This document shows, one piece after another, positions 1 through 64,000 of a DNA stretch of 64,000 nucleotides. The DNA comes from a virus. Lineage: Duplodnaviria > Caudoviricetes. Numbering within the stretch: the stretch's first letter is position 1; the number at the start of each line of letters is the position of its first letter. Below the pieces are notes generated by a model, which was not told the DNA's origin, searched no databases, and worked only from the letters and a program-made list of their open reading frames with translations. The translations under genes were made by a program, and so were the position numbers. Location: positions 1-64,000 of IMG/VR virus record IMGVR_UViG_3300026088_000015; one strand, written 5' to 3'.

Positions 1-407
1 CGTCGATCCCCGACAACTTCAACCCCACCGTGGGCGGGAGCCTGTACCTTGGCTCGCTGACCTCGATCCCCGAAAATTTCAACCCCACCGTGGGCGGGGG
101 CCTGAACCTTAGCTCGCTGACCTCGATACCCGACAACTTCAACCCCACCGTGGGCGGGAGCCTGTACCTTCACTCGCTGACCTCGATACCCGACAACTTC
201 AACCCCACCGTGGGCGGGGGCCTGGACCTTAGTTCGCTGACCTCGATCCCCGAGAATTTCAACCCCACCGTGGGCGGGAGCCTGTACCTTGGCTCGCTGA
301 CGTCGATCCCCGAAAATTTCAACCCCACCGTGGGCGGGGACCTGTACCTTGGCTCGCTGACCTCGATCCCCGAGAATTTCAACCCCACCGTGGGCGGGTA
401 CCTGTAT
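1..407 (+). repeat. 60-bp coding tandem repeat, about 6.8 copies visible, continuing upstream of the window
   Basis: Successive 60-nt sequence lines are near-identical (c(c/g)tcgat(c/a)cccga...aaccccaccgtgggcggg...). The first unit is 39/60 G+C. Confidence 0.97.
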
Positions 408-905
408 TGGAAAAACGGCAACAAGCACATCGGGGCAACAGTGGCGCTGCCGAAGATCAACCGCAACTTTTTCTGGGAAAAGAACGACAAGATTTACGCT
501 TACATCGACGGTATCTTCTGCGAAGTTTTGAGCGAGAAGCAGCAGACGATCAACGAAGAGACGTTCAAAATTTATTCTGCAAAAAAGGTTAACAGAGACG
601 AGCATTTCTTCGTGGTAAACAAGGGGGAATATTACGCCCATGGGGAAGATCTACAGAAAGCATTTGGAGATTTGCAGTTCAAGATCGTAGCAGAAAAGCT
701 TAAGAATGAGCCAATTGATAAGGACACGATGATCACAGTGAATCACTATAGGCTGCTCACGGGGTCGTGCGAAATGGGCGTCAAGAGTTGGATGGAGCAA
801 AATAAAATCACCAAGGAGGTGATGCGGGCCGATGAGCTGCTCCCGTTGCTTAAGAAAACGAATGCCTATGGAGTGGAGAAATTTGAGAAATTAGTGAGGT
901 TTTAA
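3..905 (+). CDS. 5'-truncated LRR-like tandem-repeat protein with conserved phage C-terminal domain
   Basis: The frame is open from the window edge, and the track start at 30 is an internal GTG (Val of PTVGG). 20-aa repeats LTSIPENFNPTVGGxLxLxS are followed by a non-repeat domain (YAHGEDL...YRLLTGSCEMG). Confidence 0.8.
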   Translation, partial: SIPDNFNPTVGGSLYLGSLTSIPENFNPTVGGGLNLSSLTSIPDNFNPTVGGSLYLHSLTSIPDNFNPTVGGGLDLSSLTSIPENFNPTVGGSLYLGSLTSIPENFNPTVGGDLYLGSLTSIPENFNPTVGGYLYWKNGNKHIGATVALPKINRNFFWEKNDKIYAYIDGIFCEVLSEKQQTINEETFKIYSAKKVNRDEHFFVVNKGEYYAHGEDLQKAFGDLQFKIVAEKLKNEPIDKDTMITVNHYRLLTGSCEMGVKSWMEQNKITKEVMRADELLPLLKKTNAYGVEKFEKLVRF

Positions 906-915
906 AAAAAATATT

Positions 916-1131
916 ATGGCAAATCAATCAGAATACGACAAAGTGAGAGCTTACCTCCTTTCTGGGAACAAGCTTACCCACAAGAAATGTGAGAGGTTAT
1001 TTAATGTCTCCAGGCTTGCTGTAGTAGTGGAAAGAATGAGGAAGAGTGGTATTAAGGTGGTAACTGAAATGATCACTACTCCAGTTAGTAAAAAGAAGAT
1101 AGGGGAGTATTATGTCGAAAATAAAACCTAG
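916..1131 (+). CDS. small helix-turn-helix protein (HTH_39-like)
   Basis: VRAYLLSGNKLTHKKCERLFNVSRLAVVVERMRKSG matches the pattern of small phage wHTH proteins. Confidence 0.65.
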   Translation: MANQSEYDKVRAYLLSGNKLTHKKCERLFNVSRLAVVVERMRKSGIKVVTEMITTPVSKKKIGEYYVENKT

Positions 1132-1294
1132 TCTCATAAGAAGGGCTACATGGAAGAAAAAATGGTTCTATTTATCTGATACCGATGAATGGTTTTCTCC
1201 ATCCCAAATAAGAAGACTTGTTCATTTAGAACATAAAATAGGGAGATTTATTCTTCGATACCCAAGAGAAATGTTAATTAACTATAATAAATGA
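1112..1294 (+). CDS. hypothetical protein
   Basis: Fills the gap between neighbours, with ATGA overlap to the next ORF. Confidence 0.45.
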   Translation: MSKIKPSLIRRATWKKKWFYLSDTDEWFSPSQIRRLVHLEHKIGRFILRYPREMLINYNK

Positions 1295-1986
1295 GAATAC
1301 CTAAGAATATAGTTTTAGTAAAGCTGGAGAAGAAATCAGAGAATGAATACATTTTCGGAAACGGACATGTAATTCACCTGATGGTAGAACTCGATGCTCA
1401 CAAAGATGGGTCTTACAACCCTAACAATTACGTAAGGATTTTCGGAGAAGTGGTAGCTATACCAGACAGGCTCGGCAAAGGAGGAAAAGATGAGTCCGAG
1501 CCTGTGGTATGGTTCAACGATGCTCCTAAATATATAGATTCAATTGTAGAAGAAGTCCAGGTAGGAGATAGGATCTACTTCTATTACACGCAAATAAGCG
1601 AACATAATATTCTGGAATGGGAGGGAGGTCTTTATTATAAAGTTCCCTATACTCAAATCATCTGTGCCATCAGGGACAATGAAATGATCATGATCGGAGG
1701 ACATATTCTACTAAAACCATACTATGGAGAAGGAATAGTAGAAGAAAATATAGCTGGACATAGAGTGTTCGGTAAAATGACTTCCTTTGGAGTTTTCATG
1801 CCTGTAGCTAAGCCAGAGGAAAGGAAAGGAATAGTTGCCCATGTGGGCACTCCATTGATCGGAGATGAGGCTAATTTAGCCATAGGAGACCTTTGTTATT
1901 TCCCAGTAAACTATGATGTAAAAACTACCATTGAGGGAGTTGAATATTATACAATGCGTCAACACGAAATACTTTGTACTTTATGA
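1291..1986 (+). CDS. phage co-chaperonin with two tandem GroES (Cpn10)-like domains
   Basis: Two GroES-type motif sets: NIVLVK...GEVVAIP...VQVGDRIYF...VPYTQIICAI and GHILLKP...GIVAHVG...LAIGDLCYF...IEGVEYYTMRQHEIL. Confidence 0.75.
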   Translation: MRIPKNIVLVKLEKKSENEYIFGNGHVIHLMVELDAHKDGSYNPNNYVRIFGEVVAIPDRLGKGGKDESEPVVWFNDAPKYIDSIVEEVQVGDRIYFYYTQISEHNILEWEGGLYYKVPYTQIICAIRDNEMIMIGGHILLKPYYGEGIVEENIAGHRVFGKMTSFGVFMPVAKPEERKGIVAHVGTPLIGDEANLAIGDLCYFPVNYDVKTTIEGVEYYTMRQHEILCTL

Positions 1987-2129
1987 GAAAAACGATCATT
2001 ATTGTAATGGCATTATATGCTTTTTTATGGGCAACTGTTCTGTTAGTAAGTTGTGTTAAATCTGGACACAAGCATCAACCATGGCACAATGGATCTTCTA
2101 ATCTTGGAGGGAAGCGATACAAGAAATGA
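1983..2129 (+). CDS. 48-aa putative lipoprotein (absent from the ORF track)
   Basis: Hand translation MRKTIIIVMALYAFLWATVLLVSCVKSGHKHQPWHNGSSNLGGKRYKK, with lipobox LVSC and ATGA overlaps on both sides. Confidence 0.6.
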   Translation: MRKTIIIVMALYAFLWATVLLVSCVKSGHKHQPWHNGSSNLGGKRYKK

Positions 2130-2668
2130 AGATATGGTTTAATATGCCCTGGTCTCAAGAAAAGAACATTGGGAAGGCTTACAATGAGTTTATGGAACTT
2201 CTGCCAGAAGAAGACTATGCTTGCTTCTGCGATGGGGATACGATGTTCCTGACAAGTAACTATGGCACTCAGTTATATGACATAGTTAAGAAATATCCAG
2301 AATGTGAAATATTTACCTGTAAGACTAATAGGATAGGTTGTATATATCAGCGCGAGCCTGAGATGTGGTGGGAAAATAATATTCTAATGCACGATGAGAA
2401 AGCTGCCCTATTAAGCATTGAAAAATATGATCAGGTAAAAGACATTACTGCATTTGGGACTGACGATCCCATGGGAGGCGTAATGATCCTAATATCCAAA
2501 AGAGCTTGGAGAACTATCGGAGGATTTAAAGATGGTATGCTTGGGGTGGACAATGATATTCACTGGAAGGCTATATCCAAAGGAGAGAAGGTTTACTTAA
2601 TGGAAGGAGTTTATCTTTTCCATAAATACAGAAATGGATATGCTAAAAATAATCAACATTTAATATAG
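2126..2668 (+). CDS. GT-A fold (GT2-like) glycosyltransferase
   Basis: KNIGKAYNEFM...DYACFCDGDTMFL (DxD), GGVMILISK, GMLGVDNDI, GVYLFH. Confidence 0.7.
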   Translation: MKIWFNMPWSQEKNIGKAYNEFMELLPEEDYACFCDGDTMFLTSNYGTQLYDIVKKYPECEIFTCKTNRIGCIYQREPEMWWENNILMHDEKAALLSIEKYDQVKDITAFGTDDPMGGVMILISKRAWRTIGGFKDGMLGVDNDIHWKAISKGEKVYLMEGVYLFHKYRNGYAKNNQHLI

Positions 2669-2669
2669 T

Positions 2670-2930
2670 ATGAATGATAAAATAGATACAGTGGGCGCAG
2701 CATTTCCTATTGCTTATACGGAATCAAGTTTTGGAAATCAAAATCCATTAATGCCAGAAACTGGGATGACATTGAGAGACTATTTTGCAGCATCAGCAAT
2801 GCAAGCCTTGATTAACAAAACTAAAAATGATGCGGTTAGTAACCATGGCACACAATGCCAAGATGAAATTGCGAATGACGCATTTAAAATTGCCGATGCT
2901 ATGTTAAGACAAAGAGAAATTAATTACTAA
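2670..2930 (+). CDS. conserved phage hypothetical protein
   Basis: AFP...GMTLRDYFAASAMQAL...AFKIADAML motif, common in phages. Confidence 0.75.
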   Translation: MNDKIDTVGAAFPIAYTESSFGNQNPLMPETGMTLRDYFAASAMQALINKTKNDAVSNHGTQCQDEIANDAFKIADAMLRQREINY

Positions 2931-3607
2931 TGAAAATAATCTTCACTGCCATCATCGGCAATTATGATCGCCTTAAAGAACCAGTAGTATATACTCCAGG
3001 ATGGGAATATATCTGCTTCACAGATACTCCTGACCTAGTTTCTGAAGTATGGACTATTGTAGATATTAGCGATCATCCAGCACTCCAAGGATTAGATGAT
3101 ATTCGGAAAGCTAGATACATAAAAATAAACTTTCATAAATTCATAAAGGCAGAATATTCTATTTGGCACGATGCCTCAATGTGGATCATGTGTAACTTAG
3201 ATGAATTCTGGTCGAATTATTATCACAATCAATTTACTATACTTCAGCATCCAGATAGGGACTGTGCTTACAATGAAGTAACGGCCTGCATGAGGCTCAG
3301 GAAGGATAGCAATGAGGTCATGACCAAACAGATGAACTTCTACTGGAAACAAGGGTTTCCTATGAATATAGGACTTGCTGCAAGTGGAATAATTCTTAGA
3401 AAAAGAAACAAGCATACTATAGAATTCTGCGAGAACTGGTTTGATGAAATAAGAAGACATTCTACTCGCGATCAATTAAGTTTCAACTACACCGCATGGC
3501 ACAATGAGTTTAGTTTCTCATACATACCATTCTATACAATATTTAGTCACTTCATGTTAAATAAACACAATGCAAGACCAATTACACAAAATAGAGCTGA
3601 AGGCTGA
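2930..3607 (+). CDS. DUF616 (TOD1/MUCI70-like) glycosyltransferase
   Basis: IFTAIIGNYD.LKEP, YICFTD, ARYIK, IWHDAS, HPDRDCAYNE, SGIILR, W..EI...STRDQLSFNY. Confidence 0.8.
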   Translation: MKIIFTAIIGNYDRLKEPVVYTPGWEYICFTDTPDLVSEVWTIVDISDHPALQGLDDIRKARYIKINFHKFIKAEYSIWHDASMWIMCNLDEFWSNYYHNQFTILQHPDRDCAYNEVTACMRLRKDSNEVMTKQMNFYWKQGFPMNIGLAASGIILRKRNKHTIEFCENWFDEIRRHSTRDQLSFNYTAWHNEFSFSYIPFYTIFSHFMLNKHNARPITQNRAEG

Positions 3608-4301
3608 AGAGCGCCCACAAAGATTTGATGTTATCAATGGACTTATCAAGGCTATGGGATATAAAAGATACCTAGAGATTGGTGTTCAAAATGGCGAGTG
3701 CTTCAAGAAAATTCAATGTGAATATAAGGTAGGAGTAGATCCTTCGGAGTATTCCAAGGCTACAATATTCCAAACTTCAAATCAATTCTTTAATGATAAT
3801 ATTGAGATGTTTGATATTATTTTCTTGGATGGACTTCATGAGAAAGATCAAGTATTGATGGATATTCAGAATTCTCTTAAGTTCCTTAAGGCCAATGGTA
3901 CTATAGTGTTACATGACTGTAATCCAGAATCAGTAGAGGCACAAACAGTTCCTCGCATGAATAGAGTATGGAATGGCGATGTTTGGAAAGCTTGGGTAAC
4001 CCTTAGAAGAAAAGAGCCATTTCTCGATATGTGTGTGCTAAATATGGATCATGGAATTGGCCTTCTTAAGCCGGGGAAACAAGATCTGATAGATTATACT
4101 GAAGAATCAGAACTGGCACTACACACTAAAGTCGATTACTTTGATCTAAATGACGATGCAACAGAAAAAGGATGGGAGAAATTCGACAAGGAGTGTTACG
4201 AAGCTCTTGACCGAAACAGAAAAGAATGGCTCAATCTAACAACAGAGATTACACTTAAATATGATACCTATGAATCTGGAAGTAGCAATATTGATCATTA
4301 G
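3570..4301 (+). CDS. class I SAM-dependent methyltransferase (Methyltransf_24-like)
   Basis: YLEIGV, VGVDP, FDIIFLDGLH, GTIVLHDCNP, WNGDVWKA. Confidence 0.85.
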   Translation: MQDQLHKIELKAEERPQRFDVINGLIKAMGYKRYLEIGVQNGECFKKIQCEYKVGVDPSEYSKATIFQTSNQFFNDNIEMFDIIFLDGLHEKDQVLMDIQNSLKFLKANGTIVLHDCNPESVEAQTVPRMNRVWNGDVWKAWVTLRRKEPFLDMCVLNMDHGIGLLKPGKQDLIDYTEESELALHTKVDYFDLNDDATEKGWEKFDKECYEALDRNRKEWLNLTTEITLKYDTYESGSSNIDH

Positions 4302-4506
4302 TATTTCAACAGTACTTTATACGGCTTTCATTATAAGCAACAAAGAGCATTATAAATTGTACAGAAAATGGAAAGGCGGCATCTGGTATCAATATGAATG
4401 GCCAGAAATCCCTTACAGATACTGGACCCAAGAAATTCAACCATTGGACAAACACATAAAAACTGAAAACTATGATCCACGCCAAGGAAGCCCAGCTATT
4501 GTATGA
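4261..4506 (+). CDS. hypothetical protein with N-terminal TM segment
   Basis: Hydrophobic N-terminus, within the co-oriented operon. Confidence 0.5.
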   Translation: MIPMNLEVAILIISISTVLYTAFIISNKEHYKLYRKWKGGIWYQYEWPEIPYRYWTQEIQPLDKHIKTENYDPRQGSPAIV

Positions 4507-4699
4507 CCTATCGATTAACAGTGACTTATTTCTTATCGATTCACTGATAAGAAATGCTGCCTGTAATGGTCTCAAGCAAATAAAATATAATGTAGCGGAT
4601 ATCGCCACCCATCATAGATATATCGATATCATGCTAGATAGTGGATACATGGTAAAATCAAGTAAGACAGAAGCTGAAATAACTATTTCATGGGAGTAA
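4472..4699 (+). CDS. hypothetical protein
   Basis: Operon position only. Confidence 0.55.
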   Translation: MIHAKEAQLLYDLSINSDLFLIDSLIRNAACNGLKQIKYNVADIATHHRYIDIMLDSGYMVKSSKTEAEITISWE

Positions 4700-5016
4700 A
4701 GGATAATCATAGCTTGGCCATGGTGGCACTCATGGTACATGTTCACCAAGCCTCCAACTGGGCGCTTGTATTAAAAGATAAGGTAACAGGAGAAATGAAG
4801 TTCCGACTCAATGGAGGGCTAGGTCATTTTAATAAATTATGCAATGACCTTGAGAAAAATGCAGACGAAAGTTTAAATGATCTTTATGATCGCGGAAACA
4901 CTATTGATCGTCTCTTATCCTTATCCATGGATGACCCTAAAAAATATAATGAAATAATTGATCTGATACAGATGCACTTAAATAATGAACTTACTATACT
5001 AGATCAGAAACCTTAG
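4690..5016 (+). CDS. hypothetical protein
   Basis: Operon position only. Confidence 0.55.
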   Translation: MGVKDNHSLAMVALMVHVHQASNWALVLKDKVTGEMKFRLNGGLGHFNKLCNDLEKNADESLNDLYDRGNTIDRLLSLSMDDPKKYNEIIDLIQMHLNNELTILDQKP

Positions 5017-5043
5017 TTTTATTGAATTATTATTGTATATTTA
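5017..5043 (+). promoter_or_regulatory. repeated promoter/operator motif, copy 1
   Basis: TTTTATTGAATTATTATTGTA is identical to 10477-10497 and ends in TATATTTA, a variant of the Bacteroidota -7 element TAnnTTTG. It lies immediately before an ORF start. Confidence 0.65.
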
Positions 5044-5044
5044 A

Positions 5045-5707
5045 ATGATGAAAATAGCTGTAGTAACTGTTAATATTGGAGAGATAGATGATGTGAAGCC
5101 TATTCCATCACAGAGCATAGGATATGATTATTTCTGCTTCACAGATAGCAATCTTCCGTTCCCAATGAGTGGGCTTGACAATAGAATGAAATCTAAGTAT
5201 CTAAAAACTCAACTCCATAGAATACTTCCAGATTATGATATGTATATCTACTTAGATGGTAGAGTAGAGGTGGTATCAGAAGGGTTCGTAAAAGAATTCG
5301 CTGATGCTATCGAGCAGGAGGCTGAAATAGTTTGCTATGCTCATAATGATCGCGATAATGTCTATGAGGAAATCGAATACATTATAAACGCTATCGAAGA
5401 CGGAAAAGAATACCTTAAAGTTAGGTATGGTCACCAGGATCTTCAATCAGAGGTTGATTTCTTCAGAAGAGAAAATGTTCCTAATGATTGTAGGCTTTTA
5501 AGGGCTACAGTATTCGGCATTGGAAATAATTATCATACCAACAAGGTGATGGATGAGTGGTGGGCCAAGTGCTGTCAGTTTACAAACTTCGATCAGGCTA
5601 TGTTTTCATACATAGTATGGCTACATTTCAATGGAAAGAAGAGTGTCAAATTAATTGAGACTGACAATGAATTCTTCCAGTATAATAAACACATAAAAAT
5701 AGCATGA
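5045..5707 (+). CDS. second DUF616-like glycosyltransferase
   Basis: YFCFTD, SKYLK, YIYLDG, HNDRDNVYEE, W...FTNFDQAMFSY. Confidence 0.75.
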   Translation: MMKIAVVTVNIGEIDDVKPIPSQSIGYDYFCFTDSNLPFPMSGLDNRMKSKYLKTQLHRILPDYDMYIYLDGRVEVVSEGFVKEFADAIEQEAEIVCYAHNDRDNVYEEIEYIINAIEDGKEYLKVRYGHQDLQSEVDFFRRENVPNDCRLLRATVFGIGNNYHTNKVMDEWWAKCCQFTNFDQAMFSYIVWLHFNGKKSVKLIETDNEFFQYNKHIKIA

Positions 5708-6459
5708 TAAACATATCTACGGAGCAGGCTTTTGGAATAATAATGAGTCATCTAAATAGGAAAATACCATTCTGCCTAACCAGATTTGGTGATGGAGAAG
5801 CGATGTTCCTTAAGGGGAACAAAGATCAGGTTGACTTCGTAATGAAAAGACAACTTGGCTTTGTGCCGGACTACAAGGATCTTCAATTGATTACCAAGAA
5901 CCTGATGGACACTTATCATCTTAGCGACATGATTGGAGTGTCTACCCAGCGACATGTTGACAAGAAAGATTTCTGGGCTGAAGTTATTACGATCATAAAC
6001 GAGACTGGTATTTATGCTTCTGTAGATCACTATTGTAGTATAGATATTCACTACGACTTCCTGAAAGGCGGGTATTATGATATGATGCTTCAGGACACTG
6101 ATGAACTATACTACATATCTTGCCGTAACCTTGATCAGGAATTAAAAGATCACTTCAATATAAAAGAAGTTCATTCATTTATCATTCCTCCAGAGATGGC
6201 TTTCGAGTCTTCTTATGAAGGGGATAAGCACTACCCTGATGCTTTTCTAAAAGCTTCCGATTGGATAAGACAACATGGCAATGAAGGCAAACTACTTCTT
6301 GTGGGTGGTGGTATTGTTGGAAAGGCTTATTGTGCCAAGTGGGCAATGGAAGGTGGAGTTGCTATTGACATAGGCTCTATCTTCGATGAATTTGCAGGAA
6401 GAGTTACCAGAGGACAAGGAAGGGGTGTAGATGTTTACGATGAAACCAGAAAAATATAA
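5704..6459 (+). CDS. GT-D fold (DUF1792-like) glycosyltransferase
   Basis: PFCLTRFGDGE near the N-terminus and LLLVGGGIVGK...VAIDIGSIFD near the C-terminus. Confidence 0.7.
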   Translation: MINISTEQAFGIIMSHLNRKIPFCLTRFGDGEAMFLKGNKDQVDFVMKRQLGFVPDYKDLQLITKNLMDTYHLSDMIGVSTQRHVDKKDFWAEVITIINETGIYASVDHYCSIDIHYDFLKGGYYDMMLQDTDELYYISCRNLDQELKDHFNIKEVHSFIIPPEMAFESSYEGDKHYPDAFLKASDWIRQHGNEGKLLLVGGGIVGKAYCAKWAMEGGVAIDIGSIFDEFAGRVTRGQGRGVDVYDETRKI

Positions 6460-6869
6460 TGGAGAAAATATATTCAAGGACCAAGCTGGATACGCTTCTT
6501 CATATAATCGTGAAGAAAAAAGATTTTATCGACGGCAGACAAGACATTATTGATGCTGACCAATTTCTTCAGTGTTCAATGCTTGGGTTAAATAAAGGCA
6601 AGACATTCGCTCCACACGAACATATTTGGAAGGATGGCCCACAAAGAGTTATTGCTCAAGAGTCTTGGGTATGTATACATGGAAGCGTTAAGTGTATATT
6701 CTATGATCTGAACGGAGAGTTACTTGCAGAAAGAATCATAGAGGCCGGAGACGCATCGTTTACATTACAAGGTGGGCACAATTATGAATGTTTAGAAGAT
6801 GATTCACAGGTGCTGGAATTTAAGGTAGGTCCATATCAAGGACAAGAATTAGACAAAGTTTTTATATGA
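6459..6869 (+). CDS. WbuC-like cupin-fold protein
   Basis: PHEH, QESWVCIHGSVKCIFYD, GGHNYECLED, EFKVGPY. Confidence 0.75.
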   Translation: MEKIYSRTKLDTLLHIIVKKKDFIDGRQDIIDADQFLQCSMLGLNKGKTFAPHEHIWKDGPQRVIAQESWVCIHGSVKCIFYDLNGELLAERIIEAGDASFTLQGGHNYECLEDDSQVLEFKVGPYQGQELDKVFI

Positions 6870-7549
6870 AGGTAATAGTAACAACATCAAATCGCTACGG
6901 ACATTTATTACCCGTCTTCTGCTTCTTATTTAATAGGTTCTGGGGCTCAGATCAGCAAGTAGAAATAGTGGGATATAAAACGCCTACATGCGAACTTCCT
7001 GACAACTTCACATTTGTATCTCTTGGAGAACAGATAGGAGGGCCAGAGAATTTTAGTACAGACCTACGCGCATACTTTGAGTTACAGGATCAATACGTGA
7101 TTTGGTGTATGGAAGATTCGTTTTTTAAGGCTCCGGTAAACCATAGAAACATACGCTTGGCCACTCAATTCGCCATCGATGGTATGGGAGATCCAATAGG
7201 AAGAATAGGATTAACTAATGATAGCTATAAACAATATGATCAATTATATGGCGTAGTTGACTATGTAGACATTTATATGACTCCACAAAAATCAGAGTAC
7301 CGACTATCTACTCAACCAGCAATATGGAATCGAGATTATCTATTGAGATATATGACTCCAGGATTAAATCCATGGCAGTTCGAGTGTCAGGAGAAAGTAG
7401 AAGATGAATTCTTAAACTTATGCTTAGAAAAGAATGAAGCTCCGATCGCCTTCAATGAAGGAGTGCGCAAGTGGGATCTGTATGCTCTGAATTTAGAAGG
7501 AATACCAGAAGAAGTTATTAATGAAATGAAACAACTAGAGATATTATGA
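6866..7549 (+). CDS. putative GT-A-like glycosyltransferase
   Basis: VIVTTSNRY, YVIWCMEDSFF, YRLSTQPAIWNRDYL, PWQFE, a pattern seen in polysaccharide-locus proteins. Confidence 0.5.
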   Translation: MKVIVTTSNRYGHLLPVFCFLFNRFWGSDQQVEIVGYKTPTCELPDNFTFVSLGEQIGGPENFSTDLRAYFELQDQYVIWCMEDSFFKAPVNHRNIRLATQFAIDGMGDPIGRIGLTNDSYKQYDQLYGVVDYVDIYMTPQKSEYRLSTQPAIWNRDYLLRYMTPGLNPWQFECQEKVEDEFLNLCLEKNEAPIAFNEGVRKWDLYALNLEGIPEEVINEMKQLEIL

Positions 7550-8082
7550 AATTACATATCGGATGCGGGAAACGTTACTTCGGCAAGGATTGGATTCATA
7601 TTGATGGAGGAACTTTTGACCATGTAACAAGTCATAGCATATACTGTGAATACGTGCCAGACAATTCAGTTGATGTTATTTATGCGTCACATTTAATTGC
7701 ATATCTCAGCGAAGATGAATTTTCTTACTTACTTAATTGCTGGAAAAGAGTACTGAAAGAAGGGGGTACCTTACGATTAGCTACGCCAGACTTTGATGCA
7801 CTTGCCGAGATATACGTATGGACTCATAGTATAAAAATGATTGAAGGTCCGCTATACGGAAAAATGAAAATGGGAGACAAGACTATATATCACAAAAAGG
7901 TTTATGACTTCAACTCTCTGGCTACCGTGCTTCATAAAGCTGGATTTAAGGATACAAGACTCTACAACTGGAGAGAGACTGAACATGCTCACATAGATGA
8001 TCACAGCCAAGCATATATGCTTCCAGATAGAGATAAAGAAAAAGGAACACTAATTAGCTTAAATGTCGAGTGTGTCAAATAG
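7546..8082 (+). CDS. SAM-dependent methyltransferase (Methyltransf_11-like)
   Basis: KLHIGCG, WIHID, VDVIYASH, RVLKEGGTLRLATPD. Confidence 0.85.
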   Translation: MKLHIGCGKRYFGKDWIHIDGGTFDHVTSHSIYCEYVPDNSVDVIYASHLIAYLSEDEFSYLLNCWKRVLKEGGTLRLATPDFDALAEIYVWTHSIKMIEGPLYGKMKMGDKTIYHKKVYDFNSLATVLHKAGFKDTRLYNWRETEHAHIDDHSQAYMLPDRDKEKGTLISLNVECVK

Positions 8083-8908
8083 CCTACGGTGTACAGTTTG
8101 CGGTTGCCACTCCAGCGAAGAAGATTGGCACAAAGAAGATGTTCCATGTTCAGTATGTGGACATCATGAAGCGATAAAGTGCCCATTCTGTGAAGAAATA
8201 TTTGACATATCATATATACAAGACCATGAAAAAAGAGTGAAAATGAAGGAGATTTCAAAAGAGTACATTAAAGAATTAATAGGGCATGATCAATGTTTTG
8301 TACTGGATGTAGGATGTTATACTGGTTCGGACGGAGCTGAAATAGCAGAGTTAATGCCCAAGTGTGAAGTAGTTTGTTTTGAAGCTGATCCGCGCTCACA
8401 ACAACTTTTCGATAAGTTCAATGGCAATAACAAAAAGATGATTCTTTATCCTATGGCCATGGGAAATGTAGACGGACCTATAGACTTTTATCCAAGCTAT
8501 AGTGATACTCGTAGACACTTCGACTTCCAAGAAAGTTGGTCAGCCAGCGGCTCTACTAAGAAAGCCAAGGAGCATCTTAACTTATTCCCCGATGTAGAGT
8601 TTAATGGATCAATAAAGGTTCCTTGCGTTAAGCTAGATACTTGGTATGCTTTTCATGCCTTCCCTCGTCCTATAGACTTCGCATGGGTAGACCTTAATGG
8701 ATCAGAAGAAGATTTTATTTTAGGAGGGATAAATACACTCAGTAATCATACCAGATTCTTATACATAGAATTCAGCGATAAGGAATTGTATGAAGGACAG
8801 ATTACCAAGAAGAAGATCCTGGAAATGCTTCCTAATTTTATTCTTATTGATATATTCAACTTGGGTGAGAACTTTGGAAATCTATTACTTAAAAATACCA
8901 AGATATGA
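8063..8908 (+). CDS. FkbM-family methyltransferase with in-frame N-terminal Cys-rich extension (alternative ATG at 8243)
   Basis: VLDVGCYTG, VCFEADP, PCVKLD, IDFAWVDLNGSE, FLYIEF. The first 60 aa contain three CxxC motifs. Confidence 0.8.
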   Translation: MSSVSNSLRCTVCGCHSSEEDWHKEDVPCSVCGHHEAIKCPFCEEIFDISYIQDHEKRVKMKEISKEYIKELIGHDQCFVLDVGCYTGSDGAEIAELMPKCEVVCFEADPRSQQLFDKFNGNNKKMILYPMAMGNVDGPIDFYPSYSDTRRHFDFQESWSASGSTKKAKEHLNLFPDVEFNGSIKVPCVKLDTWYAFHAFPRPIDFAWVDLNGSEEDFILGGINTLSNHTRFLYIEFSDKELYEGQITKKKILEMLPNFILIDIFNLGENFGNLLLKNTKI

Positions 8909-9492
8909 ACTTCGAAGTAGTAGAAGAATTTGAGAAAAAGATAGCTGAGTTCTTTGGAGCTCCTTTCGCTGTTATGACCGATAGCTGTACTCATGCAATA
9001 GAGTTATGTTTAAGATACAGGGAACAAGATCATATTTGCTGTCCGAATCATACATACCTATCGATCCCTATGTTAGCTAAAAAGCTAAATATAAAATTAT
9101 CTTTTAACGATAGAGATTGGAATGATTACTATTGGTTGGATCATGAAATAATTGATGCTGCTGTTCTATGGAAAAAAGATTCGTATTTACCTAATACATT
9201 TATGTGTGTCAGTTTTCAATATCAGAAACACTTAAGCTTGGGTCGAGGAGGAATTATTTTATGTGACAAGAGAAATGATGCATTGCAACTTAAGAAGATG
9301 TCCTACGATGGAAGACTTCCTAATATTCCTTGGAGAGATCAAGATATTGATACAATGGGCTACCATTATTACGCCACGCCAGAAACCGCTGCACTAGGGC
9401 TACAGAAGCTTCCAGAGGCAATAGCAACAGAACCAAGAAAATGGTCAGTAGAAAACTGGCCCGACCTAACTAAGATGACAATTTTCAAATGA
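8905..9492 (+). CDS. shortened DegT/DnrJ/EryC1/StrS-family PLP aminotransferase
   Basis: EEFEKKIAEF, DSCTHAIELCL, DAA, SFQYQKHLSLGRGG (PLP-lysine motif), GYHY. Only 195 aa. Confidence 0.8.
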   Translation: MNFEVVEEFEKKIAEFFGAPFAVMTDSCTHAIELCLRYREQDHICCPNHTYLSIPMLAKKLNIKLSFNDRDWNDYYWLDHEIIDAAVLWKKDSYLPNTFMCVSFQYQKHLSLGRGGIILCDKRNDALQLKKMSYDGRLPNIPWRDQDIDTMGYHYYATPETAALGLQKLPEAIATEPRKWSVENWPDLTKMTIFK

Positions 9493-10466
9493 AGAAAGTA
9501 TTAATAACAGGCGCGGGGGGCCAAACGGCCTCGTATCTTGCTGAATATTTATTATCCCTTGGAGGGTTTAAAGTATTTGGAATGATACGAAGAAATAGCA
9601 CTCCAGAGAACCAGGAGAACAGAATATCACATCTTGAAGATAGGATAACTACCTTCTACGGAGACCTTACTGATCCCGCTTCAATTGATATGATATTGAA
9701 AGCAATAAAGCCAGATTACATTTTTAATCTGGCGGCACAGTCCCATGTTCGTATTAGCTACGACATCCCATCTTATACTGTCCAAGCTAATGCTCTTGGC
9801 GTTCTTAATTTATTAGAATCGATGCGCGTTAATTGTCCCAAGGCAAGGCTACTACAGGCGAGTAGTAGTGAAATGTTCGGAGATAGCGTAGATGAGGACG
9901 GATATCAAAGAGAGAGCACTCACATGACACCAGTCTCTCCTTATGGATGTAGTAAACTATTCGCTTACTCTTTAATTAGAAATTATCGCATAGCCTATAA
10001 GTTGCATCTCTGTAATTCCATCTGCTTTAACCACGAGTCTCCGCGCAGGGGATCAAATTTCGTTACCAATAAAGTAGTAAAGGCTGCAGTAAGAATTAAA
10101 CTTGGCCTTCAGGATAAGTTGGAACTTGGCAATATGGATAGTTACCGGGACTGGGGACATGCTAAAGACTATGTAAAAGCTATGTTGATGATTATTATCC
10201 AGGAAGAACCTTCTGATTACGTGGTATCTACCGGGGAAACCCGATCAGTAAGAGAGATGTGCGATTATGTTTTTAGCAAACTAGATCTTGATTACACCAA
10301 CTACGTAGTGCAGAATCCTAAATTCCTGCGACCTCAAGAACTTCCATATCTAAAGGGAGACTCCAGCAGGATAAGAAGAAAAGGATGGAAGCCTACTTAC
10401 ACCTTCGAGACCATGCTAGATGAGATGATAGGTTACTGGGAATCAGTGTATAAAGAAAAACTTTAA
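9489..10466 (+). CDS. gmd: GDP-mannose 4,6-dehydratase
   Basis: LITGAGGQTASYLAE, NLAAQSHV, QASSSEMFG, SPYGCSK, FNHESPRRG.NFVT.K, LGNMDSYRDWGHAKDYV. Confidence 0.95.
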   Translation: MKKVLITGAGGQTASYLAEYLLSLGGFKVFGMIRRNSTPENQENRISHLEDRITTFYGDLTDPASIDMILKAIKPDYIFNLAAQSHVRISYDIPSYTVQANALGVLNLLESMRVNCPKARLLQASSSEMFGDSVDEDGYQRESTHMTPVSPYGCSKLFAYSLIRNYRIAYKLHLCNSICFNHESPRRGSNFVTNKVVKAAVRIKLGLQDKLELGNMDSYRDWGHAKDYVKAMLMIIIQEEPSDYVVSTGETRSVREMCDYVFSKLDLDYTNYVVQNPKFLRPQELPYLKGDSSRIRRKGWKPTYTFETMLDEMIGYWESVYKEKL

Positions 10467-10476
10467 GTCTTTATTG

Positions 10477-10503
10477 TTTTATTGAATTATTATTGTACCT
10501 TTG
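10477..10503 (+). promoter_or_regulatory. repeated promoter motif, copy 2, with Bacteroidota -7 element
   Basis: TTTTATTGAATTATTATTG followed by TACCTTTG (10496-10503), an exact TAnnTTTG match. Confidence 0.75.
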
Positions 10504-10510
10504 AAATACA

Positions 10511-10813
10511 ATGAAGAAATTGTATAATCAAGGCAAGAGTATATTGATAGATCCATCCAATGTAGAGGTATGGAGAATGGTTGGGTTTGTGATTCTTTTA
10601 TTGCTGTCAGTTACAGTAACGCTCACTTGGTTCGCGCATGAAATCATAAAAATTATTTACGATCAGAACGGGGATGGATTCAAAATTCTCATGAACTATA
10701 TAGGCACCTTATGCTATGTAGTGGTAATAACATGCCTGATTGTTTATGGGAATATTAAGATTTATCGGATGGTGAAGTATAACTTAATTAAATTCAAGAA
10801 AAATATACATTAA
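10511..10813 (+). CDS. membrane protein, 2 TM
   Basis: Two hydrophobic stretches. Confidence 0.6.
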   Translation: MKKLYNQGKSILIDPSNVEVWRMVGFVILLLLSVTVTLTWFAHEIIKIIYDQNGDGFKILMNYIGTLCYVVVITCLIVYGNIKIYRMVKYNLIKFKKNIH

Positions 10814-10814
10814 T

Positions 10815-11546
10815 ATGTCAACAGAAATAGCAAAAAAAGATCCCATTACTACCGCTTCTAAAGATTTGAATACCAGCGTAGCGTCAGTGCTTACTGCCGA
10901 TGGCTTATTTGGTTTTGAGAAGGCTCATCTTATCTCTACTGCAATAGTAGAGCTAAAGAAGAATCTAACCCCCGAGTACATGAAAAACATCATGGCCATG
11001 CAGGGGAATAAGCTTGGTTTTCGGACCGACAAGGATGACAAAGGTGGTTATCCGGAAGATGTAGTTAAGAACTGTCTTATTGAGGCGGTGCTTACTGGGG
11101 TACAACCTCACAGTAACCAGTTTAATATTATTGCTGGTAACATGTATATCACCAAAGAAGGTGCTGGACACTTACTGAAGAACATCAAAGGATTGAAGTA
11201 CGACATCGTACCAGGGTTGCCCCATGTGAATAGCGACAAGAGTAGTGCTGCTATTACTATGAAGATATCATGGACCTACAATGGTGAGTCCCAAGAGAAA
11301 GAAATCCCGATCCCGGTTAAAATGAATGCTTACATGGGTCTTGATGCGGTGATCGGAAAAGCTACCCGTAAGGCACGTGTATGGTTGTTTAATACTATCA
11401 ATGGTACTGAAATCATGGATGGAGACGCTGGAGAGACAAGAGACATATCTCATACAGTGGTGGATAATGAAGATAAGAAAGAGCAGGCCAAGGCTAATGT
11501 AGGCAATCTATTCGGAGATAAAAATCCTGCTGGAGAAGCTAAATAA
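10815..11546 (+). CDS. putative ssDNA-annealing recombinase (RecT/Red-beta-like)
   Basis: Directly upstream of a YqaJ-type exonuclease with a 1-nt overlap. Carries motif CLIEAVLTGV...NQFNIIAGNMYITKEG. Confidence 0.55.
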   Translation: MSTEIAKKDPITTASKDLNTSVASVLTADGLFGFEKAHLISTAIVELKKNLTPEYMKNIMAMQGNKLGFRTDKDDKGGYPEDVVKNCLIEAVLTGVQPHSNQFNIIAGNMYITKEGAGHLLKNIKGLKYDIVPGLPHVNSDKSSAAITMKISWTYNGESQEKEIPIPVKMNAYMGLDAVIGKATRKARVWLFNTINGTEIMDGDAGETRDISHTVVDNEDKKEQAKANVGNLFGDKNPAGEAK

Positions 11547-12226
11547 TGGGATTCTTTGATGATAACGAAGAGTGGAAGAAACAGAGACTAGGCAAGTTTA
11601 CCGCTAGTCGGATCAATGATCTCAATCAGGTAAGCAAGAAGAAGGGGAAGATTTTCGGAGTAACCGCTATGAACTATATCCGGGAAATTCGAGGAGAGAT
11701 TGTTTGCCTTGAATCGGCTTATGATCTTACTGGAATACCATCGGCTGAGCACGGCCACATGTACGAAGGAGAAGCGATAGAGGCCTTTTGTGCCGAAACA
11801 GGGTTCCACGTGGAACATTTTGGGAATAATAATCCTAAATTCTTTCTTCATCCTACATTTCCACAGTTCTCAGGAGCTAGTCCTGATGGGATGGAGGTAA
11901 ATAAGGATTTTGGAGTTGAAGTTAAGTGTCTCCAGTGGAAAAAGCATGATATGTGTCTTGAGATAGTGGATAACACTTCCTTTGAAGAGATAGAAGAAGA
12001 TTTCTATGGTCAAATACAATGGAACATGCTATGTTCTAGAGTCCATAATTGGAAAGCTATTTTCTATCATCCAGCAGCGAAGCTAGAAGAGTTTAAATTA
12101 CATTGGCTAGACGTGACATACGATCAGAATTACATTGACAAGACCAATATTCGCCTTGAATTAGCTATCGAAGAGCTTACTTCTGGAGTATATGGAAAAA
12201 GGTTTGAAAAATACATTAAATCATGA
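11546..12226 (+). CDS. YqaJ/lambda-exonuclease-like protein
   Basis: W...RLGKFTAS, HGHMYEGEA, GASPDG, VEVKC, YGQIQWNM. Confidence 0.85.
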   Translation: MGFFDDNEEWKKQRLGKFTASRINDLNQVSKKKGKIFGVTAMNYIREIRGEIVCLESAYDLTGIPSAEHGHMYEGEAIEAFCAETGFHVEHFGNNNPKFFLHPTFPQFSGASPDGMEVNKDFGVEVKCLQWKKHDMCLEIVDNTSFEEIEEDFYGQIQWNMLCSRVHNWKAIFYHPAAKLEEFKLHWLDVTYDQNYIDKTNIRLELAIEELTSGVYGKRFEKYIKS

Positions 12227-12414
12227 ACATTTACAAGATCAACACACGCGAAGGAGCGGTCATTTTCCAAAAGGGGACAAGTGAAGACTCTGCTATTTAT
12301 AAAGCTGACCTATCCTGGTCACAAATAGAAGAAAATGGAATAAGGAAACTCGATGCTGAAGAACAAGAGATGTATCGGGAATGGGAAGAAAAACAGGAGG
12401 CAGAGAATGAATAA
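12223..12414 (+). CDS. hypothetical protein
   Basis: ATGA overlap with the exonuclease gene. Confidence 0.55.
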   Translation: MNIYKINTREGAVIFQKGTSEDSAIYKADLSWSQIEENGIRKLDAEEQEMYREWEEKQEAENE

Positions 12415-12647
12415 TATATGATTTAGAATACTACAAGCATTTTATAAGTAAATTTGGGTCCATGGAGATAAGAGTATCTTTTGCCGGAACTTTGAAGACA
12501 CTGCATCATAAATATAGTTTACCCAGATCTTTCTATAAGGGCTATAGTTTGATAAACTGCTCCATGGAGTAAGGAAGGTTGTTGATTATCCTTCCCAAGT
12601 CATTGGCAGAATGCGTGTAAGGCTTAATTTTAAAACGAAATATAGAT

Positions 12648-13201
<554 letters not shown>

Positions 13202-13334
13202 GCGTAGCTCGAAAATATTTTAACTATGGAACATCTTCATCCAGCAGCCCAGGTGGTTGCAATAATATGTATTGCAGTATGTGTGTTAGGAGTATTATGG
13301 TTAATGAGTAAGGGAGTAGAGTAATTATATAGAA

Positions 13335-13586
13335 ATGAAAAACATAACCCATAAAAACCGCTTCCCCGGAGTAGACATAACCATCTTTGCCCAAAACCTC
13401 TCCACCATCATCCGCGCAAAGAGATGGAGCAAAAAGGAAGCAGCTATCGTCTTCGGGTATCCAAATACCCACCGCCTATATGATCTTACTGCAGGGAATC
13501 AATATCCTCAACTAGAAGAACTAATTCAAATGTCAAACATCCTAGAGATATCAATAGATACTCTGGTTAAACAAAGGTTAAAATAA
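13335..13586 (+). CDS. XRE-family HTH regulator
   Basis: NLSTIIRAKRWSKKEAA...PQLEELIQMSNILEISIDTLV. Confidence 0.75.
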   Translation: MKNITHKNRFPGVDITIFAQNLSTIIRAKRWSKKEAAIVFGYPNTHRLYDLTAGNQYPQLEELIQMSNILEISIDTLVKQRLK

Positions 13587-13587
13587 C

Positions 13588-14871
13588 ATGAATCAAGAAA
13601 CAACTCAAAAATCTGAATTAGCCCTGATCGTAGAATCCAGCGGACTAGAAAAAACTAAAGCTCAAATACTCCTTGATAAATTCACAGGGTACTTTGAAAT
13701 AGCTGCTGAATGGGAACGCAAGACCAAAGAACTTGTCATTACCGACATTTCCCAGAAAGCTGAAATGAAGATGGCCCGGGAAGCACGCTTGTTTCTCAAA
13801 GAGAAACGTGTAGAGGTAGAAAAGACCAGAAAATTCCTCAAGGATGACTCCCTACGTGAAGGGCAGACAATCGATGCCATAGCCAAAGTTCTCAAGAACC
13901 TTATCGAACCCATTGAAACACAACTGGAGCAGAAAGAAAAGTTCGCGGAGATCCAGGAAGCCAACAGAAAAGAAGCACTAAGACAAGAACGGGCGGCAAC
14001 ATTGGAAAAAATGGGTGACTATGCCATCACTTCATTCCGTATGAGCACTCTTAATCTAGGGGAAATATCCCAAGACGAATTTGATGCCTTCAAGAATCAG
14101 ATCGAAGTTGACATAATGAAGCTTGAGCAACTTGCTCAGAAAGATGAGGAAGAAAGACTCGCCAAAGAACAAGCTGAGCTCCAGGAAAGAGAACGCATTA
14201 GACTGGAGAACGAAGCACTCAAAAAAGAAGCTGAAGAGAAACAACGTCTCCATGATGAGCAAGTGAAGAAAATGGAAGCCGAAAAGGCCGCCCTTGAAGA
14301 ACAAGCTCGTATCCTTGCCGCAGAAGCCAAAAAGAAACAAGAGGAAGAACTCGACAAACAAAAGAAACGTGAAGCAAGACTTACTATACTCATAACGATC
14401 GGTGCTCAGGACAAAATCGAAGCTCTGGACATGTCAGACGCAGAATGGACCACTTTCTATAACGACCTCTTCCAAAAACACCAGGAAGAAGTTAAAAGGA
14501 GCGAAGCTCAAAAAATTGCACAAAAAGCCGAAGCCGATCGCATAGCATTCGAAAACGCAGAAAAGCTCCGCATCGAAACAGAACAACGTCAAAAACTCGA
14601 AGCTGAACTTCTCGCCAAGAAACTTGCCGAAGAAAAGGCCATAAAAGACACTCAGGAGAAAGAAGCAGCAGAAGCTAAGGCTAAGATAGCTGAAGAAAAG
14701 AAAGCTGCCAGACAGCCCGATAAGCTTAAAATAGTCAACTTCGCCAATCTATTGGATAGAATAGAAATCCCAACAGCATCTTCTGAAGAAGGACAAGCGA
14801 TACTTTCTTCCTCAAAAGACCTCCTAACTAAGATATCCAAGTTCCTTAGAGAGAAAAGCGATACGTTATGA
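13588..14871 (+). CDS. long coiled-coil phage protein
   Basis: E/K/A-rich heptads, with N-terminal AREARLFLK..RVEVEK.RK...EG..ID motif. Confidence 0.75.
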   Translation: MNQETTQKSELALIVESSGLEKTKAQILLDKFTGYFEIAAEWERKTKELVITDISQKAEMKMAREARLFLKEKRVEVEKTRKFLKDDSLREGQTIDAIAKVLKNLIEPIETQLEQKEKFAEIQEANRKEALRQERAATLEKMGDYAITSFRMSTLNLGEISQDEFDAFKNQIEVDIMKLEQLAQKDEEERLAKEQAELQERERIRLENEALKKEAEEKQRLHDEQVKKMEAEKAALEEQARILAAEAKKKQEEELDKQKKREARLTILITIGAQDKIEALDMSDAEWTTFYNDLFQKHQEEVKRSEAQKIAQKAEADRIAFENAEKLRIETEQRQKLEAELLAKKLAEEKAIKDTQEKEAAEAKAKIAEEKKAARQPDKLKIVNFANLLDRIEIPTASSEEGQAILSSSKDLLTKISKFLREKSDTL

Positions 14872-15236
14872 CCTTTGAGCTACAACGACTACAAAACAGG
14901 GTGTTAAAACTTAAGACAATTCGAATAAAAGAATTAGCCTTACGGTACCACCCCAGGTTTACTCCTAACCAAAGAGCAGCAGGAGACGATGTGTTTCTGT
15001 GTGACTGCTGTAGGATCAAAAGCAGCATTTCTCATATTATAGACCCAAATAACGCCAGTGAACCAGATTTAAATGTCTGCAATCACTGCCACATGATGAT
15101 ATATAAGATCTGGAATAAACACGATATAAAGCCAGCCTTGAATAAAGAGTTCAGTAAAATAAAGTATCAGAATCAAATGAATTGGTTTGAAAAGATGTTA
15201 GTCAAAATAAAAAAAAGAAGGAAGTGTGATGTCTAG
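14868..15236 (+). CDS. hypothetical protein with CxxC pairs
   Basis: CDCC...CNHC motifs, ATGA overlap with the upstream gene. Confidence 0.55.
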   Translation: MTFELQRLQNRVLKLKTIRIKELALRYHPRFTPNQRAAGDDVFLCDCCRIKSSISHIIDPNNASEPDLNVCNHCHMMIYKIWNKHDIKPALNKEFSKIKYQNQMNWFEKMLVKIKKRRKCDV

Positions 15237-15694
15237 GAGAACCAACCTGTATACACACCCCCGGTATGTCCCTGTTTTTAAAACGGGATTTGACAGACCA
15301 TTGGGGTCGAAATACGGGGATTCTCGCCCAAGATAAGCAACCGATAAAGCAAATGACTGACATACAACAACATAAAGCAAATAAAGCATTTCCGTATAAT
15401 ATACTCAATATTATACGATCATTAGAATTGTGCCTCTTTGCGCTCTGTTTTAAAGGTTTTAAATGTAGTGAAAGTGAGCGTTCTTGGAAATGTTATACTA
15501 ATTCGGATATACCCTCGGGATATTTCGCACTATTTAACGGGAAAGTTCTATTTAACATAACGTTATTTCGTTATTGTTTTGTTATTCAAAGCTTTATATT
15601 AGCGTTTGCCTTCTTTAAAAGAAGTAGCCACGCATTTGTTTCACCTTTTGCTTACAATTTTAAACATTGCTAATAATAATCTTAGGTAGTTTTT

Positions 15695-15862
15695 ATGGAT
15701 ATAAACGACATTAGAATAGCAAAGATCTTAATATCAATGAGTTTGCTAGGTATTTTATCAATATGGGCATTACGATCCGGATTATTGAGTGACTCTGAGG
15801 TTATATGGATAACAGGGCTGTTGGGTTATTGGATCGGTACATATAGCAATAGAAAGCAATAG
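15695..15862 (+). CDS. 55-aa two-TM membrane protein (absent from the ORF track)
   Basis: MDINDIRIAKILISMSLLGILSIWALRSGLLSDSEVIWITGLLGYWIGTYSNRKQ, stopping 1 nt before the next ATG. Confidence 0.55.
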   Translation: MDINDIRIAKILISMSLLGILSIWALRSGLLSDSEVIWITGLLGYWIGTYSNRKQ

Positions 15863-15863
15863 G

Positions 15864-16415
15864 ATGCCCGTATTAGAACCATCACGTAATAAGAAGAGGG
15901 ATAAGAAGGCAGGAGTTTGTCCTCTCTCTAATGGCTCTGAATTGCTTCGTTTCATGGCATATCAAAAACAAGTGCATAAATTCAGTAAGAAACACTATCA
16001 TTTGAATTTCTACGAGGTCATTATCTTGTCTATTGTTTCGTGCATAAATGCAGAGGAGGGTAATAAAGGGGCTTCAATGCAGGATATTACACATTACATG
16101 AGTTGGGATGAGTCAAGACGGGGGCGATTCTTTTTAGCTCGGTTGTGTTTGGAAGGCTGGTTGATTGATCTTAACGCCCTAACGGGGCACACCCCCCATA
16201 AGTATAAGCTTGTACTGTCTCTTAAGTGTACTGAGGCAATGAAAGCTATTGAAAGGCATTGTGAAGTGTTGTTATCGGCTAAGCCCCCCAAGAGGGTGGG
16301 TAAGTATGTCTCCCCCAGGAAGCCGGGGAACTCGGGGTTATTAACAGGGTATTTAAGAGGTAAGAAGAAACCAAAGGGCTTTGATGATGGGATAGAGTTT
16401 GTGGGGCATAGTTAA
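15864..16415 (+). CDS. putative winged-HTH (MarR-like) protein with basic C-terminal tail
   Basis: LNFYEVIILS...ASMQDITHYM...FFLARLCLEGWL...YKLVLSLKC. Confidence 0.5.
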   Translation: MPVLEPSRNKKRDKKAGVCPLSNGSELLRFMAYQKQVHKFSKKHYHLNFYEVIILSIVSCINAEEGNKGASMQDITHYMSWDESRRGRFFLARLCLEGWLIDLNALTGHTPHKYKLVLSLKCTEAMKAIERHCEVLLSAKPPKRVGKYVSPRKPGNSGLLTGYLRGKKKPKGFDDGIEFVGHS

Positions 16416-16450
16416 AATAGTATTTAGACTGATTATAAACAAACATATTT

Positions 16451-16645
16451 ATGGGGATAACATACAGTAGTGACCAAGACGGGAAAGGCTTTTTAACTAG
16501 AGCAGAATTTGAGGCAGAAATGTTGATAATCAATAAACAGACCCGTGAGGTTATGATTGACCTGTTGCGCAAATGCATAGACCCTCCTTTCATATTAGAG
16601 GGAGGATTTAAGGGCAAATGGAAGTCTGATATTAAGGATGAGTAA
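16451..16645 (+). CDS. hypothetical protein
   Basis: ATG-initiated ORF in operon orientation. Confidence 0.45.
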   Translation: MGITYSSDQDGKGFLTRAEFEAEMLIINKQTREVMIDLLRKCIDPPFILEGGFKGKWKSDIKDE

Positions 16646-16931
16646 AGAATGTACAGGCACTATTAGGCTTGTCTAATTTATATATGACTTCAACCTGCAT
16701 GGAAAAATCTTCAGCGGTTCCCGTTATAGCGTCCCTGTGTTCTGGTGCTAGAAGGTATCCATCAAATGCCTTAACAATGATATTGGTTACTGTCATTGCG
16801 TTTTCAGCTTCATTATAAATACTACCAACTTTTAAAGGCTTAGAGCCAATAAGTTTTCTTAAAAAGGCATGCTCTGTAATACATACGGTGTTTTCCTGAT
16901 GACTAATAAATACAAATATTGTTCCGGCCAT
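16632..16931 (-). CDS. hypothetical protein (likely start at ATG 16931)
   Basis: C-terminal part of track ORF 16632..17018, globular composition from MAGTIF onward. Confidence 0.45.
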   Translation of the reverse strand: MAGTIFVFISHQENTVCITEHAFLRKLIGSKPLKVGSIYNEAENAMTVTNIIVKAFDGYLLAPEHRDAITGTAEDFSMQVEVIYKLDKPNSACTFFTHP

Positions 16932-16983
16932 AAAAATAGGGTTAAGTGATTCCCAATATAGCAAAAATGAGTAAATTACATAT

Positions 16984-17103
16984 ATGAAAAAGCCTGCTAA
17001 AAAAGCCACTAAGCCCAAAGAAAAGCCCTTAAATGTGAATGCTACCTTTGATCAGTTAATGAAATTAGTGGCTGAGCACAAGCCAAAGAAAAGCCCCAAA
17101 TGA
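16984..17103 (+). CDS. 39-aa basic peptide
   Basis: MKKPAKKATKPKEKPLNVNATFDQLMKLVAEHKPKKSPK, ending inside a hairpin. Confidence 0.45.
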   Translation: MKKPAKKATKPKEKPLNVNATFDQLMKLVAEHKPKKSPK

Positions 17104-17113
17104 ATGGGGCTTT
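17090..17113. terminator. probable bidirectional intrinsic terminator
   Basis: Perfect 9-bp stem AAAGCCCCA / TGGGGCTTT with a 6-nt loop between convergent ORFs. Confidence 0.7.
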
Positions 17114-17119
17114 AAAATT

Positions 17120-17971
17120 TTAGTAACTGAAATACTTTGAACTTATATCAGTCCCTCGATCAATAGAAGTCACTCCGCTTGGTCTGCCATTAATGTCAAA
17201 TCCATAAGTATAGGTCGTATTATATGGAGAAGTAAACAAATGATAATCTCTCTTTTTTATTAATTTAGGAAATTGTCTCCCAAAATATCCTTTAAACATT
17301 TGAGCTATATTTAAGGATGTCATCATATTGCCAAGTGCAACATTGTATATATTATATCCTACTATAAAATTCATAGCATTATATATACCCACTTGGTCAA
17401 GTGTATCATAATATGTAAACGTTCCACTATATGACCCACTACCTGATCCTTCATTATAATTCGTATAATTATATCCTACCGTCAAATTCCCTATTACACT
17501 ATAATTAGTCCCTAAATGATAATTGACTATGGGCCCCGAAACTGGCATACACTTTATCTTTGAATCAGTGGCCACGATGATTCTATTTACATTGTAAGTT
17601 ATAGTAGTGGTATCCCAAGTCCTATCCCCAGTATTAGGAGTATTCCCATCATATCCATATATTTCATAAAGATCCCCATAACTATTCACGCGCCCTATAG
17701 TATCATCATATTCAGGATGATCTTGATAAGAAGTGATTAAATAGGAATTGACTATATTGATGTTAATAACTAATGGAGTTGATCCTCCGGTATCAATAGA
17801 ACAGGTAGTTATACGTCCCTGATCTGTAGTGCACATTACAGTAAATTCATTATTGTAATTAATTTGCTTAATCCAATAAGAAATATTTGAATTAATAGGT
17901 GCTGGGTCAGAATCTTTAGAAGTTCCACAGCCCATTAATAACACCAATGCAATGAATAGTCCAGTCTTCAT
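17120..17971 (-). CDS. lipoprotein
   Basis: Signal peptide II MKTGLFIALVLLMGC, followed by a Y/N/T/G-rich beta-type domain. Confidence 0.8.
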   Translation of the reverse strand: MKTGLFIALVLLMGCGTSKDSDPAPINSNISYWIKQINYNNEFTVMCTTDQGRITTCSIDTGGSTPLVININIVNSYLITSYQDHPEYDDTIGRVNSYGDLYEIYGYDGNTPNTGDRTWDTTTITYNVNRIIVATDSKIKCMPVSGPIVNYHLGTNYSVIGNLTVGYNYTNYNEGSGSGSYSGTFTYYDTLDQVGIYNAMNFIVGYNIYNVALGNMMTSLNIAQMFKGYFGRQFPKLIKKRDYHLFTSPYNTTYTYGFDINGRPSGVTSIDRGTDISSKYFSY

Positions 17972-18014
17972 TTTTTAGTTGTTTGTCCGCTGTACCAGGA
18001 CGGGGTGAGTATAT

Positions 18015-18177
18015 AAAAATTGCGTGGTACTCAGCCGTTTCGTATTCAGAGGTACGACCAAGCACCTATACACGGAAACAGACCAAGCCCACGCTTGCGT
18101 GTGCCATGTATCTGAATCCCGTGTATCTTTTAAATTTGGTCGTTTAGTGAATACGGATTCCGACTATCGCAATTTTT
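18015..18177 (-). promoter_or_regulatory. long nested-hairpin cis-regulatory leader with 13-aa uORF (18107->18066)
   Basis: Four nested perfect inverted-repeat pairs of 8-10 bp, plus uORF MAHASVGLVCFRV, upstream of the lipoprotein gene. Confidence 0.6.
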
Positions 18178-18240
18178 TTAAGTATTTTCTATATCTTCAA
18201 ATTCTGTTATTGATTTGTTATTGTAAATATAAGAATTTTT

Positions 18241-18654
18241 ATGCTTTCAGATAGAGAGGTTTTAGAAAAAATCAAACAGGGGAATGACTATAATAAAATG
18301 TATTTCCGTGAAGAAATAGGGGATTGGCTCCCGTTTTTGGAGCAATTAAGCGAAAAAGGATACGTTACGTATTTTACTCAAAATGCTCAGATAACAATTA
18401 CCCAATCAGGGAGAGATTATTTGACTACAATTACCAGCGGGAGCATATCAAATAACCACATAATAAATACCCAAGTGCCCATTGCTAACCAATTGGCGAT
18501 AAAACCAACTAACAACATTCGTAAAAACGTTTCAGATTTCTTTTCTTCCAATGGTAGAGACATAGTTAAGGATATTATAGTTGCTTTGAGTGTGCTGGCT
18601 ATTTCATCTTTTGTTGTGTGGATAGCAATGCTTATTTGGGATACAATTAAGTAG
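18241..18654 (+). CDS. winged-HTH-like protein with C-terminal TM anchor
   Basis: LEQLSEKGYV...ITITQSGRDYL wing motif and terminal hydrophobic helix IIVALSVLAISSFVVWIAMLIW. Confidence 0.6.
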   Translation: MLSDREVLEKIKQGNDYNKMYFREEIGDWLPFLEQLSEKGYVTYFTQNAQITITQSGRDYLTTITSGSISNNHIINTQVPIANQLAIKPTNNIRKNVSDFFSSNGRDIVKDIIVALSVLAISSFVVWIAMLIWDTIK

Positions 18655-18672
18655 CTCTTTGGAAATTGCCTC

Positions 18673-19596
18673 TCATGCCCTTTTTATCAATTCCCTGTAA
18701 GGTAAGCGTACATTACTTAATGTAACTGCATATTCCAACCGCTCAACCTCTGCCATCTTGCGAGTGTTGTAACGGAACGCAAACTCATTTGTATAGCGGT
18801 GCAAATGTTGTTTGCTGGCATGGTGATAAATACCATAGATACCACGTTTCATAAATCCCCAAAATCCCTCAAGGCTATTAGTATGGAAATTACCATTTAC
18901 AAATTGGCCTTTCTCATGATTAATAATAACGTGGTTAAATTCCTTTCCTAAATTAGAATACCCACCAAAGCCGTCGGTTATAAGCGTTGAATCTTTGGAG
19001 AGCATTTCTCTTATGATAGGTTTCAATGTAGAACCATTCGCCTCTGTTAAGACCTTTGTAACAACCTTACCGTTTCTTTGCAACATCCCGAAAACGGGAA
19101 CCTTGTTAACGTAGCCAGTACCTTTATTGATTCTCTTTTGCTCTGCCTGACTCTTATTTGCCTTGCGACCTCCTATATAGGTCTCGTCACATTCAACCTC
19201 GCCACTCAGATACTGTGGAGCATCTTGCTCTAACATTTTGCGAATCCTGGAAAGCATAAACCAAGCTGTCTTTTGTGTTACCCCAAGGTCTTTCCCTAAT
19301 TGATGAGAACTAACTCCCTTTTTATGTGAAGTGGTTAGATATAATGCAGCTAACCACGTAGTGAATTTGATGTTACTATTCTCAAATATCGTCCCGTACC
19401 TAACTGTGAATTTCTTGTAACACTTGTTATTTGCACACTTATATAATTCGCTATTCTTAAACTTGTATAACTTCTGACTCGCACAGTGTGGACACACTAG
19501 CTTGCCCTTCCATATTAAACTCTCTACGTACTCCCTAGCCTTATCCTCGGTATCGAAATACCGGATAAGCTCTGATAAGTTTCTAAAAGGTTTCAT
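18673..19596 (-). CDS. IS1595-family (ISXO2-like) DDE transposase
   Basis: Zn ribbon CPHC...YKC..C, HTH GVSSHQLGKDLGVTQKTAWFM, VECDETYIGG, ITDG, HTNSLEGFW, YTNEFAFRYN. Confidence 0.95.
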   Translation of the reverse strand: MKPFRNLSELIRYFDTEDKAREYVESLIWKGKLVCPHCASQKLYKFKNSELYKCANNKCYKKFTVRYGTIFENSNIKFTTWLAALYLTTSHKKGVSSHQLGKDLGVTQKTAWFMLSRIRKMLEQDAPQYLSGEVECDETYIGGRKANKSQAEQKRINKGTGYVNKVPVFGMLQRNGKVVTKVLTEANGSTLKPIIREMLSKDSTLITDGFGGYSNLGKEFNHVIINHEKGQFVNGNFHTNSLEGFWGFMKRGIYGIYHHASKQHLHRYTNEFAFRYNTRKMAEVERLEYAVTLSNVRLPYRELIKRA

Positions 19597-19649
19597 AGTT
19601 GTTAGTTTGAAAGTTAATAGTTACTTTGAAGTGCATTAATCTATTTTCT

Positions 19650-19952
19650 ATGACAAAACAAGCTACTGTATTTTATACCGATAACACCTCTTTGGATTTT
19701 GATATTATCCCATTGCAGAAACTCGACATTGATGGCGAATTTATCTATATGATCGTAGAAATGGACGGATTAGAATACTATCCATTAGAAATAAACCACA
19801 CAGACAATATAAAGGCATTAAGCGAATCTAAGTTTGAAGACGCAAGCCTGTTAAGTAAAGGAGCGACTCATTGGATGTTGTTCTTAGTTAAAACCTCAAT
19901 GAATGTTGAGCAGGTAACCACCCAACTTAAACTTAGATTCGGTATCCATTAA
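19650..19952 (+). CDS. hypothetical protein (track start 19626; ATG at 19650)
   Basis: Globular composition, divergent from the transposase. Confidence 0.55.
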   Translation: MTKQATVFYTDNTSLDFDIIPLQKLDIDGEFIYMIVEMDGLEYYPLEINHTDNIKALSESKFEDASLLSKGATHWMLFLVKTSMNVEQVTTQLKLRFGIH

Positions 19953-20176
19953 GTATATTTCTGGTCAGTCGTTCTGTCAATCCCATCATGGGTACGCTCT
20001 TCTTTTGGTACCCAAGGATGAATACATGTAATAGGAAGGCCATTAATTACAAATTGGGCAAATATCCCGCAACACTGAACCGTATTGGTGTAATCATAAT
20101 CCCTGAGCTTAGCTGTTAACTCTAGTATTCTCAGCCTAGCCTCTATTTTCGCTATTTCTAATTTCTCACCTTTCAT
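19949..20176 (-). CDS. hypothetical protein
   Basis: ATG start, convergent 4-nt overlap with the previous ORF. Confidence 0.5.
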   Translation of the reverse strand: MKGEKLEIAKIEARLRILELTAKLRDYDYTNTVQCCGIFAQFVINGLPITCIHPWVPKEERTHDGIDRTTDQKYT

Positions 20177-20217
20177 TTGGTCAAGGTACTATATCATAAC
20201 CAAAATAACAAGTATTG

Positions 20218-20248
20218 TTTGATTATTTAATTAATATTGTTACCTTTG
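20218..20248 (+). promoter_or_regulatory. Bacteroidota-type primary sigma promoter
   Basis: TTTG (20218-20221), 19-nt spacer, TACCTTTG (20241-20248), matching the -33/-7 consensus. Confidence 0.7.
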
Positions 20249-20415
20249 TTTTCGGCGTTCGCCGGAATTTTAGTTAAGAATGAATGAAAAGCTTGACCCT
20301 TTTTATTTGCAGATCAAGACTAATGCTAGTCGGACGGGCTGGCATTATTTGTTTTCACCCTCCCCGAAGGCGGGGATTACGCAATATCTCCTAATTTATC
20401 CAAAATCTTGACATT

Positions 20416-20580
20416 TTATCTCTCCCTGATAAACTTCATGCCGTCGATCAATACTAATGTATATACAATGCCCTTTACTGGCTTACCGTTGTTTGCAGCC
20501 TGCCTAACGGCTTGGTCTGTTACTCCCAACTCCCTGGCTACTGTACTAATTCGTTTGAGTGTGCTAATGTCTACTACCAT
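20416..20580 (-). CDS. 54-aa Cro/Xis-like HTH protein (absent from the ORF track)
   Basis: Hand translation MVVDISTLKRISTVARELGVTDQAVRQAANNGKPVKGIVYTLVLIDGMKFIRER, with HTH pattern VARELGVTDQAV. Confidence 0.7.
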   Translation of the reverse strand: MVVDISTLKRISTVARELGVTDQAVRQAANNGKPVKGIVYTLVLIDGMKFIRER

Positions 20581-20606
20581 AATCTCATAGGTTTTTGTTC
20601 CTGTTT

Positions 20607-20614
20607 CAAAGTTA
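20607..20614 (-). promoter_or_regulatory. -7 promoter element for the small HTH gene
   Basis: The reverse strand reads TAACTTTG (TAnnTTTG), 26 nt upstream of the ATG. Confidence 0.55.
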
Positions 20615-20711
20615 CAACAAAATAATTGATTTTTTATTGAAATTTTTCTCCCTTATTATCAGTGAGTTATAAAGTATTTTAAATATTTACCGTATAATAT
20701 GAAACATATTG

Positions 20712-20742
20712 TTTGGAGATTCGATATATAGTTGTATATTTG
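20712..20742 (+). promoter_or_regulatory. consensus Bacteroidota promoter heading the putative early operon
   Basis: TTTG (20712-20715), 19-nt spacer, TATATTTG (20735-20742). Confidence 0.75.
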
Positions 20743-20766
20743 AAACATCAAACAATTAAATATCTT

Positions 20767-20895
20767 ATGAAAAGCTGGACAATCTCAACTACAACAAACG
20801 GAGTACTAACAATAGCGGGATATAATTTCCCAGAGGCTATTAAATCTCTACCTAGTAACATAGGCAATATCATATCAATACAATCAGTTAAGTAA
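20767..20895 (+). CDS. 42-aa hypothetical protein
   Basis: The ATG at 20767 lies downstream of the promoter; the track start at 20713 overlaps the promoter. Confidence 0.5.
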   Translation: MKSWTISTTTNGVLTIAGYNFPEAIKSLPSNIGNIISIQSVK

Positions 20896-20923
20896 TTCAC
20901 CCTTTATAAACTCACTAAGCACA

Positions 20924-21295
20924 ATGAAAACTACTGCAAAATTGACCGATAAAATGCTGAAAAGATTGATCGAAACTATGGATAGTCCATTAGCTACCGA
21001 TGTGATTCAGGATATTATAGACACTTCTAAGGAAGATAGGATAAACTATATAGATGACGTTATTCATCATGGGTGTTCGTCTGGAATAGCGACTGGCCTG
21101 ATATACTATTCAGATACTCAGAAATTTTTTGACAAGCATTCAGACGAAATATTTGAGCTATTGGAAGACTATAAAGATTCCTATGGGGAGGAGTTTTCTA
21201 ACTACAAATCTGGCAACCGCAAAAATGATCTTGCGTGGTTTGCATACGAAACCATAATGGATAAAATAGCCAATGAGCTTGAGCTTGAATTTTAA
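20924..21295 (+). CDS. acidic Ocr-like early protein (putative DNA mimic)
   Basis: 123 aa, D/E-rich, motifs HGCSSG..GLIYYSDT and NDLAWFAYE. Confidence 0.5.
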   Translation: MKTTAKLTDKMLKRLIETMDSPLATDVIQDIIDTSKEDRINYIDDVIHHGCSSGIATGLIYYSDTQKFFDKHSDEIFELLEDYKDSYGEEFSNYKSGNRKNDLAWFAYETIMDKIANELELEF

Positions 21296-21301
21296 CTCAC
21301 T

Positions 21302-21320
21302 CCCTACTAAACTGGTAGGG
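21302..21320 (+). terminator. intergenic hairpin
   Basis: CCCTAC / GTAGGG stem just after the stop codon. No U-tract, so it may be a processing or stability hairpin. Confidence 0.4.
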
Positions 21321-21346
21321 TAATAGACAACCTTAAAACTACTGAT

Positions 21347-22120
21347 ATGGAAAAGAAATATAAAATTGAATTCGGAAAATCTAGGACTGGAACAGAAATG
21401 ATTAGAATTACTAATCAAATGGCAGGAATTGGGGCGTGTGATTATTTCATAAAAATGACGCCTAAAAGAGAAATAGTGAACGTTTACAATGACTATCATG
21501 AATTTTCACCAATAAATTACGGCTATAATTTAGCTGGAACCGAGGCCGGGGTGCTAGTTGACAACATTTGTAAACACCTGCAATCGTATAATTGCCTATT
21601 CAACGTGGGACCATCAGACGAATTATACGCAATTCGTGACGCTAAAATGCTTGCAACTTACTTAGGAAGATTTGAATATGATTTCACGCTCACTGAAGCG
21701 AAGGCAGAAATTAAGGAAAGCACGTATCTTAAGTACGTTTTAAGTGACCTTTTTGAAGAAAAAAGAAAAGCTGAAAGCCTCAAAAAATGTCTCGATTTAA
21801 TGCAAAACTATGGCACATTGGACACAAAAAAGATTGAAAAAATCAAAAAAGAGCGTGAAAAAGCTGCTTTAAAAGCTGAAAAATTGAGACTGAAATTGCG
21901 TAAAGAAAAAATTGCAGAGAACGTAAGGTCTTTAAAATTGAAAATGAAAGAAGGCTATACCCATATTGCAGTTGTTCGGGCATATTCCAATAAAGGGCGT
22001 AAATTTCATGGCGAAACGCTTGAATTTAGAAAAGAAAAACCAACGACTCGCAATTATTTCACGCTTGAAAAAGAAAATATTCAAAGAAATGCAGAGGGGC
22101 TGTTAGCTTACAATATTTAG
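21347..22120 (+). CDS. hypothetical early protein
   Basis: 257-aa ORF with K/E-rich middle region. Confidence 0.7.
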   Translation: MEKKYKIEFGKSRTGTEMIRITNQMAGIGACDYFIKMTPKREIVNVYNDYHEFSPINYGYNLAGTEAGVLVDNICKHLQSYNCLFNVGPSDELYAIRDAKMLATYLGRFEYDFTLTEAKAEIKESTYLKYVLSDLFEEKRKAESLKKCLDLMQNYGTLDTKKIEKIKKEREKAALKAEKLRLKLRKEKIAENVRSLKLKMKEGYTHIAVVRAYSNKGRKFHGETLEFRKEKPTTRNYFTLEKENIQRNAEGLLAYNI

Positions 22121-22161
22121 GGGTAACGACCAACCCCACCCCCTGAAAAGTAGTACGGGGG
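22120..22161 (+). terminator. tandem GC-rich hairpins
   Basis: GGGGT/ACCCC and CCCCC/GGGGG stems followed by ACCTTCTTT. Confidence 0.45.
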
Positions 22162-22220
22162 ACCTTCTTTACACAGGACAATTAAGTAAAATCAATTTCA
22201 CAATTTAAACTAAAAATATT

Positions 22221-22607
22221 ATGGCAACTAGATCAACAATCGCAGTAGAGCAGGAAGATGGAACAGTTAAGGCAGTATATTGTCATTTTGATGGATATTT
22301 GGAAGGCGTTGGAGCTAAATTGAAAGCATATTACAATACTCTTGAAAGAGCCAACGCACTTGTAGCACTGGGATCGATTAGCTGTTTACGTGAAAAATTA
22401 GAGGGTACTGAAAATCACACATTTGATACCCCTGAAGAAAATGTAACGATTGCTTACCACCGCGACAGAGGCGAGAAACTTACCCAGTACAATAGTAGAA
22501 GTATAAGTCACTGGACCAATAGCGGAAATTTTGAAGAGTATAATTACATCTTTCAAAATGGAGTTTGGAATCTCTGCGAAAAAGAAATTACCATTAAACC
22601 CTTTTAA
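22221..22607 (+). CDS. conserved phage hypothetical protein (YCHxDGY family)
   Basis: MATRSTI...VYCHFDGY..GVG..L...EEYNYIF. Confidence 0.8.
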   Translation: MATRSTIAVEQEDGTVKAVYCHFDGYLEGVGAKLKAYYNTLERANALVALGSISCLREKLEGTENHTFDTPEENVTIAYHRDRGEKLTQYNSRSISHWTNSGNFEEYNYIFQNGVWNLCEKEITIKPF

Positions 22608-22609
22608 CG

Positions 22610-22819
22610 ATGCTATTAATATTTGAAAGCAAGAAAGGGGCGGTATACGTTCACAACGGAAGCACCACCATCCGAATACGGAGAGGATGGTTTAATGACG
22701 CTGAAAAGTCTACTGAAGTTATAGGCTTTGATAAAAAGGTAATGGAGTTTGTGTATAAATCTAATTTATCGACCTTCAAATGTTCGGACTGTAAATACCA
22801 TGTTTTACTTAAACAATAA
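22610..22819 (+). CDS. hypothetical protein
   Basis: Operon position. Confidence 0.5.
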   Translation: MLLIFESKKGAVYVHNGSTTIRIRRGWFNDAEKSTEVIGFDKKVMEFVYKSNLSTFKCSDCKYHVLLKQ

Positions 22820-22825
22820 AATCTT

Positions 22826-23476
22826 ATGGGTTATTTGATATTCTTTCTACTGATCGTAATTCTGTCTATTTTTTCACTTTTAAAACCTGAATACTTCAAA
22901 TGGTTTAGGTTTCCAAAGCTTCCATCCTTCCCAAAATGGGAGTGGAAAAGAGTCCCAAAAGCCAACCCTTTACAATTGGAATTGGAATTTTGGAAACAAA
23001 GGGCAATCGCTGCAGAACTTGAGGCGAAGACCTGGCAAGAAAAAGCCCCTAAAATGGCCTTTGAAATGTTTGGCCAGTATAAAAACGAAGAACTGGTACG
23101 TATTAGGGAAGAACTTTATAAAAATGCAGACAAAAACGCTGAGGATAAATATAAGTTAGAACTTGAGCGCTGGAAGGAACAATGGGAACTTTATTTCAGG
23201 CAAGACGCAATACAACGAAGCCAAAGTGTAATTTTGGGTAAAGTTTCAGAGCATTTGATCCCGTTTTCAGGGGCTTTCCCTTTCAATCCGAAAGATGCAA
23301 GATTTATAGGCAGCCCGATAGATTTGATAGTATTTGATGGATGCGATGCTGAAGAGCCGATAACAATTTATATCATCGAAGTGAAAACCGGGAACTCAGG
23401 ACTCAGCACCAGACAGCGGACAATCCGGGAGGCGGTCGAAACTGGAAAAATAAAATGGCGAGAGATTCGGATATAA
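22826..23476 (+). CDS. endonuclease related to archaeal Holliday junction resolvase, with N-terminal TM and coiled coil
   Basis: SQSVILGKVSEHLIPF, DARFIGSPIDLIVFDG, IEVKTG...LS.RQ..IR.AV..G. Confidence 0.85.
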   Translation: MGYLIFFLLIVILSIFSLLKPEYFKWFRFPKLPSFPKWEWKRVPKANPLQLELEFWKQRAIAAELEAKTWQEKAPKMAFEMFGQYKNEELVRIREELYKNADKNAEDKYKLELERWKEQWELYFRQDAIQRSQSVILGKVSEHLIPFSGAFPFNPKDARFIGSPIDLIVFDGCDAEEPITIYIIEVKTGNSGLSTRQRTIREAVETGKIKWREIRI

Positions 23477-23647
23477 TATCCACACAGGACGGCCAGGTAA
23501 ATTTAAAATCAGGAAAACATGACAGAAACTTTAGATATTCAAAGAGAAAAATCCAGGACAAAAATTGTTCTGTGCCTCAATCACCCTTCTTTGAAGTATG
23601 AGGCTGTCACACTAACCATTTTCTTGCACAAAAACTAAAAAAGCATT

Positions 23648-23842
23648 ATGAGAAACGGAGAAGAAGTAAAGCGTATGCTGAAGAATTTTAGAACCCTTCT
23701 AATTCTTCATAAAATTGAACCTGAGAGCATCGTAGCAAAAACAATAGAGGAAGCTAGCGAGAGATCTGAGGAATTCTCTGAGGCTCTTAAAATAGAAATT
23801 GAGACTTACGGAAAGATTTTAAAAAAGGAGAAGGTATTATGA
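23648..23842 (+). CDS. hypothetical protein
   Basis: ATGA overlap with the next gene. Confidence 0.55.
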   Translation: MRNGEEVKRMLKNFRTLLILHKIEPESIVAKTIEEASERSEEFSEALKIEIETYGKILKKEKVL

Positions 23843-24186
23843 AAAATTTAAAAGTTATAAAAGTAGATTATGATTTTATTGAATTTGAAAACGGAGTTAA
23901 ATTGCATTCTGATCATCGCCAAGATTGTTGCGAAAATCATTATTTATCTTTTAGTGATTTGACATTAGAAGATTTTAAAGGACTTGAATTTGATTTAGGA
24001 AATGATGATTTCTTTAAAAGAATAGAAAATTATGGTATCGAATTGATTCCCATAGTAGGCTGGCCTATAAAAGTGCCAGGATATGGCAGTAACAATGGGT
24101 ATTACTCTTCTAATATGTCATTAATCTTAACCGATGATAAGGGATTTACCAAGGGATACGATATAACTGAATGTCAAAATTATTAA
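23839..24186 (+). CDS. conserved phage hypothetical protein
   Basis: HRQDCCENHY and GYGSNNGYYSS motifs. Confidence 0.7.
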   Translation: MKNLKVIKVDYDFIEFENGVKLHSDHRQDCCENHYLSFSDLTLEDFKGLEFDLGNDDFFKRIENYGIELIPIVGWPIKVPGYGSNNGYYSSNMSLILTDDKGFTKGYDITECQNY

Positions 24187-24193
24187 TATTACT

Positions 24194-24997
24194 ATGACAC
24201 TACTCGAAGCAATAATTGATAATAAAAACGTCACACCCTCAACTATGAAGAACTTAAAATCTCTTCAGAACTTTATGGCTGAGTTCCTGAACAAGGAAAT
24301 GAAGAAAAAAGACGTTCTACTTAAATCTGTTGACCAAACTTTTTGGAAAAAATTCCAAGAATTTTCCCTAAAAAAAGGCAGCAGTCACAACTATATCATC
24401 ACACAAGTTCGCTATCTAAATGCAATGGTGAAAAGAAATCAAGCTTTCTTTCAGATACCGACACCCATTAAAATTGTTTCTGGATCAAAGCCAAAGCACA
24501 AATTTCTGACTAAAGAACAAGTGGAGGCGATAAAGCAATCTGAGCCCTCATTATACAAAGACTGGTTTTTATTCCAGTGCTACACCGGGATGGCTTTCGA
24601 TGATCTTAAAAGGCTCAGCAAAAAATCTATTCTTGAAACTGAGGATGGGCCACTATTGGAGTACATTCGCGGGAAGACTGAGAAACGCTCAGGGGAGCCT
24701 TGTAGGCAACCTATCGACTTGAGGGCACTAGATATACTATTCAAGTACAAATACACATTCACAACGCCTTATTCAACGTATAACGACGGCTTGAAAAGGT
24801 TAGGAGAAGAGCTTGGATTCCCTCTTTCTACTCACATGGCCCGTCATACATTTGGAACCAACGCAGTAAGTGACGGCTGGCCTCTGGAACAAGTAAAAGT
24901 AATGATGGCTCACAGTTCCATTCTCACTACTCAGAGATATGCTTTTGCCAACACAAAAAGCCTGTTTGAAATGAAAAGAAAGATAGACTCAAAATAA
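24194..24997 (+). CDS. tyrosine recombinase/integrase, Bacteroidota type, no arm-binding domain evident
   Basis: FLFQCYTGMAFDDL, RGKT, LSTHMARHTFGT, MMAHSSILTTQRYA. Confidence 0.9.
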   Translation: MTLLEAIIDNKNVTPSTMKNLKSLQNFMAEFLNKEMKKKDVLLKSVDQTFWKKFQEFSLKKGSSHNYIITQVRYLNAMVKRNQAFFQIPTPIKIVSGSKPKHKFLTKEQVEAIKQSEPSLYKDWFLFQCYTGMAFDDLKRLSKKSILETEDGPLLEYIRGKTEKRSGEPCRQPIDLRALDILFKYKYTFTTPYSTYNDGLKRLGEELGFPLSTHMARHTFGTNAVSDGWPLEQVKVMMAHSSILTTQRYAFANTKSLFEMKRKIDSK

Positions 24998-25014
24998 ATC
25001 ATAAACTTCTTTTC

Positions 25015-25042
25015 TTTTATTGAAATATTATTGTTAGGTTTG
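25015..25042 (+). promoter_or_regulatory. repeated promoter motif, copy 3
   Basis: TTTTATTGAAATATTATTGT followed by TAGGTTTG (25035-25042). Confidence 0.7.
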
Positions 25043-25067
25043 TTTAAGATTTAAACCAATAAAAAAT

Positions 25068-25808
25068 ATGATATCTAAAATATTGAGTTTCGCTAAAAAG
25101 AAGGTCGCTGTTCCTATTGATGTTAATGCAATAATAGAGCAAATTCACCAAGAATTCTTTACAGCATCTGATCAGATTGTAAAGGAGGCCAATAGAATTA
25201 TAAATAACCTTCCTGTTACAAACGCTGATAAGGCCAGCAGGCTTCGTAGCATAGGATTTGGTAATACCTCAGAGGCGGTTGTAGACCTTCAAAGAAGGCA
25301 AATGGAAGGTTCTGCGCAAAGAAAGCTAGAGAACGTAATGTATTTTTCTAATACTTATCCTCAATACAGATATATTGATAACGATGCAATTGATAGGATT
25401 TGTACAAAATACAATCTTGTTTTTGGAAAAAGCAACAGATATAAGGGATTTGTTCCAGAAAAAAATCTTAGAGAGATAGAGCGGTTCAAGATAAAAGAAG
25501 AGGATTGTTTCTATACAGAAGAAACTCCTTATAGGACGCATGAGATAGATTTTGAGGAGTATAAAAAGCCGGAAGCAAATATGTACGGCATTCATTTATA
25601 TAGAAGAAAATCTATGGACAGCACACTTTACATCTGTGCTCCCCTAAAAGACATGGACACCGAAAATGCTAAGGTTGTAGGGAATAGAATAATAGAATTC
25701 CCTGATCCTATTGTCTTGAGAAGAGTAAGAAGTGGTGGGTATTTAATACTTACTGCGTGGGGAGCAGAGGCTAGTGACCCAGAAGTTATAAATAGTAAAA
25801 TGAATTAA
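25068..25808 (+). CDS. conserved Bacteroidota phage hypothetical protein
   Basis: IEQIHQEF, Y..KYP-like segment, PDPIVL...GYLILTAWGAEASDP. Confidence 0.7.
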   Translation: MISKILSFAKKKVAVPIDVNAIIEQIHQEFFTASDQIVKEANRIINNLPVTNADKASRLRSIGFGNTSEAVVDLQRRQMEGSAQRKLENVMYFSNTYPQYRYIDNDAIDRICTKYNLVFGKSNRYKGFVPEKNLREIERFKIKEEDCFYTEETPYRTHEIDFEEYKKPEANMYGIHLYRRKSMDSTLYICAPLKDMDTENAKVVGNRIIEFPDPIVLRRVRSGGYLILTAWGAEASDPEVINSKMN

Positions 25809-26050
25809 TAATCTTCATCTCTATCCGGTCCAAAGGCTTGGAACTTGTAACAAGGGGATCAGACCTCTATGCCTTGAAAGAGCAGGTAGCTAATGAGGGT
25901 TACAAGAGATTTGATGGCATTGTCAAAATCAGGCGAGTGTTTAAAGGGAAATAATTAACCTGATTCAAGTTGTCCCACCTGCCACCCATGAACATTAGGA
26001 GAGGCAATTGACAATGTAAAAACCATAGAGAAGCTTAACCTAAAATTCAA

Positions 26051-26347
26051 ATGCCAAAGAAAGTATTTACGCCACCTACATTCGAAGAACTTAAATCCTA
26101 TTGCATTGAGAAAGGCTTTGAACATTTGGCTAAGCAAATATACGATTACTATGTAGAAGGTGACTGGCATGATTCAAATGGAAAGAAAGTGATCAACTGG
26201 AAGCAGAAACTTTGTGGGGTGTGGTTTAAAGAGTCGAATAGAAACAGTACTCAACAGCAACTATCCAAGCCTACTAAACTAGATTTGCTTATGCAGTCTT
26301 CTAAAGGGGCTGATAAATATTTAGATCAAATGTTCCCTAATGAGTAA
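26051..26347 (+). CDS. protein resembling the C-terminal domain of phage replication initiators
   Basis: FTPPTFEELKSYC...IYDYY...W..SNGKKVINWK...W. Confidence 0.6.
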   Translation: MPKKVFTPPTFEELKSYCIEKGFEHLAKQIYDYYVEGDWHDSNGKKVINWKQKLCGVWFKESNRNSTQQQLSKPTKLDLLMQSSKGADKYLDQMFPNE

Positions 26348-27125
26348 CATACAATTAATATCGCAGGTACCAGGGCTTACCCCCGAAGAACAAGTCGCGC
26401 TGAAGGCGGCTGATGAGAAGCGTATTATTTCTATACAAGAATTTGAAATGAAAGGGTCAGTGAAAAAGATGATTACTGATGCTCTTTTTAATAATGGTCA
26501 AAATGCTTTAGGAGATTCAGATTTAGCTTTGATGACTGGAAAGATTATCCACGAACTGAAGAGAAATTATTCAAAGTTGACAATTTCAGAAGTTTCTCAG
26601 GCCATGGAACTGGGTAGCAAAGGAAAGCTTGGAGACTTTACTCACCTTTCAGTGAGACAAATAATAAAATGGCTTGACGAATATATCATCAAAATACGCA
26701 GAGAGGCCAACCATAAACTCAAGGATTTCCAGGAGAAAAAGGAAGTTGAAGTGAATCTTGAAAAGGAAGCAAAGAGAATAAAAGAGTTTGAAGAGAGAAT
26801 AGTGCAGACCTATGAGGATTTCTCAATAGGAGACGATATAGGACACGTAGGGCTGGCTTCAGTAATTTACCAAGCCTTAGAGAAAAGAGGCAAGGTAGAC
26901 CTCGATCCAGAGTATTTAGAGGCTATCACAGACAGGGAAGCTTCCGATTATTATGAAAAGATAGAGAAGCAAGAGCTTTCCTTTTCTGAAAAGGCCCAAT
27001 TGAGGCAAAAGGGGGCAGCATTGGCGCGGTATCATGAAATAGAAATAAAGACGCGAGTACAGGCAGAAGCATTGCTTGCTTTGTTTACAAAATGGAAAAA
27101 TCAAAACTATAAACTTGAATTATGA
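26340..27125 (+). CDS. hypothetical protein, possible helicase loader/replication partner
   Basis: Overlaps the initiator-like ORF. LTISEVSQAMELG..G...HLSVRQIIKWL motif. Confidence 0.4.
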   Translation: MSNIQLISQVPGLTPEEQVALKAADEKRIISIQEFEMKGSVKKMITDALFNNGQNALGDSDLALMTGKIIHELKRNYSKLTISEVSQAMELGSKGKLGDFTHLSVRQIIKWLDEYIIKIRREANHKLKDFQEKKEVEVNLEKEAKRIKEFEERIVQTYEDFSIGDDIGHVGLASVIYQALEKRGKVDLDPEYLEAITDREASDYYEKIEKQELSFSEKAQLRQKGAALARYHEIEIKTRVQAEALLALFTKWKNQNYKLEL

Positions 27126-27580
27126 GAATAAACGCTGAAATACTCGCTTACATCCTTGACATAAAAAAGGAAGATGCTAATAAGAAAATAGTATGTTACA
27201 AAGAACGACTCGCTGGTAATGATGAGCTGGAGTTAGATCCTAATCTTATCGGCAAGAAGGCAGATAAAAAGTACACAGACAATGAATATTGTGATGTTCC
27301 TGGTCTTTCTAAATACTTAAATATGGACTTGGCTTTTGCTATGAAAAACATTCATGATACTTTCATGACTTCTCCTACAACCAAAGGGTTTATTTTGAAC
27401 TATCCTTCAAGTAAATTAAAGCCCAACGCTAAGACTGGTAGAATGCCTGGAAAGATTTCTATTCCTAAAGTTCTCAGACAATTATTGTCGCAGGAAGACA
27501 AAGAGCTTATTGTCCGTTTGTGGCAAGATAAATACAAAACATACACAGCTTCTAATCACGTTAAATTCTGTATATCATGA
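27122..27580 (+). CDS. hypothetical protein
   Basis: ATGA-coupled ORF. Confidence 0.65.
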   Translation: MRINAEILAYILDIKKEDANKKIVCYKERLAGNDELELDPNLIGKKADKKYTDNEYCDVPGLSKYLNMDLAFAMKNIHDTFMTSPTTKGFILNYPSSKLKPNAKTGRMPGKISIPKVLRQLLSQEDKELIVRLWQDKYKTYTASNHVKFCIS

Positions 27581-27900
27581 ATAATAATATAAGAAATTGC
27601 AAGAGAAGGCTTGGATTAGTAATTGGAGCATTAGATGCTCAGAATTATGGCATATCTAAGAATGAGGCCTTGGAATGTCAAGGAGATTTATCCTATATCG
27701 AAGATGAGATGGATGAAATGGAGACGGAGATTGACAATTTGAAATCTACTGTAGAGGAATTCGAAAGAGAACCAGTGGAATTAGGCCCCTTCACTGAACA
27801 ACACTTTGAAGCAATGAATGACATGCGCAAAGCAGAGCTTCTTGCTGAGAACTGGGGTAAGTTCACCCTAGAAGATGTAGAGAAGATGCTTGGTATTTAA
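27577..27900 (+). CDS. hypothetical acidic coiled-coil protein
   Basis: ATGA-coupled ORF. Confidence 0.65.
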   Translation: MNNNIRNCKRRLGLVIGALDAQNYGISKNEALECQGDLSYIEDEMDEMETEIDNLKSTVEEFEREPVELGPFTEQHFEAMNDMRKAELLAENWGKFTLEDVEKMLGI

Positions 27901-27920
27901 ACCTACAGGAGTGTTAAGAT

Positions 27921-28142
27921 ATGAAACTAAGCGAAGAGTATTTTCAGAAAAACATTGTAGATAAAAATGATTATTCATTTGATCTAATTAAAACCTACGG
28001 CCTCATCAGAGAGATAGAGGGAAAGAGAGAACTGGCTTTTAATACCTTAAATGACCAATGTGATGATCCGGAATACTGGGAATCATTAGTACTTGAATAT
28101 GACACCGAACTCACCACCATAAGAAAGAAAGCAGGATTATAA
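27921..28142 (+). CDS. hypothetical protein
   Basis: Operon position. Confidence 0.6.
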   Translation: MKLSEEYFQKNIVDKNDYSFDLIKTYGLIREIEGKRELAFNTLNDQCDDPEYWESLVLEYDTELTTIRKKAGL

Positions 28143-28453
28143 TGGGAGAAATATTACCAGACGGTTCAATACAGGGATATGTAGGATACTGTGATGTTTG
28201 TAAGCAATCATGTGAAATGAATATTCAAGGGAATATATTAAAGCATAATTGTTCTAAAAGATTTAATGTTATCGTTAAGAGGGGAAAATATTTGTCTGGC
28301 CGCAGTTATGCTACAGGCATAGGAGAGTCTTACCAATGGTCAAAAAATATTGAAGACGCAATTCATTATAACTGCTTAAGTGACAATACGACTTCTAACG
28401 GAATTCACCTAGCAAGTATAATTAATGGTAAATTAAAAACTATACAATTATGA
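28142..28453 (+). CDS. hypothetical protein with CxxC motif
   Basis: CDVC...HNC, 1-nt overlap with the upstream gene. Confidence 0.55.
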   Translation: MGEILPDGSIQGYVGYCDVCKQSCEMNIQGNILKHNCSKRFNVIVKRGKYLSGRSYATGIGESYQWSKNIEDAIHYNCLSDNTTSNGIHLASIINGKLKTIQL

Positions 28454-28860
28454 CCATCCACCCCGAAAGCCCAGACTATAGTAGTGTGCCGCCTATTGCA
28501 TATAATCCTAAAGATATAAATGATCTCAAGGAGATGGTAAGGTATCTTTCAGAATTAAAAGTTCCAACGATGAGCATATTGTCATCTTCATTTACTGATG
28601 AATACGGGAAAAACAGGTTCTTATTGTTTAAAGCTCCCTTCGCTACTATTCATAAGGAGTGGGAGGAAGGGAAAGCAAAAGAAATATCAGGACTAGTAAT
28701 TTCAGATAATCCAAAAGCTGATTTTGTAGGGAAGCCCACTCTACTAGTACCTACACAGGAAGAGATATACAACCACTGTCAGATATATTTTGGATCAGAA
28801 AATAATTCATTCGCTGCATGTAAATGGATGCGTGACGAAATAATTAAACGAAATAAGTAA
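28450..28860 (+). CDS. hypothetical protein
   Basis: ATGA-coupled ORF. Confidence 0.6.
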   Translation: MTIHPESPDYSSVPPIAYNPKDINDLKEMVRYLSELKVPTMSILSSSFTDEYGKNRFLLFKAPFATIHKEWEEGKAKEISGLVISDNPKADFVGKPTLLVPTQEEIYNHCQIYFGSENNSFAACKWMRDEIIKRNK

Positions 28861-28867
28861 AGAAGAT

Positions 28868-29161
28868 ATGGAAAATTTAAAAGAAGGACAATCACTAGTA
28901 AATAAACTATCAGGTCTTGTTGCGACAGTTGTATCAATTAATATTGATTCAGATACACTAGAAGTTAGATTGTCTAGTGGTAAAATAACAGAATATGATT
29001 TGAGTACTTCATGTCTATTATGGGTTACGTGTGACTCTTACGACCGCCTGAGGGCAGCGTTTGAGAATCTACTCGGATGTTATACAGAAAACGATGATCT
29101 TAAATTTGAACACAGAAATAGAGCAGGCCTATTACCTGATAAGGGAGAGCAGGAAGGATGA
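28868..29161 (+). CDS. hypothetical protein
   Basis: Operon position. Confidence 0.6.
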   Translation: MENLKEGQSLVNKLSGLVATVVSINIDSDTLEVRLSSGKITEYDLSTSCLLWVTCDSYDRLRAAFENLLGCYTENDDLKFEHRNRAGLLPDKGEQEG

Positions 29162-29355
29162 GAAAAATAGCAATATATACAAAGGTGCTACAGGAAAAGC
29201 CGGGTAAATATGGAGGCAAAATACGCAGGCTCAACCCTTGGAATCCATTAAGCTATATTCTTATAATAATGACCTTCTTAGTTGGATTTGTATTATATGG
29301 TTTTGTAGGAATTTGGAAAGAATTAGATTTTAGAAATCCATTTAAATATTCATAA
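29158..29355 (+). CDS. small membrane protein
   Basis: RRLNPWNPLSY followed by a TM helix. Confidence 0.65.
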   Translation: MRKIAIYTKVLQEKPGKYGGKIRRLNPWNPLSYILIIMTFLVGFVLYGFVGIWKELDFRNPFKYS

Positions 29356-29473
29356 CCATGCCAGAAGAAAACAACACACCGAAGAGTATTTGTAAGAAAT
29401 GTGGTAAAGTTCATAATACTGTATATGCTATAATATTTAATAAATGTCCTTTTGAAATAAAAACAACTGGCTT

Positions 29474-29956
29474 ATGAAAGAGTGGATAAAAGCAAGTAAG
29501 GGGTTTCCTATAGAAGGACAGCCAGAGAGTTTGATTGGAATGCATTGCAGATGGGCTAGAACTGAACAACCATTTCAATTCTTAAGCCTTGGTGCGTATG
29601 GTAATTTTAGATATTGTATGGACGGTCAATGTAAAAGTCAATATGTGAACGATTGTATTGATAACATCGAATGGCTCAAGGAAACCCAAGAAGAACCTAA
29701 GACCAATAACGACAGCAAGGTAATGAGTCCTAAAGAATGGTATATAAATAAGTATCCAGGAATAGATCTAATATCTGATGCTGATTATGAAGATATGAGA
29801 GCTTACGCTTCCTACGTATTGCAGCACTCAGCGAGTAGGCCGGAGATAAAGCTGCCGGAAATAAAAAATGAAACTATTATACAATACAGAGAACAATTTA
29901 TAGGCTGGAATAATTGCATAGAAGAAATTAAACAACTTAACGGCATCACAGAATGA
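29474..29956 (+). CDS. hypothetical protein
   Basis: Mosaic-looking phage ORF ending GWNNCIEEI. Confidence 0.6.
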   Translation: MKEWIKASKGFPIEGQPESLIGMHCRWARTEQPFQFLSLGAYGNFRYCMDGQCKSQYVNDCIDNIEWLKETQEEPKTNNDSKVMSPKEWYINKYPGIDLISDADYEDMRAYASYVLQHSASRPEIKLPEIKNETIIQYREQFIGWNNCIEEIKQLNGITE

Positions 29957-30222
29957 AAGACGAAGAAATAATACAAAAACTTAAAGATAAAAGTCAGGAC
30001 TATAACGAGTTTAATGTGCTTATTGATACTGATGAAGCTATTAGCATTGTTAAACAATGTGCCCGACAGGAAGCTATAGGGTTTGCTGAGTGGCTTGGCA
30101 ATAATTATTCTCCAACAAATGTTGTATATGTATGGAAAAAAGATGGAGGAGGATTTACTACAAAAGAGCTTTACGACCAATACCTTTTACACCTTGAACA
30201 ACTTAAACAAGAGAAGAAATGA
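29953..30222 (+). CDS. hypothetical protein
   Basis: AIGFAEW...TTKELYDQY motif typical of Bacteroidota phage small ORFs. Confidence 0.65.
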   Translation: MKDEEIIQKLKDKSQDYNEFNVLIDTDEAISIVKQCARQEAIGFAEWLGNNYSPTNVVYVWKKDGGGFTTKELYDQYLLHLEQLKQEKK

Positions 30223-30395
30223 AAATAACATTTAGCATTAACCTGCATAGCTCAGACGGAGAAGTTCAAAATGAAGGAATATTTCTGCACATAGAAGATC
30301 GTTTAATATTAGGTTTAAAGTCTTTTGAAGAGCTTAAAGAAATGATAAAATCACTAGAGAAGGTTAGAGACGAAATATCAGATGTATACCAATAA
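30219..30395 (+). CDS. 58-aa hypothetical protein (absent from the ORF track)
   Basis: MKITFSINLHSSDGEVQNEGIFLHIEDRLILGLKSFEELKEMIKSLEKVRDEISDVYQ, ATGA overlap. Confidence 0.55.
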   Translation: MKITFSINLHSSDGEVQNEGIFLHIEDRLILGLKSFEELKEMIKSLEKVRDEISDVYQ

Positions 30396-30467
30396 AATCA
30401 ACCCTCCCAGAGGATAAATAGATAACAAAACAGTTCATTATTAACGGTAAAAAATGTAAATTTAAGT

Positions 30468-31031
30468 ATGGGGATAGGCATAAAAGGATTTACAAAAGGA
30501 CATCGACATAGTGAACAAACAAAGAAGAAAATTGGAGATAAGCATAGGCGTTCAATTCTATTTGATTGTGATTATTGTAGGAAACAATCATTAACTAAGC
30601 CATCACATTATAATAAAAAGAAGAGGCATTTCTGTTCAATGAAATGTTATGCTTTATATAGAAAGCACATATTGCCAATGCAGGAACAGCCTTCTTATAA
30701 GGGGGTAAGAAAAAACGGGGAAAGCCGGCAAATATACCATCGTAATTATTGCAAGAAAAACCCAGAAAATATAGCTCATTTAAAAGCTAGAAGATATGCC
30801 AGGGAAAGAAATGCGCCTGGCTCTCACTCATTAAAAGAATGGAATGACATAAAATTAAAATTTCAACATAAATGTGCGATATGTGGCGAAGTAAAAAAGT
30901 TAACAAAAGATCATATAGTTCCCTTATCAAAGGGTGGCTCAGATTATATAGATAATATCCAGCCCCTATGCAAGGGCTGTAATAGTAAAAAACATAACAA
31001 ATTAATATTCACGATAACCCCGAACTATTAA
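30468..31031 (+). CDS. HNH homing endonuclease with NUMOD3-like N-terminus
   Basis: FTKGHRHSEQTKKKIG, CDYC...CSMKC, CAICG...LTKDHIVPLSKGG....NIQPLC..CN..K. Confidence 0.9.
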   Translation: MGIGIKGFTKGHRHSEQTKKKIGDKHRRSILFDCDYCRKQSLTKPSHYNKKKRHFCSMKCYALYRKHILPMQEQPSYKGVRKNGESRQIYHRNYCKKNPENIAHLKARRYARERNAPGSHSLKEWNDIKLKFQHKCAICGEVKKLTKDHIVPLSKGGSDYIDNIQPLCKGCNSKKHNKLIFTITPNY

Positions 31032-31275
31032 ACAGTCCTTCCTCATAGTAGGGAGACAACAAAATTATAGGTTGGGATCAACATACATGAGTATCTGAGC
31101 CGGAACTTTAAAGCCGTTGCATATAAATTGACTTACTCCTATCTGTTTTGTGGGTCAATTTGGATAAAGCTAGGTCACGTAATAATCGAAGGCAATGCAC
31201 GGAAGGCTAATTATTAATTTCACACTCCCTTCTTAGGTGGGGGAGATAAACAGAGAAAAGTAAACTAAAACAACT

Positions 31276-31620
31276 ATGAAAATCACAAAAAGACTTATCG
31301 ATGCTATTGTTAATATAGCTCAAGAAAAAAATAGAAAGCAAGAAAAAGAAGAGATTGAATCATTGAAAAGAAATAAGTCTTTGATAAAAAAGGCTGCCGA
31401 GTACAAGTCATATCTCCATAAAATACCCGTAGAGGTTCGTAAAAAAATGTACTATAATGAAAAAGATTTTCTTGATGTGCTGGTTGACATGCAACCAAAA
31501 AAAACTCCATTTTTTAATAGATGGGTTACTGAAAATACAATAATAGTTGAAGCTGAGCAAAGTAAAAACCTTGATGAATTATTCAAAAGACTTAAACTAG
31601 ACATGCCGAAAGGCTTTTAA
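31276..31620 (+). CDS. hypothetical basic protein
   Basis: ORF after an A-rich leader. Confidence 0.6.
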   Translation: MKITKRLIDAIVNIAQEKNRKQEKEEIESLKRNKSLIKKAAEYKSYLHKIPVEVRKKMYYNEKDFLDVLVDMQPKKTPFFNRWVTENTIIVEAEQSKNLDELFKRLKLDMPKGF

Positions 31621-31666
31621 CCTCTCTTCCCCTGAGTAAGTAAGGAACGAAACAAAAGATAAAGAT

Positions 31667-32338
31667 ATGAGCAAAGACGCATTAATTAGAAATAAATGGA
31701 TGTCCTTCTATACTGGATTCCATAAAATAGCAATCAAAATAAGTCTAGCATCTTACTTTGATACTAGGGCAATGATAGTACTATCACTCGGATGGGGACA
31801 ATTGTTCTTACATCTCCCAATAAGATCAAAGATTGATGATGCAGAATATCCGGTATGGGGATTCTATTTCTATGGTGAAACCAAATGGTGGTTTGATACT
31901 TTCTGGGTGTGCCTTGGAAGGAAAATAAAATGCTTTCACATGCCTTGGCAATGGGATTGGGTCAGAACCAGTAATCTTAGAAAAGATGGAAATTGGGAGC
32001 ATGAGACAAAGAAAGATAGAAAGTCTTTTTATGAAAAAAAATGGGATGATATAATTCACTATGAAGAGCATCCTTTTGTATATACGCTTAAAAGTGGAGA
32101 GGTTCAAAATAGAACCGCAAGAATAAAAACAGAAGAAAGAGAATGGAAATGGAGAGGTTTTAGATGGCTTAAATATCCTTCTATGATTAGGCAGACGATA
32201 GCAATTGAGTTCAGTGATGAAGTAGGTGAAGAAACTGGATCATGGAAAGGCGGCACTTTGGGCTGTTCTTATGATTTATTGAAAGGAGAAACTCCGCTGC
32301 AAGCTTTAAGAAGGATGGAATTAAACAGAAATTTCTAA
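31667..32338 (+). CDS. conserved phage hypothetical protein (Trp-rich)
   Basis: EREWKWR...IAIEFSDEVGEETGSWKGGTLGC motif. Confidence 0.7.
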   Translation: MSKDALIRNKWMSFYTGFHKIAIKISLASYFDTRAMIVLSLGWGQLFLHLPIRSKIDDAEYPVWGFYFYGETKWWFDTFWVCLGRKIKCFHMPWQWDWVRTSNLRKDGNWEHETKKDRKSFYEKKWDDIIHYEEHPFVYTLKSGEVQNRTARIKTEEREWKWRGFRWLKYPSMIRQTIAIEFSDEVGEETGSWKGGTLGCSYDLLKGETPLQALRRMELNRNF

Positions 32339-32733
32339 TGATCCAATGTACCTGCGGCCGATACAATAAGAGCAACAAAGAGGAATGTCTTTGTGGGAAG
32401 GCCGCTGTGGCTGTACCACATAAGGATTTAAAGAAGCTTCGCAAGTCTACAGTTAATAAGGTAAGCGAGAAGCGACAGACCTTGAACGAGCTTTATTCTA
32501 TTGTGAGGCAGGTGTATTTGAACCTGGTTCCGGTGTGCGAGGCAAAGGGTTGCAATAGGCTGGCTACTACAATACACCACAAGAAAGGAAGATTGGGCAA
32601 TAACGGCACCATACCGCTTTTGATCGACATGCAGAACTTCATGAGTTGCTGTATAGAGTGTCATCAAAACATCGAAAACTCGCCTGAGTGGGCGATTGAA
32701 CAGGGATATTCAATTAAAAGGACAAACTTATGA
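32338..32733 (+). CDS. HNH-like Zn-binding nuclease
   Basis: CEAKGC..ATTIHHKKGR...CCIECHQNIE. Confidence 0.6.
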   Translation: MIQCTCGRYNKSNKEECLCGKAAVAVPHKDLKKLRKSTVNKVSEKRQTLNELYSIVRQVYLNLVPVCEAKGCNRLATTIHHKKGRLGNNGTIPLLIDMQNFMSCCIECHQNIENSPEWAIEQGYSIKRTNL

Positions 32734-33017
32734 AAAATGAAGAAATTAAAGTGGGCCAAAGATTATACCATATAATTTTTGGATGGTGCGAGGTAACTCA
32801 TCCAGTAAATGGAGAAGGGAAAACTCTCATTAATCTTGACGCAAAGGAGATTTCTTACTATAAAATGGGAGAAGGATACGTATCATATAAAAAGGACCCA
32901 CAAGGTCAAAATATTGTATATACTCCAATTGTGGATTTAGTTAAAGATGAAAAAGTGCTATTGTCAAAAGACCAGATGTTAAAGAGGGCAGCAATGAATT
33001 GCACTATTACTTATTAA
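32730..33017 (+). CDS. hypothetical protein (SH3-like N-terminus)
   Basis: IKVGQRLYHIIFGWCEV. Confidence 0.55.
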   Translation: MKNEEIKVGQRLYHIIFGWCEVTHPVNGEGKTLINLDAKEISYYKMGEGYVSYKKDPQGQNIVYTPIVDLVKDEKVLLSKDQMLKRAAMNCTITY

Positions 33018-33048
33018 TTTTAACAACCAGTAACTAAAACAGACAAGG

Positions 33049-33267
33049 ATGAAAAACTATTTAAATTTATTAAACTCAATATCAAAAGGAATGCTAGTAT
33101 TCTCAATATTAACAGCAATGGGCTACTTAGTATTCTCATTTAACTATCTTTCATTTAATCCTCATAACTGGACTTTTCAGGCTCGGACTGTATTTGCTGG
33201 CTGCGATATAGGAGCTATTTTAATAGGTACTATTGTAGGCTTCTGTACACATAATGATGTTAAATAA
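33049..33267 (+). CDS. small two-TM membrane protein
   Basis: Two hydrophobic stretches around FNPHNW. Confidence 0.6.
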   Translation: MKNYLNLLNSISKGMLVFSILTAMGYLVFSFNYLSFNPHNWTFQARTVFAGCDIGAILIGTIVGFCTHNDVK

Positions 33268-33293
33268 TTTTTAACAATAAGGAGAGACAGACA

Positions 33294-33638
33294 ATGAAAG
33301 AGTATCCAAAAGCAATAAAAGACCTTGAAAAGTTACTTAGTGATTTAAAAAGGGATCATGACCTCTATGAAGAAAGGAAAGATAATCCTGATTTTGACGA
33401 ATGGAGGGAGGCCAGAAATAGGCTTACATTCCAAGAGGGTAAAAAGCTTTGGTTAGAAGTAGAGGTAAAAGACAGGGAATCTTTTGAGGCACTTTATTAT
33501 ATGCTTTATAACAAAGATGAAAATCAAGTAAGAGTATGTCCATTGGGATGTCAACTTGAAGTTATTCATTTTATTGCGCCAGGAGCTGATGAACTAAAAC
33601 AAAAAATGAATACTCTCATAAATTCATATAATCAATAA
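33294..33638 (+). CDS. hypothetical protein
   Basis: Operon position. Confidence 0.6.
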   Translation: MKEYPKAIKDLEKLLSDLKRDHDLYEERKDNPDFDEWREARNRLTFQEGKKLWLEVEVKDRESFEALYYMLYNKDENQVRVCPLGCQLEVIHFIAPGADELKQKMNTLINSYNQ

Positions 33639-33915
33639 TTTATGACCAAATCCGACCTACAGAAGCAATGGTTTTTTATTGCAAGCTTTGGGAGTTGAGC
33701 ATAAAGGAAAAGAAACCAAGAAAAAAGAAATAAAACTACCTGCTGAATACAAACAGTACAATATTGGACGTGAGTGCCTGAGTATAATCCTGCTAAGAGG
33801 GTGATGTTTGGGGTAAGATACTCAGTAATGGATTCGTCCCGAGGGTATTCCACTTAGAAATGGACGGGTAGTTTTTATTAAAATAGTTTTGACCACGTAA
33901 ACAGAGGATAAAGAA

Positions 33916-34236
33916 ATGATACAAAAAGATGCAAGTTGGCCTATGTATGCCACCAGTATTAATCCAGCCCCTGGTATGGAAGGAACTATAAAATTAGGAA
34001 CAGAACTTACAGGTGTTGTCATAACTGGTCCATCGTTAATGTTTCAAAATCCACCGGAAGCGCTGCCCTTCCGTCCTGAGATACCAGTATATAGGGTGGT
34101 GCTGGCAGACGCTCATGAAATATTTAAGATAATACTTAGAATTGGGGCTCCCGATCGTAGTTTTGAAACTAAGAGAGGCGCTACATGGTATTGCTATGAA
34201 ATTTCAGCCTCAGAAAGGAAGAGTAAAAGACAATAA
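33916..34236 (+). CDS. hypothetical protein
   Basis: ATG after a purine-rich leader. Confidence 0.55.
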   Translation: MIQKDASWPMYATSINPAPGMEGTIKLGTELTGVVITGPSLMFQNPPEALPFRPEIPVYRVVLADAHEIFKIILRIGAPDRSFETKRGATWYCYEISASERKSKRQ

Positions 34237-34248
34237 AACCTGCAATAA

Positions 34249-34279
34249 TTGACATTACCAATTCTTTTATCTATTTTTG
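34249..34279 (+). promoter_or_regulatory. promoter for the last + arm gene
   Basis: TTGACA at 34249 and TATTTTTG (TAnnTTTG) at 34272-34279. Confidence 0.5.
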
Positions 34280-34305
34280 AATGGTTATTAAATAATTATT
34301 GACAA

Positions 34306-34512
34306 ATGGCTAAAAAAAAGGCTCAGAAGCCAAAAAGAACATATATTTGCAAAGAAGGGTACTTGAAAAAGGCTCAAAGCATATTGAAATCTAAGGGATT
34401 GGACTACTCTTTACCTCACATTAGCAATACTGCTAGGAGATACCAATCAAATCCAGTTATCCTGGAGGCTATTTTAGAGGCTAGGACATCACTTGGACTC
34501 TCGGTAGACTAA
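34306..34512 (+). CDS. small basic putative DNA-binding protein
   Basis: K-rich N-terminus. Last gene of the + arm, with its own promoter. Confidence 0.55.
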   Translation: MAKKKAQKPKRTYICKEGYLKKAQSILKSKGLDYSLPHISNTARRYQSNPVILEAILEARTSLGLSVD

Positions 34513-34610
34513 CGTTCTATTTGTATTCCGCGATGCCTGTAATAGTCTCTTTCGTAGTGAGGGGTGCATGAGCAAATTACAAATATGAAAAAGATCACTA
34601 CTATCTTCAT
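34509..34610 (-). CDS. 33-aa lipoprotein, candidate o-spanin (absent from the ORF track)
   Basis: MKIVVIFFIFVICSCTPHYERDYYRHRGIQIER. ATGA overlap with the upstream TM-anchored gene; Cys after the hydrophobic core. Confidence 0.55.
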   Translation of the reverse strand: MKIVVIFFIFVICSCTPHYERDYYRHRGIQIER

Positions 34611-35215
34611 CTTTTGATCAAAATAAAACGATTAGAAGAAATTCTAGTATTGGGATTCTTGCTTATTATCTCTGACTTATACGATACTTTTCCCATTTTA
34701 ATTCCCAATATCCTGGCCCTTTCTTTATAGACAATTTGATCCAAGCTATCGGCATAAATTATGGAACCTGAAAATATATCCTTTCTTATTATGCCAGTGA
34801 CATTTATATACTTGTCAGAGTATCTTATAAGACTTATAGTATCAGAATTGTTAATGGTAGTGTCTTTGATTTTGATGTTTATCTTGGTGCTATTTTCCAT
34901 TGTAGTAGTATTTAATGCTAGTGTGTTTTTAGGCTTCACTCCCAGTCTCTGCGTCAATTCATATATTTGAGAACTGTGATCATCGGCTATGTTTTTAAAT
35001 GCTGCCATGGACATTATATTGGCCTCAGATTGAATATGCCACATTGAATCTTTATCGCGATAAATCTTATCTGTTTTTTCTGAAGCATTTTTATAGTAAC
35101 CGGAAATATCCTTCTCTCCCTCCAATTTATGAGTCAGATGCTGGATATAAAAGAGAGATACAAGGCTAAAAATAGCCACCCCTCCAATCAAGTACCATTT
35201 AAGATTGCTTATCAT
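34607..35215 (-). CDS. candidate i-spanin (Rz-like)
   Basis: Single N-terminal TM and soluble domain; follows holin and endolysin. Confidence 0.5.
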   Translation of the reverse strand: MISNLKWYLIGGVAIFSLVSLFYIQHLTHKLEGEKDISGYYKNASEKTDKIYRDKDSMWHIQSEANIMSMAAFKNIADDHSSQIYELTQRLGVKPKNTLALNTTTMENSTKINIKIKDTTINNSDTISLIRYSDKYINVTGIIRKDIFSGSIIYADSLDQIVYKERARILGIKMGKVSYKSEIISKNPNTRISSNRFILIKR

Positions 35216-35426
35216 CCGATATCGTTTTTACAGTAAACTTTCCAATAAGCATCATAAGTCCTAGTATGACACTGAGCTTTTGTTTTAATTCTAAAGGGAC
35301 TACGCTTGCGGGAATTACTTCTAAATATTGAAGTAATTCAGTCATAAGAATAATTGAAGGAGGAATGATCATTAAGATCTTCCCAGCTATACTACTTTCG
35401 GTTTTCCATCTTTCTTGTAGTGTCAT
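35199..35426 (-). CDS. holin/antiholin-like two-TM protein
   Basis: 75 aa, two TM segments, adjacent to the endolysin. Confidence 0.55.
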   Translation of the reverse strand: MTLQERWKTESSIAGKILMIIPPSIILMTELLQYLEVIPASVVPLELKQKLSVILGLMMLIGKFTVKTISDDKQS

Positions 35427-35935
35427 ATATTTGGGATTACAAATCCTATTAAGTTTAATTTATCAGGAGAAACGGTATAGTCTACATGTCTTGATTTCTC
35501 CGCTACTTCAATCCCCTCTCTACCTCGCTGTCCATCAGTGTTGCCTTCGATTGACTTAAAGATGACAGGATTCATTATTTCTGAAACTATTCCTACATGG
35601 CCCTCCCAAGATACGCCATGTCTCCAAATAGCGAGTGCTCCCAACACTGGGACTTTTGATACATTCCAAACCGGATCTACATCAAATCTTTGATAGGTAG
35701 CAGTCGCAGATGAAGCAAATAGCGTATCTAATAAACCATATATTTTAGGATTATATTCTAAATAAGCTTCCTTCCATACGAGTTCTGCAAAATAACAGCA
35801 CCAAGCTTGTGATTTTTGCCAGCCTACGGAAATCATCTTCTTTTCGAATGTGGAATCAAGGAAGCCAGAATTGGCTGGTTTCTCATGTTGGCCAAGATAC
35901 TTTTTAGCGATTTTTATTATCTCTTGATTTATCAT
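35423..35935 (-). CDS. CHAP-domain endolysin
   Basis: E.PANSG, AWCCYFAELVW (Cys), GHVGIV (His), SIEGNT. Confidence 0.85.
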   Translation of the reverse strand: MINQEIIKIAKKYLGQHEKPANSGFLDSTFEKKMISVGWQKSQAWCCYFAELVWKEAYLEYNPKIYGLLDTLFASSATATYQRFDVDPVWNVSKVPVLGALAIWRHGVSWEGHVGIVSEIMNPVIFKSIEGNTDGQRGREGIEVAEKSRHVDYTVSPDKLNLIGFVIPNI

Positions 35936-36147
35936 TTCTCTTTATGTCCAGTTATGCCAAGCCATTTAAATAAGAGTCCAATAAGTACTGCTCCGATAGC
36001 ACCGCCCATCCCTCCTACCAATGCCAATGAGAATGCTTCCATCCATTTGTCCTGAAAGTGATGCCATTGATCTGCTATTGTAATAGCACCTCCTACTACA
36101 GCACCAGGGATGGCTAGTATTCTATTTTTTATTTCAATCAATACCAT
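35932..36147 (-). CDS. holin-like two-TM protein
   Basis: 71 aa, Gly-rich TM helices, basic C-terminus, ATGA overlap with the endolysin. Confidence 0.6.
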   Translation of the reverse strand: MVLIEIKNRILAIPGAVVGGAITIADQWHHFQDKWMEAFSLALVGGMGGAIGAVLIGLLFKWLGITGHKEK

Positions 36148-36211
36148 TTAATTTATCGCTTTTTTTCTGTAACCTTATAAATGATCCTTCAATCAAACTT
36201 GATTTTATGAA

Positions 36212-37504
36212 TCACATAGTCAATAGTTGTGGATATATATATAAATTTACTAATACATCCCGGCCTGTTACAGTTAAGTGTATTTTATCCCCTTGAAAAT
36301 ATGTTGTATTATTAGAGGCGCCATTTATCCCAATATTGATATCGTTAGTAAAGTCAGCAATTGCATCAGAGAATGACAAATGGTTGTTTATAATCAAATT
36401 ATTAAATATCACCCTTTCAGACTCATATGTGGCTGCTGAAACTGTCAAATTCCCCGTTCTAGGTAACAACGTTACGCACATTGTTTTAAATCCGGCATTC
36501 CTTAGCGTCGTGTGATTTGTTACAACTTTTGTATAAAGAGTAGATCCAGTTTCAGTGCCGGTGGCAATATCATTTGTTCCAACAAATATTATTACAATAT
36601 CTTTTATTCTAGATGAGTCTCTTTTTGATAGTACATTATTGGCAATATCAGAAGTATTCAAAGCGACCCCTGATCCTCCGGTAGCAATAATTAAATTATT
36701 CCATGATGAATCTATCAGTTGTCTAAGCCTAACAGGATATCCATTGGTAGTTGGATCGCTGGAGGTATGAGAATCCCCCATTGTTATTACATTTTTAGGG
36801 AAACTAAATTTTGATGGAATTTTATATCTTGAATTAACATATACATTCCACTGGCTAATTTCATTGATATTTAATGCCCTATTGTATATTCTTAATTCAG
36901 CTATATTTGACCCTGATAAAAAAGAGGCTGTTGGGAAATTGGATATTCCATTCAAACTAAACACATCTGTATTTAAGAAACTAGCCGCAGTTCCTACTTG
37001 TGCTGCACAAGTATATCCATTTTCATAAAAAACCGGAGTTCCTGTCGGGGCCCTTACACATACAATATGGGTGTAATCTAAAGAACGTATTCCTGTATAA
37101 TATGAAGCTTGTTTACTATTGCATTCATAAGAAAATGGTTGATTTGTTTTGCCAAAATAATTACTATTCGCTATACCGGTTATAACATTTCCAATATCTA
37201 AAATATTATTATTTTTCCAAACCAAACATATTGTATGTGTATTTCCCAAAGACTGTATAGGTAAATCTAACCTACTACTAGTACCGTTAAATATAACTAC
37301 TGGCTGGGAATTTATAGCATTACTAGAAAAGACAGGCTGATTAGCAGGAGTTGATTGTGACGCCACCAATCCACCTATAGAATCTGTCCATGAGGCCACA
37401 CCGCTCCCATTAAGAACTATACCACTATCGGCCCTAAATAAATAAGTGGTATTACTCGGAGGGATACTTGATTCTGATGATATTAAAGAATGAAAATAAC
37501 TCAT
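36212..37504 (-). CDS. tail-associated protein: ConA/LamG-like lectin domain plus SGNH/GDSL esterase
   Basis: FRADSG...VASWTD...QP...IFNG...IAELRIYNRAL, then MGDSHT, FVGTND, DKIHL (SGNH blocks). Confidence 0.75.
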   Translation of the reverse strand: MSYFHSLISSESSIPPSNTTYLFRADSGIVLNGSGVASWTDSIGGLVASQSTPANQPVFSSNAINSQPVVIFNGTSSRLDLPIQSLGNTHTICLVWKNNNILDIGNVITGIANSNYFGKTNQPFSYECNSKQASYYTGIRSLDYTHIVCVRAPTGTPVFYENGYTCAAQVGTAASFLNTDVFSLNGISNFPTASFLSGSNIAELRIYNRALNINEISQWNVYVNSRYKIPSKFSFPKNVITMGDSHTSSDPTTNGYPVRLRQLIDSSWNNLIIATGGSGVALNTSDIANNVLSKRDSSRIKDIVIIFVGTNDIATGTETGSTLYTKVVTNHTTLRNAGFKTMCVTLLPRTGNLTVSAATYESERVIFNNLIINNHLSFSDAIADFTNDINIGINGASNNTTYFQGDKIHLTVTGRDVLVNLYIYPQLLTM

Positions 37505-37722
37505 TAATATAATAGAAATATTTTATCATCCTCAATCCTAATCGTCATTTCCGTGCCATCAACTATGGGTATCTCAATGCCTCTACTACAAAATACTATA
37601 GATATAAAATCTTTATACTTTTGTTCAACACTATTAAGTTCCATTCGCATTTTTTGTACTTGAATAGAAGTGCTTTCAAGCAATTCTTTTTCTTTTTGCG
37701 ATATTTCAAATCTGTTTTCCAT
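37504..37722 (-). CDS. small coiled-coil protein, possible tail-fibre chaperone
   Basis: Position directly after a fibre gene. Confidence 0.45.
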   Translation of the reverse strand: MENRFEISQKEKELLESTSIQVQKMRMELNSVEQKYKDFISIVFCSRGIEIPIVDGTEMTIRIEDDKIFLLY

Positions 37723-37726
37723 ATAT

Positions 37727-39136
37727 CTATGCTAATAAACCTATTCTTTTTAAAGCAGCAACTATTTGACCTCCCGTATATCCTCCCCATGTAGCAGTAT
37801 CATTTGCTATTCCAGATGTATTTGCCACAAAGGCAGCAGCGGCAATAGCATTAGTTGGCTGCACATCCGGTGCTGTATTCCAAAATCCTATTTTTTGAAG
37901 ATTTGTCAATCCAAGCTTTGATCCTGTTACAGTATTAAAAGCAAAGTTAGCTCCATCCTTAATGGAAAAATTAAGGGATGTAATAGTTATTTGTGGTGAT
38001 CCACCAACAGCCAGAATAAGTGATGATCCATTTACAGTGGTTGCGCCAGCAGATGTTTGTTGAATAGCATATCCATTTGTAGTAGATATCGAAAACTGAG
38101 ACAACATCATATTGCCTGTTGTAGCAGAATATAATCTTGCTTGTCCTAATATATGAGTGGAATCAACGTTTGGATTTGCCGTTATAGTTGTTCCTACCAC
38201 TAATGCTTTAGCTATACCTACACCACCCGTTACTATAACAGCACCAGTTGTTGTTGTTGTTGAGTCTGTAGAATTTGAGAAAGTATTTACTGCGCTAAAT
38301 GATTGTGTTGTTCCCAATCCAGCCAATGTTTCATTAGCCGTATTGGGAAGAGTCCAAGTCGTTGTCTGTGGCACTGATAATGTTGCATTGAAAGCACCGG
38401 TAGTTGTAAGATTCCCTCCCAATGTGATAGTCTTAGAACCATTATTTACTCCAGTTCCACCATTTGTTCCAGTAAGAAGTCCTGTTACGGTAGAGGTTGT
38501 TAGGGCTATAGTAAATCCACTACCAGTAGCACCGCTTGTAAGTGTCCCTACGGTAGTAATACTAGATTGTCCAACATACGATGAGGAAATATCAAAAACA
38601 TTAGCAACGCTTACTGTGACCCTATTGGCAGTTCCTGTTAATGCTACCGCTCCAGTTAAACTATTTACACTACTAACTCCTGTTACAAGAGCAGAAGTAT
38701 TTCCATTCAACTTCTGAATAGCTTGAAGAATATTATCAGTAGCCACCACTGTACCGGCACCAGAAACATAACCTGTAAGAACCTTTCCAATTACCGCTGA
38801 GTTAGTCAATGTCACTGCAAAAGATCCTGTGCCAGATCCTGTAGCTTCACCGGTAAGAGCTATTGTCTGATCACCAGTATTGGTTCCAGATATAGTAGCA
38901 TTACCAGTAGCGGTCACCATAAATGTTGACAATGTCAATGTGCCTGTACCAATAGTCAAGGTATTGCCATTCACTGTTGTCGGAGTGATGGCGCCCAATG
39001 TAAGAGTGATGGCAGGAGTGGTACTAGGATTAGCAACAACTGCGGATATGCCATTAGCGGTAACTACAGAGACTGAGGTTACTGTACCTGATGAACTAGT
39101 ACCTGCTTTAGGGAATTTTAAAGAAAAATCAGTCAT
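37727..39136 (-). CDS. tail fibre protein (Thr/Gly/Ser-rich)
   Basis: GTVTSVSV, VSSVNSLTGAV, GGVGIAK, and C-terminal KIGFWNTAPDVQP motifs. Confidence 0.75.
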   Translation of the reverse strand: MTDFSLKFPKAGTSSSGTVTSVSVVTANGISAVVANPSTTPAITLTLGAITPTTVNGNTLTIGTGTLTLSTFMVTATGNATISGTNTGDQTIALTGEATGSGTGSFAVTLTNSAVIGKVLTGYVSGAGTVVATDNILQAIQKLNGNTSALVTGVSSVNSLTGAVALTGTANRVTVSVANVFDISSSYVGQSSITTVGTLTSGATGSGFTIALTTSTVTGLLTGTNGGTGVNNGSKTITLGGNLTTTGAFNATLSVPQTTTWTLPNTANETLAGLGTTQSFSAVNTFSNSTDSTTTTTGAVIVTGGVGIAKALVVGTTITANPNVDSTHILGQARLYSATTGNMMLSQFSISTTNGYAIQQTSAGATTVNGSSLILAVGGSPQITITSLNFSIKDGANFAFNTVTGSKLGLTNLQKIGFWNTAPDVQPTNAIAAAAFVANTSGIANDTATWGGYTGGQIVAALKRIGLLA

Positions 39137-39609
39137 TATTGTCCAAAGTTTTTACACGCTATGTAATAATTTGCTCCTATTTTTTTTATTGATAGGATAT
39201 ATTTGTCTCCTGACGCACCTATTAGTGATGCAGTATTATCACCTGAAGCAATCCCTTCACTTATACAAAGCGATGTTATTGGAAATGTATATATGGCAGA
39301 TGTCGTATTTAATATTAATTCTATGGTAATATCATCACCAATATAAGATATAGTAAATGTCCTAGTCGGTGATGAACTTGTAAGAGTATGTTTAGTATTA
39401 GTTAAATTTATAGTAGCTGAATCACTTAATGCAATTGCTGTATTGGCAACATCCTTCTTTAATAATAGTTGATCATAAATTAATTTTGCTGAAGGATATT
39501 CTGTGTTACTAGATGCGACATTTATACTAGTTACTTTATTGGCAACATTCTCTGGAGTATATGCGAAAGTACTCCCACTTTTAGGAAACTTTAGAGAGAA
39601 GTCTGTCAT
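39136..39609 (-). CDS. short tail fibre/adaptor sharing N-terminal MTDFSLKFPK with the next gene
   Basis: Identical first 10 aa; YTPENVANK...YPSAKLIYD motif. Confidence 0.65.
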   Translation of the reverse strand: MTDFSLKFPKSGSTFAYTPENVANKVTSINVASSNTEYPSAKLIYDQLLLKKDVANTAIALSDSATINLTNTKHTLTSSSPTRTFTISYIGDDITIELILNTTSAIYTFPITSLCISEGIASGDNTASLIGASGDKYILSIKKIGANYYIACKNFGQ

Positions 39610-39610
39610 A

Positions 39611-40075
39611 TCAATAAACTACATCGAATGTTATCTCTTGCCCACCACCGCTAGCATCATAAACTATCGGCCTGATGCTATTATTAGAGTTCAACGATTC
39701 TACTTCATTAGGCTGCCATGGCTTACCATCGATCGTAGAGGTTACTGTCCCGCTTATGGTGATCATAATGGTTCTATAAAGAGTCCTGCAAGTTCTTACT
39801 ACGTCTCCGGTTACATTGGAAGAAAACCCCTCACCAAGAATAAGAATAGTATCATCCTGGATACCCTCTATTTGCCTTAATTCATTGGTGGTAGTACTAT
39901 AAAGCCAGTCACCTTCTACCATTTCAGTGGTAAAAAGACTGCCCGTACCGGTAACTACCGTATCAATAGAATTAAATGTTCCTGTTAAAAGTCTGCTTGT
40001 AGGAAGGGTTCCCTTATTGGGGAAGCCATCTACCCCGGTTATAAATCGTTCTGGATTACTTCTAGGGATTGGCAT
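39611..40075 (-). CDS. tail/spike-associated protein
   Basis: VVTGTGSLFTTEMVEGDWLY motif. Confidence 0.55.
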   Translation of the reverse strand: MPIPRSNPERFITGVDGFPNKGTLPTSRLLTGTFNSIDTVVTGTGSLFTTEMVEGDWLYSTTTNELRQIEGIQDDTILILGEGFSSNVTGDVVRTCRTLYRTIMITISGTVTSTIDGKPWQPNEVESLNSNNSIRPIVYDASGGGQEITFDVVY

Positions 40076-40091
40076 AGTGAGGTCTTTTCCC

Positions 40092-40101
40092 TAAAAATAC
40101 G
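40092..40101 (-). promoter_or_regulatory. candidate late-promoter core CGTATTTTTA, copy A
   Basis: Lies 16 nt upstream of the ATG at 40075. The same 10-mer occurs at 61788 and 62209. Confidence 0.5.
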
Positions 40102-40214
40102 TAAGGATGCCTCTTAATTGGATATTATAGGCATCTACGATAGTATTTGTAAAAATATTTGCATAGGTCAAAACATTTAACTATGTTTCAACGTTCAAAC
40201 TAAAAACTATCTAT

Positions 40215-40664
40215 ATGAAAAAGCTATTATTAATTATTTTAATGTTTGTCTCTGCTGTTTGTATTGCACAGACTGAGAAGCAAATTAGAGCAATATTCCC
40301 ACGCATTGACTTTGCTCATTTTAATCGATCAGATATCGAATTAAACAAGAGTGGTAAATCAACTATCCTTGCTGGAGTATCAGGAGACAGTGTATTCCTA
40401 TGTTATATTACTAATAGAAAAGTAGAGTCCATTGATATTTATGCACGATACAGATATAATGACCAAGAACATGGCACGTTTTATTATATCGAAAATATTC
40501 AAGCTGCCTGGATACCTATCAGCAAAAAAACTATTATTGCTAAATGTTATATAGGCAATATAAAAGATATTGAATTATCAATAAAAGGGTACAAATACGA
40601 AATCCTTCTTACAGAACATGCCCATAAGAAGGAGTATACGCTTTATGAAATAATTATTTACTAA
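40215..40664 (+). CDS. secreted protein inserted antisense in the structural arm (moron-like)
   Basis: Signal peptide MKKLLLIILMFVSAVCIAQ; opposite strand to its neighbours. Confidence 0.7.
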   Translation: MKKLLLIILMFVSAVCIAQTEKQIRAIFPRIDFAHFNRSDIELNKSGKSTILAGVSGDSVFLCYITNRKVESIDIYARYRYNDQEHGTFYYIENIQAAWIPISKKTIIAKCYIGNIKDIELSIKGYKYEILLTEHAHKKEYTLYEIIIY

Positions 40665-40990
40665 GACTTGAACTTAGGATTAAGCATTTTAGCTTTATAC
40701 TTAATCGTCTTTTTCTTCTCTTTAGGTGTAAGGGTACTCTTTTGGGTACCCTTATATTGACCTGCATCATTTAATGTGCCTAATCCCTTTTTAAGAGCCA
40801 GCGGAACATTATTGTTTCTCATGACAGTTTCGTTGACTGCTTTTTTAACACGAGGATCAGCATTCATTCTTTTTGCTACATCCTTACGATCTTGAGCATT
40901 ATCCTTAGCTCTATCGGTATAAGGCTTAGCGGCTAATTTTGCTTGTTTTCTTTTACCCGGGCCAGGGCCTTTTGCTATTTTGTAGTCCAT
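40661..40990 (-). CDS. small basic protein
   Basis: K/R/A-rich; follows the large ejection-type protein. Confidence 0.6.
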   Translation of the reverse strand: MDYKIAKGPGPGKRKQAKLAAKPYTDRAKDNAQDRKDVAKRMNADPRVKKAVNETVMRNNNVPLALKKGLGTLNDAGQYKGTQKSTLTPKEKKKTIKYKAKMLNPKFKS

Positions 40991-41002
40991 AGTAGTTTGA
41001 AT

Positions 41003-44000
41003 TTAATGTTTCTTTTTTTTCTTTTTAATGCCAAATATTTCTTGTTTTGCTTCTATAGTTGCTTCTCTTTTGTAAGAGTCAATTTCATCCTTCACATCCC
41101 CAGGAGTCATTTTATCTAATTTCCCCATGTTAGCAATTATTCTTTTTTTAATAAATGCTCCACGAGCCTTACTATATTCATAATACTCTCTGTCGCTTAC
41201 TTCTCCTTCCCATCCTGTATCATTTAAACTAGATTGCAATTGATTCTTACTGACTTTACCTATCCATGCTTTATTATTTATAATAACATCCCATGCTGCT
41301 GCAGTCTGCGCATCATCAATTTTATTGTAAGATACAAATTTATCCGTATCCGGCACAATAGGGTCACCCAAGGCATTTACCATATCATACATTCCGGAGT
41401 CCAGCCCAGGTATATCACGGTAAAAGTTGTGCCAGAAGGAAGATGTTTGCTTCATAGGAGTGTCCGTTGTGGCCATGATATCCTTGGCAATCTGAGTATA
41501 AGCATTAGGAACTACATATCCTTTTGCTGCACTGGCCAATACCTTTTTAAGAGTGTTTACACTAGCCGTAGGAGTATCTTCAGAGAAGGCAGACATAAAC
41601 TCACTCATACCCTTTAAGAAGGTCATATCAGTTATAAACTGCATTCCCTTCCATGTATTTATGAATAATGTTTCTGCTATGGTTTTATCGTCCAACGATT
41701 CCGATTTATACTTTTCATTGTCGCGCAAGTTGCCAATAATAGCGAAAGGAATAGCGAAAGGAGTATTTAGATATGAATACCATTTGTCCCCTATTTTGAT
41801 TGAATATTTTTGCCATCCTTTTTGGGCTAATTCATAGTTCTTTTTAACATCTCCAGTCCCATCAGCGGTAATCCTAATAAGCCCGTCATCATCATCTGAC
41901 ATAGCATAAGCAGCCATCATGGCAAGCACTCCAGCAGTTGCTTTTATGGTAGCCTTCTTCTTTTCATCGGCAGAATATTGCCGTTTATACTTTTCAGTTG
42001 CAAGAGATCCTGTTCCAAATATGGCCCTTTTATACCCCCATGGGGTCCATTCTACATATCGATTGGCCACATTGGAGACAATTCTTGTAAAAGGAACTAC
42101 ATATTTCAAAGGTTTTATGCCTTTAAATCCTACCTTTTCTACTACACCAGCAACAGCATCGGTGATCATCCCTAATGTTCCATCAGCGGGGCCATTGAAT
42201 GTACTGCGCAATGCAAAATCTGCACTATCTTCGATTATCTCTTGACTTCTATTTTGTTCAAGAATCTCAACTACTCTTCTTTTTAAATCCAGGCCACTTA
42301 ATCCTTCTTCTTTAGCCTGTGCTTCAGCAGCTACTTTCTTTTCTTTGGTATTATTAAGCGTTTCAGATACAGCCTCCCATATTTTAGTATCCGGAAATTC
42401 CTTTTTCTGAACTCGCGCCATATCAGCAGCCATCTCTGAAGCCCTCATTTCTCTCAATCCAGAATAAGCAACTGCATCAGCAGCGCTCATCAGTCTTGAT
42501 ACATACTTCCATGCAGTGAAAGGATGTTTTATTTTTATATCCGTGAATGGTATTCTTAATTTTGGAGCCACTTCTAAGGCGTTAGGACCTTCTACCTTCT
42601 CGTTTTTAACAGGAGAATATCCAGTAGCTAGCGTCGCTCTTGCCTCTAGTAGTCCTTTTCTATATCCACTTAATAACCCTCCTACTAATATTCCTGTATT
42701 TTTCGGCTGCTTAGCCATAGACACAGTTAGCTCTCCCACCGTCTCCACAGCGTTGGCAAAAGAGTTTGTTACATGAGTTTTATATCCAGAAAGAACATTC
42801 GCATACCACACGGAAGTAGCTATATCGGTCCAGTTCACACCCTTAAGGGTGGTTTGAAATTTATACAAATCCTGAATAGCTCTTGACTTCTGAAATCCTT
42901 CTGGAGTAGTTTGTACCCTATTGGCCAGTTCGCGTAGTTTTGTAGTCTGTTCTTCGGTTAATTCTTTAGCAGAAAATTCATCTGCATAAATTTCAGATAG
43001 CGCCTTTTCATCTACCGATCCAACATTGCTAAGTTCTATTACTTTTTCGTAAGCTTGCTTAAGCTTTTTAGGATAAACCTTGTCTTGAAATTTAGTTTTT
43101 GCCTTCAGGATAGATAGTTTTTTTTCATTTGACAACCTATCAAAAGTATCTTCCACTAGTTTTGCTAATTGAGCCGCATCTGATTCAGAGATATCAAGAT
43201 CATCAATTAATTTATCTACTAAATCAGATTTTTTCTTTTGTACTTCGGAGTAATGCTGAGTGACTATTTTATCAAAAGTCTCATCAATATTTTCCTTAAC
43301 TACTCTCTCTGTCTTATTTTTTATCTTATCAGACTTAGCCAAAGAAGATAATTTCTGTCCCTCATGAGAAGCGTTCCATATATCATCAATATAAGGCTCC
43401 GAATCATCTCCAAGTTCAGCACGCATCTTTCTTGACCACGACTTAAAATCATAGTAACCTTCTTTGATAAGGTAGTATCCATACTTAGCTCCTTCAGCCA
43501 ATATTTTAGCTGTCAACTGAGGATCGATACCAGAACTAGCCCTAGAATTTAATTCCTTGAAGAGATTAGAAAGATTATCCTTAATCTCCTTTTTGGCCTT
43601 ATTTATCTTCTGTCTTTCAGTTTGCTCTTTTTCTTCAGTACCTTTTTCTTTCTTAGGTTTTCTTTCTTTTATTTGATCGAGTTTACCTTGGATTCTTTTA
43701 TCTTTTCTGGTTTGCCCGGCAATATTTTTGTTGGTGTCGTTGAGCTCACTAGCAAGGGTTGCAAAGCGACCCTTGTTCTTTTCTTTGTATTCATCTCTTA
43801 ATTTATTAATAGCACTGTTACTGGCAATGACATGCACCTCCGGAGAAGCATCTTTCATTAATTTATAAGCGTTTGCCGCTCTACCAGTTTCAGTAGCCTG
43901 TTCTTTTACTGCTTGGTCAATAATTTGACTTTGTATCTGAGCATATTCATTGGCCACAACTTTATTTCCAGCTTTGATAGCTTCATTGTATTTTTTTGCA

Positions 44001-46594
44001 AAATGCTTTAATCCTGAAGCACGAATAGCTACTTTAACGTGTTCTTTTACACTATCAGGAATATTGAGAACATAAGCCAACGCCTGATCATCTCCTCTTG
44101 CAATATGTTCACTCAATAAATCATCCGCTTCTTTAGCTGTAACGGCTAGACTTTTTACTGGATAAACCGCATTAGCGAGCGCTCTGGCCTTTACTTCTTG
44201 GGGAATGTCAGATCTGCCCTGAATAGTAATTGCCGTCTTTCTAATAGCCTCTGATGGCTTTGTTTTAGGCAATTTAGCCTCTTCTATAAGTTCCTGATCT
44301 GGACTTTCCTGGGTTCCGGTATTTACTTCCTGCGACTCTTCCCCGCTTTGCTGTAGGCTATTGCTATTGCCTGCCTGATTGCCGCCTCCTTCGATTTGGG
44401 GTGCGACATTCCTATTGCTCCCTTCTTCTTGAAGCTGTTGATCAGTTCGGATATGTTCTGCTGAATCACCTCCGGTTTCTTTCCTTCTTCTAGTGGCATC
44501 TTCTTGAATATTTAAATTTGCTATTTGCTCTTGCGCTTTTTGGATATACTGATTCCTAAGAATTTTCTTCCTTGCGTTATATTTTTCCTTATAAAGTCCT
44601 ATCAATTCAGATCCTATCTCCTTTTCTCTTTCTGCCGCTTTCTGAATTTGAATACCAGTGGTCGCGGAAGAATATGCCAGTTCCCTCTCCAAGATTAAAT
44701 CTTTTATCCTAGCATCTATTCCAGATGTCTTACGAGTAAGATCATCCATCATAGGCTTATTAATATCCTCCTTCTGAATTTCCAGCATTTCTAACTGCTG
44801 AATTTCATCATTGGAAATATTGTCTTTTTTATCTAAAATCTCAGTAACCCCATTGTCAATATTTTGAATTCTTGCAGCACTTTTAAGAGTTTGATTTTCT
44901 GATTGCAGTGTCTCTACTTCCTGCTGTTTTTCAACAACATAATCAATAGACTTTTGATATTCTGCTTTTTCTTTTGGATCTGTCGCAGTATCTCTTCTGT
45001 ATTTAAGCCCAGAAGATACTCCGCTTAAAGTGCCTCCTAATAAGCCTCCAATTAATCCTGCCTCAATCAGTCCGTCTGTCCACTGCCTTGTTTCATCATA
45101 AGATAAACTTGCGTCCACGTTAGAGAAGAATTGCTGAGCAACCTCGGTAGCGGCTTCTTCGCTAAACCCCTTGGCACCATTAACTATCATAGAGGTAATT
45201 CTAGTTTTTAATCCTCCTCCACTTAAATCATCAAGCCTGTCAAAGAATTTACCAACAGGAAGGGCTTCAAGAGGAGCGGAAATAATGGCATTTCTCATTC
45301 CTGAGTTCCATGCTTGATTTCTAGCCTCTTCTTCATCTACTCCTTTTTCACGAAGAGTAGTATAGGCTTGTTCATATTCTGAATTGAATATCTGGGTAGT
45401 AGATATTACCGATCCAGGACTTGCTACATAAGTGCCTAATTCTTTAAAGGCACCAATAGTAACATTTGGATTCCTAAGAGCTGTTTGGCTCAGCATTTGC
45501 GTACTACTCTTAACTGCTCCACCGCCTCCTATAAATATGGTCATTAAATCAGCAATAGCTGGCATTACTTTGGCCTGCAAAGAAGTATCAAATTCTTTTA
45601 ATCCTCCACTTTCTGTTGGATTCCAAAGGGAATACCATTCTCCATTTCCGAGATATTTATTAGTGAAATCCCTATAAGAATCAGCCCATTGGCCACTTAC
45701 GTAATCTTCATAAGGTTTATCTGGATTTGTTTCAGTTGCTCTATCTAAATAATAAGCACCTCGTGCCACAAAATCAAGGACAGAAGCAGGAGTCTGAAAA
45801 AATGCCTTATTAAATCTAGCCCCAGCATCATTTAATGGATACATTGTGGCTTCATAAGCATTCATTTGAGAATAATTAGCATCTTTTATTGCCTCATTCT
45901 CTTGTTCTTGTTTTTCTAATGCTTTTTCTTTAAAATATTCAGATTTCTGCTGATTATTCAAAGGGTCTGCGGCAGGAATACCATTCTCTGTTCCATTTTG
46001 ACTGCGTTGCGCTGCAGATATTGGATTATTAAGAATGTTTGGATTATCCGTTTGTGTAGTCTGTAGGAAGGGACTCGTCTTAGCAGGTCCACCTTCAATA
46101 GGAATAACAGTAGACGGTTGATTAGTAGAAGGCTCCGCTGCAAGCTCTTCATCAGTCACTCCTCCTTTAGGTGCTAAATCAGGAGCAAAAGTTGTAGGTA
46201 GTGAATTTTTATACTGATCAAATACATTCTGAGCATCAATTGGTGGAGCAGAAAGCGTCCCAGGCTGATTTGCACCTGCGAATAAATCTCCACTTGTTCC
46301 AGCCGGTGAATTTGGGCTGAGCGGGGGCGCTTGGCTTTGGTCTTGGGGTGTATTTCCTTTTTTTTTTACTACTGCAGGTCCACCATAAGCACCCACAAAA
46401 GTGGTACGGAATTCTCCATAGGTTTTAGCTGCAGTCTTGCCTTCTGACTTAAGCTTATTATACCCTTCTTGTAAAGAAGTCTCAAAATCAGCAGGATCAT
46501 TATATAGCTTTTCCTTGATAGCATCGTATTGTGATGTATCTCCGCCATAATATTTATTGACTACAAAATCTACTAATGGATTAGGTCCTGGCAT
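41003..46594 (-). CDS. large (1863 aa) internal virion/DNA-ejection-type protein
   Basis: Helical composition and the GWQKYSIKIGDKWYSY motif of large phage virion proteins. Positioned after the tail stabilisation gene. Confidence 0.65.
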   Translation of the reverse strand: MPGPNPLVDFVVNKYYGGDTSQYDAIKEKLYNDPADFETSLQEGYNKLKSEGKTAAKTYGEFRTTFVGAYGGPAVVKKKGNTPQDQSQAPPLSPNSPAGTSGDLFAGANQPGTLSAPPIDAQNVFDQYKNSLPTTFAPDLAPKGGVTDEELAAEPSTNQPSTVIPIEGGPAKTSPFLQTTQTDNPNILNNPISAAQRSQNGTENGIPAADPLNNQQKSEYFKEKALEKQEQENEAIKDANYSQMNAYEATMYPLNDAGARFNKAFFQTPASVLDFVARGAYYLDRATETNPDKPYEDYVSGQWADSYRDFTNKYLGNGEWYSLWNPTESGGLKEFDTSLQAKVMPAIADLMTIFIGGGGAVKSSTQMLSQTALRNPNVTIGAFKELGTYVASPGSVISTTQIFNSEYEQAYTTLREKGVDEEEARNQAWNSGMRNAIISAPLEALPVGKFFDRLDDLSGGGLKTRITSMIVNGAKGFSEEAATEVAQQFFSNVDASLSYDETRQWTDGLIEAGLIGGLLGGTLSGVSSGLKYRRDTATDPKEKAEYQKSIDYVVEKQQEVETLQSENQTLKSAARIQNIDNGVTEILDKKDNISNDEIQQLEMLEIQKEDINKPMMDDLTRKTSGIDARIKDLILERELAYSSATTGIQIQKAAEREKEIGSELIGLYKEKYNARKKILRNQYIQKAQEQIANLNIQEDATRRRKETGGDSAEHIRTDQQLQEEGSNRNVAPQIEGGGNQAGNSNSLQQSGEESQEVNTGTQESPDQELIEEAKLPKTKPSEAIRKTAITIQGRSDIPQEVKARALANAVYPVKSLAVTAKEADDLLSEHIARGDDQALAYVLNIPDSVKEHVKVAIRASGLKHFAKKYNEAIKAGNKVVANEYAQIQSQIIDQAVKEQATETGRAANAYKLMKDASPEVHVIASNSAINKLRDEYKEKNKGRFATLASELNDTNKNIAGQTRKDKRIQGKLDQIKERKPKKEKGTEEKEQTERQKINKAKKEIKDNLSNLFKELNSRASSGIDPQLTAKILAEGAKYGYYLIKEGYYDFKSWSRKMRAELGDDSEPYIDDIWNASHEGQKLSSLAKSDKIKNKTERVVKENIDETFDKIVTQHYSEVQKKKSDLVDKLIDDLDISESDAAQLAKLVEDTFDRLSNEKKLSILKAKTKFQDKVYPKKLKQAYEKVIELSNVGSVDEKALSEIYADEFSAKELTEEQTTKLRELANRVQTTPEGFQKSRAIQDLYKFQTTLKGVNWTDIATSVWYANVLSGYKTHVTNSFANAVETVGELTVSMAKQPKNTGILVGGLLSGYRKGLLEARATLATGYSPVKNEKVEGPNALEVAPKLRIPFTDIKIKHPFTAWKYVSRLMSAADAVAYSGLREMRASEMAADMARVQKKEFPDTKIWEAVSETLNNTKEKKVAAEAQAKEEGLSGLDLKRRVVEILEQNRSQEIIEDSADFALRSTFNGPADGTLGMITDAVAGVVEKVGFKGIKPLKYVVPFTRIVSNVANRYVEWTPWGYKRAIFGTGSLATEKYKRQYSADEKKKATIKATAGVLAMMAAYAMSDDDDGLIRITADGTGDVKKNYELAQKGWQKYSIKIGDKWYSYLNTPFAIPFAIIGNLRDNEKYKSESLDDKTIAETLFINTWKGMQFITDMTFLKGMSEFMSAFSEDTPTASVNTLKKVLASAAKGYVVPNAYTQIAKDIMATTDTPMKQTSSFWHNFYRDIPGLDSGMYDMVNALGDPIVPDTDKFVSYNKIDDAQTAAAWDVIINNKAWIGKVSKNQLQSSLNDTGWEGEVSDREYYEYSKARGAFIKKRIIANMGKLDKMTPGDVKDEIDSYKREATIEAKQEIFGIKKKKKKH

Positions 46595-46612
46595 TATTAA
46601 TTATTTTATATT

Positions 46613-48346
46613 TTACCATTGTGCCGGAACTATTGCCGGAGTACTGGTGCTTGTTGCTACATTTTTAAGATTCAGTGCTGGATTATAAAGCTTGCTATCT
46701 ATCTGCTGCTGAGTGATACCATAGTTGGCTTCCATCTGCTTATTTACTTGATAATAAGGTACTCGAACTGTATATTGATAGATGTTTTTCCCTATTCCCT
46801 TAATCTCGTCTCCCGATGCCTGAGCATCAGCTAATACTTTCTGATATTCTGGACTATTCTTATCGTAGTCGCTCATGTCAACAGTAACAGTGCCATTTAC
46901 ATAAGGGACGTATTGAACGCCAGAAGTTTTTCTTATTTGGCTTTCATTTTCCACTAAAACCTTTCCACTTGAATTAGTTGGAAGAAGAGATACTCCTGTA
47001 GGCTTAAATTGAACGCCACTCACATATTTACTTGCAAGCTTTTTATCATTAAGCACATCGGCAAATGGAGCATTTACCTCTACATTGGTAATATTGTTTG
47101 GCGTAATAACAATAGGTTTCAATTTAGATTGCTCCAAATACACAGTACTTGGAACCCATCCAGTCTTAATAGCAGCCCTGCTAGACCCTTCTCCTACTGG
47201 GTTATTGAAGTTTGTTATATAGAAATTCTTGTTTTGATTAAGCTCGGTAGCGGTTCCAATGGAATCATTAGACCCAATACCTCCTTGAACTGCTTCCTCC
47301 TCTTGACTATATTCATAAGTCTTTTGAACAGACTGCTTATTTCTGCTTTCAAGATCTTGTCGAGCGATATCCCTAACAAGGTCATCTTGTTTAAGATTCT
47401 TTCTAACTGGATCTCCATTCTGACGAATCTGCTGATAAATCTGATCTCCTTCCAATCCTGCATATTGAGGATATAGTTCAGGGTGAGCTTTTATGTAGGC
47501 CACATCTGCATTATATATTTCTGGGAGTGTTTTATTTGCATAGTAATCTTTTACTGCTCCATAATCAAGATAGTTATTCAATACATCATCGGAAACACCA
47601 GGAGAATAGGTTCCATCATTGTTTCTTTTCATGTATATGCCATTCTTGATATTTTGAACTACGGTAGTATAAGGTCCGTTTTCAATATCAGTCTTATTGG
47701 CAAATTCATTTAATCCAAGCTGCTTATAATTGTTAGTAAAATTATCGGCAGCGGCTTCAATATTATAAAGATCAGGGTTTGCTTTAGGATCATATACGCT
47801 TACTTGCTCTTGCTGTCCGTATTTGTTTGTTCGCGTGATCGTTCCACTATACGTTCCGATCGGAGTAGAATTATAATTTACATTACTCAGTGTAGTGGCT
47901 TCTCCTTGATTATATTCGTTCTTTCCAAAAGCTGAAGCGTAATCAGGGATAGTCTTATCAATATCATTCAAATAAGAAGTATGCTCATTATTACCTGTCT
48001 CTGCAAATGAATTTATATCAGCATTTAAAGCTGCCAATCTTTGTACGTCTACCTGCCCACTATCCAGCATTGCTGCCGCTTCTTGATTAAACCTGCCTTT
48101 GTATTTTTCGTACTGAGGAGTATGCTTTCCCTCAGCGTTAACGAAGTTGAATTTATTGATTTGATCTTGAAGTGCCTTTTGTCTTGCTGCTTCAGCCTTT
48201 GCCTTCTGATCATTAATTTGAGCCTGCAATTCAAAGCCGCGCATGTCCAGCGGTGGGACCTGATTAGAGGACACGCCAGCTTCGCCATACCCTACACGTG
48301 GGTCAACTCCTAATAACTTCTGAGATATAAGATCCGTTTGGGCCAT
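46613..48346 (-). CDS. putative ejection/cargo protein
   Basis: Position between other ejection-type genes; Q/N/A-rich N-terminal helices. Confidence 0.5.
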   Translation of the reverse strand: MAQTDLISQKLLGVDPRVGYGEAGVSSNQVPPLDMRGFELQAQINDQKAKAEAARQKALQDQINKFNFVNAEGKHTPQYEKYKGRFNQEAAAMLDSGQVDVQRLAALNADINSFAETGNNEHTSYLNDIDKTIPDYASAFGKNEYNQGEATTLSNVNYNSTPIGTYSGTITRTNKYGQQEQVSVYDPKANPDLYNIEAAADNFTNNYKQLGLNEFANKTDIENGPYTTVVQNIKNGIYMKRNNDGTYSPGVSDDVLNNYLDYGAVKDYYANKTLPEIYNADVAYIKAHPELYPQYAGLEGDQIYQQIRQNGDPVRKNLKQDDLVRDIARQDLESRNKQSVQKTYEYSQEEEAVQGGIGSNDSIGTATELNQNKNFYITNFNNPVGEGSSRAAIKTGWVPSTVYLEQSKLKPIVITPNNITNVEVNAPFADVLNDKKLASKYVSGVQFKPTGVSLLPTNSSGKVLVENESQIRKTSGVQYVPYVNGTVTVDMSDYDKNSPEYQKVLADAQASGDEIKGIGKNIYQYTVRVPYYQVNKQMEANYGITQQQIDSKLYNPALNLKNVATSTSTPAIVPAQW

Positions 48347-49194
48347 TATTTACTATAAGATCTAACTCGTGGTTTTATACCAACTTTCTTCAATAGGTTT
48401 CCTCCAAAATTAGAACTCCCTGGATTATCTGGATTGTTACCATATTGATCACCAAAATTACTTGTCCCTGTGCCCATATTTCCGCCAATAGAAGCGTTTG
48501 TGTCTTGGAGTTGCACCCCTTGAGCATCAGCCTGCATATTGCCTCTATATTGTCCATTTTGGCCATTTAAAGCTTTGCTATACAAGGAGGAAGTAAGTGC
48601 ATCATTTGCCAGTTGTCCGGCACTCCCTAATGCACCCTCAAGATTTCTATTGGAAGCATCAGTAAGCGCCTGCTTTCTTAAGACTTGGGTTTGATATGGC
48701 TGATTTTTGTTATAATCGAACATATTAAGCTCTTCTCCTTGTTTCATGGCAAGAGCATTGTTTAAATTCTGTTCAGATTGAAGTCTGTAATCAGCACCTT
48801 GTCCAGCTAATTGATTTAAGCCTTCGCGTTGGTTCCTGTCTGCCGCAGTAAGACCCGCAATGGCTTCCGCAGAACTATTGCTAGTCTGTTGTGCTTTATT
48901 TGCGGTCTGGGCTGTCTGTTGACCTAACAAGTTTTCATAATATGCCTGATTAGGAAGACGTGTGGAGTTCGCCATAGTTCTAGCGCGATTCTCAAATTCT
49001 TGAGAAGCTGCCGTTCTATTTAAAGTAGGCCGCTGCGCATTGATACCATTAGCCAGCTTTTTTTGTTTAGCTGCCCTGATAGCTTGTATGATAGCGCTAC
49101 CTGCCTGAACTCCAAGCCCAGCAAGTGCTAATGGAGGAAATGCCGCGCTTCCTGCGCCTGCTGCTGCTCCTAATGCGTTTCCTAAATTTGGCAT
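48346..49194 (-). CDS. putative ejection/pilot protein
   Basis: Gly/Ala hydrophobic N-terminus and Q/N/A-rich helices, typical of podovirus pilot proteins. Confidence 0.6.
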   Translation of the reverse strand: MPNLGNALGAAAGAGSAAFPPLALAGLGVQAGSAIIQAIRAAKQKKLANGINAQRPTLNRTAASQEFENRARTMANSTRLPNQAYYENLLGQQTAQTANKAQQTSNSSAEAIAGLTAADRNQREGLNQLAGQGADYRLQSEQNLNNALAMKQGEELNMFDYNKNQPYQTQVLRKQALTDASNRNLEGALGSAGQLANDALTSSLYSKALNGQNGQYRGNMQADAQGVQLQDTNASIGGNMGTGTSNFGDQYGNNPDNPGSSNFGGNLLKKVGIKPRVRSYSK

Positions 49195-49221
49195 AACGTA
49201 AATCTATGAATTATTTTTGTA

Positions 49222-52200
49222 TTATTTATTGGTTCTCTGATTTATTTGACTATAAAGAGTAAGGAATCTTAGCCTGGATAACCCAGTAGAATTACTCTCT
49301 ATTTTCATTCTCAGTACATTGGAAGTCATTAAAGGTCCATTATAATAAAGAGCCGCCCTTTGATCAGTTGCTCCATTATAATCCCCCAAGATATCTGCAC
49401 AATACACGTTTTCAATAAGTTCTATATCATCATCTATTAAACGGGATATTTGACCATTTTGATTAGTTATTTCCGGGGCAGACCATTTAACATTGGATTC
49501 CTGCTCCATATTGTTGAAAATCTTCTGATCGTTCTGCTGTTCGTTGAAAACTACATTCATCGATGGCTTGTACTGTGTTCCATAGAAGTTATTGTTCAGT
49601 ACATTGCTATTATGCTTCCACAGTACCCCATCCTTAAAGGTGAACATGTCAGTATTTATATACGCATATCTTTCCGGAAGGAAGCTGTAGAAGCCATTAT
49701 AGGTATCGCTCATGTAGTTATATCCTATGGTTTCATCTACGAAAGACAGCAATGAAAGTTTGAATGTAGGATCTATGCCACCATGCACTAGCCCAGTATT
49801 CATGTATTGAGTTCCCTTGGCCAGGAAATAGGTTCTGGCCTTATTTTGGCTGATAGGGAACATTCCATTTGAATTATTATATCGAACATGAGCCCCTTTA
49901 AGATCACTGAACCAAAAGGCTTCACTACCATATTTGAATACGGACTCCGGATGAGTTGTGCCAAAATCGCCATCTAATCTACGCGGATTATTCACATAGT
50001 TATCAGTCAATAACACTTGGGAATCTCCAGCGGCATTCTGGAAGGTGGACTGTTCTATATAACAAACACTCGGCTTTCTTTCGTTCACAAATACTATCAG
50101 GGTATCAAAGCCTATGAGTCTTCTGATGGCACCATAATCGTTAGGGACATCTAGGGAGTTTAACTCTTCAAATGCACACAACCCATTGACCTTAGAATCC
50201 TCAATAAGTCTATTTGAATACCTGAACAAGGTCGTTCTTTTAAGTTGCTTATCGCCATTTATATTGACAATATTTGGCCTTCCGAGTGCCTTTTCCCAGA
50301 ATCCAGCCCTTTTATTAGGATTAGGATTCATAGAATAGAAATCTACGAAATAATGATTCCCGGTATTATAAGAGAAGTTTGTTGCATATAATGGGACATG
50401 GTGCATAGTATGCACATCCCCCTGCCAAACAAAATGAGAGGGCTGATGAGTTTTACTACCATCTGAAGCATACACAAACTGATATGTTTTACCACATTCA
50501 TAGTATATTACCGTCTGATCATTTTTTCTTGGAGTATATGTTTCGATAAATGTTCCTGGACCGATTGGAGTAGTTGTAGTGTACTCTGCGCGATATGGAA
50601 TCACAAGATATCTTCCCAACTGAACACTTTTTATCTCTTGAGCAAGCACTCCAAGGTATGTTCCATCAGATTTATAGTAAATATTTACCTGATCTCCTGT
50701 AGCAAACACATAGGGAGTATTATTAGATGGCTGAGTAGTGTTTTTTACTCCATTGAATATTGTAGTATTGTTATTCCAGTTATAAATGTCGAGCCAAATA
50801 TCTATGGCATCCGACAAATTTGTTGGTAAATAATTCGTGATAGGGTTTCCATTGGAATCTAACCCTAAATAAAATATAGGGTTTCCAGATCCGTCATGAC
50901 CTATAGGAACATCGCGCTGTTCATTAATAGATAAGAAATCACCACCACCGCTACAGTCGGTGGTAAGATTGTGCATTCTTTTTTCTACTACTCTGACCAA
51001 TATAACCCCATCATCAGACTTGCCACCTTTTCTGATAGTCCCATAATATGGAGTATCTATATTATTTTCCTTAGCTGTATAAAATCTACTGGAAATACTA
51101 TTTACTCCTAAATATAATTCACAAGTATTAACATCTCCATCTGTTGTTCCAATGATAGGATCAATGAAGATAGGATTGCCATTCACATCATATCCGGAAA
51201 CATAATTCACATCATTGGTTACTCCCTGAATAAATGCCGATACTGTCTGGTTTTCAGAAACAACTATCTCATAGGCTTGTGCCCATGCAGGAGGATCGGT
51301 AGTAATTCCAAACGATACAGCCCATTGTTTATATCCTTTCTCTATAACCCCTCCAGTAATTATCTCCCCAGCATTCCAGAATTCAGGAGGAACGTTTATA
51401 GCAAGTTCAGAAAGAGTGTAAACACTACTCTTTCTTCCAGCAGAATCTATATAAACGATTCCTATAGAGTATTGACTGTTATTTTTAAAAGACAAGAAGT
51501 TTGCTCTTGTTATTCTTCCATCTAAAGTATTAAGAGGAATATTGAAGAAAGATTGAGTTACCGCATTAACACCAAATGGAACCTGATCATAACCCTCAGT
51601 ACAGTTGGCAAGATCTATTCTATTCTTAGCAAATGTGAGTGCTTCGGCAAGTAGTGGAACTGAGTCAAATGGAATATCCGTATCAGCTTCATCTATTACT
51701 GGATAGCTTTGGTCATTTTTAAATAATATATCGGCAAGATAATTAGTGGACGTATAATCAGCGAAGTTTATTCTCTTGATTAATTTAAACGGGCTATTCC
51801 CTTCTGAAGAATCAGGAGTATTAGCCCTGAATGCTACGTCAATATATTTTATAAATCTCTTATAAATATCTACCTGTGATGGATCAGCTAAATAAGTATT
51901 AGGATTAAAGCCAATTGTCGGCAAAGGAAATGATAATCTTACTGTATCAAATGTTTTTGTCTGCTTATATGAACAAGAAATAAACGGAGACACTGCTGCC
52001 CACCTAGAGTTCTGGTTGTCATGGTAAACATATCTATATGTAAATTGACCATTTACATTTTTAAGATTATTGATATCTGAAGAGGGGTTAGAATCGAATA
52101 CTTCTCTTATGATAAGAGGGTAAATAGGAGGCCTTTTAATTAGTTCAAATGCTGATAGATACTCATTAGTATTTAACCCATTAAAATCAGTATTGATGTT

Positions 52201-52674
52201 TATTTGTCGCGGCCCATTGTTATCTACCCAGAATAATAAACCAGAACCATTGTTATTAACAAGCTCTACTCCATTAATAAGATAATCTATCTTGAAATTA
52301 AGCCCATCAGTCATTCCTAGTAATATTTGATCACCAGGAGAAAATGGAGTAGTTTGCACGATAGTTCTTATCGTAACGCCATCATAGATGTAGATACCAT
52401 TATAATGGTTGCTATTAAAGTTGAACCAGATGATTCTATTGTTCAGCTCATCGGAAAATGCTCCCAATGTTTTATTCGTACCTGATGGAAGCGTGAAAGA
52501 ATTTGCATCAAATATATTGGTATTACCTTTAATAGATTCTACCACTCCATCACTTCCTGAAGTTACTGTATTGACAATAATATTCAGTGCAGAACGGTAA
52601 TCGCCCTGTTCAAAAAATTCATCTGCATCATCGAAGTTGCAACGCCTGAAATATCTCTTGTCAATTACCTGCAT
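49222..52674 (-). CDS. tail stabilisation/muzzle protein (P22 gp10 / crAss muzzle-like)
   Basis: 1150 aa, N-terminal D...EQGDYRSALNI...SIKGNT. Beta-propeller-type C-terminal third (YWFSD..G..VR, GGID..F...LLSF, TFKDG.LWKHN, K.FNNM..ES). Confidence 0.7.
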   Translation of the reverse strand: MQVIDKRYFRRCNFDDADEFFEQGDYRSALNIIVNTVTSGSDGVVESIKGNTNIFDANSFTLPSGTNKTLGAFSDELNNRIIWFNFNSNHYNGIYIYDGVTIRTIVQTTPFSPGDQILLGMTDGLNFKIDYLINGVELVNNNGSGLLFWVDNNGPRQININTDFNGLNTNEYLSAFELIKRPPIYPLIIREVFDSNPSSDINNLKNVNGQFTYRYVYHDNQNSRWAAVSPFISCSYKQTKTFDTVRLSFPLPTIGFNPNTYLADPSQVDIYKRFIKYIDVAFRANTPDSSEGNSPFKLIKRINFADYTSTNYLADILFKNDQSYPVIDEADTDIPFDSVPLLAEALTFAKNRIDLANCTEGYDQVPFGVNAVTQSFFNIPLNTLDGRITRANFLSFKNNSQYSIGIVYIDSAGRKSSVYTLSELAINVPPEFWNAGEIITGGVIEKGYKQWAVSFGITTDPPAWAQAYEIVVSENQTVSAFIQGVTNDVNYVSGYDVNGNPIFIDPIIGTTDGDVNTCELYLGVNSISSRFYTAKENNIDTPYYGTIRKGGKSDDGVILVRVVEKRMHNLTTDCSGGGDFLSINEQRDVPIGHDGSGNPIFYLGLDSNGNPITNYLPTNLSDAIDIWLDIYNWNNNTTIFNGVKNTTQPSNNTPYVFATGDQVNIYYKSDGTYLGVLAQEIKSVQLGRYLVIPYRAEYTTTTPIGPGTFIETYTPRKNDQTVIYYECGKTYQFVYASDGSKTHQPSHFVWQGDVHTMHHVPLYATNFSYNTGNHYFVDFYSMNPNPNKRAGFWEKALGRPNIVNINGDKQLKRTTLFRYSNRLIEDSKVNGLCAFEELNSLDVPNDYGAIRRLIGFDTLIVFVNERKPSVCYIEQSTFQNAAGDSQVLLTDNYVNNPRRLDGDFGTTHPESVFKYGSEAFWFSDLKGAHVRYNNSNGMFPISQNKARTYFLAKGTQYMNTGLVHGGIDPTFKLSLLSFVDETIGYNYMSDTYNGFYSFLPERYAYINTDMFTFKDGVLWKHNSNVLNNNFYGTQYKPSMNVVFNEQQNDQKIFNNMEQESNVKWSAPEITNQNGQISRLIDDDIELIENVYCADILGDYNGATDQRAALYYNGPLMTSNVLRMKIESNSTGLSRLRFLTLYSQINQRTNK

Positions 52675-53478
52675 TTAGTTCTTAGGAGTCTGCATGACAC
52701 CACTTCTGAATATTTGAATAATCTTGTCCCATGTAAGATCACTTGTTCTTCTGTAAGCTAATCTCTCCTGGTTCCTGTACTGATCCTCTGCTCTTTGCTT
52801 TTCACCGAGTCCTCTATTAGGGTCGTTTTCACAATCTCTCCAAAGGATATAATATTTTATCGCACGTTCAATAACTTCGTCTACTAGGCTTCCTCCGGAA
52901 GGATTAATTCCATTGGTTACATACTCAATATAAATAAGCTTGTTTGCGTATCTGGAGTCAAATACAAACCTTCTATTGGCGCTATCAATCCTGAACTGAC
53001 CATCGCCCTGTACACCTGCACCAAAGCCATAAATGGCTCCGGAAGTATCTGCATAGGTTCCCCAGTTATTTAGCCAGAAACCATTGCTGTCTGCTTCATC
53101 TATTCCTGAGTTTTGATCGAATCCAAGTATGGAATAATTTGGCACGTACTTGGCATTCTTTACTGGAAGCCCACAATCATCAGTATCATTAGTAAGAATC
53201 AAACGATTATTTACCGTAAATACTTTAATTCTATCTCCTTCCTTATGTCCAATTTTTGTCCACTTGGCCATGTCTTTAGGGAAAGGAACCGAAAGGGTGT
53301 ATTGATCTATCGTATAAGAAGTAGTTTTTATCTCCTGGGCAACGTCAATTCTCATCTCTTGAAGTGACTCAAGAGCCCACATCTCATACTTTCTGTACTT
53401 TTTAAGGCTAAGGTCATCCCTCTCCTCGCAAGCAGAACGTATAATTGAATCCAGTGTTACATACCCCTGAGTACTCAT
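52675..53478 (-). CDS. tail ring/adaptor-like protein 3
   Basis: YVTLDSII, VPFPKDMAKWTKI, IYIEY, AIKYYILW; adjacent to the muzzle gene. Confidence 0.55.
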   Translation of the reverse strand: MSTQGYVTLDSIIRSACEERDDLSLKKYRKYEMWALESLQEMRIDVAQEIKTTSYTIDQYTLSVPFPKDMAKWTKIGHKEGDRIKVFTVNNRLILTNDTDDCGLPVKNAKYVPNYSILGFDQNSGIDEADSNGFWLNNWGTYADTSGAIYGFGAGVQGDGQFRIDSANRRFVFDSRYANKLIYIEYVTNGINPSGGSLVDEVIERAIKYYILWRDCENDPNRGLGEKQRAEDQYRNQERLAYRRTSDLTWDKIIQIFRSGVMQTPKN

Positions 53479-54134
53479 AACTGACGTTTAACCGGGTTGG
53501 TATTAGAAAGATCATCCTGTGGAATCTGTGGAGACATCAATTTATAAACATAGTCTATAATTTGTTGCTCCAGGTCCATGGAAATATTTATGGCTTCCGA
53601 AGAAGTTGTTATTAATTGCAATATAACTTTTTTTATGCCAAGCTTATCAAGATTCTGATCAAAATAAGCCCTGTTCCCTTCTCCCCAGAACCCTACATTA
53701 CCTTGTAGAAACGCCCCTTTATGAGAATTTACAAAATTCAATCCTCCATTTCCAATAGGAATAAAGGAATTGAGCTGAGCTACCGTAGGAGTCATTGACG
53801 ATGGGAAACTTGCCGGATTAGGGCGTATGCTTTTAAGTCCTCCATTCTTAGGAAGACTTAAGTACTGAGCAGGAATATCTACATAGTTCAGAAGAAGTTC
53901 TTCATCTTTCTGTACAGTCACACTTGGAAATGTAACGGTATAAGGCTCCGGAATATCAGTATCGCCAGATCTTATTCCTTCCAGGATAGAAATTTTTACG
54001 AAATAGGCCAGCGCCTGATCTACGTAAAGTTGTATCTCTCGATTATCATATACCGAATCCGCGGATGGTGCACCACCATCTAAAAGACGGTGTATCTGTT
54101 CTGCTATCTGTTGTTTTTTAGTAAATGGGATCAT
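53475..54134 (-). CDS. tail ring/adaptor-like protein 2 (start at ATG 54134 rather than 54227)
   Basis: The ATGA overlap with the upstream gene defines the start; D.REI..YV.QA motif. Confidence 0.55.
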   Translation of the reverse strand: MIPFTKKQQIAEQIHRLLDGGAPSADSVYDNREIQLYVDQALAYFVKISILEGIRSGDTDIPEPYTVTFPSVTVQKDEELLLNYVDIPAQYLSLPKNGGLKSIRPNPASFPSSMTPTVAQLNSFIPIGNGGLNFVNSHKGAFLQGNVGFWGEGNRAYFDQNLDKLGIKKVILQLITTSSEAINISMDLEQQIIDYVYKLMSPQIPQDDLSNTNPVKRQL

Positions 54135-54802
54135 GCCATACCTCCTTTTTCGCGTTCGGCAGTAGCGCCCTGATACAATTCGCCATCTCTGGTAGAAAGA
54201 CCAATATAGGTAAGAATAGTAGCACAAAGCTCATTGTGTGTAATTTCAGGGAGCGTCCAGTTTACGCTTGTGTTCGGATCATATATCGGAGGTGTTCCAA
54301 TACCTGACCAGCGCGGAGCGACAGGATTTGAGATATAGGTGAGCCGATATTTCATTCCACCTTTCTTTGGATACACATCGAAGTACGTCCCGAAGTCAAC
54401 GGCGATAGGATAGAAGTTATCGGGTTGAACGATGCCACTATTGAGATAATAATTTTTTCTGTCCTGAGTTACACTTTTTACTTCCGTCCAGGTATTGTAT
54501 CCATCATTGGCTATGCAATCTGTTGCATTCTTAAAGATGAAAGACTCCAGGTTTACCTGATAAATAAAATCATCGGGCTTTGTAAATCTTCCATTTGAAT
54601 CCAGTGCATGCTCAACAGTTTTAATGACAGGAGATAATTCATCAGACACAATGGAGGTAAGTTCATACTGAAGTCTAAGTTTCTCGATCTTGTCAAGCTG
54701 TGCTTGACGGGCATACAGATTGAAGCCATCTATATTTAGATAGCCAATCTGGTTCTTACGAGCCAACGCGAAGATGTAATCTTTTGCTTGTCCTATATTC
54801 AT
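54131..54802 (-). CDS. tail ring/adaptor-like protein 1
   Basis: KNQIGYL...FNLYARQAQ, LTYISNPVAPRW, LPEITHNEL...L.YIG. Confidence 0.6.
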   Translation of the reverse strand: MNIGQAKDYIFALARKNQIGYLNIDGFNLYARQAQLDKIEKLRLQYELTSIVSDELSPVIKTVEHALDSNGRFTKPDDFIYQVNLESFIFKNATDCIANDGYNTWTEVKSVTQDRKNYYLNSGIVQPDNFYPIAVDFGTYFDVYPKKGGMKYRLTYISNPVAPRWSGIGTPPIYDPNTSVNWTLPEITHNELCATILTYIGLSTRDGELYQGATAEREKGGMA

Positions 54803-57800
54803 TATATCGTTACCTCAAAGAGTTCAATGTGGGCGAACCAGTTAATAGTCTTACTAGCTACGCCTGTTACTTGTACTTTTAATGACTTGTTTACATTGTC
54901 AGCAGTAACTGTTACTATTGTAGCAGAAAGTCCCGCATCAGTATCTCCTTGAGATGGCGTTATGGCAGCCACTAAAGATACTGTTCCAGAAACATTTTTG
55001 AGCACTCCGGCAAATGTTTCTATGGTAGAATCACCAGGAGTGCCTGCTGCACCTCCGGTTTGTCTGCCTACAACAGTTCCTCTTAATCCCCATGTTTTTC
55101 CTGTTGGAATAATTGCTCTTACTGAAGAGCCATCAATAAACATCTCTGTTATTGTGGCATTTGTAGTAGAAACGATAAGATAAATATCCGACTTTTGAGC
55201 AGATCCAGCAGTATTAAATCCACTAGAAGCTCTTGCCATCTGACTATTTAAATATGCTACTGCATTATTTCCTCCAGCATGAGAAAAATCACCAGAAGCT
55301 ACTGTAGTACTTCCTTCTGAGTGGGCTCCTTGGCCACTAGCCTGTGTTACTGAACCTTCTGCATGAGAAGTTGAGCCACTGGAAGTATTTCCACTTCCTT
55401 CAACAAAAGAAGCGAATCCACTGGAAGTATTATTAAATCCTAATGCTTGTGCTCTATTGCCACTAACAATAAGATTTACTCCTAACGCTTGTGCATTATC
55501 AGAACTAACAGTATTGCTAGATCCAGAAGCAAAAGAATTTTCTCCTGTTACTACATTGCCAGCACCTTGAGATAAGGATTGATTTCCACTAGCTTCATTT
55601 GATATACCTATTACTTCAGAATTTGTTCCTGCTGCATTGGATCTTGATCCAACATTAAACGCATTAGCAACTGAAATATCGGTACCATCGTTAGTTAAAG
55701 CTGAACTAGCTACAGGAGTGCCAGTAGAATCATATCGTATAGTTTGAGTATCCGTCCCAATAGGCAATGAACCATAGGCAACCTTATATGCCTTCCATGC
55801 TCCAGCACTTAGATCGTAATAAGTATAAACCATTACATTTCCACTAAATGCTTCTGCATCAGTAAGAGCTATTCCTGCGATTGTTACCGTATTGGATGCT
55901 GTCGTGCAAATAGACTTCCATACAATTACAAAATGATCTCCATCTACTATTCCAGCAGGGGTACTCATTGTGATAGTATAAGAAGCGGCCAATGTTACTG
56001 TACCATTGAATACTTGATGTTCCTTACTAGTTCCAGGAACAAGAGTAATAGTCGCGCCTCCAGATGCTACGTTTGTATCTGTAGTTCCTGAAATTGGAAC
56101 AGAAATACTTGCAGCACGAGAGAAATCCTCATTAAAAGTTATTGGCGTTGCTACGCTGCCTACACCCTTCCAAACAGATCCAGTAGTAAGTGCAGTTGTT
56201 TGAATATCAGATCTTGATCTTACTTCACCAGAAGTTTCTCTAGTAAGCACTGCTACATTTGTAGATGTAGCTGGAGTTGGAATTATTTTAACTGTTCCAT
56301 TAGTTGTATCTACAATTACATTATCCGACCCATCGTAAAGAGCAGACTTATTTCCCACATAGGCCCACCATGTGTTATTTATAGCAGTAGTAGCTGGAGG
56401 ATTAGACCCAGATCCCGCTGCCTGAATACAAACATAAGTATAGGTTGGGCTAGTATTTCTAAGCACTGGTTTACCAAGTGAATAATCAGGGCCATTCACC
56501 CAAAACTCTAATCCTTCCTGTCCTGCGGAAGCTACTGTTCTTCCAGTGATACTCACATACCATGTAGAAGTGCCAGTATCATAAACTGCATACACTGTAG
56601 AGTTTCCACTGGCTGCTTCCTGGTCAGTTAAGGCAATACCAAAAATGGTAATGTTATTTCCATCTAGTACTTTTGTTCCACTATATATAACAGTAAAACT
56701 ATCCCCATCTACAAATGACCCAGTAGGAAGTGCCACAGTATAACTGGAAGTCATTGTTCCACTACCAAGTAATACCTGAACCTTATCAGATACTCCAACA
56801 GTAAGATTTAATGTACCTCCTCCATTAGGAACAGATACTGTTGTAACTCCTCTGCCTTCTTCAGGTATACCAGCAGCCCTAAAGGCTGTAACCGATAGAT
56901 CCTGAGATTGAAGAGCATTAAGTATTAAGTTTTTATAAGTATTGGTAAGTCGTACAGTATAGGTCGTTGTTGATCCAACTGTTGCTGCTGTTACATCGGT
57001 TCCAAAACTTCCATCTCCAGCAACTACTACTGTGTTTCCACCTCCCGATCCCCCACAGAATGGGATAACCTGAATAGGTGCGGATGTATTATCATTGCAA
57101 CCACAATTTTCATCGAAGTTGCCTACTTCCATTATCTTAGCAATCCATACTGCAGCATCAGCAGGCTTGCCACATTCTCGCGCATTAATCCAGTTTGCCA
57201 TCAAAATATTGATCTGCATCAACTGGTAGAATACTACTTTTGCCTGACCAAAATTACCTACTGATTCATATTGATAAAATAGATTAGTAAGGCTCTTCAT
57301 CCCACAATAGATCGTACACTGAGATAGCGTACAATCATTATGAATCTCATCTGATCCTGTAATGATCCACTGAACCATTAAATCATCTGAGAAAGTATAC
57401 CTGATAGTAGAAGTTACTTTCCCAGTATAAGTTCCAGTATATACATTTGGATAAGTAGCCTGAAGAATAACACCACTTCCAGTAAGATTCGTAAGTTCAA
57501 GATTTGCAGGATAGAATAATTTATGAACCCTTGTGATCGTAGGAGTTACTCCCTTAATCGCATAGCTAGTTACATCAGTACTTGTTACGGTGGCACAGTC
57601 ACAGTCTGCTTCCAACGTAAGTGCTACCGTAGGTTTCACATAATCAGAACAGAAATTATACTCTATTGGATCAGTAGAGTATTCTCCTGGCTGAGTGCCA
57701 CCTGTAATTTGAACTTGATAAGTAATGGTATAAATTCCTATGACAGGGTTCCCATCCACATCATTTGGAATAACTACCGTATCAAAAACAAGGCTAACAT

Positions 57801-57999
57801 TTCCTACAATATCCGGATCACCAAAGTCTGTATTCTCATAAATAAGACCTGCTGGCCCTTCTATCTTAAAGATACCAGCTACATCAGACAATGCTATCCC
57901 TTCATCAGAATAAGGAGTAGTATCAGTAAGTGTAAAGAACTGATCAGTGGAGTTCTGAAAGTCGAATAAGGTGGTGAATGTTAGTGTATTTGGTAGCAT
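54802..57999 (-). CDS. large modular fibre/structural protein (1065 aa)
   Basis: Cys-rich N-terminal part, two copies of an internal module (GIALTD.EA.SGN), and YadA/Hep-Hag-like 14-aa repeats (SHAEG, AHSEG, SHAGG). Confidence 0.7.
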   Translation of the reverse strand: MLPNTLTFTTLFDFQNSTDQFFTLTDTTPYSDEGIALSDVAGIFKIEGPAGLIYENTDFGDPDIVGNVSLVFDTVVIPNDVDGNPVIGIYTITYQVQITGGTQPGEYSTDPIEYNFCSDYVKPTVALTLEADCDCATVTSTDVTSYAIKGVTPTITRVHKLFYPANLELTNLTGSGVILQATYPNVYTGTYTGKVTSTIRYTFSDDLMVQWIITGSDEIHNDCTLSQCTIYCGMKSLTNLFYQYESVGNFGQAKVVFYQLMQINILMANWINARECGKPADAAVWIAKIMEVGNFDENCGCNDNTSAPIQVIPFCGGSGGGNTVVVAGDGSFGTDVTAATVGSTTTYTVRLTNTYKNLILNALQSQDLSVTAFRAAGIPEEGRGVTTVSVPNGGGTLNLTVGVSDKVQVLLGSGTMTSSYTVALPTGSFVDGDSFTVIYSGTKVLDGNNITIFGIALTDQEAASGNSTVYAVYDTGTSTWYVSITGRTVASAGQEGLEFWVNGPDYSLGKPVLRNTSPTYTYVCIQAAGSGSNPPATTAINNTWWAYVGNKSALYDGSDNVIVDTTNGTVKIIPTPATSTNVAVLTRETSGEVRSRSDIQTTALTTGSVWKGVGSVATPITFNEDFSRAASISVPISGTTDTNVASGGATITLVPGTSKEHQVFNGTVTLAASYTITMSTPAGIVDGDHFVIVWKSICTTASNTVTIAGIALTDAEAFSGNVMVYTYYDLSAGAWKAYKVAYGSLPIGTDTQTIRYDSTGTPVASSALTNDGTDISVANAFNVGSRSNAAGTNSEVIGISNEASGNQSLSQGAGNVVTGENSFASGSSNTVSSDNAQALGVNLIVSGNRAQALGFNNTSSGFASFVEGSGNTSSGSTSHAEGSVTQASGQGAHSEGSTTVASGDFSHAGGNNAVAYLNSQMARASSGFNTAGSAQKSDIYLIVSTTNATITEMFIDGSSVRAIIPTGKTWGLRGTVVGRQTGGAAGTPGDSTIETFAGVLKNVSGTVSLVAAITPSQGDTDAGLSATIVTVTADNVNKSLKVQVTGVASKTINWFAHIELFEVTI

Positions 58000-58015
58000 G
58001 TCTTTTATTTAATAA

Positions 58016-58046
58016 ACATGCCCATAGCGCTATGCTACAGGCATGT
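58016..58046 (-). terminator. intergenic hairpin/terminator
   Basis: ACATGCC / GGCATGT arms enclosing the perfect palindrome CATAGCGCTATG, followed by TTATT on the - strand. Confidence 0.55.
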
Positions 58047-58071
58047 GGTTTAATGTGTATGTAAACTTGAG

Positions 58072-59094
58072 TTACTCTTCTTTGCTATCATTGGCAACTT
58101 CCTCTAATTTTGTAGCAGCCTTTCCTTTAGTTGTCTGCTTGCTACCTATGATTTTCTTAGTTTCAGCAGGGGTCAAGTATTGCTCAATTCCATGCTTTTC
58201 TATCATATTATCAACATAAGCAAGCTGTCCTCTTCCTATTGTGCTTTCGAAGAAATACTTCATCAAGTCATCATAAGGATCAGCACCTGGAGGAACTTGT
58301 TTGATTATTTTTCTTGTGAGAGGAAAATTCCAAACATGGGAATTCTCTTCATAAGCAATAATTTCAAGTTCAACGGCCTTATTAATTGAGTGGATGATAG
58401 GTGTTCTTGTATCCACTGCGCCACCTAAGAATTTCTTAAGATTAGCGTAATTGTTTTTATTGTCAGTGATAAAGTCAATAAGCTGAATTTCATTCTCCTG
58501 CTTGGTAGCTTTCACTGGCTTCTTCAAGACACTTAATTGAGTGGCGAGCTCAGGTGCACTCATACCAAATATGATACCTTTCGCATTATGAAGCTCCTTC
58601 TCAATATTAACTCTCTTAGATGCTATCTCCTGATCTTTAACTTCTTCAAAGATATGACCAGATCCTCCTGGTGGCGTTGAATGAGGGTTTGTCCTGTTGT
58701 AATTACAAGCTCTCAAGTAGTCAATTATATATTTCTTATGGGGCTCCCTACCAGAAAATGTAAGTTTGTTGTCCCCAATTTTAGTGAATTCAATTTGTTC
58801 GAAAGTCCACTGGTTGTTTTTACTATCCCAGCTTTTCGGTACGCCTATCTCAACATTTCCTCCCGGTTCCATTCCTGGCCCATTATCTTTATATGGGTCA
58901 TAGATAATATCCGTAGGAGGGATATTGACACTGGCTCTAAATATTTCAACTTTATTTCCCTGTGTATCTCTAGTATGCTTGGGATTACCAAGATTTCTAA
59001 AGGTTACAGATTCATTTGGCTTGAGGGTTTTATCCCATCCAAGTTCTTTTTTTAGCTCATCGCTTATTTTATTATACTCTGGTCTTTGTGTCAT
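58072..59094 (-). CDS. conserved protein downstream of the major capsid gene
   Basis: 340 aa; position only. Confidence 0.6.
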   Translation of the reverse strand: MTQRPEYNKISDELKKELGWDKTLKPNESVTFRNLGNPKHTRDTQGNKVEIFRASVNIPPTDIIYDPYKDNGPGMEPGGNVEIGVPKSWDSKNNQWTFEQIEFTKIGDNKLTFSGREPHKKYIIDYLRACNYNRTNPHSTPPGGSGHIFEEVKDQEIASKRVNIEKELHNAKGIIFGMSAPELATQLSVLKKPVKATKQENEIQLIDFITDNKNNYANLKKFLGGAVDTRTPIIHSINKAVELEIIAYEENSHVWNFPLTRKIIKQVPPGADPYDDLMKYFFESTIGRGQLAYVDNMIEKHGIEQYLTPAETKKIIGSKQTTKGKAATKLEEVANDSKEE

Positions 59095-59119
59095 GATTTC
59101 TTTACAGTTCTAGTCTGTT

Positions 59120-59144
59120 AAAAAGCGGGGGAAATTTCCCCCGC
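59120..59144 (-). terminator. intrinsic terminator after the major capsid gene
   Basis: Perfect 20-bp palindrome GCGGGGGAAATTTCCCCCGC (59125-59144) followed by TTTTT on the - strand. Confidence 0.85.
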
Positions 59145-59167
59145 CCATTGTTTGATTTATCTCTTTC

Positions 59168-60556
59168 TTAGATGTTAGCTCTACGTGCGATAATTGCTTG
59201 ATTCGCAAGTGCTACTGCAACTCCGAATTCAGTCAAATATCTGTAGTTGATCTCATCCACTTCACTTCCTTTTCCTGGTGAGCTATCTCCACCCATACCG
59301 AATTGGAACTTTCTGTCGAAGTTATTTCCGTGCGGACCTGGAGCAGACTTGTAACCAAGTTGAACAGTGTAACCTGCCTTACCAGTTACTGGATCTTTGG
59401 TCATAGCCACCGGAGTGATCATGATATACCATGGATATGGTTGGCCTGGAGCAGCAGTGATTTTAGGGTGGTTAAATTCTACAGCTTGTTTAGTGTAGAA
59501 CATAAATCCGTTCAAGTAGAAACCATTGTAACCGAAGTCCACCATTCTAATTTTCTTAGAAGTAGACCCAGTATAGGTATCGTTAAGGTAAAGTCTTGCG
59601 CCGTTTTTCATCACGTCTGTAACTAGCTTCTCAACATCAGCGTGGGCATTGTTGCCCATCTTCATGTCATGCTCGTTGCCCGCTCTTTCTCTGATAAGGA
59701 TTTTAGTAAAGTTGTACATATCCTCCAGTGTTACTGTAGTATTGTACAAGTAGTCGTTACCTCTTTCGAAGATTTGTCTTTCAACACCCTTAGAAATTGT
59801 AACAGTATCTCCATCAGCATCAATAGCTGTACCACCAGCACCTAGCAATGCTTGGAATGAAATCTCTTCCTTGTGAAGGATAAAGGTTTTCATATCATCC
59901 TCATCAGGCTGATACATCGCTCCGCTATAAGAAGCACGTTGTTTCAATCTTAGAGTAGCGGCAGTACCAGAAAGCGTGATTTTATTTTTAACAATACCAA
60001 GATCCTCATCGAAGAGAACTGGAATGTTCATCATACCTTCATTGTATGATTTTCTCTCTCCGTACTGGTGAGCAATAGGGATAACAGTTTTACCAGCAGC
60101 GATAACAGTGTTAAGTGTTGCAGTAGCTGAGTTGCCTATAGGTTGTACGGTGATGGTGTGTGCGAATGCAACTGACTCATCTTTAGAACGAATAAATAAG
60201 TCGGTAGTACCGAGCTTAACAGTCATGTTAGGAGAGAAAGGTGATCTTGTACCAGTCTTCTGGTAAGGGCCGTCGATGGTGATTACAGCAACAGCACCTG
60301 GAGTAGCTCCACCTGTGAAGGATTGTACAGTGATGTTGTTAGTAAGCCAACCTTCTTCGTGCCATCTGATAACGTTATCTTCTGCTACTGTCCAAAGACC
60401 ATTAGCCTCAGAAAATGTCAAGAAGTCTCTTTCATCTGCTTGAAGGAAAATCTCTTTCCACAACAGGGAATCCGCTCTTAGGAACTCACCTGTATTCGTC
60501 GGGGTGAACGAATTTAAAATGACCCCATTACTACTATTTGCAATTATGTCTGCCAT
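59168..60556 (-). CDS. major capsid protein
   Basis: 462 aa, IRWHEEG motif, high-expression codon usage, preceded by an acidic scaffold-like gene and followed by a strong terminator. Confidence 0.75.
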   Translation of the reverse strand: MADIIANSSNGVILNSFTPTNTGEFLRADSLLWKEIFLQADERDFLTFSEANGLWTVAEDNVIRWHEEGWLTNNITVQSFTGGATPGAVAVITIDGPYQKTGTRSPFSPNMTVKLGTTDLFIRSKDESVAFAHTITVQPIGNSATATLNTVIAAGKTVIPIAHQYGERKSYNEGMMNIPVLFDEDLGIVKNKITLSGTAATLRLKQRASYSGAMYQPDEDDMKTFILHKEEISFQALLGAGGTAIDADGDTVTISKGVERQIFERGNDYLYNTTVTLEDMYNFTKILIRERAGNEHDMKMGNNAHADVEKLVTDVMKNGARLYLNDTYTGSTSKKIRMVDFGYNGFYLNGFMFYTKQAVEFNHPKITAAPGQPYPWYIMITPVAMTKDPVTGKAGYTVQLGYKSAPGPHGNNFDRKFQFGMGGDSSPGKGSEVDEINYRYLTEFGVAVALANQAIIARRANI

Positions 60557-60576
60557 GATTTCTTTTTACTTTTCAG

Positions 60577-61776
60577 TTAAACATTCCTTCTGTTGGCGGC
60601 AAACTTTGCAAATTGATCTCTGGCTGTTTCTACTACTGGAGCCTCCATCTTCGTGGAAGTCTTCGGTGGTTCAGCATTCCTGAGTTGCCTAAGTTGAGTC
60701 TCCTGGAAATTAGCTCTACCTGTGTTCTTAGCTTCTGCGAGAATTTTTTCGAAATTAACATTCCTCATTATAAACTCGAATAAAGCTTCGTGATCGGTAT
60801 TGCCATTATCATCGGAAATAGCCTCCATTATAAATCGGATAGGATCATACATTGCATTTTGGATGATATCACGAGAAGCCGGGTCCATCGGGATCGAAAT
60901 CTCAGTCTCACCAATACTATATGCGACTCTATCTGCATTATCTAAAACATAATCTACGCTACCTCTCCATGCCTGATTCCTTTCTTCGGTATCATCTGGA
61001 GTTTCTTGAGTTTCAGCACCTCCAAGAGTTTCTGCTTTCAGGACATCCTGAAAAGCTTTCATTTTCTCTCTGGCCTCTCTTGCATCTTCCTGAAGTTTCA
61101 ATCGAATAAAATCCTGATCTTCTTCTTCCTCAATGGTCTCGTAGTCTTTTTTATAATTTCTTTCAAATTGCTTAGAAAGGAAGTCGATGGATTTACCTGA
61201 ATTTTCAAGGAAATAAATCTGACGAAGTATCTCCTTTTCTGGTAAAACATCAGCGTTTACAGAGGTAACACGGTCATAAAGATTTGGATCACCAAACTTC
61301 CGCGCTACAGCTATACGCCTTTTTTCATCCTCACTAAGACCAGAAAACTCCTTCTGAGTAGTCTTATATTGATCCCTTAATTGAAGGGCTTCTGTTATTT
61401 CTTTGAATGAATTAACACTTATCCCAGCCTCTTGTAAGACCCCAACTACATCATATTCATCGAGCTCTCTTACACCTTGATCATCATCCGCCGCTGGCTG
61501 ATCGTCAACGTTTTGAGATCCATCATCACTTGGTTGTGGAGCAAGATCATCTACAATTTCTTGCTCTAGTTGTTCTTGAACTGCCTCCGGTCTAACTTCA
61601 ACTGGAGCGGCAACCACAGGCTGTTCTTGGGTTATTGGTTGTGCTAGTGTTTGAGGAGTGACTGAAATATCTACAGGGCCTCCTTCTTGCCCTTGTCTTA
61701 TACCGAGCATTGCCTCGGCCACCTTGCTTCGGTCGTATCCGAGAGCTTGTGAAGATTCTTGTTCTTCGTTTGGCAT
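60577..61776 (-). CDS. scaffolding-like acidic protein (start at ATG 61776)
   Basis: Very D/E/Q-rich and helical, directly upstream of the MCP. A promoter-like motif sits just upstream of 61776. Confidence 0.65.
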   Translation of the reverse strand: MPNEEQESSQALGYDRSKVAEAMLGIRQGQEGGPVDISVTPQTLAQPITQEQPVVAAPVEVRPEAVQEQLEQEIVDDLAPQPSDDGSQNVDDQPAADDDQGVRELDEYDVVGVLQEAGISVNSFKEITEALQLRDQYKTTQKEFSGLSEDEKRRIAVARKFGDPNLYDRVTSVNADVLPEKEILRQIYFLENSGKSIDFLSKQFERNYKKDYETIEEEEDQDFIRLKLQEDAREAREKMKAFQDVLKAETLGGAETQETPDDTEERNQAWRGSVDYVLDNADRVAYSIGETEISIPMDPASRDIIQNAMYDPIRFIMEAISDDNGNTDHEALFEFIMRNVNFEKILAEAKNTGRANFQETQLRQLRNAEPPKTSTKMEAPVVETARDQFAKFAANRRNV

Positions 61777-61787
61777 ATTTTTTTTAT

Positions 61788-61798
61788 TAAAAATACGG
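61788..61798 (-). promoter_or_regulatory. candidate late promoter, copy B
   Basis: The - strand reads CCGTATTTTTAATAAAAAAAATATG into the scaffold start. Confidence 0.6.
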
Positions 61799-61855
61799 GT
61801 AGATTCATTTTTTTTGTCTAAATTAGGCGCAGAAGAGTATTTGAGAGTATAAAGT

Positions 61856-62179
61856 ATGAACCCAAGAAAAATACAGACTGAAATAAAAAATAATGTCATT
61901 GTTCTCCCCACATGGGATTTCTACCAAATGCTTCTCTTTCAAAGAAACAATTATCATCGATGGCTTAATTACAATGTTATAAGATGTGGGATAAAAAATA
62001 GAGACTACTTTCACATAGACAATTTCTCCAGTCTCCAGGAAAAAAGAAAAAGGGTAAGGCTATTAATCACAATAGATTTTGCTATAGCGCTTACGTACAG
62101 AGAAGAATCGTATCTGTCTAAGTCAATGAGAATGGAATTAGAACGAATAAAATCAGAGCATCCAATAACTCCTAGATGA
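61856..62179 (+). CDS. AntA/AntB antirepressor-like protein
   Basis: DFYQML...YHRWL..VIRCGIKNRDYF...LLITIDFAIALT resembles the AntA/AntB pattern. Confidence 0.45.
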   Translation: MNPRKIQTEIKNNVIVLPTWDFYQMLLFQRNNYHRWLNYNVIRCGIKNRDYFHIDNFSSLQEKRKRVRLLITIDFAIALTYREESYLSKSMRMELERIKSEHPITPR

Positions 62180-62207
62180 GTTTATTTTTAGCCTAACGTA
62201 TTGATTG

Positions 62208-62218
62208 CCGTATTTTTA
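62208..62218 (+). promoter_or_regulatory. candidate late promoter, copy C
   Basis: CCGTATTTTTAATAAAAAAATAT, near-identical to copy B, in divergent orientation. Confidence 0.6.
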
Positions 62219-62236
62219 ATAAAAAAATATACAACT

Positions 62237-62497
62237 ATGGCAATCCTAATAACACTCCACGTAGTAAAAGGTCATGCAGTAGAGCAAGTTCTTACTGCTG
62301 CAACTGCGGTAGACGTAGCTTTCAATACAGCATTTATTGTTGACGCTCAAAGCTTAGATAGCTTCGCTACTCAGCCTTCTGGCGCTAGAACAACTTTCCG
62401 TTATGCAGATCCTTCCTCTGGCAGAGGAGCAGATCAAGTAGATGTAACTAATCCTTACTCTGCTGTTGTTGCTGCATCAAACGCTCCATTAGCTTAA
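62237..62497 (+). CDS. 86-aa Ala/Val/Thr-rich protein, candidate capsid decoration protein
   Basis: ATG at 62237 downstream of the late-type motif; codon choice resembles the MCP (gct, gta, act, tct). Confidence 0.55.
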   Translation: MAILITLHVVKGHAVEQVLTAATAVDVAFNTAFIVDAQSLDSFATQPSGARTTFRYADPSSGRGADQVDVTNPYSAVVAASNAPLA

Positions 62498-63458
62498 TCC
62501 TAAGCTGATTTACCGTTTTTAGCTGACAATTCTCCTGAATGAATTGCCATGATTGCTTGTGAAGTGATTCTAAATCATATTCGCCTGTGATCATGGCTTT
62601 CAGCTTTTCCTTGAAGTCAGATCCATAATTTACTATTCCAGGCCGGTGCCATTCGGCAGTATCCGGAGCTAAAGTTACAGCTCCCGCATAAGTTCCCTCT
62701 ATCCAAGCATTATTGCTATGACACATTGAATAGGGAGAACTTCTATTTAACATAACAACATTAATACTGCATCTGAGAGTAGGAAGATATGCAATGTAAT
62801 CAACTACCGATCGGAAGTCATGATACTTGGCATTATGAAACTTTCTAAGGAACAAAGGAGATAGTCCCAGAAAATCAACGTGCCACTCATGCTCATTAAT
62901 TACTTCTACTAGATCATTGGAGAAGTCTTGCACGTCCTCCATGTGGGCATAGGAGCCCCTGTGAAGAAGGTTCTGTGTTTTATTAAACTCTGGGGCCTTG
63001 TTAAAAACAAGTGGCTCATAAGCGTTCCTAATGATGTGAACATTGGTCCCAACCCCGGCTTCGTATTTTAGATATCCTGCAAGAGTTTCGGTGGATACCC
63101 AAATCTGATCAGCAAGCCACATACATTCTTTAGCGATATCATGCGTTTGCTTACTATTGAACTCTGAGGCTCCGGCAATGTGCCCAGGAACCTCAAAAAT
63201 ATAATCATCAATATCCACAATTACTTTAACGCCTAATCTCTTGGCAAGCTTAATGTTATCCAAATCAGCTTTCTTGTACGGAGACTTTACAAATATTATG
63301 TTAAATAGAACTAGAAAGTCCCAAGTAATTGGCTGTCCAGAATAAGGAATAACCTCAATTTCTGGGTACTCTTTCTGCAGTATTGCAAAGGGAAGCCTAC
63401 TCCGATAAAAGGAAATAGCACTGGAAGTGTTGGCTGTTAGGTCAAGGATTTTGATCAT
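62448..63458 (-). CDS. GT-B fold (GT4-like) glycosyltransferase
   Basis: FYRSRLPF, VDIDDYIF, ADQIWVSTETL, HIIRNA, GSYAHMED, SNNAWIEGTYAGAVTL. Confidence 0.75.
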   Translation of the reverse strand: MIKILDLTANTSSAISFYRSRLPFAILQKEYPEIEVIPYSGQPITWDFLVLFNIIFVKSPYKKADLDNIKLAKRLGVKVIVDIDDYIFEVPGHIAGASEFNSKQTHDIAKECMWLADQIWVSTETLAGYLKYEAGVGTNVHIIRNAYEPLVFNKAPEFNKTQNLLHRGSYAHMEDVQDFSNDLVEVINEHEWHVDFLGLSPLFLRKFHNAKYHDFRSVVDYIAYLPTLRCSINVVMLNRSSPYSMCHSNNAWIEGTYAGAVTLAPDTAEWHRPGIVNYGSDFKEKLKAMITGEYDLESLHKQSWQFIQENCQLKTVNQLRIKLMERLMQQQQQSKD

Positions 63459-63982
63459 TGAATATATTTTGGATTAGGCATACCATTCTTATAGGGGAAC
63501 TCAATCACTTCCTTCCTGTGTTGGAAGCAATTCATATTTTCAGGGTTTGCTGTATTGGGTTCTACCTTTGCCTTTTTATTAAACTTTGTACACCATATTT
63601 TTGCTCTGTGCATGAAGTAGCAATCACTACAGCTACAGTCAAGATTTTGACACCAAATAACTTCTTGTCGTTTAGCTTCCGCTAAAATATCTTTTCTTAC
63701 TGGCTTCCATAGGTTTGGAGTCCAATATCCAGGTAACACGTCAATATTTTCCTTTGTTAATCGTTCTCCGCTCACTGAACAAATAGGGCTTGGTCTCCAA
63801 TAAAGGTGCTCTAATTCCCCCAATGAATTGGTGATGAAGAATTGCTCACGACCTGTCTTTCCTCCCTGTTCAATCCAATCTCTATAGAATTTTTGAAGAT
63901 CCCAAGTAAGACAAGCGTAGATAAAGAATTGCTTATCGCTCCATTGATAGTTAAATTCATATTTTTTCTTAATCGGATTCAT
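63455..63982 (-). CDS. Cys-rich hypothetical protein
   Basis: LDCSCSDCYFM...WCTKF...NCFQHR; ATGA overlap with the GT-B gene. Confidence 0.6.
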   Translation of the reverse strand: MNPIKKKYEFNYQWSDKQFFIYACLTWDLQKFYRDWIEQGGKTGREQFFITNSLGELEHLYWRPSPICSVSGERLTKENIDVLPGYWTPNLWKPVRKDILAEAKRQEVIWCQNLDCSCSDCYFMHRAKIWCTKFNKKAKVEPNTANPENMNCFQHRKEVIEFPYKNGMPNPKYIQ

Positions 63983-64000
63983 TAATCTATTAGTCTATAC

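Follow-up and report, generated by a model that had tools for sequence, protein, structure and literature searches.

Positions 2126–10466 of the window (the whole 64,000-nucleotide stretch analyzed, part of a 72-kb IMG/VR record of an uncultured phage) form a co-oriented operon of ~8.3 kb that, as judged from its sequence, is a real, intact, and phage-borne set of glycan-building genes without export functions. The main new point concerns its DegT-type PLP enzyme ("mini-DegT"), which is half-size yet evidently not broken and stands in a cassette of nearly fixed order, cupin...DegT-Gmd. We put at about one in two the probability that the operon specifies a phage-run cytoplasmic pathway that builds and attaches a glycan, the likeliest acceptor being a virion protein.

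Table 1. Features of the operon and the late-arm gene. The 75 viral loci used here and in the text for all cassette counts all hold mini-DegT (75/75); L002 is a sister phage.
Feature	Coordinates	Strand	Evidence
180-aa glycosyltransferase-like protein, DGD motif, soluble	2126..2668	+	phrog_14179 E 1e-26
ORF, 86 aa	2670..2930	+	no family match; among 75 loci matched only L002, 75% identity
TOD1/MUCI70 (DUF616) glycosyltransferase-like protein 1	2930..3607	+	PF04765 E 1.7e-18
Class I SAM methyltransferase (Methyltransf_24), motif I LEIGVQNG	3570..4301	+	PF13578 E 1.4e-8
Three small overlapping ORFs (81, 75, 108 aa)	4261..5016	+	no family matches
TOD1/MUCI70 (DUF616) glycosyltransferase-like protein 2	5045..5707	+	PF04765 E 1.8e-5, 24.6 bits vs cut-off 21.4
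GT-D-like glycosyltransferase, FGDGE motif near N-terminus	5704..6459	+	PF22882 29.5 bits vs cut-off 27 (marginal)
Core cupin, WbuC-like, RmlC-like sugar-nucleotide fold	6459..6869	+	TIGR04366 35.7 bits, under cut-off 42
227-aa protein, family 21, putative transferase	6866..7549	+	homologs in viral sequences only
Methyltransf_11-type class I methyltransferase, small, N-terminal HIGCG	7546..8082	+	PF08241 E 1.3e-5
FkbM-family methyltransferase, N-terminal triple CxxC zinc ribbon	8063..8908	+	PF05050 E 1e-13; phrog_8156
Half-size DegT-type PLP enzyme (mini-DegT), cassette core	8905..9492	+	PF01041 E 7.5e-15, two stretches
GDP-mannose 4,6-dehydratase (Gmd)	9489..10466	+	PF16363 E 4e-103
Late (virion) arm glycosyltransferase	62448..63458	-	phrog_7162 E 4e-13

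The original prediction of a tightly coupled, co-oriented cluster holds: ORF coordinates are exact, neighboring genes overlap by 1–38 b or are at most 28 b apart, and all ORFs are open, free of frameshifts and stops. The enzymes are of the soluble type, as had also been claimed, none containing a hydrophobic 19-mer above 1.3 (Kyte-Doolittle); the first of the three small ORFs (4261–4506) has one hydrophobic segment, scoring 2.33. A Kyte-Doolittle scan of the ORFs in the window found none with more than three hydrophobic segments, and thus, again as predicted, no flippase, polymerase (Wzy), or initiating transferase. In the sister phage L002, the entire operon is retained at 95–98% amino acid identity; the three small ORFs, for which L002 is the sole match among the 75 loci, are 97–99% conserved there. 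The L002 Gmd carries an in-frame intein, and such inteins are typical of genes under selection. The operon lies in the arm opposite the virion genes, adjoining recombination genes and surrounded by early/middle-type genes; the phage also encodes a tyrosine integrase, whose gene is not nearby. A near-identical bacterial O-antigen locus was looked for, and none was found.

The DegT aminotransferase originally predicted is correct as to family, but the protein is of a half-size virus type, with 195 amino acids instead of the usual ~370. It is missing a beta-alpha unit and the entire C-terminal domain that all characterized family members have; compared with perosamine synthase, some 40 internal residues are absent. 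It has at least 7975 homologs of 107–342 amino acids, the top 120 measuring 193–224, with 238 clusters at E ≤ 1e-30, and the family is almost wholly viral and ~200 amino acids long. T29, Y51, D84, S103, and the Schiff-base lysine K108 are invariant, and K108 is aligned to the SFFGNK-motif lysine in GDP-perosamine synthase, the best PDB match both by sequence profile and by fold; the AF2 model has a pLDDT of 92.2. Because thousands of sequences share this short form as their norm, with invariant catalytic residues, we judge mini-DegT to be a distinct, short, virus-type family and not a broken fragment, and its predicted activity is that of a transaminase of the perosamine-synthase type. Elsewhere, mini-DegT forms fusions with methyltransferases of class I and of the FkbM family.

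Gmd is present in 68 of the 75 loci and follows mini-DegT in 68, whereas the cupin is found in 61; the order is nearly fixed, and the core is ~55–75% identical among a cyanomyophage, a 642-kb phage, and 30-kb phages. The identification of Gmd is secure, as all 11 best PDB matches are Gmd (E down to 6e-78) and the motifs SSSE, YxxxK, and NHESPRRG are conserved. The cupin had been named WbuC; its TIGR04366 match falls below the cut-off, but its fold is RmlC-like. Its invariant residues are H53, H55, Q67, E68, and H107, and its AF2 model (pLDDT 80.9) has WbcA, FdtD ketoisomerase, RmlC, ChmJ, and GDP-heptose epimerases as top fold matches (VIA-align, Z 9.6–11.2), epimerases and ketoisomerases tying at Z 10–11. 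Its probable substrate is the product of Gmd, on which it would act as an epimerase or 3,4-ketoisomerase. Gmd and the DegT-type enzyme had been expected to yield GDP-perosamine; the logic of amination survives, the closest solved relative being a GDP-perosamine synthase, but plain perosamine is not assured because the cupin, a core partner, probably epimerizes or isomerizes the 4-keto sugar before amination.

Both DUF616 enzymes claimed are supported by PF04765, and the GT-D protein by its marginal match to PF22882; for the latter, NF040628 scored only 15.6 against a cut-off of 75, and a PDB sequence search was without match. The 180-aa product, thought to be GT2-like, matches a PHROG glycosyltransferase well but GT2_3 in Pfam only at E 0.028. 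Its counterpart is the C-terminal half of a fused phage glycosyltransferase family (phrog_26101 positions 228–396, E 2e-23), the N-terminal half of which (positions 5–188) corresponds to DUF616 protein 1. The GT-A-like designation of the 227-aa protein found no match in Pfam, PHROG, NCBIfam, or PDB; all of its ESM Atlas neighbors come from viruses, and of the named clusters the nearest has GT2 in 25% of its members (score 0.93); family 21 comes after the cupin in 12 of the 75 viral loci. The late-arm glycosyltransferase, which is in the sister record and absent from four other cassette-bearing records, could be part of the glycan system.

The three SAM methyltransferases anticipated are all recognized by Pfam (Table 1). 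The Methyltransf_24 gene has homologs in 16 of the 75 loci and the PHROG label "DNA methyltransferase", but its product is probably a glycan O-methyltransferase. The profile of the Methyltransf_11 family finds phosphoethanolamine N-methyltransferases as its best PDB matches (E 5e-6, a weak partial match). This family occurs in 17 loci and a hexapeptide acyltransferase family, the commonest gene upstream of the DegT-Gmd pair (16 loci), in 33; both are together in one, so that the two families nearly exclude each other. From that match and this gene-slot logic, the enzyme probably N-methylates the amino sugar.

We infer virion glycosylation from the position of the genes in relatives and not from anything in the window. 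Much of the gene set is directly upstream of, and co-oriented with, the terminase large-subunit gene in loci L027 (a 30-kb record rated 99% complete), L028, L033, L051, L056, and L077: Methyltransf_11 (with the cupin and family 21 where the locus reaches), then mini-DegT, Gmd, a DUF616 glycosyltransferase, and Methyltransf_24, with portal, head, and capsid genes after the terminase where such loci extend far enough. The cultured Bacteroidota phages phi12:1 (gp39–gp40) and phi18:1 (gp41) of Cellulophaga (Helsingorvirus) have proteins 30–33% identical to the Methyltransf_24, DUF616, and 180-aa products. In phi12:1, homologs of three window genes lie between a head-morphogenesis gene and the prohead protease/major capsid genes; gp39 is homologous to the Methyltransf_24 product (E 2e-16), and gp40 is one fused protein of 407 amino acids, its N-half 30.5% identical to DUF616 protein 1 and its C-half 33% to the 180-aa glycosyltransferase. 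The Cellulophaga phages differ from the window in this fusion, in having the genes inside the head operon, and in lacking Gmd, mini-DegT, and the cupin; the published function of their homologs is a guess (LPS or DNA). Location in or upstream of the head operons of relatives favors virion glycosylation; within this phage, the virion proteins are not enriched in a Ser/Thr-Gly-x-Thr tag.

The soluble enzymes might instead remodel the host surface, acting on or feeding undecaprenyl-linked O-antigen or capsule intermediates, with the host flippase, polymerase, and ligase displaying the product; superinfection exclusion or serotype conversion would be the outcome. Transferases that use lipid-linked acceptors are often soluble, the encoded integrase makes lysogenic conversion possible, and papers on the cyanophage and Cellulophaga phage homologs favor this as a hypothetical target. 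We nevertheless consider it unlikely: the window has no initiating transferase, flippase, polymerase, or ligase, the operon is predicted to be co-transcribed with ordinary phage genes away from the integrase, and much of the gene set sits beside or inside the head operons of small and cultured phages. The core identity across very different phages would also be odd for a product needing host-specific export. Less probable again is that a glycan or amino sugar on the bases of phage DNA blocks restriction. The cassette does lie just before the terminase gene in relatives, the "DNA methyltransferase" label is attached to Methyltransf_24 homologs, and a variety of glycans is reportedly attached to DNA by phage transferases, according to the statement in PMC12619734 that cites Pyle et al. 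2024. However, no thymidylate-synthase-type hydroxymethylase was found in the record or in four relatives, one of them the 30-kb phage rated 99% complete, the labeled protein has a small-molecule-type class I fold with no DNA-recognition domain match, and five transferases with N- and O-methylation far exceed the needs of known DNA sugars. A Tet/JBP search gave no match, and neither did its control.

A similarly low probability is assigned to a product that serves host takeover and forms no structural coat, whether a soluble glycoside or a host protein or metabolite that has been modified. The early/middle-type surroundings of the operon would suit such a product, as would the antibiotic-type annotation (AHBA synthase-like) of mini-DegT in phage S-SCSM2R, but the AHBA label is a family-level match only, GDP-perosamine synthase being closer, and mini-DegT is linked almost constantly to Gmd and often to many transferases, which points to a glycan. 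That the operon is a dead, decaying moron cluster, with the short DegT, sub-threshold cupin, and GT-D as remnants, is hardly credible. Although DegT is half the usual length and several matches are below curated cut-offs, its size is the family norm, with invariant catalytic residues and a confident model, and the reading frames are undamaged and conserved throughout in L002, intein-bearing Gmd included.

The system had been thought undescribed, which goes too far: parts of it occur, under predicted annotations, in cultured phages of cyanobacteria, Flavobacterium, and Cellulophaga. The GDP-perosamine pathway of Gram-negative O-antigens (Caulobacter crescentus 3BN1, 3DR4) likewise combines Gmd with a DegT-family PLP enzyme, and its N-acetyltransferase PerB has a counterpart in the hexapeptide acyltransferase in a PerB-like position of other phages. 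The phage differs in its half-size DegT, in having the cupin as a core partner, in a methyltransferase replacing the acetyltransferase here, and in lacking Wzx, Wzy, or ABC export genes. Giant viruses (the chlorovirus PBCV-1 capsid and the Mimivirus fibril) use their own Gmd/4,6-dehydratases, aminotransferases, methyltransferases, and soluble transferases in the cytoplasm to equip virion proteins with a glycan that does not depend on the host; they are, however, viruses of eukaryotes, their aminotransferases are full-length, and their glycan has been demonstrated, whereas that of the phage is predicted. In mycobacteriophages Che8, Corndog, and Myrna, phage-encoded soluble transferases and a methyltransferase reportedly O-glycosylate capsid/tail proteins, as Freeman et al. 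are said to have found in 2023. In relatives of the window the genes are in the virion operon, whereas the window operon is outside the virion arm; the mycobacteriophage systems have no sugar-nucleotide synthesis genes and involve other enzyme families and hosts. The large cyanomyophages S-SCSM2R, S-SCSM1, and P-SSM2 carry gene sets for "LPS / cell-wall synthesis and modification", for which host-surface or DNA targets were assumed (PMC12801897). ORF305 of S-SCSM2R is a mini-DegT family member (52.6% identity) among glycosyltransferases, but Gmd is not its neighbor, and its annotation in PMC12801897 is that of a gene for antibiotic synthesis (AHBA synthase).

In the pathway that we propose, Gmd would convert host GDP-mannose to GDP-4-keto-6-deoxymannose, a step for which homology is strong, and the RmlC-like cupin, from its fold and linkage, may epimerize the keto sugar or shift its keto group. 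Conserved catalytic residues, linkage, and its nearest relatives suggest that mini-DegT, a single-domain PLP enzyme and probably a dimer, would then transaminate the keto sugar, giving a perosamine-type GDP-amino-dideoxyhexose. The Methyltransf_11 enzyme would N-methylate the amine, which in other phages would instead be N-acylated by the hexapeptide acyltransferase, and the FkbM and Methyltransf_24 enzymes would O-methylate sugars. Finally, within the infected cell, four or five soluble transferases (the 180-aa glycosyltransferase, the GT-D-like protein, both DUF616 proteins, and perhaps also the 227-aa virus-only protein) would join the amino sugar with sugars supplied by the host, so that an acceptor comes to carry a short, methylated oligosaccharide. 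That acceptor would most likely be a head or fibre protein, and the glycan would then form a surface coat of the particle.

The original prediction described a tightly packed, same-strand cluster of glycan enzymes, and the ORF layout and profile matches bore this description out. All ORFs of the operon run in the same direction and abut or overlap, the largest gap being 28 b, and profile checks of each ORF against Pfam, PHROG, and NCBIfam recovered 11 of the 12 enzyme calls. The predicted absence of membrane-bound enzymes and of export machinery likewise held: no operon enzyme has a transmembrane-like segment by a hydrophobicity check, and multi-pass membrane proteins are absent from the whole 64-kb window, in which ORFs reach at most three hydrophobic segments, and the ones that do are antisense shadows. 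The components that characterize Wzx/Wzy- or ABC-dependent loci, i.e., an initiating polyprenyl-phosphate transferase, a flippase or exporter, and a polymerase, were not found in the window. A megablast search of the operon against GenBank phages gave no match.

Coordinates and profile matches of features in the window
Feature	Positions	Strand	Size	Match (score; cut-off)
GroES-like protein	1291-1986	+	231 aa	C-terminal 70 residues, GroES/Cpn10 co-chaperonin (E 3e-6)
Glycan operon	2126-10466	+		
Glycosyltransferase	2126-2668	+	180 aa	
DUF616 (TOD1/MUCI70) protein	2930-3607	+		PF04765-type (67.4 bits; 21.4)
Methyltransf_24 enzyme	3570-4301	+		
DUF616 (TOD1/MUCI70) protein	5045-5707	+		PF04765-type (24.6 bits; 21.4)
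GT-D-like protein	5704-6459	+		PF22882 (29.5; 27); NF040628 (15.6; 75)
Cupin	6459-6869	+		WbuC family TIGR04366 (35.7 bits; 42, below cut-off)
Family 21 protein	6866-7549	+	227 aa	
Methyltransf_11 enzyme	7546-8082	+		
FkbM methyltransferase	8063-8908	+		PF05050 (52.1 bits; 22.7)
Mini-DegT	8905-9492	+	195 aa	PF01041 (55.5 bits; 19.8)
Gmd	9489-10466	+		PF16363 (345.8 bits; 27), 1-332 of 332; stricter NCBIfam equivalog TIGR01472 (324; 415, below cut-off)
Promoter-like site	10501-10528	+		Sigma-70, 11/12 consensus matches
IS1595-type transposase	18673-19596	-		DDE_Tnp_IS1595 (E 3e-43) and zinc ribbon
Tyrosine integrase	24194-24997	+		Phage_integrase and SAM-like domain
Acb3 homologue	31667-32338	+		CBASS inhibitor Acb3 family PF25187, full length (E 1.4e-44)
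Virion-gene arm	34.6-64 kb	-		
Large protein	41003-46594	-	1863 aa	PHROG "virion RNA polymerase", residues 356-1209 (E 3e-10)
Late-arm glycosyltransferase	62448-63458	-		

The source record is a linear IMG/VR virus of 72,471 b, judged 60% complete by CheckV, and the window is its first 64 kb. On the plus-strand arm the operon is followed by genes for a YqaJ exonuclease, a resolvase-like nuclease, the integrase, an HNH nuclease, and the Acb3 homologue, an anti-defence gene; given the tyrosine integrase, the phage may be temperate. The transposase gene lies on the strand opposite to its neighbours. The minus-strand arm carries the virion genes, including those for a 1150-aa virion structural protein and the 1863-aa protein, whose virion RNA polymerase match is weak but significant; a search of GenBank phages found nothing closely related to the largest virion protein. 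The 44-b gap after Gmd contains a near-consensus sigma-70 promoter (TTGAAA, 16-b spacer, TATAAT), whose presence may show that the operon ends here; site counts in the promoter and terminator scan were overall at chance level.

The mini-DegT, a half-size DegT-type PLP enzyme whose stop codon lies 4 b beyond the start of Gmd, matched the DegT profile in two stretches only (~25-119 and 187-255 of ~360 profile positions) and does not have the two-domain architecture of DegT enzymes, which run to ~360-400 aa and end in a small domain. At least 7975 homologues, 107-342 aa long, came out of a word-indexed search; the best 120 are all 193-224 aa long and 67-76% identical. When a mini-DegT profile was run against 1.84 billion cluster representatives, 238 clusters matched at E<=1e-30; among the matches listed, most complete-looking clusters are ~190-260 aa and match end-to-end, and the others are fragments or fusions. 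The AlphaFold model (pLDDT 92.2) had GDP-perosamine synthase as its top Foldseek match, at a coverage of 0.71 of the query and 0.40 of the target. From the profile blocks, family length, model, and partial fold coverage, mini-DegT is the PLP-binding large domain without one beta-alpha unit and without the entire C-terminal domain; because the length norm is 193-224 aa and the fold matches extend over ~0.4 of their targets, it is a distinct short subfamily and not a standard DegT member. The idea of a broken DegT was rejected, as this length is usual in the family and the neighbouring genes do not encode a second DegT piece. In Flavobacterium phage immuto (L079), a full-length DegT of 399 aa (5277-6476) and a short DegT of 214 aa (8986-9630) occur in the same glycan cluster.

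An alignment of 30 sequences, the most distant at 43% identity, has 38 invariant columns, among them T29, Y51, D84, S103, and K108; by motif comparison, these would be the positions for the phosphate, ring stacking, the pyridine nitrogen, and the Schiff base. The best solved relative by family profile is again GDP-perosamine synthase, and K108 aligned with the lysine in the SFFGNK motif of that enzyme. A histidine in place of the Schiff-base lysine marks the dehydratases ColD and E1; the lysine found here points to a predicted aminotransferase, not a ColD/E1-type dehydratase. Going by these conserved residues, the enzyme would bind PLP and transaminate an NDP-4-keto (or 3-keto) sugar.

The Gmd translation, aligned with Arabidopsis Gmd 1n7g, contains GAGGQTASYL, SSSEMFG, SPYGCSK, and NHESPRRG; the SDR catalytic residues (Ser/Thr-x-Glu and Tyr-xxx-Lys), the glycine-rich NADP motif, and the NHESPRRG loop are all present. 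The Gmd of the sister phage, L002, has an in-frame insert of ~331 aa (L002:9384-10377) at the site equivalent to window position ~10175; with Cys at its start, SSGN at its end followed by Cys, and two LAGLIDADG-like motifs, it is an intein with a homing endonuclease. The window allele is intein-free, with an empty site. The cupin had no match in Pfam, and a sequence-profile search of the PDB returned spurious repeat-protein matches only. Foldseek alone placed its model (pLDDT 80.9) with generic cupins; after re-alignment, WbcA, the FdtD 3,4-ketoisomerase domain, RmlC, ChmJ, EvaD, and GDP-heptose epimerases led (Z 9.6-11.2 over ~110-119 residues), tied with designed metalloproteins and dioxygenases. 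Because of its fixed linkage to Gmd and mini-DegT, we read the cupin as an enzyme that would epimerise or isomerise the 4-keto intermediate; depending on the reaction, the sugar product may be either a 4-amino or a 3-amino dideoxyhexose.

A pattern-based scan for mini-DegT gave 75 loci in IMG/VR, on contigs of 4-292 kb. Homologues of the window mini-DegT were present in all 75, of Gmd in 68, and of the cupin in 61, and in nearly every case the cupin gene comes first, followed by up to six variable genes or none, then by mini-DegT and finally by Gmd. The genes in between have glycan functions, encoding a hexapeptide acyltransferase (34 loci), GT11-like, GT2, and GT4 transferases, FkbM methyltransferases, a KASIII-like enzyme, a PhyH dioxygenase, a UDP-GlcNAc 2-epimerase, or a second SDR. 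The same scan of 185,579 species genomes found a single locus, on a contig of a Ferruginibacter MAG in which terminase, portal, protease, and capsid genes directly follow the cassette; with virion genes right behind the cassette, this contig is read as a phage or prophage. A profile search of 301 genomes from the order of that contig gave three matches at E<=1e-25, two of them cellular; these two are 28-37% identical and have neither Gmd nor a cupin nearby. The original prediction had named a near-identical copy in a bacterial O-antigen or capsule locus as the evidence to look for against it, and none was found by these searches of the 185,579 species genomes and the 301 genomes of the order. 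A bacterial origin or an O-antigen twin was accordingly rejected, as the sole match among the 185,579 genomes is phage-like and the cellular relatives are distant and without Gmd or cupin. The cupin/mini-DegT/Gmd cassette is mostly viral. A bacterial chromosome of the same order (L086:7515-10593, genome G278) encodes a short DegT of 213 aa, 37% identical, after a BKACE enzyme, a hexapeptide acyltransferase, and a GT2; it may be a cellular cousin of the phage family.

The operon is complete in the sister phage, with a nucleotide identity of 90.8%. Identity drops sharply in three patches, in the Methyltransf_11 gene (58%, 7566-7765), mini-DegT (64-70%, 8966-9359), and the cupin (80-86%, 6566-6965), and the rest of the operon is 90-99% identical. 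The patch genes are those common to many other phages, and the pattern fits allele exchange by recombination with other phages, which would account for the low-identity patches. Overall, we give a probability of roughly 0.4 to the reading that a minimal single-domain mini-DegT arose and spread almost wholly in phages and, with Gmd and a dedicated cupin, forms a portable cassette for a private GDP-amino sugar, N-methylated or N-acylated according to the phage, that coats the phage's own capsid or fibres.

The N-methyl or N-acyl part of this proposal comes from the slot upstream of mini-DegT, which is shared by two families, hexapeptide acyltransferases and Methyltransf_11, the latter including the enzyme at 7546-8082. 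Thirty-three loci had only the acyltransferase, 17 only Methyltransf_11, one had both, and 22 had neither; in no distinct gene architecture did the two occur together within six genes upstream of mini-DegT. This near-exclusion is suggestive, the loci being related and hence not independent. The best solved relatives of the Methyltransf_11 family are phosphoethanolamine N-methyltransferases, by a weak and partial match, and rare natural fusions join mini-DegT to a class I or FkbM methyltransferase domain; these domains are not closely related to the methyltransferases of the window, so the fusions support coupling in general only. From the slot exclusion, the N-methyltransferase relatives, and the fusions, we propose that the Methyltransf_11 enzyme would N-methylate the amine here, where other phages N-acylate it.

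Among the remaining operon enzymes, both DUF616 proteins are predicted to be transferase-like, and the FkbM methyltransferase has the SAM motif VLDVGCYTG. The GT-D-like protein had no match among PDB sequences; residues 29-33 are FGDGE, which may correspond to the metal-binding DxE motif. The virus-only family 21 protein found nothing in Pfam (10 members searched), PHROG, NCBIfam, a PDB profile search, or GenBank phages, and gave only a weak GT2 lead in the ESM Atlas. Co-occurrence was also considered as a link between the late-arm glycosyltransferase and the operon, and was rejected because this late-arm gene is shared with the sister phage only.

Where the glycan goes was judged mainly from gene neighbourhoods. 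In six relatives (L027, which is 30,270 b and 99% complete, L028, L033, L051, L056, and L077), much of the window gene set lies directly upstream of the terminase gene on the same strand, namely Methyltransf_11 (plus the cupin and family 21 where the locus reaches that far), mini-DegT, Gmd, a DUF616 glycosyltransferase, and Methyltransf_24; where the loci extend beyond the terminase, the next genes are those for portal, head-morphogenesis, protease, and capsid proteins. The terminases of the other five are only 49-81% identical to that of L027. In the cultured Cellulophaga phage phi12:1, gp39 (Methyltransf_24) and gp40 (407 aa), in which a DUF616 half is fused to a half of the 180-aa glycosyltransferase type, are homologous to the products of three window genes (3570-4301, 2930-3607, and 2126-2668). 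The pair is flanked by a head-morphogenesis gene on one side and by the genes for the prohead protease and the major capsid protein on the other. Transferase genes sit inside the virion operon in the gene sets of L027, L028, L033, L077, and phi12:1, and not in the present phage, in which the operon is on the opposite arm. We consider virion proteins to be the acceptor with about even odds. Ser/Thr-rich stretches occur in fibre-like proteins but are compositional only, and the sequon Ser/Thr-Gly-x-Thr, tried as a glycosylation tag, was rejected, as the virion proteins of this phage showed no enrichment over shuffles.

A paper on phage phi18:1 reported that the structural module encodes the gp40-type glycosyltransferase together with a "DNA methyltransferase", and only guessed at LPS or DNA roles. 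Modification of the host surface is unlikely, since no export or initiation machinery is encoded, the genes adjoin or sit inside head operons in relatives, and the core remains highly conserved even between phages whose hosts differ widely. Phage DNA as the acceptor is less probable still: no thymidylate-synthase-type hydroxymethylase was found in the source record or four relatives, and there was no Tet/JBP match in a search whose positive control failed. Other targets rank equally low.

Glycan gene sets of phages and giant viruses are already known, and some cultured phages carry annotated members of this one (Synechococcus phage S-SCSM2R, where ORF305 is called "AHBA synthase, antibiotic synthesis", and immuto, where gp98 is called WecE); the suggestion of an undescribed system must therefore be withdrawn. 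The searched literature contained no functional study on either the short DegT family or the cassette of cupin, mini-DegT, and Gmd, and the value of the finding lies in the cassette itself and in the cultured carriers that make the question testable: Cellulophaga phages phi12:1 and phi18:1, S-SCSM2R, and immuto. If the cassette works, mini-DegT would be smaller than any known member of this much-studied PLP family and would reveal which elements of the fold the enzyme can do without. Many environmental phages, from 30-kb phages to 640-kb megaphages on cyanobacteria, Bacteroidota, and other hosts, would then make their own amino sugar and probably wear it, with a bearing on evasion of recognition and adsorption traps, on capsid stabilisation, and on the purpose of the "LPS genes" of marine phages, a question open since these genes were first noted. 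Virion glycosylation with virus-made sugars would, if this is true, be a common trait of environmental phages.
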